DNA of 64,000 nucleotides from Utricularia gibba. Its lineage: Eukaryota; Plantae; Magnoliophyta. The stretch covers positions 930,001 to 994,000 of the forward strand of contig NEEC01000020.1 of the NCBI GenBank assembly GCA_002189035.1. The letters are read 5' to 3'. The notes below the pieces were generated by a model. That model was not told the DNA's origin. It saw only the letters and a list, made by a program, of their open reading frames with translations, and made no database searches. Position numbers and translations under genes: made by a program. Of the stretch, positions 1 through 64,000 are shown piece after piece. How positions within the stretch are numbered: position 1 is the first letter of the stretch; each line of letters starts with the position of its first letter.

Positions 1-621
1 AAGAAATTGCATCAGTTTAGTTGAGCCAAAAAATTTCTCTGCATGTACTAGTGTGCAGCATATATCGCACTTCACTTTTGGAAATAGAGCATCCAATTCT
101 TTCCAGAGAGTATTCAACTTTGTGTAGTAGTGCGCTATGCTCATATCACCCTGCTTCAGATTCTACAGATTGGACTGAACCTGATACAGTATGTTGCTGT
201 TAATCTGTCCATAATGCAACTCAAGAGTTTTCCACAGATCATGTGAACTGGTGCATCCGGTAAAACTACTAATGAGATCCTTCGAAATGGAATTCAATAG
301 CCAGGACGTCAACATGTAGTCATTCCGAAGCCACAGACTGTAAGACGGATCCGTCACCGGTGGCTTCGGTATCTCACCGAAGATGATACCGAGCTTATTT
401 TTCGCACCCAAAGCCAATCGCTCTCCGCGGTGCCAATCGAAATAGTTCTTCGTATTAAGGAGTTCACTAACCAGAGAAACATTCGGGTGATCAGATCCGT
501 TGAGATGCAAAGGATCTGCGCGATTAACATCTCCGTCAGGAAAGGCACTTAACGTCGGTAAGAGACCTATGTGCATTTGCTCCTCGGTCATGCGAGCGGG
601 TACTCCGCCAGAAATGGACAT
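1..621 (-). mobile_element. Ty1/Copia gag 5' fragment (element A), running off the window edge
   Basis: ORF 163-621 has the Copia gag N-terminus (DPLHLNGSDHP, NYFDWHR, LGAKNKLG, DYMLTSWLLNS, LWKTLE). The same frame continues past a stop at 163-165 as NLKQGDMSIAHYYTKLNTLWKELD...KLMQFL. Confidence 0.85.
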
Positions 622-799
622 CGCGAGATCAAGAACTCCGTTAATCGGAACGTGATTCCTCCACGCTCAACGCACCATAAACAAAATAGAGAATGTACGA
701 AACAAAATAGCGTTCGTCTGTAAAAAACTCAAACAAAAAAGAAAATCACAACCAGTATTTAAAACAACAAATTAAAGCGATCGGGTCTCATAGTCGGGT

Positions 800-2330
800 C
801 ATTTTAAGGCATGTCCTTCTTCTCCATCCAGTTCACGTAACCCAGTAGTAGCTGTTCTCTTCAGATTGTTCGGTTTGTGGTGACATGAAGAGGGGAAATA
901 CTCGATCCACCATGGGAGATATCAATATGATGTTACCATATTCATCTTGAATTGTACATTAATAGTTTGCTAGATGTATGTTGAAATGTTTCTCAACGAG
1001 TTGTCCTGAATGTGAGGCATTAGGAACATAGTATACTTCAGTGAGTTTCAGAAGCTTATGTGTCGTCTCTATGCAGGCATACCCTTGACCTTTGACATGT
1101 ATGTTTTTATCGTCTGCTACTTGAATGTATTTATTCTGCAGGGGTGAGAAGCTAGAAAAGAGAGCATGGTGATGACTACACCGATTGTCTACCAACTAGA
1201 CGCTCTGTTTTCGTAGATCGGTGAATGAGTTGAGCAAGGTACTTTTGCACACAAAGTAGAGTTCAATAACATTTTTATTAAAAGCATCAGACAGAGTTAC
1301 ATCTTTCACTTTTCCAGTGAGCTTTTTGACATTTTTTGCAGATTTTCCTCCTAGAAGATGATACTTCTTCAATGGGCAGACTTTCTCCAAGTGTCTAGAC
1401 AATTTGTAGTAGGCACAGATAGATTCCAGGTGCCGTCAACAAGTAGAATGTAACTTGTTCTTTTGCTTGCAGAAAGGACACTGGGAGTTAGTCCTGTCTG
1501 AGTTGATTGGGATGAGCATAGCTTGTGCCAGATCTATTGATTGGCTCTTGAGCTTTGAATGCAAACTCAAAAGTATTTTGTTGCTCATAATTATGCTATC
1601 TCATTTCAATGCCTTTGAGACCCTCTATGACTTGCTTAGGTGTCATGATGTGGATGCTTCTATCGAAGATAGAGGCATTGATAGTCGACGCATATTAAGC
1701 CGAGACAGTGATGATGATCTTCATTTGGATTTGGTTGTCATCAACCACTTCACCAAGTTGTTTGAGACTGTTGACCACTTTGGTGATCGGCAAAGCTGAG
1801 ATGCTTTGCTGAGGTAACATCTTAATGTTTTCAAACACTTGCCATTTCAACGTCGTTTCCAAAACCATGGTTTGTTGATTTTTTCCATAGACTTCTGCTA
1901 ACACGTTCCATCCTAAGGTGACGAGCAATTGTTGATTAAGTCGTAGGCATCGTCCACGGTAGCTTGGTTTAGCAGAGATTGTGCTTTGTTGACTTTGTTT
2001 TTCCAAATTTCTTTTTCTTCTTTTGAGTGATTGGCTCTTGGAGAGCCATGTCGAACACGTTCCATAGTTTGCATGTAGGGAAATAGTTGGCCATTTTCTT
2101 GGATCAATTGATGTGTTTTGCTGAGTTTCCATTGAAGGTGGAAGGGGGTTGAGAGAACAAATTGTCCATGGTGATTTGGATGGCATAATAGAAGAGGTAT
2201 TTGTGGAGAAGGTTTTTGTGTTAGGCTTTAGCTTCGCGTCAGGTTCACCACAAAAGGATTTTCAGAAAACTAAATGTGTAAACTTGAAGGCTTATTGTTT
2301 CTGAGCTAGTTACATACATATTTATATAGG
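800..2330 (-). mobile_element. Degenerate Ty1/Copia fragment (element B): LTR end, primer site, gag, protease, pre-integrase
   Basis: Gag-like frames at 1695-2186 (WNVLAEVYGK, FENIKM, VVNSLKQLGEVVDD). Protease-like VDNRCSHH...VKGQG...VYYVP...GQLVEK at 959-1195. TATA-like cctatataaat near 2320-2330 and a primer site at 2235-2250. Many stops and frameshifts. Confidence 0.75.
2235..2250 (-). promoter_or_regulatory. Primer-binding site complementary to the tRNA-Trp 3' end
   Basis: The minus strand reads TGGTGAACCTGACGCG, against TGGTGAACCCGACGTG (complement of the recalled plant tRNA-Trp 3' end); 14/16 match. It lies just upstream of the element B gag. Confidence 0.65.
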
Positions 2331-2399
2331 AAAATTGTAACCATTAACTTTGTAGAGGAAGCCGTTGCATTGTCTCTATATGCTTAACTTCAGTAGATA

Positions 2400-3986
2400 T
2401 GAGTTTCTCTCAACAGGCTGAGATTGCCGATCCATCATTTTGATACTTTGCACTTGCTTGGAACCCAAAACAATCAAGCACGGGTTCTTGAACGAGGACG
2501 TTGTCTTCCCCTCTTTGTTCGCATTTAGTTTCTAGATCTTGAGTCAAGTAGTGTTTCATGGAAGCATTTATTGGATCATCATCTTATAACATTACAAAAT
2601 CAGCAAATTAGATTGTAGTATTTCTCTTATAGAGTAAATCATACCCAAATATTCTTGTTACATAATGAAGTGTTGTCCTCTTGATACAAAGTACCATATT
2701 TGTTGAAAGTTTATAAAGCTTTAAATAATAACATGTCTCAATCTCTTATGCCAGATGTCACTCAGTTCCTTTATTTACCAAGAACACTTCGTTTACACTA
2801 TGAAAGATTTGTAGATAGAATGGGAAATTTTTATGAATATAGGTACTTCTAGAATAAGTGTACCAATCAGATTTTTAATTTTGCAAATGTCTTTTGTAAA
2901 TAAACATCGAGGTGTTTTTCTACTATCTATCCCATACTTAGAAAATTATGGTTGACCTCAAGTCAATAATACACTTTGATGATTATAGTTTTGAGGCAAG
3001 TCTTGATCTAGACATTTCCACATCCTTTACCATTTAGGTCTTTTATAGCTAAGAATACGATTTTTTGATACAAGCTATAAATTTTAATTTTCTTTGATTC
3101 ATATGCTCCCAAATTTTAGCTTACAAATGAGAAAACTTCGGTAGATTTTCTCTACTAGATTTTCCAAGTGCTGCTTTGCCTTAGCTTGTCTATGTCGTGG
3201 GCATACTCTTCCCACATGCTATTTTTGTTGACAATTTTTACACAGTTTCGGAATGATACCAGCACTTGATTTATGGAATCTCTTGTAATATATGCATGGG
3301 TCTTCTTCTTCCATATTGTCATTTGTAGTACCTTTTAAATTTTATATGATCCTTTGATGATAGTTTTGATTTTTCTCATGATAATCGCTTTTGCCTCAAT
3401 TGAACTTGTTTTTGTTGGTTTTTTGGTGTCCAATTGCCTGAAATGCAGCTGTATGAATTGATTGAGGCATAAACCATGTTTAAGATCTCAAGAGTCTATT
3501 AAGGAGTTGTTATATACATTTTTTGATTTATTCTTCTTTAATCAATTGGTTTACCCAAGGCTTTAAGGGCATCCAGGAAACTCAACAATTTTGAGGAGAA
3601 GCTAACTATCTCATTTGTGATGTTGACACTCTCAAAGGAGTGCCAAAACCTATCTCTATCTTTGTTAACAACAGTGGTACCATAAGTATTTTGTAAAGTC
3701 ATTCATAACTCTTTTGGAGTTTCATAGCTTGGGAAATTCTCATAGATTTTGATAGAAAAACCTCCATCAAAAGCATGGATAGTAGTAGATTCCAATTGTG
3801 CATATCGTATGTGGTCTTCTATGAGTTTTTGGCTCTCTATTATAGTTGCTGTCAAATCTGATGAAATGTCACATCTGGTAAAGAATTCCTAAACTTTGAT
3901 GTCTATAAGGTAATTCTTCATCATTTTCCCCAAGCTGGATAATGTGCACCATCAAACTTAGGTGGAGGGGTGACTCCCATTGCCAT
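2400..3986 (-). mobile_element. Degenerate Ty1/Copia gag-pol fragment (element C)
   Basis: ATG at 3986 gives MAMGVTPPPKFDGAHYPAW, a Copia gag start. Zinc-knuckle-like PCIYYKR...CKNCQQK*HVGRVC near 3200-3300. GAG-pre-integrase DIWHKRLRHV at 2759-2731. Confidence 0.75.
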
Positions 3987-3999
3987 GTTTTACAAAGAA

Positions 4000-4620
4000 T
4001 GAATCTTCATTTGATTTTTGTATTGTAATATTGAGTATTGCACTCTTTACATTTAGCATTACACATTTTTATAGTAAATTTCCAACTATTCATTGCATGT
4101 AGACAAATTTTCAAATTTTTTGAAAGATTTATTGTCTTTGTTGAGAACTTGTCTTTTGAGATTGTTGTTACATGTGACTTCCTAGGCCTTGCCATCATTT
4201 TGTTTGGGTCTTGTCTGATACTTTCTTTTGTCTTGTTGGAATAGGTCAATGCCCAAACTTCATTTCATACTCTTCATGCAATGTAGAACCTTCGTTCATG
4301 GAGATATTCTCTTCCCAACTTATTAGATAAATTAGTGAAGATTATTCAAATAATCACTTCTTATTAACACTGACATCGGAAGAATCATGCCATCCACTAG
4401 TGTCAAGCAATTACCCATCAATAGTTGAAGATGCATGTAAAATTAAAATAGGCAAAATTATTCTCAACTACCAGATAATCTTACACATATTCCTTATATG
4501 CTGATTAATTGTAACCATCCTCATTGCAAAGATTGCCATCAGGCCCTCAGCATCACTCTTGCTAATTCAGTCCAATTGTGGTTACATAACTCTACTTCCA
4601 ACCTATTTTCAACATGACCA
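4000..4620 (-). mobile_element. Possible further decayed retroelement fragment
   Basis: Coding-like composition with broken frames, contiguous with element C. No diagnostic motif could be read reliably. Confidence 0.3.
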
Positions 4621-5883
4621 AGCAAGGTAATTTTACTTAAAAAAAACAAAAGGAAATGAGAGAGGAGAAGAAATTAATAGTCATAAGGGAGGAAAATGAT
4701 TGCAAAAATTGTTAATTTTGTGATACTCTAAAGCAAAATGGAACAAAAAAGAGAGTAGAAGTGAAGTGTAGGAATTCTTTCTTCACATCACATTAATTCC
4801 TAGAAGAATAATCTTAACAATGACAGAGTCGCCGTCACACCGTCACACACAGAATCCTCTGAAAAGCATGAGACAAGGAAAACGAAGCACATGAAATACT
4901 GAGCACATTGAGAAAGCCAACTCAATATTGGATATTTCTAAAAACCTTAAAAACAGAAAAGGATACGTCTTCTGAGATATAAGCGTTTTAACTTTCAAAA
5001 GTAGAAAAACACACACACATATACACGCACACATTTCAAAATAATGTTATCAAATATATATGACTCTAATTTCAAAAAACTCTTCTTCCGTTGAAAAGAT
5101 TGCAAATTCTCATTTTTTTTATTAATAGAATCTCTTTTCTTGGAATGTTTTTCAATAAGTAAAATTAAACATAACTTTTATTTCTCATAAAAATGAGAAA
5201 CACTTCTCATTCCCAATTACAACGCCAATGTAAGGAAAATTTTCCAGAATATTATATTAATTATCAAATTTGGTCCAAATATATTCCATTTTTTTCATCA
5301 TTAGTAGATTTTACTCTTTGGAGTGAGTAGAAATTTCCAGTTTTTTTCGTTTATTAAACTAGAAGCATGTTTATGGGATTTTTGAAACTTAAAGTAGAAT
5401 TTTGAAATTCTTCCCCCTTATTCTGCTTCATTATATTTTTACTCTAATGCGTATGGTTTATTTAAACCAATTTGCTGCGCATCATCATCACTCAAGCTGA
5501 GAACCGTTCTCGCACTTCAGCCATTTGGCCCAAGGGGCGTCTGCGGGGAGGCTGTGGTTGTCATGTTCTTAGTTGGTCAGTTCCCATCGGGTTTGGCAGA
5601 TTCGCCTTTTGATGAATGTTTCCCATTTTTGTTCAAAGAGAATCGCGTTGGGCGATCTGGAGTTGTTTGCTCTGGGGTGGTTCCTGTCCAGCAAACAAAC
5701 TGGATTCTTGTTGCCAGAGCTCATGGACAAAAAAGCAGCCAACCTCAGTAGATTCTGGCGTTTTCTTAATCCTCCACACCCACTCAATTATTTCAAATGG
5801 CATCTTCACCAACTACTGCTTCCCGGATGAAGAAACTAACGGGCGTGAAAACAAACGAAGTTGAAGCAGTGTTCGCACCTTCA

Positions 5884-7723
5884 TTAGGAAGAATGCGATC
5901 CAGAATCATCGGCGCCATTGTCTTCGTCGTGGGTATCGGCATCAGGCTTGGGTTCGGTTTCTTCCTCACTGTCCTGATCGGCACATGGCGAGCTTTCACC
6001 ATCATCTTCCGGGTCTTCTTCATAATTGGAACTTGGGACATCGCCGTAGTATTCAGAATCGCTCGACACTGCGTCCTCATCAGATGACTCTTCCTCAGGG
6101 TAATCATTCCGAGGGTGGTTTTCATCTGAAATATATCACAAAAGCGTCACACAAGTTGTGGTGAAAGAATGCAATGTCTCCGAGGCGGTATCTGTGAGAG
6201 AGCATAGCAAGGTCAGTGTTGTATACATACCATTAGAATCATCAGTTTCGTAATCTGTGGGGGACTACCGTCATCAAAGTAATCATCTTCCATAACCCGG
6301 ATCCTGTACACATATACAAGTCATGAACCAAGGTAATGAAACCCTCCTTGTACACAAATTGAAAAGAGGTTCAATAGCGAAAGGGTTATATAGAGATTTA
6401 CAAAGGAAATGGGTGTTCAGCATCTCCTAAAATGTACTCTGCATCCTTCCTCTCAGCATGGAAGTCATACATGCAGTCATCGTCTGAAACATTAATGCAA
6501 GATGATAAGATCAGGGCGTCAGATTATCTAAAATGTCATTACTGAGGTAATTGTATAACAATGGAACCACATAGTCAATTAGAAAACGGGATGTGTGGGT
6601 GTTCCTCTTCAGAGGAATGGAGAAAACAATGGCAGAACTACAGAAAACAAGCTGATTCATCTTTCATATGGGTTATAACAACATCCAGAAAAAAAGAGCG
6701 AATCCTGAATGAGAAATGTACCATGTTCAATCTGTGAAGCAGCAGTTGGAACAACTTCTGGTAGAAGAGGCAAGTATGCAGCCATCATCTTGGAATTTTC
6801 TAGATCGATGTGGCTGGAAAACAGATCAACTTTGGCCTCAATACCACCATCAACCCGAACAATGTCATAGAACTGACAAATATCATTTGTAGCTTCCCCT
6901 TCTGATTCTGCATTTTTAGTTCTTCGGCTCTTCCATATTTGGTCAAAACGAGCATTTCTAGAGAGCGCCTGATTGAAAGAAATTCAGGTAGTTAACGGCT
7001 CTTAAACTTTGAACCATGGAGTTGAACACAACCATTTGGAGGTAAGCAATGTCACTTGCATACCAGAAATATAAAAACAAACTCAATAGCCAAAAAAAAA
7101 TATGGAAATGCTGAAACCGATGGGAAAAAAATTAAGTATGAAGTGTCTCCTATTAAGAAACCTCATATATAAAGTGAACGTACACTTGAAGACATGATAC
7201 TTCGCCTCCCTTTCGAATATCTCTCGTCCGATGACTTTTCCTTTTCAGAAAAAAAAAACATCCGAACGCAACCACATTCTGAATAATCGTCCACAAACAA
7301 AGTCTAAGAACATTCTAACCAGAAATGAATGAAGAACATGAAATGCTTCCTCGGTGCTATTCACTGTCTCCACATGCTCAACAAGAACTTTCTTAAACTT
7401 CAATTCTTGGACAGGAAATCAAACTAATCAAGATCTGAACCTATGGAAGCCCAAACACAACTAAACTTAACCGCAAGAGAACTACCTCTACTTGAAGAAG
7501 CTTCGGATGTGGATAGTTTCGCAAAGTCGAGCATCGGATGCTTCAACGGCCCCTCTTGAATCTCAATCCCTGAACAAAGATGTCAAATGAATCATGATCT
7601 CAGGATATTCAAGATTTCACAAAGAGAAAACGAAGGAAGAGTAAAGAACTCACACAACGCATCAATTGCGCTCTGGAAGGATTTGCCTATGACCCTAACG
7701 ATCACAGGCTTGACGCCTTTCAT
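5884..7723 (-). pseudogene. RDM4: RNA-directed DNA methylation 4 / DMS4 (Iwr1 family), frameshifted as assembled
   Basis: Exons 7723-7654, 7569-7486, 7405-7320, 7240-7184 (uncertain), 6968-6722, 6483-6402, 6303-6231 and 6125-5884, all GT-AG. They encode KPVIVRV...IEIQEGPLKHPMLDFAKLS, KKVLVEHVETV, NARFDQIWKSR, YLPLL.EVVPTAA, YDFHA, then TDYETDDSNDENHPRNDYPEEE and an acidic tail. The 73-nt exon at 6303-6231 is one base short of keeping the frame. Confidence 0.85.
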
Positions 7724-10700
7724 CGGGGGAGAATATGATTCCGGCTTCGATGTTGTCGGTTGGGGAACAAGATCGGCGTTGGAAGCAGCACTCTACTTGG
7801 CGCGGGCGGAATTGTTAAAATTGATGCCAACTGCCAAAATCAAACTTTTTCTTTTTGTTGCAAGAAAATATAATATCTAAATATTTTTACATATTTATAT
7901 GATACAAAGCACTAAACCAATAAATATTATTAAAAATATTTGATTTTAAAACAGTATTGATAAAATACTTGTAATTCATGTCTGGAATTTGCAAACTATC
8001 GATAGTAGATATAAGATTGTATATATAGATACTCGATGGAATTACTCCATTTCATGTGAGTACGATTTTTCGAAAAAAAAAAATGTTTATTAAATTTTTT
8101 AAAAATAAATAAACTAATAATTAATTTTTTCGACTGAAAATAAGAGAACGTTACTTAATAATTACTTCATTTTCAGTATAAATTTTTTATAAAAATATAT
8201 TAATTATGTGTTTTTTATTTAAAAATATTTTTATATAATAACTCAGGTTTTTTAAAAATTTGACAAAAATATCATTATAGTTATGATTTATATTTTTACA
8301 ATTTATCTATTTTCAATTGGATTAAATTTTATTTTTATTCCAAAACATAAATTAATTAAATAATCTAATACATTTATTAACAATAATATCAATAAAAAAT
8401 ATTGAATAGAAAGTGGGGGTATTAAGCAAATAATTTTCAAAAGATTAATATTTTGTAATATTCTAATTTCTACATAGAGATACATGAACCAAATAGCTTG
8501 TACATAGAGTTGCACACAAATATTTTAAGAAATCAAAATTATATTAATTCGTTGTACTGAATATATTTCTGATCACATTTTAATATTATTTGTATAATTC
8601 AAATGATTTATCATAAAATAAGAGCTTTTCTTATACAGTAAAAATAATTGAATAAAATACAACCACTCTCGTAAAAATAGAGAATTGGTTGCGTGGTTGT
8701 TATTGCTTCCAATTTTCCATATAAGACTAGAAATTTGATTTTAATCATCCAAGACTAGTTAAGAAAATTGCCTTTCGGAAGTGCGTTACCCGTGCTTCAA
8801 AAAATGTCATGTATGGTGCGTTATGGGATTAATGAATTTTTATATTTTTTTTGCAAACCCTAAACTCTTAAATCCAAAATCATAAACCGAAACTCTAAAC
8901 CCTTGAAACTTGAATAAATTATATACTAGAGATAAGAGATGATATATAATGAAGTGGTATATGACAGTATAAATTTATCTCAATACTTTTCTTTTTATTA
9001 TTTTATTTTATATTCATGATATAAATTATTTTAAGTATAATTTATTCCACTTATGAAATATTCTATTTTTATTTTTCCATTTAATTATCTCTTTTTATAC
9101 TTTCTATCAAACACACTTTATATGATTTATAGATTTTTAAGAACATAAAACAAGTTAAATAACTTACTAACTTGAAAAAAATAATAGAAAATCGTAAGCG
9201 CTGGCAAACAAAAAAGAGATTGTGCTCGGGGATGTCTCTCCTTCTCCAAAAACCTCCTCTTCTTATTTCTCTACGTGTAAGGGAACCTTTGGTACGAATG
9301 ATTGAGTTTAACCTGGTTTTGTTTTATTTAATTATATATAAATAGCAATCATAGATTTAAATTACTAAGCATGTGTTGGTGTTAAAATTATTAGAATTTA
9401 GTTTAGTCGACTTTTATATGAGCATTTAGAACATAGAATTAAGTAATTATATAATTGATGGGGTATTTCATAGCACCATGATCTCTCCTTTTCTTTCTTT
9501 TTTAATGTGATACTTGTAAGTATGATGAATCATTTTCCAATTATGTTTCTTTTGAAAAAAATACATAATTCGATATAGTTAATTTTGAATCTAGTATTCT
9601 TATTTTTTGAAAATAAAATGTTCTCTTCAAGTTTAATTTTATGAGGAATGATAGCCTCTTTTGCTTTAATTCGATCACATCCAATATTTAGTTTGTAACT
9701 ATCAAATATCAATTTCTAGTTCTACAGAAAGTAAGAAGTTGAGTATGCAAACCTTTTGCTTTAGAAGTAATTTATTATTTAACTTTATGGATTTTATATA
9801 ATGTTTTAACAACATATTTCATAGTGCTATTACTATAAATTCCATATAATGACTCCAAGCAATTATTTTGGTTACATATGCATTGATAACAGACAATTAT
9901 TAGACAGAATATGAGTAATATTTTTTGAATAAAAATTATTTATTTTAAAAAGGGCAGTATTTTCTTTTTTTGAAAATATGTACAAAAAAGTGGTGGAATA
10001 ATTAAAAAGTTGTATCAATGAGTAATGCATAGTATTAAATTTAACTTCTTACTAAATCAAGTATTAAGGTATATTAACTAACAAAAAGTAGAAGCAAGAA
10101 ATTATTGGAAAGGTGGATGAGGTAATAAGCTAAATAAACTGCTTCATAAAATTCATTGATTATATAGTCCTATTTGATAAATATTGGTCAAATAGCTCTC
10201 TTTTGTGTTTTTATTTGCTAAATTTTTTGTATACCATATTTATTATAATAAAAATAACTAATTTTTATTTATAAAAAATTGAAATGTAAATTTTATATAT
10301 ATATACACCAAATAATATATATAAGGTGCTCGAAATGTTTTTAATTTTTTTCATGTACCGCTAAAATAGATAATTGTTTGGGAAAATTTATTTTATATTA
10401 TTATTTATTTTAAATTACAGAATATTATTGCATTTTACTTTTGTGCCAAATTCAGCAGTTTTATCTGAGTAATGGTGTGATCGAAGAGAAGCATCGTTCT
10501 TTCATTTTCAATTACCAGAGTGGCCGTACAGCCCAGGAGGCGTAGTCAGTAATAGTAGTACTATACTCCGTCCAGGCAGCCGGAGCCGGAGCCATCCCAG
10601 CGTGCGTACTCAGGGGCGGTCTTGGGCCCAGTGTCACCGCGCTGGAGCCCATCATCTCTCTGCCCCGGACCCGCTCTACTGTACTAAAACTAGGCACAAG

Positions 10701-11843
10701 GATCCACCGCCTGGCGGCCTACATCTTCCTTTGCTTCACTTCCGTACTGCAACTCCGACGCGGATACCGAGGTCCTGCCAGCGACCCGTCGCTGTCAGGC
10801 AACACGACGGCGGCGGCGGCGCACCGCCCTCCAGCTTTTGTCTCCACCCCCTCCGTCCCCCACATCCTTCCCGTTTCTCCCAGGAATGAAATTCCAGACA
10901 TCAGGAACCCATCCAACCATATATTTGCTTATATTTCAGATAAATTTATTTAATCCCATTAACAAGAATTTATTCATACTTAAATCCAATTAACTTACAT
11001 AATTGCAAATATTTTACCTACTAGTTAAATGTCAAATAAAAAATTAATGTTACTATATCATCATTACCCAAACTCACCTACATCAAAATATTTTTACAGT
11101 GATTTACTAAAGCAAACACATTTGAAATTTAGAAACCCAATGGGACACACAAGAATGTAATATCAAGGGCTTAAACGATATTTCACATTAATTATAGATA
11201 AAATAGATATAAAACATAATTAAATAAAATTATTTTTCTAGTTTTATATGATATTTTTTATTGATAGAATAAAATGTAAATTTATCTTTCTAATTTTGTA
11301 CTATAATTTTTTGGTACGATACATATGGATTATTGTAATTTGTAGAAAAGTGGAAAAAGGTAATTAAATGAGGGCATTAGTATCAATTTATTGCAGAAGT
11401 AAATGTGGATGCTGCTGCAGCGGGGCTGTAAATTTGTCCCAAAAGAATCAATCCAATAGCATGCTAAAAAGTTACTTTTTTTATTTTTACATTTTCACTG
11501 ACCACCCCCTTCCAAACAAAGTCAAGGGGTATCTGTTTGGCTATTTCCAGCCGTCGGATTCATCTCACGGATCCCGCGTGGAAAAGACGGTTTCACCCAC
11601 CTTTTCCATCATTGTACCTGCAGGGCAGATCTGTCATCTACGCCATTTGCAGGAGAATGAACCAGCATATCTCTGAAAACATCCCTTGTACCTTCGCATC
11701 CCCCCCTCGTTTCCATTTCCATTTCTTTCTATCCTTTCGAAACATACTCGTAGACTCCCAGTGAGTGTGCCCATTCACCTCCCCCTCTGCGTGTAGTCTT
11801 CAAGATTGATTCTTGTGAAACTCCTGCTGTGTTTGTTTCTTCA

Positions 11844-13196
11844 ATGGCGTCTGTTCGTGTTTCTTTCCTGCTTTTGTTCCTGTGGGTTTCAGCTACCTGT
11901 GTTGTTTCTCAGCGCCTTCCGGCGGCGGAGCAAGAAGGAGTTTACAGGGTGTTGGAGGCGGTCAACGCCGCCAATGACTGGCGGACTCTGTTTCCAGACG
12001 ATCTCTGCGTCTCTGCCCCGCACGGTGTCGTTTGCGACGTTTTCGAAGCAGGGGAAGCCCATGTGACAGAGCTCAGCTTCGGTTACGTTTCTGATTTCTC
12101 GCCCAACCCAGCATGCGATGCTAACGCTACCTTCGATAGTTCGCTACTGAAGGCGTTCACGTATCTGAGGAAGTTGTTCTTCTATGAATGTTTCACTGTG
12201 AGAGAAGTCCCATTTCCAGATTTCTCTACGGGATTCGCTACTGAGTTACAAGAACTGGTTTTTATGCGGAACCCAAGACTAGCTGGGTCCATTGAAAGGA
12301 AAATCAATAACCTGCACAACTTGAGAAAGTTGGTTTTGAGTGGAAACGGCGTTTCTTGGGGTGGGTTTCATGGTTTGGTGAATCTGGAGCAGCTTACTTT
12401 ATCAAGAAACAAGTTTGAAGGTGAGCTGGAGATGAACATTTTTCACAACATGAAGAAACTCAAAGTTCTTGACTTAAGTGACAATGGTTTCCACGGAAGG
12501 GTTCCAGATTCAGTTGGAAGTTTAAGTGAATTACTGAAGCTTGATCTCAGCTTCAACAGCTTCTCAGGACGAATCCCAGAGTTCCTAAAGAACCTAAAGA
12601 GCTTAGAGTTTCTAGATTTGAGTCATAACCGCTTTGGAGAATTTGGTTTGTCTGTGTTCTTGTCTGAAATGCCTTCTCTAAAGGAAGTTTATTTAAGCAA
12701 CAATCATCTGGGAGGCAAGATTCCTGAGATATGGGAGAATCTTGGAGGAATCAAAGGACTTGGGTTGTCTTCAATGGGTCTTGTTGGCAGTATTCCAAAA
12801 TCTATGGGTTCAAATTTGAGAAACTTATCCTACTTGGGTCTTCAAAACAACAGTCTTGAAGGTGTAATACCTGAGGAGTTTGAAGCTCTGGAGAAGCTGA
12901 ATGAACTCAACTTGGGGAACAACCGGCTAACTGGGAAGCTTCCATTTTCTGCAACATTCCTATCGAGGCTGGGGATGAAACTCAACGTGGAGGGCAATTT
13001 GGACGTTTGCGTGGGTGAAAGCTTGAATTTTGTCAGAGTCAAAGCCATTGGAGGGCTCAAAGCCTGCAAACAAACGCAACTTCCCCATAACGCCCTTCTG
13101 CAATCATCATCCAGTCCTTCTCATGCATCATTCGTTGCTTCAGGGTTTTCATTTTCTTTCTTATTTTGCCTAGGAATGATGTCTTTGTTCTTTTGA
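11844..13196 (+). CDS. LRR receptor-like protein, PII-2/TMM-like (450 aa, single exon)
   Basis: ATG at 11844 followed by a signal peptide. N-cap EQEGVYRVLEAVN...WRTLFPDDLCVSAPHGVVC, repeated plant LRRs (LxxLxLSxNxFxGxIP), and a Ser-rich then hydrophobic C-terminus (GPI or TM anchor). No kinase domain. Confidence 0.9.
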   Translation: MASVRVSFLLLFLWVSATCVVSQRLPAAEQEGVYRVLEAVNAANDWRTLFPDDLCVSAPHGVVCDVFEAGEAHVTELSFGYVSDFSPNPACDANATFDSSLLKAFTYLRKLFFYECFTVREVPFPDFSTGFATELQELVFMRNPRLAGSIERKINNLHNLRKLVLSGNGVSWGGFHGLVNLEQLTLSRNKFEGELEMNIFHNMKKLKVLDLSDNGFHGRVPDSVGSLSELLKLDLSFNSFSGRIPEFLKNLKSLEFLDLSHNRFGEFGLSVFLSEMPSLKEVYLSNNHLGGKIPEIWENLGGIKGLGLSSMGLVGSIPKSMGSNLRNLSYLGLQNNSLEGVIPEEFEALEKLNELNLGNNRLTGKLPFSATFLSRLGMKLNVEGNLDVCVGESLNFVRVKAIGGLKACKQTQLPHNALLQSSSSPSHASFVASGFSFSFLFCLGMMSLFF

Positions 13197-14471
13197 AGAT
13201 TGAGACCTTTGTTTTTTGACCTTTTTCTTAACTGTATATATGATGAATCTCAAGTTTTATGAGGTTTTCTGACAAGTTGGCAACGGAATTATGTCAAAAA
13301 ACTGAGGCAACGGGTTCCGAAGATTTTATTGGGAATATCCCGTTGGCTGTGTACAGGGGATTGCGGAACAGACCTGAGCTCCGCCGGCGGCCGTGAGGAG
13401 CGTACACAACTACCCTCTGATGAATCGGAGAAACAAACCATGATACGTTTTCAGTCTTTCCCAAGTGATATCATCATTTGCCAATGGTCTGGAACGATCA
13501 TGATCTATCTATGTTTCGCATTGCGCGTCCTTTCTTCTGCGGTGTCGGCCCGTGAAGAACAGCTGAGGCTCAGGAAGATATGGCCTACAAACGGAGCCCA
13601 TTGCGCCTGATTTTCGTTGATCCTTCTTTCTTCTTTGGTGTCTCATCGCCGGTGCTGCCGGATGGATCTCAGCATTTGCAGGGAAGGAATACAGTTTAAG
13701 AATCTGCTGAAACTACCTTCGGCAGCGCCTGTGGTTTCTACATCTCTCATCATGGTTCAAGCAATTCACTGAGGATTTGAATTCCTTTATACCAGGGGAT
13801 TGTATCGTGCAAACTCCTGACCATTCAGTCGCTGCCAACTTTATTTCAAATGGGAAAATAGAACTAACCTCGTATACAAGGGGATTGTCATTGAACATGA
13901 GCAACTTGGCATTTCTTCTACACTGTACTGTAGGGAGTCGAGTTTGCATTTCTTCTTCCCCTCGTACTCTGGAATGGACCTTTTAAACGAAATCTGAATT
14001 ACAGGGGACACGTGTGCTAAAATGAAACTGTACCGACTACTTCACAAATGTATCTGAGCCTTTGAAGAGGCCCTTCAAGCAGGTTGGCATTTTCTACCAG
14101 CCTTTACTGTTTCTGGCTACAGAAACACCAACGAACTGCGTGATTTGGAATTGGAGCTAATGTAAATCATGATGATGATAGCAGAACAATGAGGGCATGA
14201 ACATTCTGAGTGTATAAACAGTTTCAGTGGATGGACTTAAGATTCATCCATGGAACGGGGAATTCAGCATGTGGGGTTAATGAGGCAGAAAGAAGGGTTG
14301 GTTCTGAGAGTACATGGCTACAGGTTACCAAACATATACTACAAAAGCAATCGCACAATCAGTTACAGAGGACGCAGCCAATAACAAAGAGAATTCAGAT
14401 GGATTACTTCAACAAATACTTGTACCAACTGAATGGTGCTTAAAAGATATTAGTTGGAGCTCTAGCGATCA

Positions 14472-15749
14472 TTAAGACGCCTTGAGAGCATCCATACCAA
14501 TGCTAGCCTGCAGGAAAATGCAGTGAATCATTGTTTGACTTCATCTAAGACGATCAATCAGAAATTCTAATGTGGAGATTCTTGAGTGCATTGAATTTCT
14601 TACCAAGAATTTGTGGTTATTCTCGAGTAATGGTGAGAAAGTGTTGCAGAACTTCTCAATGTCACCATAGATATCACCAGATCCACCCACCACATCTAAT
14701 AATTTCTTCCTGTCAGGAGCAAACTTCATGGCAATCTGTAACTCCAGCAGTTCCCCAATCACACACATGTCAAGAAGCTGTGGTAAAGATGTGAGGAAGC
14801 TGATTAATCAAAAGGTTTCAGATTGTTCACCGAGAAGCTTGAACTTGCAAGCCAGCCATGCCATTGTTTCAGTGTCTTATTGTAAGAATCAGTACACGCT
14901 TGAGACAATGTCCAGTCGTGATGCAGAAACAGATTCCGAAACAACTCAACTAAGAAATCCATTGCTCTACAATGCACATATGCTTAGTATAAGCAAATCA
15001 AACATTAAATTTTGCACGTTCTTATGAGCTAATGAGATAGCAATCTATACCTCGTCAGCCACAGAAGACCAGTCGTACAACTTGTAGGGCCCTTTGCAGT
15101 CTTTTCATCTTCTTCTTCCACCATGGTGTACAGGTGATTATACTTTTCTGGGTTGGAAAAATATTTCTTCTCTAATCTCTGAACCATAGATAAAGAAGTT
15201 TAAAGGATTTCCATCCGCAAAAACGCTCACCATACCACCTTAAAATAGACGCACTTGACAAGATTAAGGTGAACATATCTCACCGCTATGTTGCCACCAA
15301 TATCAGATTTCACAATTGTCATTGCAGTTCCGAACTTGTCTGTATACAAGCGAACTTTAGAGCATGCAAGAATTTCAGAATACCAAAGATCATAGAGCAG
15401 TAACCATCAACATACACAGACGTGTGGTGACACAGAGAGGAATTTACTGTGTACAAATGCATTATCATGCATCAAGATCGAACCAAACATATAAATAGAG
15501 TTCCAATGTTGCCGCCAGTTATACAACTATGTTGCACACTTGATACTAGTGCCTTTGATTCTACTCAGGAAAGGGAGAGATGTAAAAGTTGAAAGATTTG
15601 AAGATGAGATACCATGAATCCCTCAATATACCTAAAACAGGGAGTATAAGCTTGCACACATCCAGGAATGGCTTAGCCAGAATCACTCCATCTTCAGACT
15701 GGACATGCTTAAATCCATCCAGTGCAGGTGTGAAAGCCGTCCCCTCCAT
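14472..15749 (-). CDS. GLTP: Glycolipid transfer protein (201 aa, 6 coding exons)
   Basis: Exons 15749-15632, 15339-15284, 15178-15051, 14966-14831, 14735-14604 and 14507-14472 join in frame (606 nt). Motifs PFLDVC, DKFG.AM..VKSDIGGNI, GLLWLTRAMDFLVELFRNL, LKQWHGWLAS and APDRKK. Confidence 0.95.
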
Positions 15750-16252
15750 TTTTGTGCTGAGCTACACAGAGGTGAAAAATGCTGCCCATCAAGGGACTGA
15801 ATTGATTTCACTTATATGCCTCAACTAAGCACGACACAAAGAAGAGGTTAAACAACATTTCCGAACAATTCCTCCACTAGTTCTAGACTATATGACACAG
15901 AAATCACTGCATCAACTCCCTAAAAGTGGGGGGCACCTTGACATGAAGGCCAGATATCAAAAATCAAAGCTATAAGCAAATTACTAAAAAAGGACAGCTC
16001 AATAGATTAAACAGGAAGCAAGGCATGATTCAAGACGATTAGTTTCTTTTTTCAAGTGCCATCACTCCCTAATCATACAGTCCAGAATCCCACACACGTG
16101 AAAACCCACAAAGATGGAGATCCAGACTCACAGGCAAGGATCTAGCGACAGTGCAGATTTGGCGAAGACGTTGCTTCTCTGGTAGAACAAAACTAGGAAT
16201 AACTAGCGCACGCATAAAAATAAGATTTTAGCAGGTTGAGAATCTGATGCAA

Positions 16253-16271
16253 TTTTTTTTTTTTTTTTTTT
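16253..16271 (+). repeat. Poly-T tract (T19)
   Basis: Read directly from the sequence, upstream of the GLTP 5' region. Confidence 0.9.
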
Positions 16272-16849
16272 GCCACTGTTGATAATTATGGATTTTTTTT
16301 TCATTTCTTAATCTTATCCAATTCACTTTAGTAAAAAAAAAAAAAGTTTAACAAATAAAATAAACGTAGTAAATAAAAACGAGACAAGAAAATCTTGTCT
16401 GGAAATTATCGAAAGCCAAAGGATAATGTTGTTTTCTGACAAGAATGCAAAAATTGTAGTTGTTGTCTTCGACATGAAGAAGACACTTTTTTTTCTCATT
16501 ATGAAGTATTTGCAAGGTTTAAAAAAAAATTATGGAGACAATTGAAGTAAAATTCAGGATAATCAACTAAAAAAGATTGATGAGTTGAAGGTGATATTTT
16601 AACAATGTTCTAACATTAAGCATACCTCGTATGCTGCATAAAAGTCGGAACCCATCTTTATGAGTCGTTTATAAAACTATTCATGCTTCATTTTCTTCAC
16701 ACACAATCAACAAAAAAAATTACACATAGGATAAGTAGTTTTCTCACACAAGTCATTTGTTAGTAGATTTCAAAATCACCTCCATCCCCACCGTCAATAA
16801 TTTACATCTATCTAGTAATCTTATAGTAAATTATCAAAATAATATCGGT

Positions 16850-17500
16850 TGTTGGATCATTGATATAGGAGCCACTACATGTGTGAGCTTCTAGAAAGAT
16901 AACTTTACCTCCTTATGGTTGCTTTGAGTTCCAATGAAGATTCATTTTTGAAATGGGAGTACTTATACAATGAAATATGAAGGGGATATTATACAATGTA
17001 AATTCATGGATGAAAGAAATTTATTTATACATGAATTTAAATAGAATTTTAAAAAAAGCTTAGTGAAATGACTCTACTAGCTGGATTCATCTTTTGCAAA
17101 GAATAGTTCCCCTTCTTTTGTGTTAAGAAGATATCCACTATTTTCTTGCAAGTATTTTGTATGCTAGTGCTGATTTCTCTAAACCAATTCTAATGGTATA
17201 TGTGATTAGGGCATGCACCAGCACATATTATGAGAAAGTTGAATTAATATCTTTAAAAGAGGAATTAAACTTGAAACCTTGTAAATATTGTCAAGCAAGT
17301 AGACAAGTTGGTTTATCTTTTAATACTAGTGATGGTGTTGTAGGAGACTTATTGGAAAAGCTCCAAATGGATGTATGGGGGCAATACAAGATATGTACTT
17401 TATCTAATACTTGTTTGATTGAAATTTTTCTAATCAATGAAATTCTTCCAATCAGTGATTTTTCTTTATGAGGGAATATATTTTTCCCTGTTTATCTTGT
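16850..17500 (+). mobile_element. Decayed Ty1/Copia pol relic (protease to integrase)
   Basis: CWIIDIGAT (protease), LGHAP (pre-integrase), and KPCKYCQASRQVGLSF...LEKLQMDVWGQY (integrase zinc finger and start of the core). Confidence 0.7.
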
Positions 17501-18012
17501 TTCTACAATTTACATTCTCGACATAGATAACTTTGGAATTGATTGAAATTGCATTTGTAGGATGTCAAGCGAGAGCTTGTCAATCTCAAGAAAAACAGTT
17601 CTGTTTCATAGATTTATAGCTACCCAGATAAGTTTGCTTCAAACTATAAGAAATTTTAACCTTTTGTTGTCATCTAGTATTCTGAACAAGTGTGATACGG
17701 AAACTGCATTTCAGTTATTTCATGTTAAATCTGTTCTCCGTTTTTGCCCTGATGAACTAGAGGCTCTTTGCATTTACAGGTTGGAAGCAATCTTTGTTTT
17801 CAATTCTTGGTTAAATTACAAATAAAGTTGCCTTGATGAACCATGGCAAGGTTACAACAATTTTTCTAATTTTCAGATATTTATGTTGTTCACCTTGATA
17901 ATGCGAGGGAGTTAAATGACAAGTGAAATTGGTGCTGAATTCGCAATGTACATCTAGAATATGGTTAAGGCCACTGCAGTAAATAAAGTCTTTGGTAATT
18001 TGTTAGCCTTGG

Positions 18013-20748
<2,736 letters not shown>

Positions 20749-20899
20749 CAGAAAACTTCTCTTACATACGATTCAAAGGCATTCTCCCACAACAACATTC
20801 ATATAAATCCATCACAGAAATAACTGAAATGCTGACAAAAAAATCATCAACAAGAAATCAAAGATTCCACATTTCCCAAAAAAGAAAAGAACGAAATCA

Positions 20900-21550
20900 A
20901 TAGGGTATTGACAAAAAAACAATGACAGCGGTGCAACAGGCGAAAAGATCGGTGCTGACAAAAAAATTAGTTTGTCTTCGAATCTTAAAACAACATAGGG
21001 GTGATGAAGAAAAAGATCCCTGGTAATCACTACCACTCACTGTATTCGGAATGCATTAATCAGAAGCATTAACTCCATACAATCTACATGGAAAAAAGAA
21101 GAAGAGAAGAAATCAAAAGAGAATGGACCAAAAAATGAATATGCAAAAGGATCAGTTCTAGGAAGAGAGACGGTTGGCAGAAAAAAATGGTTTGCCTTCA
21201 AATTTTTAAAAAAATATTAAGGTAATTAAGGGAAAGTTCCTGGAAATCACAGCCACTCACTTTATTCGGAATGCATTAATCAGAAGCATTAACCCCATAA
21301 GTTATATTGAATTTGAGTGCATTCTCACCAACAGAAAAAAGAAGAAACAAAAAGGGAATTGACAAAAAAACACGGCAGCGGTGCAAGAGGCAAAAGGATC
21401 GGCTTTGCTTGCAGAAAAAATCGGTTTGCCATCAACTCTTGAAACAGGATAAAGATAATTAAGGAAAAGCCCGAAAATCACAACAACTAACTTTATTCGC
21501 CATATGCATTCTAACGAATTTCAGTGCATTCTCACCAACAGAAAAAAGGG
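20900..21550. repeat. Diverged triplication of an approximately 220-230 bp unit upstream of the NDR kinase
   Basis: ccactcact.tattcggaatgcattaatcagaagcattaac at 21033 and 21253, with a weaker copy at 21484. ttgacaaaaaaac...cagcggtgcaa.aggc.aaa.gatcgg at 20908 and 21359. gtgcattctcaccaacagaaaaaa near 21316 and 21523. Confidence 0.8.
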
Positions 21551-22636
21551 TAACCAGATGTCTGAGACGTAGTTGAACATATGCCTTAAAGAATCTTCTG
21601 TCATAATACGGTTATAATGTAGAGCTTTGGTACCTTCTTCACACACCGCTGTGCGATCCAAGATATCCCTGCTCAAGTTTGCAAGTTCACTGTGCTGCAA
21701 TAGCCTTCTCCCACACTTTTCTTCTTGCAGCCTCATGTGTAAGAGCTCCGCTTGGCAGTTGGGAGGATGTTGCCAGCACCCACCACGACAATTGACATGG
21801 AAAGCGCCAACCTTGATGGGTCTTACCAAATCAAATCCTTAAACAACACAAAAAGAAAAAAGAACAATTATACTGATTAGTTATACGGAAATAATTTTTT
21901 ATACAACATACCATCATAACATAGCACAATTTTGATTTATTTTTATATATTCAATAAAATCATAAAATTATTATGAGAGTTAAGAAAATAAAACCACCCA
22001 AAGCCATTTTTTATTGGAAAATTTACGCCAATAGTTCCTACTATTTATCCAAATGGTATAATTAGTCCCTTGAAATAACGTTTTAGTCTCCGTTATTTCA
22101 AAATCATTTATAATTGATCATTATTATTTCAAAATTGGGTAAAAAGTGTTCACACTATTTACACTAATCACAATATCAATCCCCAATTTTAAACCCTAAT
22201 TTTTCTACAATTCAGTTTTGCTATTTTCGACCTATTGCCAACAGCGGTCGAATGGTGGTCGGAGAAAACGAGTACCAATTTTACCAAATTATTAAACAAT
22301 TGGTTAAATGTATCTGATTTTTTAATATTGAGTACCAATTATAATGGTATTTAAATAGTAGAAATAAAAAATGATTAAAGTAAAAAATATTGAAAATTAA
22401 CTATATTCAATACGTTAAAAGTTGGGGACTAAATATATTTAAATACGTCAAATGTTGGGATTAAATATGCCAATGTGTACTATTTATGTTATTTTCATTA
22501 AACATTAGGGATTAATCATTTCAATTTTAAAAACTTTAGGCCAGGGATTATGTGGTCGAGTGACTTTTTTTTTATTATGAGAATTAAAAAAGAGAATAAA
22601 AATATTCTGGAAATTCGAAATAGGGTCGATAAATTA

Positions 22637-22671
22637 TGGGCTTATACCATTGGTTTATATGGGCTTGGGCT
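22637..22671 (+). promoter_or_regulatory. Three site II motifs (TGGGCT) in the NOP10 promoter
   Basis: TGGGCT at 22637, 22660 and 22666. TCP-binding site II motifs are typical of ribosome-biogenesis gene promoters. Confidence 0.6.
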
Positions 22672-22827
22672 TTGACTATATTCTGCCCTAATCTCCTTTC
22701 GTCGTCTTCGTCCCTGACTGCTGAATACTGGTTTTCGCGTTCAACTGCGTTTGTTCGTTCATCTTCTCACTGATTTCTCTCCATCGCAGATTCGATTTAT
22801 ACTTTTTCAGGCTCATTGATTCAAAAA

Positions 22828-23692
22828 ATGTTGCTCCAGTTTTACATCAATGAAAACGGCGACAAAGTGTACACCACAAAGGTTCTTCGCGGCTTATCTT
22901 TTCCAGTTATTTATTTTCGGCGTTCTCCCTCTGTATTTAATGTGTGTTTTTTTTTTTTTTAAGTTAGAGAAGTTGGGGTTTAAAGTTTTTAATTTCTTGT
23001 TGGTGCCGTGTCTTCAGGTTTTAGTGTTACTTGTAGTTTACCGTAAAACTCTGTGACTTTGAGTTTTCAGCTTCGATTTTGTCTTTTGATGAATGTCTTG
23101 AACTATGTGAAGCATACTTAAGAATGAAAGTGGATGACTTTATGTTCAATTGTATGCCCTCTTGCAGAAGGAGTCTCCAATAGGCCTCGCTACTCAGTCT
23201 GCGCATCCTGGTAATTTTCTTTTTAGAAATGCTAATGAGTTGTTTAAAGGAAATCGCTTCCTGTAACTTTATTGATGGCATCATGTTATCCAGTCATTTG
23301 CCTACCTCATGCTGCTTCTCAAAATAATATTTTTACAATATATAATGCATGCTGTCTAAATTCTCTTCTCAAAATCCGCAAATAGAAGTCCAGTGCCCTT
23401 CTTCTTCATGTTATCTATCCATACGCATGCTTCGTACATTATTCCGATATGGGATTCAACTGCACATAACATTATGTTGAATAACTTTTTCACTATTTTG
23501 CAAGAGGACGCATGAACATCAATTCAAAATAAGACTCTCAACATCTACCAACAACTTATCCACACCTCTTATTCGTATTCTGTTATTTTTGCAGCCCGCT
23601 TTTCTCCTGATGATAAGTACTCAAGGCAGAGAGTTCTACTGAAGAAGCGGTTCGGTTTGCTCCCAACCCAACAACCAGCACCAAAGTACTAA
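22828..23692 (+). CDS. NOP10: H/ACA ribonucleoprotein complex subunit 3 (64 aa)
   Basis: Exons 22828-22881, 23168-23210 and 23595-23692 give [64 protein letters not shown]. This gene is absent from the ORF track. Confidence 0.96.
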
Positions 23693-25236
23693 GCAAGTGG
23701 GCCGTTATTCCATCAAAGTTCTCATCATTTTCTGATGAATATGCCTGTATGTAGTACTACTTCTTCTTGAGTTTACTAGCCAGTGACATAGAAGATGAAT
23801 TCTGCTATGTTTTGTATTGGAGATTTTGTTCTGTAATTGAACCTATTCTTCCTGCCTGTGCATTGCTTCACTGTGATGGTCAATGACTAGGTTCAGTGCC
23901 CAAAGTGCAATGCCACATTTGTTCCATTAGTGCAAGAGCTGTCATTTCTTTCTGTCTTGCCAAACTGAGAACAACACCTGATATTCACTCGATCCCTGAA
24001 AGTTCTTTTACTGATTAATCCCGTTGCGTTGAAAGATTGATCGTATCTCTTGCTGTGAATAGCTTGTAGGATGGGATTTGTGTGTCCTCCATGCACTTAG
24101 CAAATTTCCACTTCGCGGCAACCAACTCAGCGGGGTGTTTGCAAAATACTTGTGATTTTTATTCGTAAAATATTTTAGTAAATATATCTTTTTGTTCATT
24201 ACACACGGGCGTGGAGTAAATTCTTTTTCTCACTAATATTTGATGAGATAATTTTATTGCGCAAGCAAATTTGTTTATTAGTGATATACATAATTTTTAC
24301 ATAACTTTTTCACATTGCTTTTTTGCATGTATATTCATACATATATGTAATATAATTCTTTTTTTTCATTCCACATAATATTATATTTGATTATTTAATT
24401 ACATATTATTTTTAAATCAATTAGTATAAATTTATTTTCTAAATTTCTAAAAATTGATTTAATAGAAATGCAATATTTTAATATTAATTAAAATTAATAA
24501 TTTGTAATACATATTAATATTTGGGAATTCATTGATGGTGTGTGTTTTACATAAGAAAAATTGTTTGAATTAATGCAAACGGTCTATATTTTTTAAATAC
24601 ATGAATAACATTCTATATAATAAATGAATAATGTTATTTGATATAGGATATGGGCATAACTCTACAATTTTACTAATTTAATTATGTGTTATTTAATATA
24701 TCACAAATTAACCTACAACTCAACTCCTTGGGCTTGTTTCTCTTTATTAGTTTAATTTTGGAAAAATTTTAGATTTTGAATTTGATTCAAAAATTCAAAT
24801 TTTGAGGATAATAATCAAATTTAGAAAATATTTTATTTAAAAAAAATCACTACTCACTAAAATTTTATAAAATCGATCTATCTTGAGTTAAGTAAAAAAA
24901 ATCTAGATTTTGATTTCAAGGATAAAATAATCTAATTTGAAACTTTAATTTTTTCTTAAATCTAACATTCTAATATTGAGATTATTTTTTCATATTTAAT
25001 TTTTAATATATGTCAATGAAACATATTGTTTTAATAAATACAATACATCTATTAAATACATATATTTTTTTTATCTTAAATCTATAAATAATTTTTTTTC
25101 TGATCCTAAATAATTTAAATTACCATAAATAGCAAACCCACAAATAATCGGCTCCCTTGTGTCTTGTATGAGCCACGGTTTGTGTTTGAGGTGATAGAGC
25201 ACGAATATTTTATCTCCCGGATCGGGCTTCCTCCTT

Positions 25237-25868
25237 TGATGAGTCCAGGAAGATAATGAAGAATATTTAAAGAATGATGAGGATGTTGTGCAAGTAAATA
25301 TATTAGAGACAAAAATAATTCCATTAGCACCAATTACAAGAAGTAAGAGTAAGATATTTGAAGCTAATCTCAAGGTTCTACTCAATACTATTGGAACCAA
25401 CATTGGATCTGAAGTATTACCATCAAAGGAGTTTAACTACTGGAGTCTACATCTATCTTAGAGCCCAAAACATCTTCTCATTCTTCATGTGTGTTCTTGG
25501 ACTTGTTAGACTTTTCTTTTTTCCTTAGTTTGAGCTTCGTAATGTTGAAGTCCAATTCTAGAGTATAATTAATCTAGAGATGTACTTTTTAAAGGATTTT
25601 TAGTTCATTTGATGTATTTTGTGAAGATTTTCCTCTTTTGAGTGTTTGAACACTCTTTACTTATCAAGCTTCGAGCATATGGTGTCATAGGATTATCACT
25701 TCCAATTCCTTTTCTTTTTGAAGTGTGACTTCTAATTCCCTTTCTTTTAAGGTTTGGTTGCAAGAGATTCATTCTCTTGAGGATAAACTTGAGTGGGTTC
25801 CTTTCTAAACTTCAAAATCATCTCTTGTTTGTGGGTTGCTAATCTCTTTAAATTAGAGGATCACATCA
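25237..25868 (+). repeat. 5' LTR of the CRM element (632 bp)
   Basis: TGATGAGTCC...GGATCACATCA, followed by TT and the primer site. Confidence 0.92.
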
Positions 25869-25870
25869 TT

Positions 25871-25882
25871 TGGTATCAGAGC
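25871..25882 (+). promoter_or_regulatory. Primer-binding site (tRNA-iMet)
   Basis: TGGTATCAGAGC directly after the 5' LTR. Confidence 0.9.
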
Positions 25883-28800
25883 TTTGGGTTCCTTCTCTTT
25901 GTTAGTATCCTGTTCTTGTTTTAGTTCTTTCATTCTTGCTTATTGAAAAAAAAAAACGTTCAAGCCACGTCCTTCTTCGTACTTTCGGCTTTGGCCCAAA
26001 AAAAAGGGTGCGCATGAAGTTCATTGAGGAAGAGCTCAAAATTGAGTTTCAATTGAATAGCAAGAACATCTTGAATATCAACTTCAAGGGTGTAAAAAGA
26101 AAAGAAATGTAAAGATGAACATCCATCACCCATCATTATCATCCATTATTGCATATGTTTGTTTGTGACCTTTTTACTTTTCCCATTCCACCAAGCAACC
26201 ACTTTATTGTTGTTTTCCTTATCTTGAATCATCATGTGTTGTCATTTACCTGTTCCTACCATTCCATTTGACTATTCTCTTTGTTGATTGCTCATTCCTA
26301 TATTTCTACAATTTCACAAGCAACATATTTCGTGTGTAGTACTCATTCCTCTGATTTCATATGTTCTTACCTTGTTGTCCATCCCTCCTAGTTACTTACT
26401 ACAACAAGTAACCAACTTAATTCAACCAACCCTCCTTTGTCTCCATCTTGAGACAATTAACACTGCCACCCTCATCTAACCCCATCATAACACCATAATC
26501 AATACCAATCTGGAAGTGATTAATTCTTGAGGTGCCATGAGGTCAAGCATGATGATGATACGGAGTGCATCAAGGACTTGAAGTTTGAGGATTGAGTGGT
26601 AAACTTTGTGTGTGTTTCTTTTTTCTTTCACTTTATTCTTTTTTGCTGCTCGTTTCTTTTTGTCTTCTATTTAGAATGTCAAATTCAAGAAGTGAGCATG
26701 AAAAGGATGACTCACCAGATGAAAAGTTCACTTTGAGAGCTATGCAACAAGAATTTGCAAGATTGAATCGCATTCTGAAAAATATAAATGTTAGGCTGGA
26801 TGAACATGAAAACTCTCTACAAAATGTTGCAAGAGCCCAAGGACCAGATAATTACACTACTAGAAGGGATCGAGTTGTTCAAATGCCTCAACGCATCAAC
26901 ACTGAACATGATTTCAGTGATCAACGAAGTGCAAGGACTGTTGGAAGAAGAGATCGAATCCTGAATAGTGATGAAGAAGATGACTATCTTCAACATGGTG
27001 AATCTGATTTTTTACATGGGGATACAAGAAGATTTAGAGATCAAGGAGGTAGAAGAGAAGGGGAAGAAATGGAAAGGATGTTGATAATATCAAGATGAAG
27101 ATACCTCAATTTTAAGGAAAGAATGATCCAGACACATATCTCCGAAGAAAAGAAAATCAGATTGGCTTCCATGGAATTCAGTGATTATGCTGTAATTTGG
27201 TGGGATCAATTGGTGACTAAACGAAGGATTGAATCGGAAGAACCAATTCATACTTGGGCTGAGAGGAAAAGAGTCATGAGAAGGCGATTTGTTCCAAACC
27301 ATTACCAAAGAGATGTTTATCAATAGTTGCAGAATCTCAAGTAAGGCTCAAGGTCAGTGGAGGAATATTGGCAATAAATGAAGATCTTGATGATTAGAGC
27401 CAATGTTCATGAAGATAGTGAAGCAACTATGGCTAGGTTTCTTCATGGGATGAATAAGGAAATTGCAAATATTGTGGAGGTTCATCACTACATTGAGATG
27501 GAGAACATGATTCATATGGTCACAAAAGTTGAGAAACAACTCTCTAACAAGACGTTTGCTCGAGATTTCAACAAGAGGGATCCTGGTTTGAGATTTGGCG
27601 GCACCAAGGAGATGCTGGAGAGAAATAAAGGGAAGTCATCCATGGAAAACTTCAAATTCGACATTCCATCAAGTTCCAAGCAAGGGGAGCGAACAACACC
27701 TCCAAAGGACACTACAAGGAACATAAAATGTTTCAAATGCTTGGGGCATGGACATATTACTTCTGAATGTCCAAATAAACGAGCGATGGTGATTAGAGGC
27801 AATGAAGAAGTGATTAGTGAAGATGATGATGATTTCGTGGAGATAGAAACTGAATTGAGTGATGAGGATGAATTGCCTGTTTCTGGGGAAGTTTTAGTCA
27901 CTCGAAGGACACTTAATATTGGAGTGAAGGATAATGATGAGCAAAGGGAAAACTTGTTTCAAACATGGTACTTTTGTTAATAGGAAAGTTTGCAGCCTGA
28001 TTATTGATGGAGGTAGTTGCACTAATGTTGCCAACAATATCTTGGTGGAGAAATTGCGATTACCAACCGTGAGATATTCTAAGCCTTACAATTTATAGTG
28101 GTTTAATGAAGGAAGTGGGGTAAAGGTTACCAAACAAGCGCTCGTGGCGTTTTCTGTAGTAAGATATGAAGATGAAGTCCTATATGATGTTGTTCCTATG
28201 CATGCCAGTCACATTTTTGTTGGGAGGCCTTAGGAATATGATAAAAAGGCATTCCATGATGGCTTCAAGAACAAGTATTCCTTTGGCCATAATGGACGCT
28301 CCATCACACTTGCTCCATTATCTCCAAAGGAGGTACATGAAATCAAGTCAGAATCCTTGGTGATGCTAGAGCTTTGCATAGTGTTAATGGAAAGCACAAG
28401 GAGGTCGTACCTAAGGGAGAAGAGATGAGTGGAGAAGATCGAAAAGAGAGTGGAGTGAAAATGAATGAAAAAAAGATTCAAAAAAGTGGAGAGAAAAGAA
28501 AAGATGGGAAGGAATTGAGTGGAAAAAAGGGTGACAATGAGTGCAAAACAGAAAGTGGAAACATGAGAGTGTTAGAAATTGAGATAAATAATGAGAGTTT
28601 CTTAGCAAGCCCAAGTGAGATTAGACACTCACTTCATGCTAGGCAATCATTACTTCCACTTATATACGAGGATGAAATTCCTACTTTTCCTAACAACGCT
28701 CCACCTATTCCATCTTGTATTGTGTCTCTCTTACAGGTATATGAAGATGTATTTCCAGAAGAACTTCAAGGCTTACCTCCCCTCAGAGGGATTGAGCACC

Positions 28801-31246
28801 AAATTGACCTTGTGCCTGGAACACAACTCTCAAACCGACTAGCATACCAAGTCAATCAAGAGGAGACGAAGGAAATACAAAAGCAAGTTGAAGAATTGAT
28901 GTCTAAAGGATTTGTGTGTGAGAGCATGAGCCCTTGCTCTGTGTCGGTGTTATTGGTTCCTAAGTTTGATGGAACTTGACGGATGTGCACTGATTGTCGC
29001 GCCGTCAACAACATCACAATCAAGTATAGACATCCTATCCCTAAACTTGAAGATATGCTTGATGAATTGCATGGTGCTTGTGTTTTTAGTAAGATTCATT
29101 TGAGAAGTGAATATCATCAGATTAGAATGAAGTAAGGTGATGAGTGGAAAACCGCTTTTAAAACTAAGTTTGGTTTGTATGAATGAGTTGTTATGTCTTT
29201 TGGTTTTACTAATGCTCCTAACACCTTTATGAGATTGATGAATCACGTTCTTAGGCCTTTTATAGGTAGATTCGTAGTTGTTTATTTTGATAATATTCTG
29301 ATCTATAGCAAGAGTCTTGAGGAACATGTAGGGCATTTGAAGTATGTGTTAGATACTCTTAGAAAAGAGAAGTTGTTTGCTAATATCAAGAAGTGTGTCT
29401 TTTGTACGAATAGTGTCTCTTTTCTTGGATATATTGTAAATGATGCAGGAGTAGGTGTGGATGAAGAGAAAGTGAGAGCAATCAAAGAATGGTCAACACT
29501 TACATCAGCTGGTGAAGTTAGGAGTTTCCATAGCTTAGCAAGTTTCTATAGACGATTTATTAAGGATTTCAGGTCTATAGCAGCACCCCTCACTCAATTG
29601 ATCAAGAAAAATCATCTATTTCATTGGGGAGACAAGCAAGAACATGCCTTCAAACAACTCAAGGATAAGCTTTGCTCAACATCTCTCCTAGTGTTTCCAA
29701 ATTTTTCTGACACTTTTGAAATTGAATGTGACGCATCGGGTTTAGGCATTAGTGCTGTATTGATGCAAAATGGACGTCCACTTGCTTATTTTAGTGAGAA
29801 GCTTCATGGTGCCAACCTCAACTATCCAACGTATGACAAAGAGTTGTATGCATTGGTTAAAGTTTTGGAGACAGGGCAGCACTACTTGTGACCTAAGGAG
29901 TACACACTAATCATAGTCCCTCAAACATTTGAAGTGTCAAGGAAAGTTGAATAGAAGACATGCTAAGTAGGTGGAATTCATTGATACATTCCCATATGTG
30001 ATCAAATACTAAAAAGGTAAGGAGAATGTGGTAGCTGATGCTTTATCTAGAAGGTATACTCTTTTAGCTAATTTTGATGCAAGAATTCTAGGATTTGCTT
30101 CTATTATTGACTTATATGCTCATGATCACGATTTTGGAGACGTTTATAAGACATGCAAACTTGCTCCATCTGGAATATTCTTTAGGAAATATGGTTTTTT
30201 TTATAGGAAAGATAGATTGTGCATTCCTTGTTGTTCCATACATGATTTGATTGTTAAGGAAGCTCATGGGGGTGGATTAATGGGATATTTTGGTGTTAAA
30301 AAGACTTGATATTCTCACCCAACATTTATTTTAGCCATATATAAGAAGGGATGTTGAAAGAATTTATGATAGATGTATTTTTTGTTGGAAGGCTAAATCA
30401 ACCACTGCCCCTAATGGTTTGTATACTCTACTCCCTACTTCTTCCCAACCATGAGTGGACATTTTTATGGGCTTTGTTTTAGGCTTACCTCGTACCCAAA
30501 GGGATAGAGATTCAATTTTTGTTGTTGTGGACAGGTTTTTAAAGATAGCACACTTTATTCCTTGTCACAAAACTGATGGTGCATTTCATGTGGCTGATCT
30601 CTTCTTTTGGGAAGTCATTAGACTTCATGGTATGCCCCTCACTGTTGTCTCTGATCGAGATGCAAGATTTCTCAGTCACTTTTTGAGAGTTATTTGGAGT
30701 AAACTTGGCAGTAAGCTGTTGTACTTAACAACATATCATCCTCAAACAGATGGACAAACTGAGGTGACAAATTGCACACTTTCTACCTTAATTAGGATTA
30801 TGATTAAATCAAATCTTAAGACATGGGAGGAATGTTTGCCACTTTTTGAGTTCGCTTACAATAGAACCATGCATCTCACTACTAAATTATCTCCATTTGA
30901 AGTGGTTTATGTCTTTAATCCTCTTACATCTTTGGATATGTTACCTTTGTCTTGTAATGGAAAGTTAGTTTAGATGGCAAGAAAAAGGCTGAAGCAATTA
31001 GAAGATTGTATGAGAAGGTGAAACAACAGATTGAATCCAGTAATACAAAATATGCATCAATAGCAAATAGGGGGAGATGCAAAGTTGTATTTGAACCTTT
31101 CCAAGTTGTTGAGCGCGTGAATGATAATGCTTACAAGCTAGATTTACCAGGTGAGTATTCTGTTCATTCAATTTTCAATGTTGCTGATTTGTCTCTTTTC
31201 CAAATGGATACAGATTCAAGAACAAATCTTCCTAAAGAAGGGGGGA

Positions 31247-31880
31247 TGATGAGCCCTAGGAAGATAATGAAGAATATTTAAAGAATGATGAGGATGTTGT
31301 GAAAGTGAACACATTAGAGACAAAAATCATTCCATTAGGACCAATTACAAGAAGTAAGAGCAAGATGGTTGAAGCTAATCTCAATACTCTACTCAATACT
31401 ATTGGAACTAATATTGAACCTAAAGTATTACCATCAAAGAAGTTCAACTATTGGAGTCTACATCTACCTTAGAGCCCAAAACATCTCCCTATCCTTCATG
31501 TGTGTTCTTGGACACTTTAGGCTTTTCTTTTTTCTTTAGTTTGGGCTTCGTAATGTTGAAACCCAATTTTAGAGTATAAATACTTTAGAGATATACTTTT
31601 TGAAGGATCTTTAGTTCATTTGATGTATCTTGTGAAGATTTTCCTCGTCTTTGAGTGTTTGAACACTTTTGACTTATCAAACTTCGAGCATGTGGTGTCC
31701 TAAAATTATCATTTCCAGTTCCTTTTTTTTCTGAAGTGTAGCTCCTAATTTCCTTTCTTTCAAGGTCTAGTTGCAAGAGATTCATTCTCTTGAGGGTAGA
31801 CTTGGGTGGATTACTTTCTAAGCTTCAAAATCACCTCTTGTTCGTGGATTGCTAATCTCTTAGATTAGAGGATCACATCA
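31247..31880 (+). repeat. 3' LTR of the CRM element (634 bp)
   Basis: TGATGAGCCC...GGATCACATCA, preceded by the PPT. Colinear with the 5' LTR but with many substitutions. Confidence 0.92.
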
Positions 31881-32140
31881 TTCTTGCCCCAAAACATCAT
31901 TCGAGAAGACATCATAAATGGAGACTTCTGGTAGATTAGAAGAAACTGAATCTGAGGGCTACCGTGTTCTTCTTCCTTTATAGTTGGAGAACTCTTGGTG
32001 GAGCACCAGACTCCATCCCGAAGCATTGCTTTTTTCTTCTTCCCACTTGCAGTAGCAGCATTGCTTTTTCCTAAGTGCAACGTCAAGCATCCAACGTCAA
32101 GCATGGAATGAATATGAGGCGTCACCAAGAAGTTGTCAAC

Positions 32141-32872
32141 GAGTAAATTACAAATCTAGGCACTATCAAAAATTAATTTTATAAAAATAGACAACTATAT
32201 GATAAATTTAAACATCTTTTATTTTTTATTTTATTTTATTGTTTTAGCTTTCTTTAATTGTATTTATTAATAGTATTTGGAATGTATTTTTTAAAAAATC
32301 GAACTATATTATAATATAACTATATTTCTATTTTTATTAAATTTCAATATAAAAAAAATTGATGATTACCAATGACATATGTTAAATAAATGTAGTAACT
32401 ATATTATACATGTAATTAAGATTTGCTTATGATAATGTTTTATTTTATAGTAATATAGAATTACGATTTGCTTAAATTTTAATAATTAAAATTAATTGTT
32501 CATTATATCATTATCTTAAATAATTCTATGTGTTTTTTTTAGAATCAATAATATAATAATATTGTTTTAATTTTTTATAAAAAAATAATATGAATTACAT
32601 ATATAATATAGTTACTACATTTATTTAACATGTCATTGATAATCCTCAAATTTTTTATATTGAAATTTAATAAAAATAGAAATATAGTTATATTGTAATA
32701 TAGTTCTATTTTTTAAAAAATACATTCCAAATACTATTAATAAATACAATTAAAAGAAAGCTAAAACAATAAAATAAAAAAATAAAAGATACCTAAATTT
32801 ATCACTTAATACACATAATTGCCAATTTTTATAAAATTAATTTTTGATAGTGTCTAGATTTGTAATTGACCC
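32141..32872. mobile_element. Mutator-like (MULE) non-autonomous element with approximately 280-bp terminal inverted repeats
   Basis: Arms 32141-32417 and 32593-32872 are reverse complements (GAGTAAATTACAAATCTAGG... / ...TCTAGATTTGTAATTGACCC). The 9-bp flanks are gttgtcaac and attgtcaac. Confidence 0.92.
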
Positions 32873-33311
32873 ATTGTCAACCTTCATATTTCCACTGTAG
32901 CAGTACAGTACATGCCAATTTCTAGTACTTCACACCTATTGGAAAGCAGTTTATTTGATTTCCAATTGTAGACAGTAACACTTCCTCGCCACTCCTAACG
33001 CATGAGATTGATTCAAGTTTGGGAAAGAGATGGATAAACGAATCCACACGCTAGTTTTCATGAAGCAAGACAAAACACAAGAAGAACATGGGAGAACACA
33101 CCGTTGCTTCAATGAAGCTCCCCTCGTTAAGATGGCAGTGCAGACTGCAGAGAGGTGAACCAACTCAGTAGTAGTCCTCCTACAAATCAATCTGTGTTCC
33201 CACTGCAAGTGAAACATCCAACATGTGAACGAATGCAAGCGCAGCCTTTCTGCAATTTCACCCAGCAGAGTCGTAAGATGATGTCCTGGTTACATGGGAA
33301 CTGGCTAGAGT

Positions 33312-35100
33312 TCACACTTCGTGATCTTTTGCCATAGCATCGATGTCGAGCTCCACTTCTAGAACAGGAAAATCCTGCTCTTTGCTTTGAGCGCTGACAT
33401 GAATGAATACTTGTAAATAACATGTAGAACTTTATACCATGATGGTTTGACCTTCATACCTGTTGTTTATAGGTCCATGGTCCAACACATTCCTCAGACA
33501 GTAAATGGCCCTTCCTACTATGTTACTTATAGCAACTGGACCGAAGGTTCGACTATCATGAGCTTCCTACAGGAAGATTGAAGCAGGGGATATCCACTCT
33601 CAATTTCCATATGATGAGTAACGCAGTAAATGGCTATGAAAACTCCATACCTGAGGGCTTAGATCTTGGTCGTCAGCTACTACCCAGCACTGATCCTTTT
33701 CCAGCACAAAAGCCTCGTCATCTTTATTAGTTGACAGCATCTCATCTCCTTCAACTGCAGCTAACCGGCGCACTATATAATTACCATCCTTCACGGGGTC
33801 TTTCAGGACAACAACGTCTCTGACATCAACTCTCCTGGTACATAGAAAAGTGGAACCATTCAATCAGAAGATCAGGGCAGCTCTAGCCTTTCACATATCT
33901 ATCATCAAGTGTGAAACCACTGAAGTGCCTTCTAGAATTTAATTATGAATCCTACAATTTTACAGACGTTGGATCAAAACTTTATTTTGAACCATACATC
34001 AGATCTGGAAATGGAAGTTTCCGTACGAGAAGTGTTCCAAACAGGTCCCTGGTCATGGGAGCTTTCTCTTCTCCTTTGTTGCAGTGCACAAACGTGAGCC
34101 TTCCTTGAAGAAAACTTCGATACATCATGTCAAGCGCTTCAGTATCTCGAAGACCTTTCACCAAGGCCTACAACCACAAATTCTCGTCGTACCAGGTGCA
34201 TAGATATTGCAGAAACTAGTCAAGATAAATAAATAAAATTGTAAATGCGAGTAAGCAATCATTTAAACACTTGTGTTCCATCTTGAAGGATTGCCTTTAA
34301 AGGATCAAAAGATCAGCGGTCAATAGTAACAGCATGTTTTCAAGGATTTCAGATATAGGAGCCATCTAGTGAATGAGACTCATATAAGAGAATCAAAGAG
34401 AAGCTTATAATTTGAAGAGCAACATTCGCATACGAGGATACATGGTCATATTCCAATGTGATGACATACAACTAATTGTTTTTCGTTATTCACCAAATTT
34501 AGTGTCATATAAGTACGAATCAAATAGTTGAAATGATCCATGTATTATTCCCCAACTCAGAAACAAACCCGAGGCCATGCAAAGAAACTTTAATTCTCTG
34601 CGTCACGCACATGCAGGGTGACAACAAGCTCTTACTGGAACTCACGATATTTTAACCAACAGTAAAACAAAAGGAACTGGACGAGAAACCTAACAACAAA
34701 GACCCACCTAAGGGAGGTTTCCATGAGTGGGCTGCATTCCATTTAACTAGATTGTGAAAAAAAAAATAACAGTATTTTAAAGTAGCAAAGCTCGAGCACT
34801 AAAACCCACTCATCCTAATTTCACATTGCCATAATCCTCAGACAGGACGAGCTTCCCTACAATGAACATCTTTTACAAGCTACAAACTAAATCATCAAAA
34901 GGGTTTAGTCGGCAGGAGAAGAAAAAAAAAGCGATGATGACTTAACCCATGAAAAGAAATTGATTCAAATAAAGAACCAATTGCTGCGAGGTGCACTTAT
35001 AAATTCAAAATACGTTCTAGTGAGTTACCATCCGTCCAACCAAGATAGAGTGGTTGAATTTGCACGATAGATACCGCCCCCACGTTCCGATCGACACCAT
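33312..35100 (-). CDS. Peptidase S24/S26-family protein (inner membrane protease / signal peptidase-like), 5 exons
   Basis: Exons encode MVSIGTWGRYLSCK, GRLTFVHCNKGEE, TLLVRKLP, DVVVLKDP...YIVRRLAAVEGDEM, VLEKDQCWVVAD, DSRTFGPV..SNIVGRAIYCLR and PVLEVELDID. The stop is at 33314-33312. Confidence 0.88.
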
Positions 35101-35354
35101 TTCAGATTGCTCTCAGTTGCAGACTCCGACTGAAAGAATTTGGCTCCCCCCTTAAAACCCTTCAACCTCCTGCGCTATTATTTCTTCTGCTTTCGTGACT
35201 CGCCGAGCCGAATTAAATAATAATGGATTTCATTAACTTTTTTCATATTTATTATAAATTACAAATTAAAAAATTAAATTTCTCGTATAATTTTTTATTA
35301 AAATTATTGGAGAGTTGGACATACCATTTGAAGCTTGGTAACAATAGTATGAGA

Positions 35355-35912
35355 TAGAGTTGGAAATCACACGGTTTCAGGGTTCTAAATATCTCAAATC
35401 AACCCCAACCGTACGGACACATACATTCCTGAATTGAACTGGAATCGAAATCATGACTTCGTGTGGAATCGATGGTTTAAAACTGATGAACTATTAGTTT
35501 TATTTTTAAATGATATCAAATACTTTCACATTCATTATGGGAGTTTGAAAAAAATTTTAAAAAATAATATATTTTTCAAATATTTTCAATGATTCTGTAT
35601 GAAAAATATTTTCTATTTTTAGAATCATTTTTAAATACTGCAAACAATTGTTATTGGATCCAGAAAAATCCTCTAGAAAAATGATACATTTTAAAATCTC
35701 ATGTGGATGTCTAAAAATTAATCTCTAAAAAAACTATCCGATTGATTTGTTTTAAATGTTTTTTTTTTTTTTTTGTTCAATTCAAGATTTAAAAATTCAG
35801 TTTCAGTTCGAAATAAAAACAAAATTAAACAGTAAATCATGATTTATGAACCGACTGTTCAAAAGAACCGTTTAATTCCGAACCCATTGATTCGGAACCG
35901 ATAGCAACTCTA
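35355..35912. mobile_element. hAT-family MITE (558 bp)
   Basis: Termini TAGAGTTG / CAACTCTA, 8-bp flanks gtatgaga / gtatgagg, and subterminal aaccg/ggttc motifs. Confidence 0.8.
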
Positions 35913-36044
35913 GTATGAGGGCATGATATGTTGAAAGAGAGGAACCAATTGAAGGCATCCCCATGTTCTGGAAATGTAATTTATGCACAAATATTCACAG
36001 TAAAGAATGTCACAGCAGCAACAGAGATGAGAATGAGAATGAGA

Positions 36045-39000
36045 TCAGGCAGCACTCCCAGACATGCTCCCACAGGGCGTCTCATACACATCCCCAAACG
36101 GAGGATCGAAGTCTTCAGCTTCCAAGTCTTCCATGTAAAACGTTCTGGACAGGCCCCGTGAGCCCCTAAGATCGACAACATGGGAGCCTTCCTCTGAGCT
36201 CTGCTCCGATAGATCATCCAAACCATTCCAATGATGAGCTGCGTTCTTGCTATAGAATTCAGGAGGTTCGATGAAGCTCGCAAGCCGGTGGGATGCTGCG
36301 CCAGCGACGACGTTGGGTGGTTCTTGAAAGCTTGCTTGCTGATCATCCACTTCAGCCTGCGCACGAGCCCACCAGCGGTTCCTTGCAGCCATGGTGACAG
36401 CTTCATCGTGATGATGGAGGAGACTTTCCTGGAAAAGAGGGGCGGATGAAGAAGCTTGCAGGTTGCTGTTTATGCGGTCTGCCACAAGGTTGTCGTCCCA
36501 CATGTCCATGCGGCTCATGTCCCCTGGAATCCATGGATCTGCGGGGAGGTTCTCCTCATCAGCACCATCATGAAATCTCGGCGCAGCTGCTCCATCCATC
36601 TCTTGGTTATGGCAAGTGTAGAACCAGTCAAGAATGTAAGGGAAGTTCCTTTGCTGTCCATCTATCAGCCACAGCAGTTCCATTTGAGAGAAATCCCAAG
36701 TGTCCCTGCAACGTAAGTCTTGACCAAGAAAGCCATGCCGATTCGCTACTCCACCATGATATGGCATTGAGGGGAATGCTTTTCCGGTCATCATTCCATG
36801 GCCACGCAGTTTCTCGTCTCTAAAAGTTTTTAGAGTTGCCAGGAACCGCTTTCCATCTGGGTTAGGCTCCCACGAAGGATAGGCCAAATGGAAACTGCAC
36901 ACACAGTGGGGATAAAATGAAGAATGCCCAAAAAGAACGTTGTCTCATGAATACTGCACCTTAGAAAGGACTTCTCCAGTTTCCCTTGGGAACTCCTCCG
37001 GTCACGAGGAAGAGCAAAAGGTGAACCATATCTTTTGTTTCCATGGTTTCTAAAATCAAAGAGACTGAAACTGCAATGAAAAGCAGGATATGGGTATCAG
37101 AAAGAATTGGAATTGTAAGAATCAGTAAAAAAATTGAAGGCCTTGTGCATACCTACAAATGTCACCAACACCTTCAACGTTCACTGTAAAGTCAACAATG
37201 AACTGCAAAATTATGTCCACCCTCTGCAGCATAAAAAAGATGTGTAACACAGTTTCCAAGAGGGATATATAAACTGGATACGCTCAAAAATAAACCTTTG
37301 GAACAACAAAGATGAGCAGGTAAGGAGTGACAAATATTGAGGCCATCTCTTCCAACAGCATCATTCCAGTATACTGAACACTAGTAGTTTCCTTGTTAGT
37401 TAATTTCAAGTGACTAAAAATGTATAATATATATATATATACACACACACATCTAAGGTTTCAATAAGGGGAAAACAGTCTCCAACCTCATATCAAGTAA
37501 TGTGGAGTTGAAACTGAGATATACAAATCCATGTGTACAACTTGATTGGAAACTGAAAATCTTCCTGCGTACCTGGAAAAGAGTTTCAAACTCCTCCCTT
37601 ACGGTGTCGGTGTTCTCTCTTCTACGCCATCTTTTGGGCATAAAATGTGTATGTTGGACTACTTGTGACATCATTCCTTGAGGATCAAGAATCAGGAGTT
37701 CATCAGCCACTGCTGCCCGACTTATAGCTGTTATGGTACCAAAAACAGCTGCATACCAGAACAAGTTCCGCCCAAAAATCTGTCAGGTCAACCAGAACGC
37801 AAAAGGAAAGTGGGAAATGTCAGAACTACAAAGATCATATGCTTTTCAAACAAAAAAAGTAACAGAGTATTACATGGCCTTCCAGAAGAGATTCCTCAAG
37901 GAATGCAATGATAATAAGCACAGCAGCAAAGCCACCCGAGATAAATGAAATGAACTTTGCTACAATAGTCAAGATGGGCGAAGGAAACTGCTTTAGATAA
38001 TCAGAAGCATGCACAACACTGTTATTCATGCGGTGCTTGAATAGATGGTCAACCTGGGAAGATATTTCTCATGTTGGATCATAAGGAAGAATGAAAGTAT
38101 ATGAAAATTTGACATAGTCATAAAATGAATAGAGAAGGTATAGTAATTAGTCAGACTTTCACGCGAAGCACAATGTTACCCACCAACACACTCAGTCATC
38201 CAACTCAGGAAAATTGAACAACTTGTGCAAAAGAGAAATCTGCCTTGTGAAACAGGGTGGTAAATTCATGTAGATACCTCATTGAATTCCCTGAACATCC
38301 ATTTAGAAAGATTCGACCACCTACGGGAGGATGCCGTACTTGGATGATTATAGAATTGTTCAGCGTGCCTTAAAAAGAGGTACACGAGCATGAAAATAAC
38401 AAGAAAGGGTGACAGAAAAAAGAGAGCGATGCCAACTATCCTAAGTCTTATCCTTAATGCTCCTGGGTCAGAGACAAAGTCCCTTCGAATGAGAAAGTTC
38501 CTGTGAATGGATAGAAGAAGACACAAGTAGATCAACCAACATGCAGAAACAAAATGGAGAAACCGATGCATTGTTATGAAATTAAATGTTGCATTCATTA
38601 GAACATACCTGTCAAACATACTCTGTAGTATGCACCAATTCAATATCCATTCAAGGGTCTTTGGAAGTATTAGTCGTTCCTTAACACCATTTGGACCTCC
38701 ACTGTAGGTTATACCAGCAATAGGGAGCCATTTTGAAACAGGGAATGCAAGTGCTCCTTTGTGGAGCATGCCAATCAAGTAATTCTCCTTTCGCATCAGC
38801 CTCATCACCACATCCTGAAGAGAAAGGTCCTTGACGACACATAGCTGCTGCCTATGTTGTACTTGGACAACCTTTTCAAGGACCAATGACCATGGCAATG
38901 TCTGTAATTCACTGTCTGTTACACAGAGACTGCACAGTTGATGCCTATCAGCAACAATTATAGGAAGCCAAATGCAAAGAAATCTTGATAAAAGTTCATA

Positions 39001-39608
39001 CACAAATTTTGGGCAGCATTTCCATCATAGACATACCTCTTGTTATAGAACTGACGGATCTTAAGAGTTTCCTTCAACTGCGCAAAGAATCGAAAAAAGC
39101 AGAAGACCCAGTATATGGAAAATATCCCCAAATACCCAACAATTATAGCCTTCCCAACAGTAAAAGGAGCCATTGGATGCTGGCGTAAAGCCTCTTTAGA
39201 CAAATCACATGGTTTAATTCCAGATTCTACAGCATCCATCCCACATTTAGCATTTCTAAGCCCATTCCAGTCCACAAAGAGTAAGAAAAATCCAGAAAAG
39301 CATACAGTAAAGGCCAAGCTCAGAAGCTCAATTATCCACTTAATGATGATACACCAAAGGCCTCTGTCACAATAATAAAAATAAATTTTCTCAAAGAAAA
39401 GATCCAAATCGTCAATAGGTTCTGCATACAAAGTCTCCCCATCAAGAAGCCCGGAGGGGCTTTCACTCGGTGGGCTAGGTGGCTTATGGTAATCAGACAA
39501 TTCGATTTCATGGTGATAATCATCAAGAAGACCAGCACTTAAAGATGATTCAGTTTTAGGTTTCCATTGATTGAGAGCTTGAAAAAACTTTTCCCCACTG
39601 AACATCAC
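36045..39608 (-). CDS. ATG9: Autophagy-related protein 9 (about 9 coding exons)
   Basis: IDDLDLFFEKIYFYYCDRGLWCII, DVVMRLMRKENYLIGML, LPKTLEWILNWCI, HPSTASSRRWSNLSKWMFREFNE, VHASDYLKQFP, LFWYAAVFG, HTHFMPKRWR, LLEEMASIF.TPYLL and GKLEKSFLSF..AYPSWEP, on GT-AG exons. Confidence 0.96.
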
Positions 39609-40709
39609 TCATAAGCTAACAGCAGGTGAACAGAACCAGTCCATCCGAAAGGTAGGTGAATCACAACAGAATTCTGCATCAAAAAAGAATAAAATGGAGG
39701 AAACTAACTCATTTTCTAAAACACCAAACAACGTGCACCACACGTATTGGCACATTATGATAGACAATCGAGCACAGCATTCAAAGCTAAAGTCACCTAT
39801 CCCAATAAGCAGCTATGTGGGTTGCAGGACTGCGATAATCAACAAAGACTTACTTCCACTAGTCGTATTGAACCTAAAACCCTAACATCGGATCACAGAA
39901 CGGAGATTGATATGCTATGAAAAACATGAAACTGCCAAGGAAATATCTCGAGAAAAAGAGCAAGCTTCTCAATCAATAGCAAGAAAATGCTACGCAAAAA
40001 CATTTGTTTGATCGACTTTATGACCTTCTCTCATGGACAAACGATCAAAACGAATAAAACAAATTGATTATGACGAGTAGAATAAAAACAAGTTGACTTC
40101 AAGAATCAATCTTCTTATGAGCAGCAAACTAAGCCAATTCTACATAACCAAAATTCAGTGGATCACAATCTTTTTTCAAATTCACGAACTTAGTTTTGCC
40201 TTCCATTAACATAGCCTTCATGCGATCACATTCAACAACACCGACGCAAACGCACAAAAGAGCTAGCGATCGATCACAAAAAATACCCATAAAAACATAA
40301 ACTAAAGAACAAGCCTTTACCTCGAAATCGCGGAAAAATTCTGACCCAGGAACCTCAATATTACAGGCAGCAGTAAAACAAACACCTGAAACAAGTTTTG
40401 GACCAAATCGCATGAACAAATAAAAGAATCACAATTTTCGGCTACTCGCGAGAATGTAATCTTGCGTTCTTTATCCCTAGAAACGTTGAACTTCGAAACA
40501 ATAACCGAGTGAAGACGAAAGGACTCGGATTGCGTTGCGTGGAAAGCACAGGATTCTCTCTTTTTTCAGCTGTACAAAATACCTTTAGTATGCGCTAGAC
40601 TTTTCATATCCGTTTTATACAAAATGTAAATACACTGTTATTGATCACTAGCACTTTCTTCCTCCATATTCCTTCAAATATTAACATTTTATTTATTTCA
40701 AAAATTATT

Positions 40710-41019
40710 GTTTTTTCACACACACACACACACAGGAATGTTTTTTTTTTTAAGTAAGAGAACAAACCTACCAAAAACTCTTAGAAATTTTTTTAAAATA
40801 TAACAATAAAACTAGAATAAAAGAAAAATAAAAATTATATAAAATAAAGGACTGCTCTGTAGCTTTGTTTTTTCACACACACACAGGAATGTTTTTTTTT
40901 AAAATAAGAGAACAAACCTACCAAAAACTCTTAGAAATTTTTTTAAAATATAACTATAAAAAATTAGAATAAAAGTAAAATAAAAAATTGTATAGGATAA
41001 GGGACTATTCTGTAGCTTG
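40710..41019. repeat. Tandem duplication of an approximately 155-bp unit containing a (CA)n tract
   Basis: ttttttcacacac...aggaatg...aagagaacaaacctaccaaaaactcttagaaatttttttaaaatataac...tctgtagctt occurs at 40710 and 40867. Confidence 0.9.
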
Positions 41020-41976
41020 AAGTTGAATTAAAATAAAACAAATTTTGATATTATTTGAATAAAATTAGTTTAATATTATAAAAAAAATTTATGGGATAAT
41101 ATAAAATGTATAACCTAAATTTTAATATATTAAATTATTATATAGACGTATAAATGTATTTTTAGAATAAATAAAAATGAAATAATATAATTTAATCTAT
41201 GGGCATGTTTTGTGTTATCAATTTATTAAAGTGATTCTATTCAATTTTTAAAAATTTTAATTTTTAGGGGTTTATAATAAAATTAGAAATTTAAAATTAT
41301 TAAATTTAATAAATCTTTATTTCAAAGAGTAATTAAGAAATTAATTTAAAAAATTCTATATTATTCAATTTTTATCTATTTTAAAAATAAATTTATATCA
41401 TAATATTAAATTATACAATAATTTAATTTATTAAACTTTACAATATATATTTTACTTTATTAAATTTTATAATATAATTTTATATTATCTTAAAAAATAA
41501 TTTACAATCTTAAGCTCATTTTATTTAAAATTGATTCTATTCAACATAATATGAAACACATCTTCAAATTACATAATAGATCCATGATTCAATAATTTCA
41601 ATAATTTTTTAAATTAATTACAGAATTTGAATTTATAATTTTACTACATAATATTAAAAATAAAAATCATCAAAAATTAATTTTTATTAAATAATAATAT
41701 ATTAAAAAAGAAAAAAAAGAAAGGAGATAAACTCTAGATGTCAGAAATCGGAGAAAAAAATTTAAAGAAATCATGATGAAAATGGAAGGAAAAAAAATAA
41801 ATCGAAAGATATTATTAAAAATAATTATGTTAGAATGAAAAAGTAAAAATTAAACTACATAAAATAATTCATTTTATATGTTAGTTTTTTAGAATAGAAA
41901 TTAATGCAAAACTATTAACATATTGAGAATGTATGACCAACGTTTTTCCTTCTGTACAATAATCAAAATAAAAGCT

Positions 41977-43230
41977 TTACTTCACTGTTTTGTAAACTGA
42001 AAGCGCTGAATGGTCTCTGCGAACACTCTTCCTCTGGTAGTTAGTGACGAAGTCCAAAAACCCAACTTGTCGATACAGCGCAGGATGATCTTCAGAAAGA
42101 AGCTCCTCGATGGGTCCATGGGGCCTCGTTGATGTCTCACCACTTGGGAGAAAGAAGCATGCCACTGATAACCGAGTTCCGCTGTGTCTGGACAGTACTC
42201 TGTGCTCCACGCTTTTGAATCTGTCATTTGAAATAAGCTGCAAAAAGCAGTGGTTCCAAGCGATGTGAGTGGGAGTAAATGAAATGGGGTAGAAACCAGT
42301 TCCAGTTCTTGAGCTCCCACCTGCATATAATCGCCAATGTTTGCTATTAAAGCGCCAGGAACGGGTGGAACATCGATCCAATTGTCATCATGAAGGATTT
42401 GGAGTCCACCCACGTTGTCCTGTAGCAGGATGTTGAGGACTGTGGGATCAGAATGCTCGACTGCACTGAGGGTGCGATCCGGCTCGGGGCAGGGGGGATA
42501 GTATAGGCATGTTAGATATGAGCTTTTCATGCATTGCATCTGCTCCAGGAAACTTGGGGCCAGCCCCAGAGCCTCAGAGAGCATCTCTGATACAACATCT
42601 CTCAGTTTCAATATGTGATTCATGTAATCTGTGATTTCTTTCCTGGGGAAAGATGTTATAACTAGAAACAGGCAATGGAAATGAGATGAGAGGATTAGCA
42701 ATTCAAATATACCTGCAGTCAAGGGGGATTTCATCAGGGATTACTTCATTGTCTGTAAAAGAACACGCTAAAGCATCCCTCCAGTTTGCTACATCGTGTC
42801 TGGTCAGCTTCCCATTGATAGTATAAAGCCTCACTCTGCGTCTACTATCCGAGGAGTAGAAGTCCATTTTTTGTTCCTTCGGTTGTTCATGAAATCTCTC
42901 TGTGGCTTTTAATATGGAGTCCATTACAGTCACAGGAACTCCATGGTTAACCATCTGGAAGAACCCCCATGACCCTGATGCTTTACGAATCTCAGCAACG
43001 ATCTCCATCCGTCGGGTAAGATCTTCAACACCTTCAAAATCTATCACTGGGATACGAATTTGGGATGCACCAGCACTACTGACTTCCAGTGATGGGAAAA
43101 TGAAGAATCTGGGAACTTTTTTAATCTGAGAATCCGAAAGCCCTTTGACTCCGGCCTTTGTTTTCTCAAACTCCTCCACTTCTTTATCCCAATCATGATC
43201 ATCGATTTCATGGTCAGAAGTGGCCGCCAT
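41977..43230 (-). CDS. 2-oxoglutarate/Fe(II) dioxygenase, ACC-oxidase-homolog (E8-like) type, 366 aa
   Basis: Exons 43230-42713, 42642-42321 and 42237-41977 join in frame. Motifs KAGVKGL, IPVIDFEG, WGFFQMVNHGVP, NWRDAL, YYPPCPEPD, HSD, VEHRV and RLSVACF. Confidence 0.93.
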
Positions 43231-44043
43231 TGACACCTACGAAACTTAACACCCATTGAATGAACTACATAACTATAATTCAGTTTCAGACAATAACCAG
43301 ACCAAACCTTTACTTCGGCCAGATTCAGATTCACCAACAAGAACATGATCAATGAGACCAGAAATCATATACTTCAAAAATCTAACCGCTAAAAAACTCA
43401 CAAAAGAGGGTTATGGAACATGATAGTACCTTTTCTCCGGACGAACTCCACTCGGGGTCTGGATCAAAAGATGAAGACTTGATGTGGATAGACAAGCCTG
43501 GCAGCATGATTCATACCCAGAAAAAGTGATTTTTGAGGTAAAAACAAAAGAAAAAAGTGAAGCAGGTGAGGATCAATACATAAGACTCCTGTCTCCTCTG
43601 ACACCGAAGAGCATCGTCGATAATCGCGTCTCAAGATGTTTGGCATCATTTTCCCAGATTCGCAGGTCACGTGATTGCTGAGATATTTTTACCCCCTCTC
43701 AAAAATTAATTGATTAGTGAAATAACTATATTCTGTAATTTTTTTTTTATCAAAATTGACTTTTATATACTTATTTGCTAAATACTACTAATTTTTATTT
43801 ATGTTATATATAATATGGTATTTTACACAATAAAATAGCTAATTATATCCATAATTTTTATAATTAAAATATAATTTTAAATTTATGTAAAAGTTATATT
43901 CAATAAAATATTAAAAACAGTATATCTTTCTTAATAGTAATTTAAAATAATTTTAATTTTACAAAAAAATATAATTTTTCAACCATCAAATTTAAAGAAC
44001 AAAATATGATCAATTAAATTATGAACATGTTTTATATATGATA

Positions 44044-44496
44044 GGGTACAACTCGGGTGAGGATGATCGGCTTCCAAAGGGGTGCTGAAAGGAGTCTTGA
44101 TGGGACAACTCCTACCGATAGACCGATATATGTCAGAGATCTGACAGCGGCGATATGGTACAGGTTGGACCTTAAGCCCCTAGGTTGTACCTTTCTTCTC
44201 CATTCCTGTCTAGTAAAGGTTTTTTTTCGATGAGCTCTGACGACTCCGTGGTTTTCTTAGTCTTATGACGGTTTCCACGTAAAAACCCCTACCTAACCTT
44301 ATTTCTTTCAATCACGTCGAACAAATCGCCAAAAAAGCATAAAGGCACGATATTTCCGATCGCATTTGTAACCCAAAAATCGGCCCCATCTCGGAGACCG
44401 ATTTTCACCCCCAACAATATATAAGTATTGCTCCAGTGCTATTTAGTATATGATATGTCTGTGTACTATTTTATAATTAAATTAAAGTAAGTTATA
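44044..44496 (+). repeat. Second, internally deleted copy of the Tat LTR plus about 80 bp of shared downstream flank
   Basis: 44044-44416 is colinear with 48075-48577 but lacks a block of about 140 bp. 44417-44496 matches 48578-48657. Confidence 0.88.
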
Positions 44497-44515
44497 ATAT
44501 TAAATTAAAGTAAGT

Positions 44516-47500
44516 GGATATTATTGGCCGACAATGAGGCAAGACATTACTGAGGTGGTGAGGAAATGCAAAGTATGCCAGTACCATGCGAGCATACTGA
44601 TAAAACCAACAAACGATCTAACCACTCTTCCGCTCTCGTGCCCATTCGATCGGTGGGGGATGGATATTATGGGGCCATTTCCTCAAACCTTGGGTTAGAG
44701 AAAATTTGTCATCGTGGGAGTCGAATATTTCTTCAAGTGGGTAGAAGCTGAAGTCGTGGCAAAAATATCAGAGGAGATCGTTATTCGATTCCTGTGGAGA
44801 AACATCTTCATCTGATTCGGAATACCTCGAGAACTAGTGACCGATAATGAGACCCAATTCGCGGGAGGAAAAATGAATGCATTCCTCAATAAATATTTGG
44901 TCAAGCACAACTTTACTTCGGTATATCATCCTCAGAGCAATGGTCTCACGGAAGTAACAAATCGAACGCTCAGACAGAGTATAAAGACCAAGCTTGAGGA
45001 TTACGGAGGGTCATGGGCAGACCGCTTGGATGAGGTGTTGTGGTCATATCACACCACCCCTCAAACCATCACGGAAGAGCCTCCCTTCTTACTGGTTTAT
45101 GGATCGGAAGCAGTATGCCCAATCGAGTTGAAGTTAAAGAGTTACCGAGTGGAACACTATGACGGAGAGGAAAATGTTGGTCTACGAAAACTGGAATTAG
45201 AGTTGTTGGAGGAGAAAGGGCAGAGTATGTATGGCTGACTGGGGGCTTACTAGAGAAGAACGAAAAAAACTATAATAAGTCGATCTTTCCAAGGGAGTTC
45301 TCGCAAGGAGACTTGGTACTCTAAAGCATCCAACCATAAAAGACACCTTGGAAAATTATATCGAAAATGGGAAGACCCTTATCGGATTTCAAGGGTGATC
45401 GAAAAAGGAGTGTATTGGCTGGAGCAACTAGATGGCGTGGAGTTCCCGAGATCGTGGAACGCGTCACATCTGAGGAAATTCTACGCCTGATCGGTTCAAT
45501 ACCACTCCCTACCCTAGGTTTGTGCAGGTTTCAGGATTCTCCTCGTCCAAACACACAAGTGGCTATAAATTACTCCAAGGTGGAGAAGAATTAACGAAAT
45601 CACAAGTCTTGATCAAGTCACATAAGCCCAGGCAAAACCCTCTAAGCCTAACTCGTAAGTCCTGGCCAAGTCATGTAAGCCCAGGCGAACCTTCTAAATT
45701 TTCGCCCCCGGATAGGCATAGCAAACCAACTCGGGGCTCCCCCCGAATTATACCTTCCGTCGAACCCAGGCTCCAATGGTAAGGGTAAGCCTTGGGATAA
45801 CTCGGGCACCGATTCTTGCATCCATCCACGTAAGCCCCGAAAAAGCCCTTAGGTTCGAACCTTATTGCCAAATCTCGAGACGGCAAGAGCACCCAAAGCA
45901 AATCCGCCCATGTGTAAAACAATGGGATCTCGGCCAGAAGAGGGCCCACGGATTGGGGAAGTTGTTCAACCTAAGAGGGGTTCCAATCTACTTCCCTAGC
46001 AGCGGTTCAGCTCGCATAAGAAAAGACGAAGGCAAGTGAAGGTCGGAACGCCCGATTAAGCGACTAGCAAACCATGCGGTTCGCAAAAATCGGTGCGACT
46101 GGTAAAAAACAGAAGGCAATGGGCCCCAAAACTAAGGGAGAATCCCAAATCAGGACTCTCAAAACATCCAAAAACCCCAAATCAAGGAACAAAACGTTAG
46201 CTCCAAGGGAGCAGAGGAAAAGAAAGGGTAAACTAAAGTTCATGGGGAGGGAGATCAGTGGGAGGGCCAACCGAGGGGCCGACGTGCCCCCGTAGCCTCA
46301 CTCGCTGCTTGGCCTCGTTGCCACACCCGATCCTTACTCGAACCAATTCTGACAGACGCTCAAGATCTGCTTCGAACCCAAATTCTGGGGCTCAGGATGT
46401 GTCCGCGATAACATTCAACATGTTTTCATCCTTTGTCAGGGGATTTATCTTGTCAAAGCGCGGATCCATGACTGAAAGCCCGAATTCTCGACTGAATTGC
46501 CCCCACTACCGGTACAGAAGCAAACCGATTAGATCCCCCACATAGATATCTGACAGCTTAGAGAAGCAGGCCGAATTCACGAAATCCTCCAAAAGCTTCC
46601 CCCGGGACACTTCCTGATCGAGTAACTCGGCTTCCAGGGCCGAAATGCGATCCTTGGCTTGCTTTAATTCTGCCTCTGCCTCGTCAAAACGCGCTTTCAA
46701 ACCCTCCTTTTCAGAGTTGGCGTCGTCGATCACCTTCCCATCTCGCCGACCAGTTTTTGTAACTCTTCTTCCCGGCGAACACGTTTCCTGAGCAAATACC
46801 TCAATGCACTTCCCTCTTCTCCCGGTGATTTTATCTTGGCATCTTGTGCCCTGGCATGGGCTTGAAGCCGAGAAACCTTCTTCGAAGCGGATCCAAGTTC
46901 CTTAGCTAGCCCCCAACTGAAAGTCAAAGCCTGAAAGAAAGGTAACCAAGTCGGCGTCTGAACGTGCATAACCCTGAGAAAGAAGAGGAGTACCTACCAA
47001 ATTCCCTTGAGTATAATCTCCAGCTCAGCTCCCGACACCTTCGGAGTCGACTCCTCTAAGGCTTTCCGCAGCCCCGGTGGAAATGAAGAGGGGGGCAGGC
47101 CAGGACTCTCCCTTACCTCAGTTAGGGGATTGGAATCCCGCTCTGTATCATTCGGAGGAGCCGACGTTGATGCATCGCCCGAAAACGGGCCTCTACCGAG
47201 AGCGGTTTAGCTTTTCAGACAGCTATTTTGAAGAGTTGGAAGAAATCCACCAAATTCATCGCTAGATCCATTCCCGCAGAATAGAACAAGAAGGCCGTAA
47301 AGCAAAAAATCGAGTTTGGCGCCAGGCAATAGAGAGGTATTGAAAACATGTAAAGAAACTGAATGAGTAAAGGATGAAGCGGAAATCGAATGCCGCTTTC
47401 TAAATAAGCAATGGGGACGGGAAGACTAAAATGGGGAAGAGGTCTTTCCCTAGGTCCCCAAGGAATCTAGCCATCCCTAGCCTTAGAAATGATATATTCC

Positions 47501-48577
47501 TCCGGGATCGAATATTTGGAGCAGATTGCAGGGATGCTCAGTCGCTAGATTTTCTGCCCATTTTGCTTTTGAGAACTGAAAGATAGAGAAAGTTATAAAG
47601 GAGAGGAGCGAAGAACAGAAACCCGTGGAGAGCATAGGAGAAGAAGAAAAGGACTTCGAAAACCTCACAAAACACAAAATTAATCCAGGAACGTAGGGGC
47701 GATGCGGAAAAAATACGGATACCTGAAGAACGAGTGATTTCCGATGAGCAGCACGGCAGCGAACACGGCGGAACACGAACAGTGCTGAAACTTCGCGAAA
47801 GAACAAAGAGGGCAAAGGGGAGAAGTGACAGGAAAGATTCGTATTTATGAAGGAAATGTTCGGGAGGTAAAACGACGCGTCGTTTCGATTGCCCAAAATG
47901 AGCTGGAAAAGTGTAGCATGCCCAGGACGCAACGCAAGACGAAGGGATCATTTTGAATTGGCTTGAGGCTCATCACTGGAAGGGCGGCACGCTCTAAATC
48001 AGAATGGTGGTGATTCGGATTCTCCGACTTGTCCCGCAAGGGTTCATATCGGCGAATCAGAGGGGCTAAATTATGGGGTACAACTCGGGTGAGGATGATC
48101 AGCTTCCAAAGGGGTGCCAAAAGGAGTCTTGATGGGACAACTCCTACCGGTCAGAGATCTGACAGCACGGTATGGTATAGTCTGAAAAGTAGTCGAGCAG
48201 GCGGCGATCGCCTATAAAGCAGGATCAAAGTACAAATAGAGAAAGATAGCCGACACTAGCAGAACTCATGATCCGTTCAAATCGACCCCCTCTATAAACA
48301 AAAGAAATCACAACAGGGGGAAGGTTGGACCTTAAGCCCCTAGCTTGTGCCTTTCTTCTCCATACCCGTCTAGTAAAGGTTTTTTTTCCGGTGAGCTCCG
48401 ACACCTCTGTGGTTTTCTCCGTCTTATGACGGTTTCTACGTAAAAACCTCTGCCTACCCTTATTTCTTTCAATCACGTCAAACAAATCGCCAAAAAAGCA
48501 TAAAAGCACGATATTTCCGATCGCATTTATACCCCAAAAATCGGCCCCATCTCGAAGACCGATTTTCACCCCCAACA
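44516..48577 (+). mobile_element. 3' half of a Tat/Ogre-type Ty3/gypsy retrotransposon (integrase, long 3' region, PPT, LTR)
   Basis: GYYWPTMR...CKVCQYH, PFDRWGMDI.GPFP, FGIPRELVTDN.TQF, YHPQSNG..EVTNR, PFLLVYGSEAV and WNASHLRKFYA* (44516-45490). PPT gaggggct at 48060. LTR about 48071-48577, ending CCCCAACA. Confidence 0.88.
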
Positions 48578-50428
48578 ATATATAAGTAATGCTCGTGTGC
48601 TATTTAGTATATGATATGTCTGTGTACTATTTTATAATTAAATTAAAGTAAGTTATATTATTATTTAGGAAATATTAAAATTGATAATATTAAAAAACTA
48701 AATAATGATTACACATATATAATTTGTATAATAAATTATATTAAAATACATTATTGTTAAGAGTTATTTATTAGGTATTATTATGTATTATCTAGTATTA
48801 AGTTATCTAATTGAGGATTTATATTGATAAATATTGTATTTCCTTAGAAAAATCATATTTTCCTATTTTGTATATATTTTATATCTTTTTTCTCACACTT
48901 TGACAGAGACATGTGAGAAGATTGTCATGGAGTGTTGCAGAAGTATTGCAGGTTGTCAGAGTCTAACTTTTTGTGCCTTGTACGTGACTTGGAACAATTG
49001 TGGGCGGAAGACTGACACTGGTCAAGACCCCTAACTTATGACATGTCAGAGTCTGTAGCAATGATTGAACGCTAACTTGCACGTATAGGAAAGCTGCAGG
49101 CGCACGCGAGACAAAAAGAATTTATATTTTTTATTTTATAAAAATTGTATTTTAAAAATATAATTTTAACGCATACACCTATATTATAAACTATATTACA
49201 AATGCATTTTTTTATGCACTATAGGAAATACATATTCATAGATAATTACTTTTTTTTAAAAAAAGAAAGCTATTTAACTAATTTTTATCAAATAGGGTTA
49301 ATCTGAAAATATAATTATACAGCAGACTATTTTAAAAAAAGTTCAAATATATTTGAATATATCCCGAAAAAAAACTAACGCAAAACTCATCATGCATTAT
49401 ATCCTGAAATATATACATATAAGAAGAGCTACAAATCCATTATTTCGATAAATCATCCTTGAGTTCAATACAAGAACATTTATAAATAAAATAAATGAAA
49501 TTTTTGTATTTTCATTTTGAAAAAATAAACAGTCAATGTATTTTTCAAAACTGTTAATTTCTCATTTGGACAATGAAGAGTGACAATGAAAATGTGTGCA
49601 AAATATACCATAAGTTTTGTTATTAATAATTTAACACCAAGAGGTGATGTTTGTTAGATGGCAAGTCATGATACATATGACTATTGTACAACTATAAGCA
49701 TGTTAACATGTTTTACTTCACAAACATATATGTTCATGTTTGTTCGTTCAATATAACAAACATAAACATACTTCATCAATATAATTCAATCACTTTGTAA
49801 AAAGATTCCCTTTACAAAATAACATTATTACCAACTAGGATATATAGATGTGGGTACATGGAATCGTTGATTCATAGATTTGGATGTGTTAATTCATTAT
49901 TTTTAAAAATATAGATACATCATAGTAATTTCAATTTATATTATTTAAATTATATTAAATTATTTTTATAAAATACTAAAATAAATTAATTTTTAAATAA
50001 AAACATTAATGAAAAAAAATATTGCAACAAGTATGTATATTTTCTCTTGAGAGTGATCCAATTAGAGTATGTCAAACAAATTTTTATATACATTATTTGT
50101 GTTATTATTACCAGAATTGAAAGATATTTCTATAATTTTAATCAAATAATAAATAAAAAATAAATAAATTAGAATTAAACAATTAAAAATTTACATACAT
50201 CATAACATTATATTCACAAATCCGTAAATATAAATTCCAAATAAAAAATTCAACATTCATAAAAAATAAATATAAATTAAAACGATAAGCAATAAATGAT
50301 AATCGGCATACTTTGAATGATGAATAATAACTACAATCCATGAATGATGACTGTTGAGATTAAGATGATACTAAATTATGAACAAAAATCAAGTGAATGA
50401 ATTACATTTTTTATTAGTTAATTAAATA

Positions 50429-50429
<1 letters not shown>

Positions 50430-50465
<36 letters not shown>
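50430..50465. repeat. (ATT)n microsatellite, about 12 units
   Basis: Read directly from the sequence. Confidence 0.9.
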
Positions 50466-51218
50466 GATTACAAATATTAAAAATTTTAAAAAAGAAAAAC
50501 TCAAACGTAGGGCGAATTGATGCAATCACTGATTCCAATGAATCTTGGTAAAAATCTTGGTGGAGGGGGTGGCTGCCCTTGACCGCCTAAAAATCTTCAG
50601 AACTCAAAACCACAAACCAGACTTTTCAAACTCGGTCAACATTCCACCCCCCTACTTTCCCTTCTAAATCTTGGTAAAAATTCAAAAAAAAAAAAGATGA
50701 GAATTATTTGAACAGACTAAAATTTCATAACGAATATTCCATAAAAAAATTGTAATGCTCAGTAATTTCATATTTACTGAGTAGCTGTAAGAAACAAAAA
50801 ATTCAAATATTTCTGAAATACGAAATAAGAAAATCTATTTTTTAAAAAAACTAATAAATACTTTTTAAAATGTTTCCGAGCACAACTTTAGTTTACAAGA
50901 ATACCCATTTGAATTAACTACAGAAACAGACACACAATGAATCAGAATTGTTGAAGTCCAAGTCAGCAATTGTTGTTGTTTTCCAAGGTCCATATTTGAA
51001 GTCAGCGGGAATTTACAAAACTACGCGTCGGAAAATTCACTTGCGCTGCCTCAGTCTTCACCATCCACACCCCGAAGGGTCTGACCGGCATTTTTGTCCG
51101 AGCGGGCGCACGTGGAGGATGGTCCGTGGCGCTTCAATTCGATTGATTGCAAGACCATTATAATGTTGGATGAGACTTGTTGCTTACGCAAACCAAAGCA
51201 CAACAAAATCAAATCATA

Positions 51219-51455
51219 AACAGTGTTTTGGAAAATTTTTGAAAACTATTTTTAATTTTTTAAAATTATTTTAGAAAATCAAAAATAAAAAGTAAAAATA
51301 AACTACTACTTATTTTTTCAAAAAACAATTTTTGTAGTATAATTTTAAAATTATTTTTTTTATATAATTACGTTTACAATTAATGTTGTTTTAAAAAAAT
51401 ATTTTTACTTTTTGAAAAATAGAAATAGTCTTCAAAAATTTTCCAAAACAATGGT
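51219..51455. mobile_element. Short MITE with about 30-bp TIRs (possibly Tourist/PIF-like)
   Basis: gtgttttggaaaatttttgaaaactattt is the near reverse complement of aaatagtcttcaaaaattttccaaaacaat. Both flanks read ATA. Confidence 0.7.
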
Positions 51456-52907
51456 ATAGATTCTTTCGAAAATTCATTATTCGTATTAGATGAAAAATAT
51501 TAATACATATATCAAAATTCTAAGTTTATTAAGTAGAAGAGATTTAAGGAAAATTAAAATTTAATATTGCCCAAGTTTGGAATATGTGAATCTTAACTCG
51601 AAGAATGCATTAAAATATTGCTCAAATTTTAATAATGCATTAAAATATCGCTCCTTATTTAACACACATTTTATATTTTATATTTATTTATTTTTTTATT
51701 TATATTAAAAAAATAAGTTTTTGTATAAATAAAGCATTTTTCATCCTTAATCAACTAAACATATTTCATCACATACATATGTCCCTATACCATTTTTTTT
51801 TATCCATATTAAAAATATTTTTCAATATATTGGAATCCAATAATCGAACATGCTCTTAAAGACCATCATACTACAATTTTTCTTGACTGATCATACAGTT
51901 TAACTTCCTAAACAAAATGCTTCTCCATTGGACAGAGCCAACTTGTTCATTATCTTTCTTCATGTTTCAACTTCCTCTTCCTCAAATGAGATTTGTGCAG
52001 ATTGGGGTGGCAATTGAAGTAGATGAAGACAATTGAGCTGAATGGATTAATGGCAATGGCCTTAGCTTAAGTTTTTGAGTGTTTGGTAGTTAGTATAGTT
52101 AAATATAGAATTGTTAAAATATAATTTAACTAAATTTTTAAGATATATTTGGGATTTCAGTATTTTGTCTACAAAATCATGTTAATTAATAAAAAATATT
52201 TTATCCTAAATTGAAAGTAATCTCATAGTAATTATTTCACGATGTATAAAGTTTTCATATATTACACTGTATAATGAATAACACACTGGTATTTATTGAA
52301 TTTTTTTTGAATAATATGGTATTTATCTAATAAAGATATCAAATATAAATTGTATTTAATATCATTTCAAAAGGATTGAATGATTAAAGTAAAAAAAGAG
52401 TTGATTTTTTGTTTATAGTAAAAAAAGATTTCATAGAAAATTGATTACGGAACATGATTTATTAAACTAAAATATTATTAAAATCATTTAAAATGAAGTA
52501 TTTTTCTATTGCAAGTCTGTCTCCCAAGTAGTGGACAAAAGCATGTTGGAAGACAATTTCAAAGAAGATTAATTTGTTCGCATGATTGTTGGAATGTGAT
52601 AGATTTGAAGGCCGTACTCGATCGTAGCTGGACCAACTGAAGGCCATGACCTATAATTATCCCTCATTTACAAAAGTAGTCATTAGTACAAATTTTCTCA
52701 TATATGAATTTAAAAATTTTACAATTTAAGCATTAAACCCTAAATCCATGGTTACATACTCTTTTGTTTATCAACTTTTGTGTAGCTATCCTAATTTAAG
52801 ATATTTTGTAATAATATATTTTTGATTTTTTTTTTATATTTGCGATATACCTATAATTTTATAAATTTATATTCAACAAATTCATAAAAAAATGGGTGTA
52901 TTTACAT

Positions 52908-53406
52908 CAGTATTTTAAAAACGGGTGAACCGTTTTATTATGGATTTGGGTTGAACCCTTTTTAATATGGATTGAATCGGGTTTATTAAATTTTGATTAT
53001 ATTTATTAAAATATTAAATTATAATTATAAAATCATACTTTAATGTATCAAAATAGTGAAAATGTAGAAATATATATATATATATATTAAAAATTAATAC
53101 TGTTACATTAAATCATTTTAATAATTCAATATCTCATTTAAATAATATATAATCCAACTATAAATGAATATTTTTTACTATCAATAAAAAATATATATAT
53201 AATATAATTATTCATATTTAATCAATATATATATATCAAATATTTATAATATCTCTTATATTTGCTATTAATCATTTATTAAAATACACATTAAAATTTT
53301 TTTAAAAAATAAAAGTAAAAGAATTGAATTAAATCCAATCCATTAAAATATGACTTCGGATCTAACCGATGGAACCATGGGTCAAACCCATGATTTTAAA
53401 ACACTG
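52908..53406. mobile_element. hAT-like MITE upstream of the first CTNIP gene
   Basis: TIRs CAGTATTTTAAAA / TTTTAAAACACTG (12/13). Degenerate 8-bp flanks atttacat / atttgcgc, and subterminal gggtt/aaccc motifs. Confidence 0.65.
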
Positions 53407-53851
53407 ATTTGCGCCCTATCAAATACTCCTATCATTAATAGGAAATTATGATATTAATTAAAATAAACAGGCAGGACCGGCGCCGGTTCAATATGCAACT
53501 TTTAGCGCGTAAATGAATTTCGAATATAATAATAATAATAATAATAAAATAATAGCGCATCCCCGGCGTACTCGTACGGTAAACTAAACTTGCCGCGTTG
53601 AAGTGGCCCAGCGTTAAAATATTTATTTAATATGCGGAAATTGAATTTTTAAATAGCAGAAAGTCAGCCAGTGGGAATGAATCCCCAGAGATGGAATGCT
53701 GAATGCCAAGTCGCCCAAAATAGCGAGTGTTTCCAGTCACCAACTACTGAGGGAATACACGCAGATTGAAAAATTCAATGGTCCTCTTGGTATAAAAGCG
53801 CACATCATCCCCACCTTTCCCCCATTCAAATCTCTCAATTCTTCCAATACA

Positions 53852-54169
53852 ATGGCGTTCCAGAGAGTTCTCTTTTGCGTCCTTTTCCTTCTAGCAGCAT
53901 GCGAAGCTTCTAGAGTTCTCAAACAGGAGCAGCAAGGTTTATCCTCGTCGCCCACCGGAGCCCTCCTTCTGTTGCCATCTCTGCAAGCAAGGCCGAGCAG
54001 GCCGGGCGGCCCTCCGTCGCCCAGCGGATGCACGTGGATCCCGGGGCGCGGTGGCCGGCCGTGTGCGAACACGCTCGGGCAGAGGAACTTCGCGGCGGTC
54101 GCTCCCCAGGCTCCTCCGCCGTCCGGCAAGGTCACGGTGGTGCAGTTCGGGAAGGCTAGCGAAAGCTGA
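53852..54169 (+). CDS. Secreted CTNIP/SCREW-family peptide precursor (105 aa)
   Basis: TATAAAAG at 53791 and ATG at 53852. Signal peptide MAFQRVLFCVLFLLAACEA, then LLLLPSLQ...GGPPSPSGCTWIPGRGGRPC (C-x10-C) and an NFAAV..APPP tail. GC-rich coding island. Confidence 0.85.
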   Translation: MAFQRVLFCVLFLLAACEASRVLKQEQQGLSSSPTGALLLLPSLQARPSRPGGPPSPSGCTWIPGRGGRPCANTLGQRNFAAVAPQAPPPSGKVTVVQFGKASES

Positions 54170-55559
54170 TGTGAGCAAACGACTCGGCTGATGAATAACT
54201 TAACTCATTCTTTTCAACTCATTCCTGTGTGATGCGCCGGGTGTTGAGTTGTACGTGAAAGTGTAAACCTTCTGATTAGGTCAAGTCTAATATTCTTTTA
54301 GATATTCAAAAAATTATATATTGATTATGTTAAAAAATCAGTATCTTATCAATGTTTTAAAATTTACTCGATCATGAAACAAAATAATAGTTTTCATTTT
54401 TAGAATAACGTTTCAAAAATAGCTAAATTATCATACACAAGTTATTTATATGCCAAAAATAATCAAACAAACCCTTCGTTTTTGTAAGAAGTTGTAGACC
54501 CTCGAGTTTTTCTTTATAAAAAACACTTCTTAAACTTGATTTTCTAAGTCATCAATACAATATTTAACATGATAGAATGGAATATAGTAAACTATCATTT
54601 ATTTAAATTAAATCTTTTACATAAAAAAATTGATATTCGATTAATATACTATACATTCTTTTATTCCATATAAAGAGTCATGCCTTATTTACAATATGGC
54701 TTATGTTCCCAAAAAAAGCAACGAAAATAAATTATTCTAATTAGATAGTATTTCTCCCAAAAAGACGGACCTTTTCATCTTTTGTCACTTAGTATTTGGT
54801 TGATGAGATTGGGTGGGAGATAATAAATTATAGGATGTTGACTTTATAAGTTTAAATAAATCTAGGATTAAATGAGTTTTTTTATTAATTTTATGTATAT
54901 CAATTTATTTAAAAATGTATTTCTATTTACTTTATTTAATCACTTAATCTCAGCTCAAACTTCACAAGTAAAGACTATTTGAAAAACTAATTTCTCTATA
55001 TCATCTTTATTTAAATTCATAGAAATTAAACCCTTTTTATTCTATTTACATCAACCAAACACAAGTTTAATATAAATTAGTATCATTTGGCCACACTCAC
55101 CGACATTCGCCCAACACATTACTCTTAGTTGTATATAACTAAAGTAAGTTCCACACTAGCAAATTGTAAACCCAACACAAGAATTCGAATGAGTTGTATT
55201 TCATGCATTAAACTCAAAACCCCACTTTTTGACGCAAGATTTGTGCTTGGAGCTTGGAAGAACTTTAGTTAGGAAATCTGCAGTGGTCTTCAGTTTTGAT
55301 TTTCTGTCGAATCCAATGGGCATGAATATCAACATGTTTCATCAAAGAGTGTAAAAATGTATTCTTGTTATGTGATATTGTTAAAATATATAATCTCAGA
55401 TCGAAAAATTGAAGTGGTATAATCAAGTATATTAGAAATTGTAAATCATAAGTTATCGATTGGGTTTAATTTTTTCTATTATAATCTATGTTTTTTGTGT
55501 ATTTGACCTTCATGTGTGCTCACTCGACCCATCGGATCTTGAATTTCAACATATATAGC

Positions 55560-55830
55560 TCTAATGATATCACTAAAAATGATTGTCTTCAAATCAGCTC
55601 CTTCCAGTTCGTCCATTAGATGATCAATTCAATCCATATTGCATGTTTTACGCTTTCAGAGAAAGCAACATATTCTACCTTTGTGGATGAGAGAACTACT
55701 CCCTTTTGAAGCCTAAAGTACTACATTATTGCACCAAATCTAAGGATTGAAATTACATAAGTAGTTGATTTCTTAGTGTCTGGGTGACCAATGAGATTTG
55801 CATCTACATACATTCTTGGTTGCAAGTCAC
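55560..55830 (-). mobile_element. Ty1/Copia RT-RNase H relic
   Basis: MYVDANLIGHPDTKKSTTYVI and VVLSSTKVEYVAFSESVKHAIWI match the Copia GYxDAD...RKSTTGY and VALSTTEAEY...AIW motifs. Confidence 0.75.
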
Positions 55831-57614
55831 TGTTTTCAAATTGTAAGATCAATGATTTAGAACCTTGCAGATTAAATTTATACCTGCACAGTTTTCTTTC
55901 TTGTACAATTGTAACTCATGTTGTGGACAAGTCCTTCATTTTATGGAATTTATTTGTCCCATATCGGTTTGTTACTTACATTTTTTAAGCATCCATTTAA
56001 TGAAGGTGCTTCACATGTTAGGCATTAGTCTCAGGCACATGATACCTCTATTCACCTTTAACTATCAACACTTATTAGTACATTAACAAGTACATTTGTA
56101 AGAATACTTTACTAAAATGGTCCTTTCATAATGGAAAATGCTCAAGAGAAGCAACAATAGTTGATGGGATTGAGATTGACTTATATTATGGGCTAATTAA
56201 TATTAATCATTGTGTGACATGGGCTAATAATCATTGTAAAATGCCAAACTTAGCATCACCCATGAAATGTCGAAATTTTTTGAATTTTTTAGTTTATGGT
56301 TTTGGTGTTCTTAGGAGAAGGAAAAAATGTAGAAATTTAATTACCTAAAAACTTGAAAACGCATTGAGCATCAGGGGTTTTTTGAGTGCTCATGTGTTCG
56401 AGATTTTTGCTATTCAATGCTTATTTAGTGTTTGATAAATAGTGTTTCAATAGGCTTCTTGAAAACTCAATGAGCATAGGGTCCACATAGATGGTCATGT
56501 TGAGCTCTACAATAGTGCTTCTAGCTAGGGGCTTCATGTCCATCATATGAGCAATCACTCTATTTGTTGCTATTTGGGCATTGGGGCATAAATTTGTACA
56601 TGGGTGCTTACTATTAAGAGTTAGGAGCTTAGTGTTGCATCTCTTAGAAAGTTACTATTGAGTCTGAGATAATGCAACCACATGGCTAACGAGATTTTTG
56701 GGGCTCTCGACATATGCAATGCTCCTATTTTAACAGGTATTTAGCCCAAATCATGTCTCCTTGGATGGAAACCTACTTCTTAAGTCCTTGCTTTTCGACA
56801 TGGAAGATTCATCACCATAGATCGTACTTTAGTTTTCTCTACAAAGTGATATTTTCTCAAATACTTGGAGTGTAGTTTTTGTATGACTTATTTTACAACT
56901 TATGATTTAAAATAAAAGTAAATGTTTATAAAATATCTTTACTTGTTATAAAACTTATCTTATACTTATATTTTTATTTATTCTTAATTTATTTCAATTT
57001 TAACTACTTTATCTATTTATTACATAAGTTGATAAAATGTGAATTATTTAATAAATAAATTGTTTAATTTCAAATAAATCACTTCTATTTATTTTACATT
57101 TACTTATACAATAACTTTTACTTATGAATTAAATAGAAGTTGTTGCTTAAATTGCATAAACTACACCTTTCATGTTCGAATCTTTTTCATGGAAACATCT
57201 TCCATGATGGTTCTAGTCAAAGTCTTGTGTTCAATGGTTTGAATATTATTCTCGTTTTTCTCATTTTTTGTACAAAAGTAATTGTGAATTTAGTTAAAAA
57301 TTAATTATTCATGTAAAAAAAATCAAATATAATTTTCCATCCTAAAAATCACTCTTCCACCAATCATTAGTGCAGTGCACACTAAGTGATGCATTATTTG
57401 CTTGAGGTTTTTTTAGGAATGATCTTTTTCGCAGTCCCTTTTTCCCTCTCTTCAGCGTCTTTCACATTGGGCGTAGCAGTGCTCAGTTCTCCTCATGTGA
57501 ATAGAAGGAGTTCTATCGCTCAAATCAATCGAAGAACCCTACTTCGCATGAGTTCAAACATTGTTCTCTAGCTCCTCATAACTATTTCTCCTATGGTGCT
57601 ACCAATACTTAAGT

Positions 57615-57811
57615 AGTGTTCTGAAAAATTTTTAAAATCTATTTCTATTTTTCAAAAGTAAAAATAATTTTTTTATAATACTTTTAATTATAAAAATAAT
57701 TCTATCAAAAACATTTTTAAAATTATAACTATAAAAGTTATTTTTGAAAAAGTAATAAATTCGTTTTTATTTTTATTTTTCAAAAATAATTTTGAATTTT
57801 CCAAAATATTG
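57615..57811. mobile_element. Second copy of the 51219-51455 MITE family, in the opposite orientation
   Basis: gtgttctgaaaaatttttaaaatctatttctatttttcaaaagtaaaaata aligns with the reverse complement of the 51455 end. It ends aattttccaaaatattg. Confidence 0.6.
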
Positions 57812-59001
57812 TTTTAACTGTTCTCAAGTACCTTCACTTAACTGCTTTCAAGCATTTATCTTGTTTGAGTGGGTTTTCCATTGGTGGATTTGTGTCCCTT
57901 GGGTAATATACGTGGGTACTAGTTTTTATTTCTCCATAGAGTAGTCATGCAGCGATGTATCAATATATGAGCATTTTTATATGCGAATTTAGCTATCCAG
58001 CAACATTCATATTATAATTTAATTAACATTATTGCCATGCATTTCACCAATCTAATAAAAACCCAGTACTTGTTACATAAGCACTCACTTGAATGATCAG
58101 CAGTTGCCATCATAGGGTAAGCTTGGATGTCATTGTCTACAGATTAGGGTCCTGTGTTTGAGAACATGAGGCATTCAAATTCTCCACCAAAACAGTAACA
58201 ATATGTCGCTTGGGTTGAAACTTGCTGCACCTTCAAAACACTTAGTTCATTTCTTTTTTACTCACAAATTTTAAAATTGATAAGTGACTAAATTAGCGAT
58301 TAAATTGAATTTCCTAGTTCTTCTATTTAATTTGATATATCTGTTTATCAGGATCAAGTCAATAAGAAAGCAAATATCCTTCAATAATTTTCAAAAGAGT
58401 ATGATTATAATCAAAGTAAAAATTAATGAAAAAATCAAATATCCTTGGATTACAATCATTTGACACCATACTCAATCAAAATCTAATTTTTAATCCAAAA
58501 ACAAATGAAATTAGCCATTCAAACTGGATCCTACCCGTTTAACTTTTTCAAGCGTCGGGTCAGTCAGATGTGACGTGGACCCTCGCTACCAAGTTGAGTT
58601 GAAGCACGGCGCAAATTTGGGGCGGGTGGGTAGTTATGAAGACACATCCATACATTTATAGTCTGTTAATGACTAATCAGGTGGTCGCCCCCGGCTGGCT
58701 GTATTATCATGACCTGAACTCGGTTTTCCTATGCGTCCACCGGTTCAATCAACCATAGAGCAAGCAACCTCCCAAACTTCCATTATTCAAAAAGTTTGAT
58801 ACTAGTATATTAGTATGTTTAACTATAGATATAATTAATTATATATAATGCTTGATATTAGAGAATATAAATTTGAGTATATGAATAATATAAATATAAT
58901 TAATATTCTATTCATTTGTATATATTATCTATATTCAAAAATATGTATATAAACTATATATCTATACAAAGCTGACATACATATATTAGTTAGTTAAATA
59001 A

Positions 59002-59003
<2 letters not shown>

Positions 59004-59032
<29 letters not shown>
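59004..59032. repeat. (AT)n microsatellite, about 14 units
   Basis: Read directly from the sequence. Confidence 0.9.
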
Positions 59033-59036
<4 letters not shown>

Positions 59037-61507
59037 TAGGTATAAATCATCAATACCCAAGTATTAAACATGCGCTAAGGATGGTTACTATACGGATCTA
59101 AAATTAAATATATTTATAATGTTAATTCTATAATATATATTTATCCAAATATACGTAATTCAAAAATATTCATAATTAAACTATATTATCAAACATCATA
59201 TCAAATGTAATCTTAAATGCTAGTAGATAATCCATTTATTCATATGCGTCACCAATTATAAAATTCATTCTAAAATTTTACTGTTATTATTATTATTATT
59301 ATGTTAATATAAACAACTTAAAGCCTATTGAACTGTTTGAGGCACTTTGAATCTTCTTTTTATAGCAAACACAAAAATATATTTTTACGACATAAAATTT
59401 GATTTACTTTTATCAAATATATTTAAGCTTCTATATTTATTCTGCATGCATATACACAATCATTTTTGTTATATTGAATGTGATTTTTAGCAGTTTTATG
59501 AATATTGATAAGTAGTACCTATGTTTTTATATTTTTATAACTATTTTGAATTATTTCATATTTCTTTTATGTATATGTTTCTATATTTTTAAATATTTTA
59601 TATTAATATGATCTTTTTGAAATAAAATTAACTTTTATAATTTTTAGAATAATTTTGATTTAAATTAAAAGAAAGTCATGGCTTAAGATGAATGAGTCTA
59701 TTTAAGATCGATATTGAACTAGAAGAAAGTTCAAAGATGAAAATTTGATCAAAAATTTTATGATTTAGATAAAAATTTTAAAAATAATTTTGAAAAATTA
59801 AGATGGATGATAGATAAAAAAAACTTAAATATAGATCCAAAAAGAAAAAAATTAAGTCTGAAGTCTGATCACCATGCTTTTGTAAAGTCTGAAGTCTTCG
59901 AATCATTCAGAAGTAATATAGTCAAGTCTTGATTTCCAAATTTTCATTTGTTTTCAATTTTTAGTAATTTTTGTGTCCTAAAGTAAACCATGTGCGCGTA
60001 AACATTTATGGTTAAGGATTCTCATTGAAACTATGATTATGCAAGTCCTTACACATGTTGATGATTTACTATGTTTTTTATATTTAATTTCATTTTACAA
60101 AAATGTTTTTCTTGTCAATATGCTTTTAATTATCACCAAATCCTAAGACCATATGAAAAAAAAAATCAATTGTATATTGTTGTCAAAACACATTTGATCT
60201 AATATATCTACTAGTATGTAAATTCTTTGGGTTAGAATCAAATGTTAGAAAAATATAAGTTATCGTAAAAGACGAAATGATTCTAGTGAAGTAATTAATT
60301 CTATATTTTTACTAAATGAGAAATAATGGTATTATAATTAACAAGTATCACTTATTTAGAATAATATTCTTAAAATTTTTGTGAACGAGTAAATGTTTGA
60401 GAATCACATACACATATGAACAAGCATTTTGAGCATCAAAAAGTCATCGTATGACGGCCTTCCATGTCCGGAGGGTGTGGGTTGGTCAGAATGGTTTGTT
60501 GTCACTTCTACCTTTGAAGTCAATATTTTTATATAATTTCAAAATTATATTTTTATTTTTTATCATTTATTTTAGGAAAAATTCAAAATATCAATTCTTA
60601 GTGAAAACAATTTTTATTTTTTGTTTTAATTTTTTATGCGCAATTACAAAATTACTATCAAAATATTCATATACATTCATATCTGAAAAAAATGATTCAA
60701 TGGGCATTAGTCATAAAACCTAGTAGTCACATACTAAGTAACTAACTTTTTGAAATTATATTGCAATAACACCTAAATTTGATAAATCAAAAACACTATG
60801 TTATATAACAAGTGTTTTATTTGATAAATCAACTAAATTCGTGGACGTAAAATTCTGATCCCGGGATTCGTAAATTTTATTTACAAATAAATAACCTAAT
60901 AAAAAATTGAACATATTGTAAACTTTATTATACAAATAAATATAAAGTGACTTCTTTATCATTCATTATAAGAAAAATGAATAAGCGAATAAAAATTGAA
61001 CATATTGTACACAATTACATGTAATCGAGTTAAATAATTGATTTATATAAAAAAATTAACAAAAAACGAATTATAGATTAATTAATCTCATAAATCAAAA
61101 CTCCAAAGCTATATATTTTAACTATTCTACAAAAAGGAAGAAAAAAAAATCACTTAACGGCTCAAAGGTTTTGAAAGTGACCCGACCCATAAAGTATTGG
61201 GTTGAAATTTCAACTGGCAGAGATTATTCAACTGTTTAATTGTAAAACTTACCTCACTGGTTCGGTTTCGCTGATGCAAAGCTACTAAAATCAAAAACCA
61301 ACCACAGAAAATTCATTCAACTCTTTGAAAAATCCGTCACCAGCATGCTTCCGCATCCCGGAGTCTCTTTGAATAATACCAGTCAAATTCGGACCTCCAT
61401 AGCGTGCACATTGCATTCCTGGAGCAGTATAAAAGCGCACGCACCGGAGATCCCAGTTCCATGCACAAATCTATCTCTCTTTCATTGCTTGCTTGACCCA
61501 GAAGAGG

Positions 61508-61771
61508 ATGATGAGGAGGAGGAGTTCCATTGCTGCTGTTTCCATTTTCGTTCTGCTGGTTGCTCTCAGTGCTGATACGAATGAAGCCATACGTCTCCTG
61601 CCGGAGGAATTCGCGAAACAAGCGAATCTGCTTCTACCGTCGTTGCAGAGTAAGCCGCCGTCACCGAACCCTTGCACCTACATTCCGGGGAGTGGTTCCG
61701 GTGTATGCATGAAAGTGGCAGGTGTAGACTCTCCTTCACCTGACCTGAAACTGAAAGAGGGTGGCGTGTGA
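61508..61771 (+). CDS. Secreted CTNIP/SCREW-family peptide precursor (87 aa)
   Basis: W-box at 61381, TATAAAAG at 61428 and ATG at 61508. Signal peptide MMRRRSSIAAVSIFVLLVALSADTNEA, then NLLLPSLQSKPPSPNPCTYIPGSGSGVC (C-x10-C). Confidence 0.85.
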   Translation: MMRRRSSIAAVSIFVLLVALSADTNEAIRLLPEEFAKQANLLLPSLQSKPPSPNPCTYIPGSGSGVCMKVAGVDSPSPDLKLKEGGV

Positions 61772-62086
61772 TCATACCCTGAGCACGAACTTTAGGAACT
61801 GATTCAGATTCTTTTGTTATTTGTATAGTTTAGAGACAGATGTTCATTCGTTCATTCCTTGAATGGTGGTTCAGATAAAAACTGAGCACATTATGAAATT
61901 CATTCGTATTTTGCCATGTAAAACGCAATACAAATCTCGGCTGGGAAGTACTTATTCTGTGAAGGAACTCCAGTTCAGTCGGTCTGGATTCTACATAGTT
62001 CATGAGATCACAATCAACACGGAATATATTGCAGTAAAATCCTAGAATTGGGTCATGAATGCATATAGTGATAGAGGTAGGCCCGG

Positions 62087-64000
62087 TGTTGGAAATTAAC
62101 TTACATCCTTTGGATTATGCTGGGTCACTGATTCAACACGAACACGAAGGTTTCCGCCTTGCTGCTGCACACGAATTGCTGCTGGAAATGCTGGAAATGT
62201 AATGAATGTGAGTTTGACTGGATCAATGATAGGGTGCAGCATAAATCCCAAACCAGCCCAACAAACTGAAATACATTAAAACTTATACCAATGATTGACT
62301 AGACACTAGTGTACTAGTTTAAATATCATGTAAGAGTGGTTCTTTATAGAACTTCAGTACATTTGAATTAGTATTCTCAAGTTTCAAGCATCTTATGTAG
62401 TCTATGACAAAGAACACAAATACGTCATTGGTATCAGAGCTACTTTGATCCACAACTTAGGTATAATACCTTCCTACACTATTATCTCACTAGTCACATA
62501 GGAACTAAATGAGCAACAAAGCCAAAAAATTCATACCATTACAATCACCACAGTTCGATGGAAAAAACTATCTTATTTGGGTAGCAAAAATGAAGTGTTA
62601 CATACAAGCCTTGGGATTATGGGTCATAGTGACCAAAGACCCACCAACATATAAGGAAGGGAAAACCAAAAAACTCACAAAAGAGAAAACGATGACAAAC
62701 TCACAAGCTCTGGTTGCCGTACATGGCTCCCTCACCAATGAAATCTTTTTGATGATATTCAACTGCGAAACAACAAGAGAAGCATGGAAAATATTTGAGA
62801 TAGATTTCTCTAGAACTGAAAACTCACAAAAGCTGAAAAATTGAACCTTTGGAGGGAATTTAACTTAGTAAAAATCTCAAACTCAGACCCTATTAAGTCA
62901 TTTGCAGACAAGCTGAACAAACCTATGAGCAAGATCAAACAAATGAGAGGCACGGTGGAAGATGAGAGGGTTATCAACAAAATTTATACAAGCATGCCTT
63001 CAAAATTCAGCCTTGTTGTGAGTGCACTCATTGCAACAAGGAGTTTGATTAATCTGATGCTATCTAAATTGTTGAACACTATGAGGGGTGAAGAGCAAAG
63101 ACTCAATATCTTGGATGAACAAGAGAAACCTCAAGAAAAATACTACAAGCAGCTTATACAGCCTATAGGTCAAATCAATGTCACGTAGTAAAAAAGGAGA
63201 AAAGAGGGCCTCACCCACCATGCTAGTTTTGTAAAGGAAAAAAAATCATCAAAGCAGAGATTGTTTTTGGAATCCTTCGAACAAGTGCATACACTGCTCT
63301 GCTATGGGACACATAGAAAGAGTCTGCCCTGAAAAACAAAAGGCTAAAGAACTGTTAGTTGTAGCCTGAATATCTAAACTTCCCCAAAATATGAGCGATA
63401 TGGTTCTGGCCATTATTGAGACATATGCAAGTTTATCTACCACAAAAAGATTAGTTACAAAAGACAAGTAATGATATTTGGATAGCGGCTGTAGCAAACC
63501 ACCTTGGCATATGATATTAACTACTTCAAAATCCTAAAACCCCTTTCAAAAAAGAAAATCCTCCAAGCAGCAAGACAAGAACAATTGATACCTGATGGAA
63601 TTGAAGACATCTCAATGTCTGGGAAAATTATTAAAGATGTGTACTATGGTCAGTTACAAGATCAAGACATTTACTATATACATGAAAATACTTCAATCAC
63701 TGCTCGGAACTCATCTGAAAATGCATTATTCAAGCAAAAAAACAGCAAAGGGTATATCCCATCTCATTTCTCACTAAAACTATAAATGGCATCTGTCTGA
63801 GCAGCCTAACAACATAAACCCTATGGCATCAACGCCTTAGACATATATGTCAAACAAAACTTCTCCTTATGAAGAGAAATCATTTAGTCGAAGGCATATC
63901 TAACCTAAAGAACCAAGATAAAATATGTCAAATCTATCAACAAGGAAAAATAATTAGAATTCTTTTTGACACAAAAACCTAAAAAAGCACCAAAAGATTG
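62087..64000 (+). mobile_element. Ty1/Copia element, 5' LTR through protease, decayed and truncated by the window end
   Basis: Putative LTR TGTTGG...GTCA at 62087-62427 and primer site TGGTATCAGAGC at 62429-62440. Gag SPQFDGKNYLIWVAKMKCY at 62509, zinc-knuckle-like region near 63220-63300, and protease YLDSGCSK near 63475. Confidence 0.85.

What the first reader, a model, noticed from the sequence alone, without database searches (positions are those of the whole stretch)
53852..61771. Two divergent CTNIP/SCREW-type phytocytokine genes, one with a CTWIP variant
Seen: two intronless ORFs (53852-54169 and 61508-61771), 7.6 kb apart on the same strand. Each has a signal peptide, a shared LLLPSLQ motif, PPSP, and a C-x10-C loop (CTWIPGRGGRPC and CTYIPGSGSGVC). 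Known: CTNIP/SCREW peptides are disulfide-looped stress peptides sensed by the LRR-RLK HSL3/NUT. Inference: this is an old tandem pair that has diverged. The Trp in the name-giving motif and the Arg-rich loop of copy 1, plus the very different C-terminal tails, could change receptor specificity. Genes this small are often left unannotated, so this is the best candidate in the window for an undescribed signalling module in this species.
Basis: partly seen in the sequence, partly recalled or inferred. Interest (0 to 1): 0.75.

Follow-up and report, generated by a model that had tools for sequence, protein, structure and literature searches.

The report
Tandem CTNIP/SCREW peptide genes, ordinary
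Two small neighbouring plant genes encode secreted, disulfide-looped signalling-peptide precursors of the known CTNIP/SCREW family; the same Trp-type/Tyr-type gene pair was already catalogued in sesame in 2022, so this is an ordinary, probably unannotated, addition to a known family.

Summary
Two intact intronless ORFs lie on the + strand, at 53852-54169 (105 aa) and 61508-61771 (87 aa). Each has a hydrophobic leader, LLLPSLQ, PPSP and a C-x10-C loop (CTWIPGRGGRPC, CTYIPGSGSGVC). Each is a GC island in AT-rich DNA and has the same 14-nt TATA element upstream.

Family assignment to CTNIP/SCREW is supported. An HMM built from 52 relatives outside the first, Lamiales-centred hit list scores the two ORFs at E 1.3e-19 and 3e-14. 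The next of 673 window segments scores E 1.1. The close relatives P0004 and P0011 read the same as two Sesamum indicum entries in the published "confident" CTNIP alignment (Rhodes 2022).

The novelty claims do not hold:
- CTWIP is the commonest form among Lamiales relatives.
- C-x10-C is the dominant spacing in the relatives collected (90 of 111).
- An adjacent CTYIP/CTWIP pair is already in the published sesame set.
- SCREW2 N60W, which makes CTWIP, keeps binding to Arabidopsis NUT.
- Medicago's active MtCTNIP has CTFIP and C-x10-C.

Both genes sit on long branches but keep the conserved core. ORF2 has lost the conserved C-terminal tail. Receptor, processing and expression are untested. Verdict: new members of a known kind, low interest.

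The parts
53790..53803 (+). TATA-box element GTATAAAAGCGCAC of gene 1, 5' end 62 bp upstream of the ATG
   Evidence: An identical 14-mer lies upstream of both genes. It occurs only twice in the window, and 0 of 100 shuffles give 2 matches. The upstream in-frame ATG at 53696 lies before this element, so 53852 is the likely start.
53852..54169 (+). Gene 1 CDS: 105-aa W-type (CTWIP) long-form CTNIP/SCREW precursor, with no intron in the CDS
   Evidence: Translation. HMM from 52 relatives: E 1.3e-19, 65.7 bits. 49% identical to Sesamum alatum P0001. GC 0.64, GC3 0.70.
53852..53908 (+). Gene 1 signal peptide, about residues 1-19, with likely cleavage after the family-conserved E-A
   Evidence: Hydropathy 3.21 over residues 6-16 and the -3/-1 rule at CEA|SR. 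E18, A19 and R21 are invariant in alignment A1. This is a heuristic, not SignalP.
53984..54064 (+). Gene 1 predicted bioactive core, Gln45 to Cys71: SLQ anchor, Pro/Ser-rich linker and the disulfide loop CTWIPGRGGRPC
   Evidence: It aligns to CTNIP4(46-70), the high-affinity HSL3 ligand (PMC13585564). The Gln-to-Cys distance is 15, against a family mode of 12.
54065..54166 (+). Gene 1 C-terminal tail. It keeps the QRNFA, PPP and VVQFGxAS motifs and lacks the AYPxQ block
   Evidence: HMM alignment to tail positions. Missing columns are listed.
61427..61440 (+). TATA-box element GTATAAAAGCGCAC of gene 2, 5' end 81 bp upstream of the ATG
   Evidence: and the sequence.
61508..61771 (+). Gene 2 CDS: 87-aa Y-type (CTYIP) CTNIP/SCREW precursor with a truncated tail
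   Evidence: Translation. HMM E 3e-14, 48.3 bits. 43% identical to Salat_0495600, E 6e-17. Clade support 98/94.
61508..61573 (+). Gene 2 signal peptide, about residues 1-22. The family-conserved E-A at residues 26-27 is an alternative cleavage point
   Evidence: Three Arg in the n-region, hydropathy 3.16 over residues 8-18, and candidate sites after residues 19, 21 and 22.
61646..61708 (+). Gene 2 predicted bioactive core, Gln47 to Cys67: SLQ anchor, short KPPSPNP linker and the loop CTYIPGSGSGVC
   Evidence: The Gln-to-Cys distance is 9, shared with its clade, for example Salat_0495600 (P0024) and the E. guttata protein P0026.
61772..61795 (+). In-frame relic of the ancestral tail after the gene 2 stop codon (reads SYPEHEL, then a stop). 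It corresponds to the family AYPEQ motif
   Evidence: Frame-0 translation downstream of Cys67, compared with the tails of P0024 and P0026.

Best explanation
These are two paralogous, intronless genes for small secreted precursors of CTNIP/SCREW phytocytokines. Both belong to the widespread long-form subgroup with a C-x10-C loop and a C-terminal tail, the form seen in AtCTNIP5 and MtCTNIP. They form an old tandem pair, with one W-type (CTWIP) and one Y-type (CTYIP) gene, that several Lamiales families share.

Shown here: intact ORFs, leader-like N-termini, two Cys ten residues apart, the conserved Ile-Pro-Gly, the SLQ anchor, a profile match, and a core that is conserved despite long branches.

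Inferred from published work on CTNIP4/SCREW2 and MtCTNIP:
1. The leader sends the precursor into the secretory pathway.
2. The two Cys form an intramolecular disulfide.
3. The precursor is trimmed to a peptide starting near the SLQ glutamine.
4. The linear Pro/Ser-rich part lies in the groove of an HSL3/NUT-clade LRR receptor kinase.
5. The Ile-Pro of the loop sits in the receptor's hydrophobic pocket.
6. The loop face that carries the W or Y bridges to a SERK co-receptor and starts Ca2+/MAPK stress signalling.

Gene 2 has lost the conserved tail through a premature stop. It now resembles the short Brassicaceae CTNIP1-4 format.
For: - Sequence and motifs.
- Gene-like features: a shared TATA 14-mer, GC islands and leader heuristics.
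- Homologues: Lamiales hypothetical proteins at E down to 1e-38, extending to Gentianales, Asterales, Vitis, Fagales, Fabales and Ranunculales.
- Profile test: an HMM of 52 relatives outside the first hit list gives E 1.3e-19 and 3e-14, with the next window segment at E 1.1.
- Link to the published family: P0004 and P0011 (48-49% identical to ORF1) read the same as two Sesamum indicum entries in Rhodes 2022 CTNIP_confident.align. That alignment also holds all five Arabidopsis CTNIPs.
- Family filter: two Cys 9-11 residues apart, met here with 10.
- A validated analogue: MtCTNIP has CTFIPGSGGTHC plus a tail and activates MtHSL3.
- Constraint: ORF1 matches 32 of 35 columns that are at least 80% conserved but only 6 of 24 variable ones (p 3e-8). 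ORF2 matches 24 of 30 against 2 of 17 (p 8e-7).
- Tandem age: ORF2 sits in a 98/94 clade with Salat_0495600, and W/Y neighbours occur in S. alatum and S. indicum.
- Mechanistic template: PMC13585564 and PMC13261660.
Against: - There is no expression, processing or receptor evidence for these two genes.
- The local Pfam copy gives no hit. The model PF27884, which is precomputed on some relatives, is absent from that copy.
- The AtCTNIP5 23-mer, which has the same C-x10-C and tail format, was inactive in Arabidopsis.
- Both genes have terminal branches of about 1.0-1.1 against a median of 0.17.
- The residue after the anchor Gln is Ala (ORF1) or Ser (ORF2), not the Arg that matters in CTNIP4. 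The anchor-to-loop distances are 15 and 9, not 12.
- ORF2 has lost the tail motifs, has Ser for a 97%-conserved loop Gly, and has Val in place of the usual Pro (or other polar residue) just before Cys2.
- The HMM training set was itself retrieved with a profile that included the two ORFs, so the test is not fully independent.
- The PDB sequence search found no CTNIP chain.
Confidence: 0.85

Rival explanations
1. One or both genes are decaying relics (pseudogenes in the making) that are no longer expressed or active. ORF2 is the more likely case.
For: Both have very long terminal branches, 1.02 and 1.12 against a median of 0.17. ORF2 has a premature stop ahead of an in-frame AYPEQ-like relic and has lost the NFA and FG tail motifs. 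It also has Ser for the 97%-conserved loop Gly and Pro for the Gly before Cys1. Both genes have lost the 92%-conserved prodomain Trp.
Against: Both ORFs are uninterrupted from leader to loop, and both keep the TATA element. Substitutions avoid the conserved columns (p 3e-8 and 8e-7), which neutral decay would not produce. Tail-less members occur elsewhere, including the active Arabidopsis CTNIP1-4 and P0002 and P0016. The long branches may reflect a fast-evolving lineage.
Confidence: 0.1
2. They are true family members, but their receptor is not the HSL3/NUT orthologue. It could be the sister NUT-like (NUTL) clade or another subfamily-XI LRR-RK, so the mode of action differs from CTNIP4.
For: The AtCTNIP5 peptide, of the same format, was inactive in Arabidopsis, and Arabidopsis lacks NUTL. 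Most dicots keep NUTL, which has a diverged ligand pocket (PMC13261660). A longer N-terminal part and a larger loop make the monocot DEP2 incompatible with NUT. Here the loop is one residue longer than in CTNIP4 and the linkers are 15 and 9 residues rather than 12.
Against: MtCTNIP has the same C-x10-C loop, an aromatic residue at the N position and a tail, and it activates MtHSL3. The AtCTNIP5 peptide that was tested lacked the Gln-Lys anchor, which was later shown to be worth about 200-fold in affinity for CTNIP4, so its inactivity says little. Ile-Pro, which distinguishes NUT-type ligands, is kept.
Confidence: 0.15
3. They are chance ORFs, or members of a different small-peptide family such as IDA/IDL or PIP that only look like CTNIPs.
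For: The local Pfam copy gives no hit. The Pro/Ser-rich linker resembles the PVPxSGPN/S motif that CTNIPs share with IDA/IDL.
Against: The profile E-values are 1e-19 and 3e-14, against 1.1 for the best other segment. IDA and PIP peptides have no Cys pair, whereas here the CTxIPG...C loop is invariant. The closest relatives are in the published CTNIP set.
Confidence: 0.01

Closest known systems
Sesamum indicum CTNIP candidates on NC_026150.1 in Rhodes et al. 2022, eLife e74687, Supplementary file 10: regions 23595689-23597206 (CTYIP type), 23597323-23598852 (CTWIP type, = P0011) and 2273579-2275057 (CTWIP type, = P0004)
   Same: Same order of plants. The architecture matches: leader, EA|xR, an acidic prodomain, LLLPSLQ, PPSPNG, CT[WY]IPGxGGxxC and the tail. 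The W-type/Y-type neighbour arrangement is also the same.
   Different: Identity is only about 43-49%. ORF1 has a 2-3-residue longer linker (ARPSRPGGPPSPSG), an extra Arg in the loop, and lacks the AYPxQ block. ORF2 lacks most of the tail. The window genes are 7.3 kb apart, whereas the sesame regions abut.
Medicago truncatula MtCTNIP (Medtr1g044470), an experimentally active ligand of MtHSL3
   Same: It has a C-x10-C loop, an aromatic residue at the N position (CTFIPGSGGTHC), and sequence continuing past Cys2. It has Ser, like ORF1, rather than Asn two residues before Cys1.
   Different: Its linker is the eudicot consensus KGPVxPSGPSG, with a Gln/Lys-to-Cys distance of 12. Perception is species-specific: AtHSL3 does not respond to it. 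The window peptides were not tested.
Arabidopsis CTNIP4/SCREW2 (AT2G31345) with HSL3/NUT and BAK1 (PDB 9T26; the cryo-EM ternary complex)
   Same: It has a signal peptide, the LQ anchor, a Ser-containing linker, C-T-x-I-P and a Gly-rich loop closed by a second Cys.
   Different: CTNIP4 has Asn at position 60, a C-x9-C loop, Arg after the anchor Gln, and ends two residues after Cys2. The window genes have W or Y, C-x10-C, Ala or Ser after Gln, and a tail of 34 or 20 residues.
Arabidopsis CTNIP5 (AT3G23123)
   Same: It is the long form: CTHIPGGHGPPC (C-x10-C, with Pro before Cys2 as in ORF1) followed by an ERHFAG tail motif like ORF1's QRNFA.
   Different: It has His at the variable position. 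Its 23-mer was inactive in Arabidopsis assays.

Membership tests
CTNIP/SCREW phytocytokine precursors | Small precursor (under 150 aa) with an N-terminal signal peptide | tested here: met
   105 and 87 aa. Each has a basic n-region, an 11-residue stretch with hydropathy above 3.1, small residues at -3/-1, and no second hydrophobic segment. This is a heuristic only, since SignalP was not available.
CTNIP/SCREW phytocytokine precursors | Two conserved Cys 9-11 residues apart near the C-terminal part (the filter used by Rhodes 2022) | tested here: met
   Both have C-x10-C: Cys60-Cys71 and Cys56-Cys67. There are exactly two Cys in each mature part. The filter is quoted.
CTNIP/SCREW phytocytokine precursors | C-T-N-I-P motif, of which Ile61 and Pro62 are the functionally critical and conserved residues | tested here: met
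   C, T, I and P are present in both, and Asn is replaced by Trp or Tyr. The published confident alignment itself holds 55 CTNIP, 18 CTYIP and 2 CTWIP strings. I61Y costs about 120-fold in binding, while Asn60 changes do not hurt binding much.
CTNIP/SCREW phytocytokine precursors | N-terminal anchor (Gln46-Arg47 of CTNIP4) and a PVPxSGPN/S-like linker with the conserved Ser | tested here: inconclusive
   The Gln of SLQ and a Ser within PPSP are present in both. The next residue is Ala or Ser instead of Arg, and the Gln-to-Cys distance is 15 or 9 rather than 12.
CTNIP/SCREW phytocytokine precursors | Significant profile match to family members | tested here: met
   An HMM of 52 relatives gives E 1.3e-19 and 3e-14 among 673 window segments, with the next at E 1.1. 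The close relatives P0004 and P0011 read the same as published confident CTNIPs.
CTNIP/SCREW phytocytokine precursors | Pfam family membership (PF27884 is precomputed on some relatives) | tested here: inconclusive
   The local Pfam copy returns nothing for the ORFs, or for relatives that carry PF27884.1 in the precomputed table. The model is therefore absent from the copy. No paper mentions the accession.
CTNIP/SCREW phytocytokine precursors | Perception by HSL3/NUT with SERK/BAK1 recruitment, dependent on the disulfide | not testable with these tools
   This needs binding and signalling assays. There is no HSL3-like gene in the window: the only LRR gene (11847-13196) has no kinase domain.
CTNIP/SCREW phytocytokine precursors | Induction by elicitors or stress | not testable with these tools

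The most novel reading that the evidence does not exclude
The W-type/Y-type tandem pair, which is conserved across Lamiales, could be sub-functionalised. The two types differ systematically in anchor-to-loop linker length (12-15 against 9 residues) and in the aromatic residue on the co-receptor-facing side of the loop. They might therefore be read by different receptors, NUT and the NUT-like clade that Arabidopsis lacks, or might recruit SERKs differently. The conserved tail (NFAG...AYPxxMVQFGVA), which ORF2 has lost, might carry a separate function such as a second peptide or control of processing.
Probability: 0.1. Interest if true: 0.5.

Novelty: new member of a known kind. Interest (0 to 1): 0.15.

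Why it matters
This adds two probably unannotated CTNIP/SCREW genes to the catalogue for a divergent Lamiales genome. It also shows that the W-type/Y-type neighbour pair predates the split of several Lamiales families. It does not reveal a new signalling module.

Its practical value is for annotation, since Rhodes 2022 reported that over 40% of CTNIPs were unannotated. It also provides natural sequence variants for studying how HSL3/NUT-type receptors co-evolve with their ligands: a linker of 15 or 9 residues, Trp or Tyr at the Asn60 position, and a tail-less copy.

Tried and rejected
- Pfam scan of both ORFs at E up to 10 gave nothing. Nine relatives also gave nothing relevant, which showed that PF27884 is missing from the local copy and is not a true negative.
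- PDB sequence search gave no CTNIP chain, only chance hits at E of 0.1 or worse. The peptide chain is short, so this says little.
I therefore had no genomic context for relatives and no direct check of annotation. Synteny rests on locus-tag order and on the published coordinates.
- MAFFT alignment of the two upstream regions was uninformative. Only the 14-mer TATA element is shared.
- I searched for a third copy or fragments by regex, tblastn with seven family members, and HMM. None was found.
- A repeat scan of 52-63.5 kb found only AT-rich low-complexity matches and no transposon boundary that would explain the 7.3-kb spacer.
- I checked whether the LRR gene at 11.8 kb could be the receptor. 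It has no kinase domain and is not HSL3.
- The tree could not say whether ORF1 is orthologous to the tandem W-type (P0008, P0011) or the dispersed W-type (P0001, P0004), because that node is open.
- Not run: the large representative search (costly, and the family was already settled) and structure prediction (uninformative for a short, mostly disordered peptide).
- Not run: a direct HMM or BLAST against Arabidopsis CTNIP1-5 and MtCTNIP. Those sequences were seen only as text in papers and had no reference id, so I left that step out rather than type them in.


Full report
**1. The observation**

ORF1 (53852-54169, +) gives 105 aa and ORF2 (61508-61771, +) gives 87 aa. Both have a hydrophobic N-terminus, LLLPSLQ, PPSP and a C-x10-C loop. 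The loops are CTWIPGRGGRPC (Cys60-Cys71) and CTYIPGSGSGVC (Cys56-Cys67).

A six-frame scan finds these two C-[TS]-x-[IVL]-P..C loops. It also finds one looser C-x-x-I-P..C match on the minus strand at 53761-53802, which fails the C-[TS] pattern and which no family search supports. tblastn with seven family members and an HMM find no third copy.

The two proteins are 40% identical (E 5e-10). At the DNA level nothing is shared except a 14-mer, so the duplication is old.

**2. Are they genes?**

Several features say yes:
- Each ORF is a GC island, 0.64 and 0.53 GC with GC3 of 0.70 and 0.53. The surrounding DNA is 0.16-0.35 GC and the window mean is 0.35.
- The 5' end of the identical element GTATAAAAGCGCAC lies 62 bp (ORF1) and 81 bp (ORF2) upstream of the ATG. 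It occurs only at these two places in the window, and 0 of 100 shuffles reach two matches.
- For ORF1, the longer 157-aa reading starts upstream of this TATA box, so 53852 is the likely start.
- Each leader has a basic n-region, an 11-residue core with hydropathy above 3.1, and small residues at -3/-1. No later hydrophobic segment follows, and each mature part has exactly two Cys. SignalP was not available, so this is a heuristic.

**3. Family**

The local Pfam copy is silent. The word-indexed protein search first found two Lamiales hypothetical proteins. With alignments as queries it then found 55 and 120 proteins. Most are annotated "hypothetical protein", "uncharacterized protein" or "transmembrane protein", apart from a few evident mis-annotations.

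The hits run from Lamiales (Sesamum, Phtheirospermum, Paulownia, Erythranthe, Buddleja, Olea, Fraxinus, Perilla, Dorcoceras) to Gentianales, Asterales, Solanales, Vitis, Fagales, Fabales, Malvales and Ranunculales.

Some relatives carry a precomputed PF27884.1 label. The local Pfam copy does not hit those relatives either, so the model is missing from the copy. No paper mentions the accession.

The link to CTNIP/SCREW comes from the literature:
- Rhodes et al. 2022 (PMC9191895) defined the family. They filtered candidates for two Cys 9-11 residues apart and released a "confident" alignment.
- That file holds all five Arabidopsis CTNIPs and four Sesamum indicum entries. It contains the strings CTNIP 55 times, CTYIP 18 times and CTWIP twice.
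- The two CTWIP entries read the same as P0004 and P0011, which are 48-49% identical to ORF1.

As a formal profile test I built an HMM from 52 relatives that were not in the first, Lamiales-centred hit list. I searched it against all 673 stop-to-stop segments of at least 40 aa in the window. ORF1 scores E 1.3e-19 (65.7 bits) and ORF2 scores E 3e-14 (48.3 bits). The next segment scores E 1.1.

One caveat applies. The training sequences were retrieved with a profile that contained the two ORFs. I did not score the ORFs directly against Arabidopsis CTNIP1-5 or MtCTNIP, because these were seen only as text in papers and had no reference id.

**4. What kind of CTNIP**

| Feature | Count among the collected relatives |
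|---|---|
| C-x10-C spacing | 90 of 111 |
| CTYIP motif | 46 |
| CTWIP motif | 16 |
| CTNIP motif | 11 |
| Gln-to-Cys distance of 12 (modal) | 54 |

In the first, Lamiales-centred hit list, CTWIP is the commonest form (15 of 55). Most members continue past Cys2 into a conserved tail (NFAG, a Pro run, AYPxxMVQFGVA). AtCTNIP5 (CTHIPGGHGPPC followed by ERHFAG...) and Medicago MtCTNIP (CTFIPGSGGTHC followed by PIEERN...) have this format.

The loop length, the aromatic residue and the tail are therefore the common condition of a widespread subgroup. They are not peculiarities of this locus.

What is individual to the window genes:
- ORF1 has a Gln-to-Cys distance of 15.
- ORF2 has a distance of 9, which it shares with its clade.
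- ORF1 has an extra Arg in the loop. Melia and Stephania relatives also have this.
- ORF1 has lost the AYPxQ block.
- ORF2 has a premature stop followed by an in-frame relic that reads SYPEHEL, so its tail is truncated.

**5. Age of the pair**

In a maximum-likelihood tree of 51 rows, ORF2 falls in a 98/94-supported clade of seven. That clade includes Sesamum alatum Salat_0495600, an Erythranthe guttata protein and several Logan contigs. ORF1 lies in the 97/91 lamiid clade but is unresolved within it.

The W-type Salat_0495500 and the Y-type Salat_0495600 have consecutive locus tags on one contig. In the published sesame set, the CTYIP-type region NC_026150.1:23595689-23597206 abuts the CTWIP-type region 23597323-23598852.

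The W/Y tandem therefore predates the divergence of these Lamiales lineages.

**6. Constraint or decay**

Both terminal branches are long, 1.02 and 1.12 against a median of 0.17. The substitutions nevertheless avoid the conserved positions:

| Gene | Matches in columns at least 80% conserved | Matches in variable columns | p |
|---|---|---|---|
| ORF1 | 32 of 35 | 6 of 24 | 3e-8 |
| ORF2 | 24 of 30 | 2 of 17 | 8e-7 |

That pattern indicates purifying selection on the leader end, the SLQ anchor and the loop. ORF2's misses are concentrated in the tail, plus a Ser for a 97%-conserved loop Gly.

A fast-evolving lineage could explain the long branches. I put the chance that ORF2 is non-functional at about 10-20%.

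**7. Mechanism (inferred)**

Three recent structural studies show how CTNIP4/SCREW2 works:
- The Gln46-Arg47 anchor and the Ser-containing linker lie in the HSL3/NUT groove.
- The Cys58-Cys68 disulfide shapes a loop whose Ile61-Pro62 fill a hydrophobic pocket.
- The loop bridges to SERK/BAK1.

The window peptides keep Gln, Ser, Cys, Thr, Ile, Pro, the Gly-rich loop and Cys. I therefore propose the same sequence of events: secretion, disulfide formation, trimming near SLQ, binding to an HSL3/NUT-clade receptor, and SERK recruitment.

- SCREW2 N60W, which creates CTWIP, was the one Trp substitution that did not lower binding to NUT.
- Asn60 mutations have no dramatic effect on HSL3 binding, but N60A/F reduce SERK recruitment.
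- Perception is lineage-specific: MtHSL3 responds only to MtCTNIP.

Co-evolved specificity is therefore plausible, but it is neither new nor peculiar to this locus.

One rival deserves a test. Most dicots keep a NUT-like sister receptor with a diverged pocket, and Arabidopsis lacks it. The AtCTNIP5 peptide was inactive in Arabidopsis. However, the peptide tested lacked the anchor residues, so that result says little.

**8. Surroundings**

The window also holds:
- a secreted LRR-only gene at 11.8-13.2 kb, which has no kinase and is not HSL3;
- retroelement pieces at 26.5-31 kb;
- ATG9 exons at 36-39.6 kb;
- a 2OG-Fe(II) oxygenase at 42-43.2 kb.

The 7.3-kb spacer between the two peptide genes is AT-rich low-complexity DNA with no recognisable element.

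**9. Annotation status**

Neither protein, nor anything at least 90% identical, appeared in the 5.8-billion-cluster collection when I searched with the proteins themselves. Rhodes 2022 reported that over 40% of CTNIPs were unannotated.

**10. Verdict**

The genes are new members of a known kind. Interest is low.

Noticed in passing
window 11847-13196 (+): An intronless gene of about 449 aa for a secreted LRR-only protein with a hydrophobic C-terminus (possibly a GPI or membrane anchor). It has no kinase domain, so it is not the HSL3 receptor.
   Followed up: partly
window 26592-30973 (+): A run of ORFs with a zinc knuckle, reverse transcriptase and RNase H domains. These look like pieces of an LTR retroelement broken by stops or frameshifts.
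   Followed up: partly
window 36045-39608 (-) and 41982-43236 (-): Exons of an ATG9 autophagy gene, and a 2OG-Fe(II) oxygenase gene (DIOX_N plus 2OG-FeII_Oxy).
   Followed up: partly
relatives P0047, P0050, P0053, P0055 (Capsicum, Solanum): Solanaceae relatives have lost both cysteines. They repeat the LLLPSLQ...P.P.PNPG module two to four times in one precursor, which looks like a cysteine-free, multi-copy derivative of the CTNIP-like precursor.
   Followed up: no
relatives P0090, P0099, P0106, P0110, P0128, P0130 (Asteraceae): Asteraceae members carry CSNTGNGGNxC (C-x9-C) without the Ile-Pro that is critical in CTNIP4.
   Followed up: no
window 53939-53941 (ORF1 residue 30) and the ORF2 prodomain: Both window genes have lost the Trp of the prodomain motif EEExxWMK, which is 92% conserved among lamiid relatives.
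   Followed up: partly
window 61461-61496 (+): A possible 11-codon upstream ORF (ATG at 61461) sits between the TATA element and the ORF2 start codon. Whether it is transcribed depends on the true transcription start.
   Followed up: no
same genome, other pieces (notes s1-236240, s1-191008): First-stage notes report further CTNIP/SCREW-like loci in this genome: a two-module precursor, and a pair with a 23-residue Cys-Cys loop. I did not check them.
   Followed up: no
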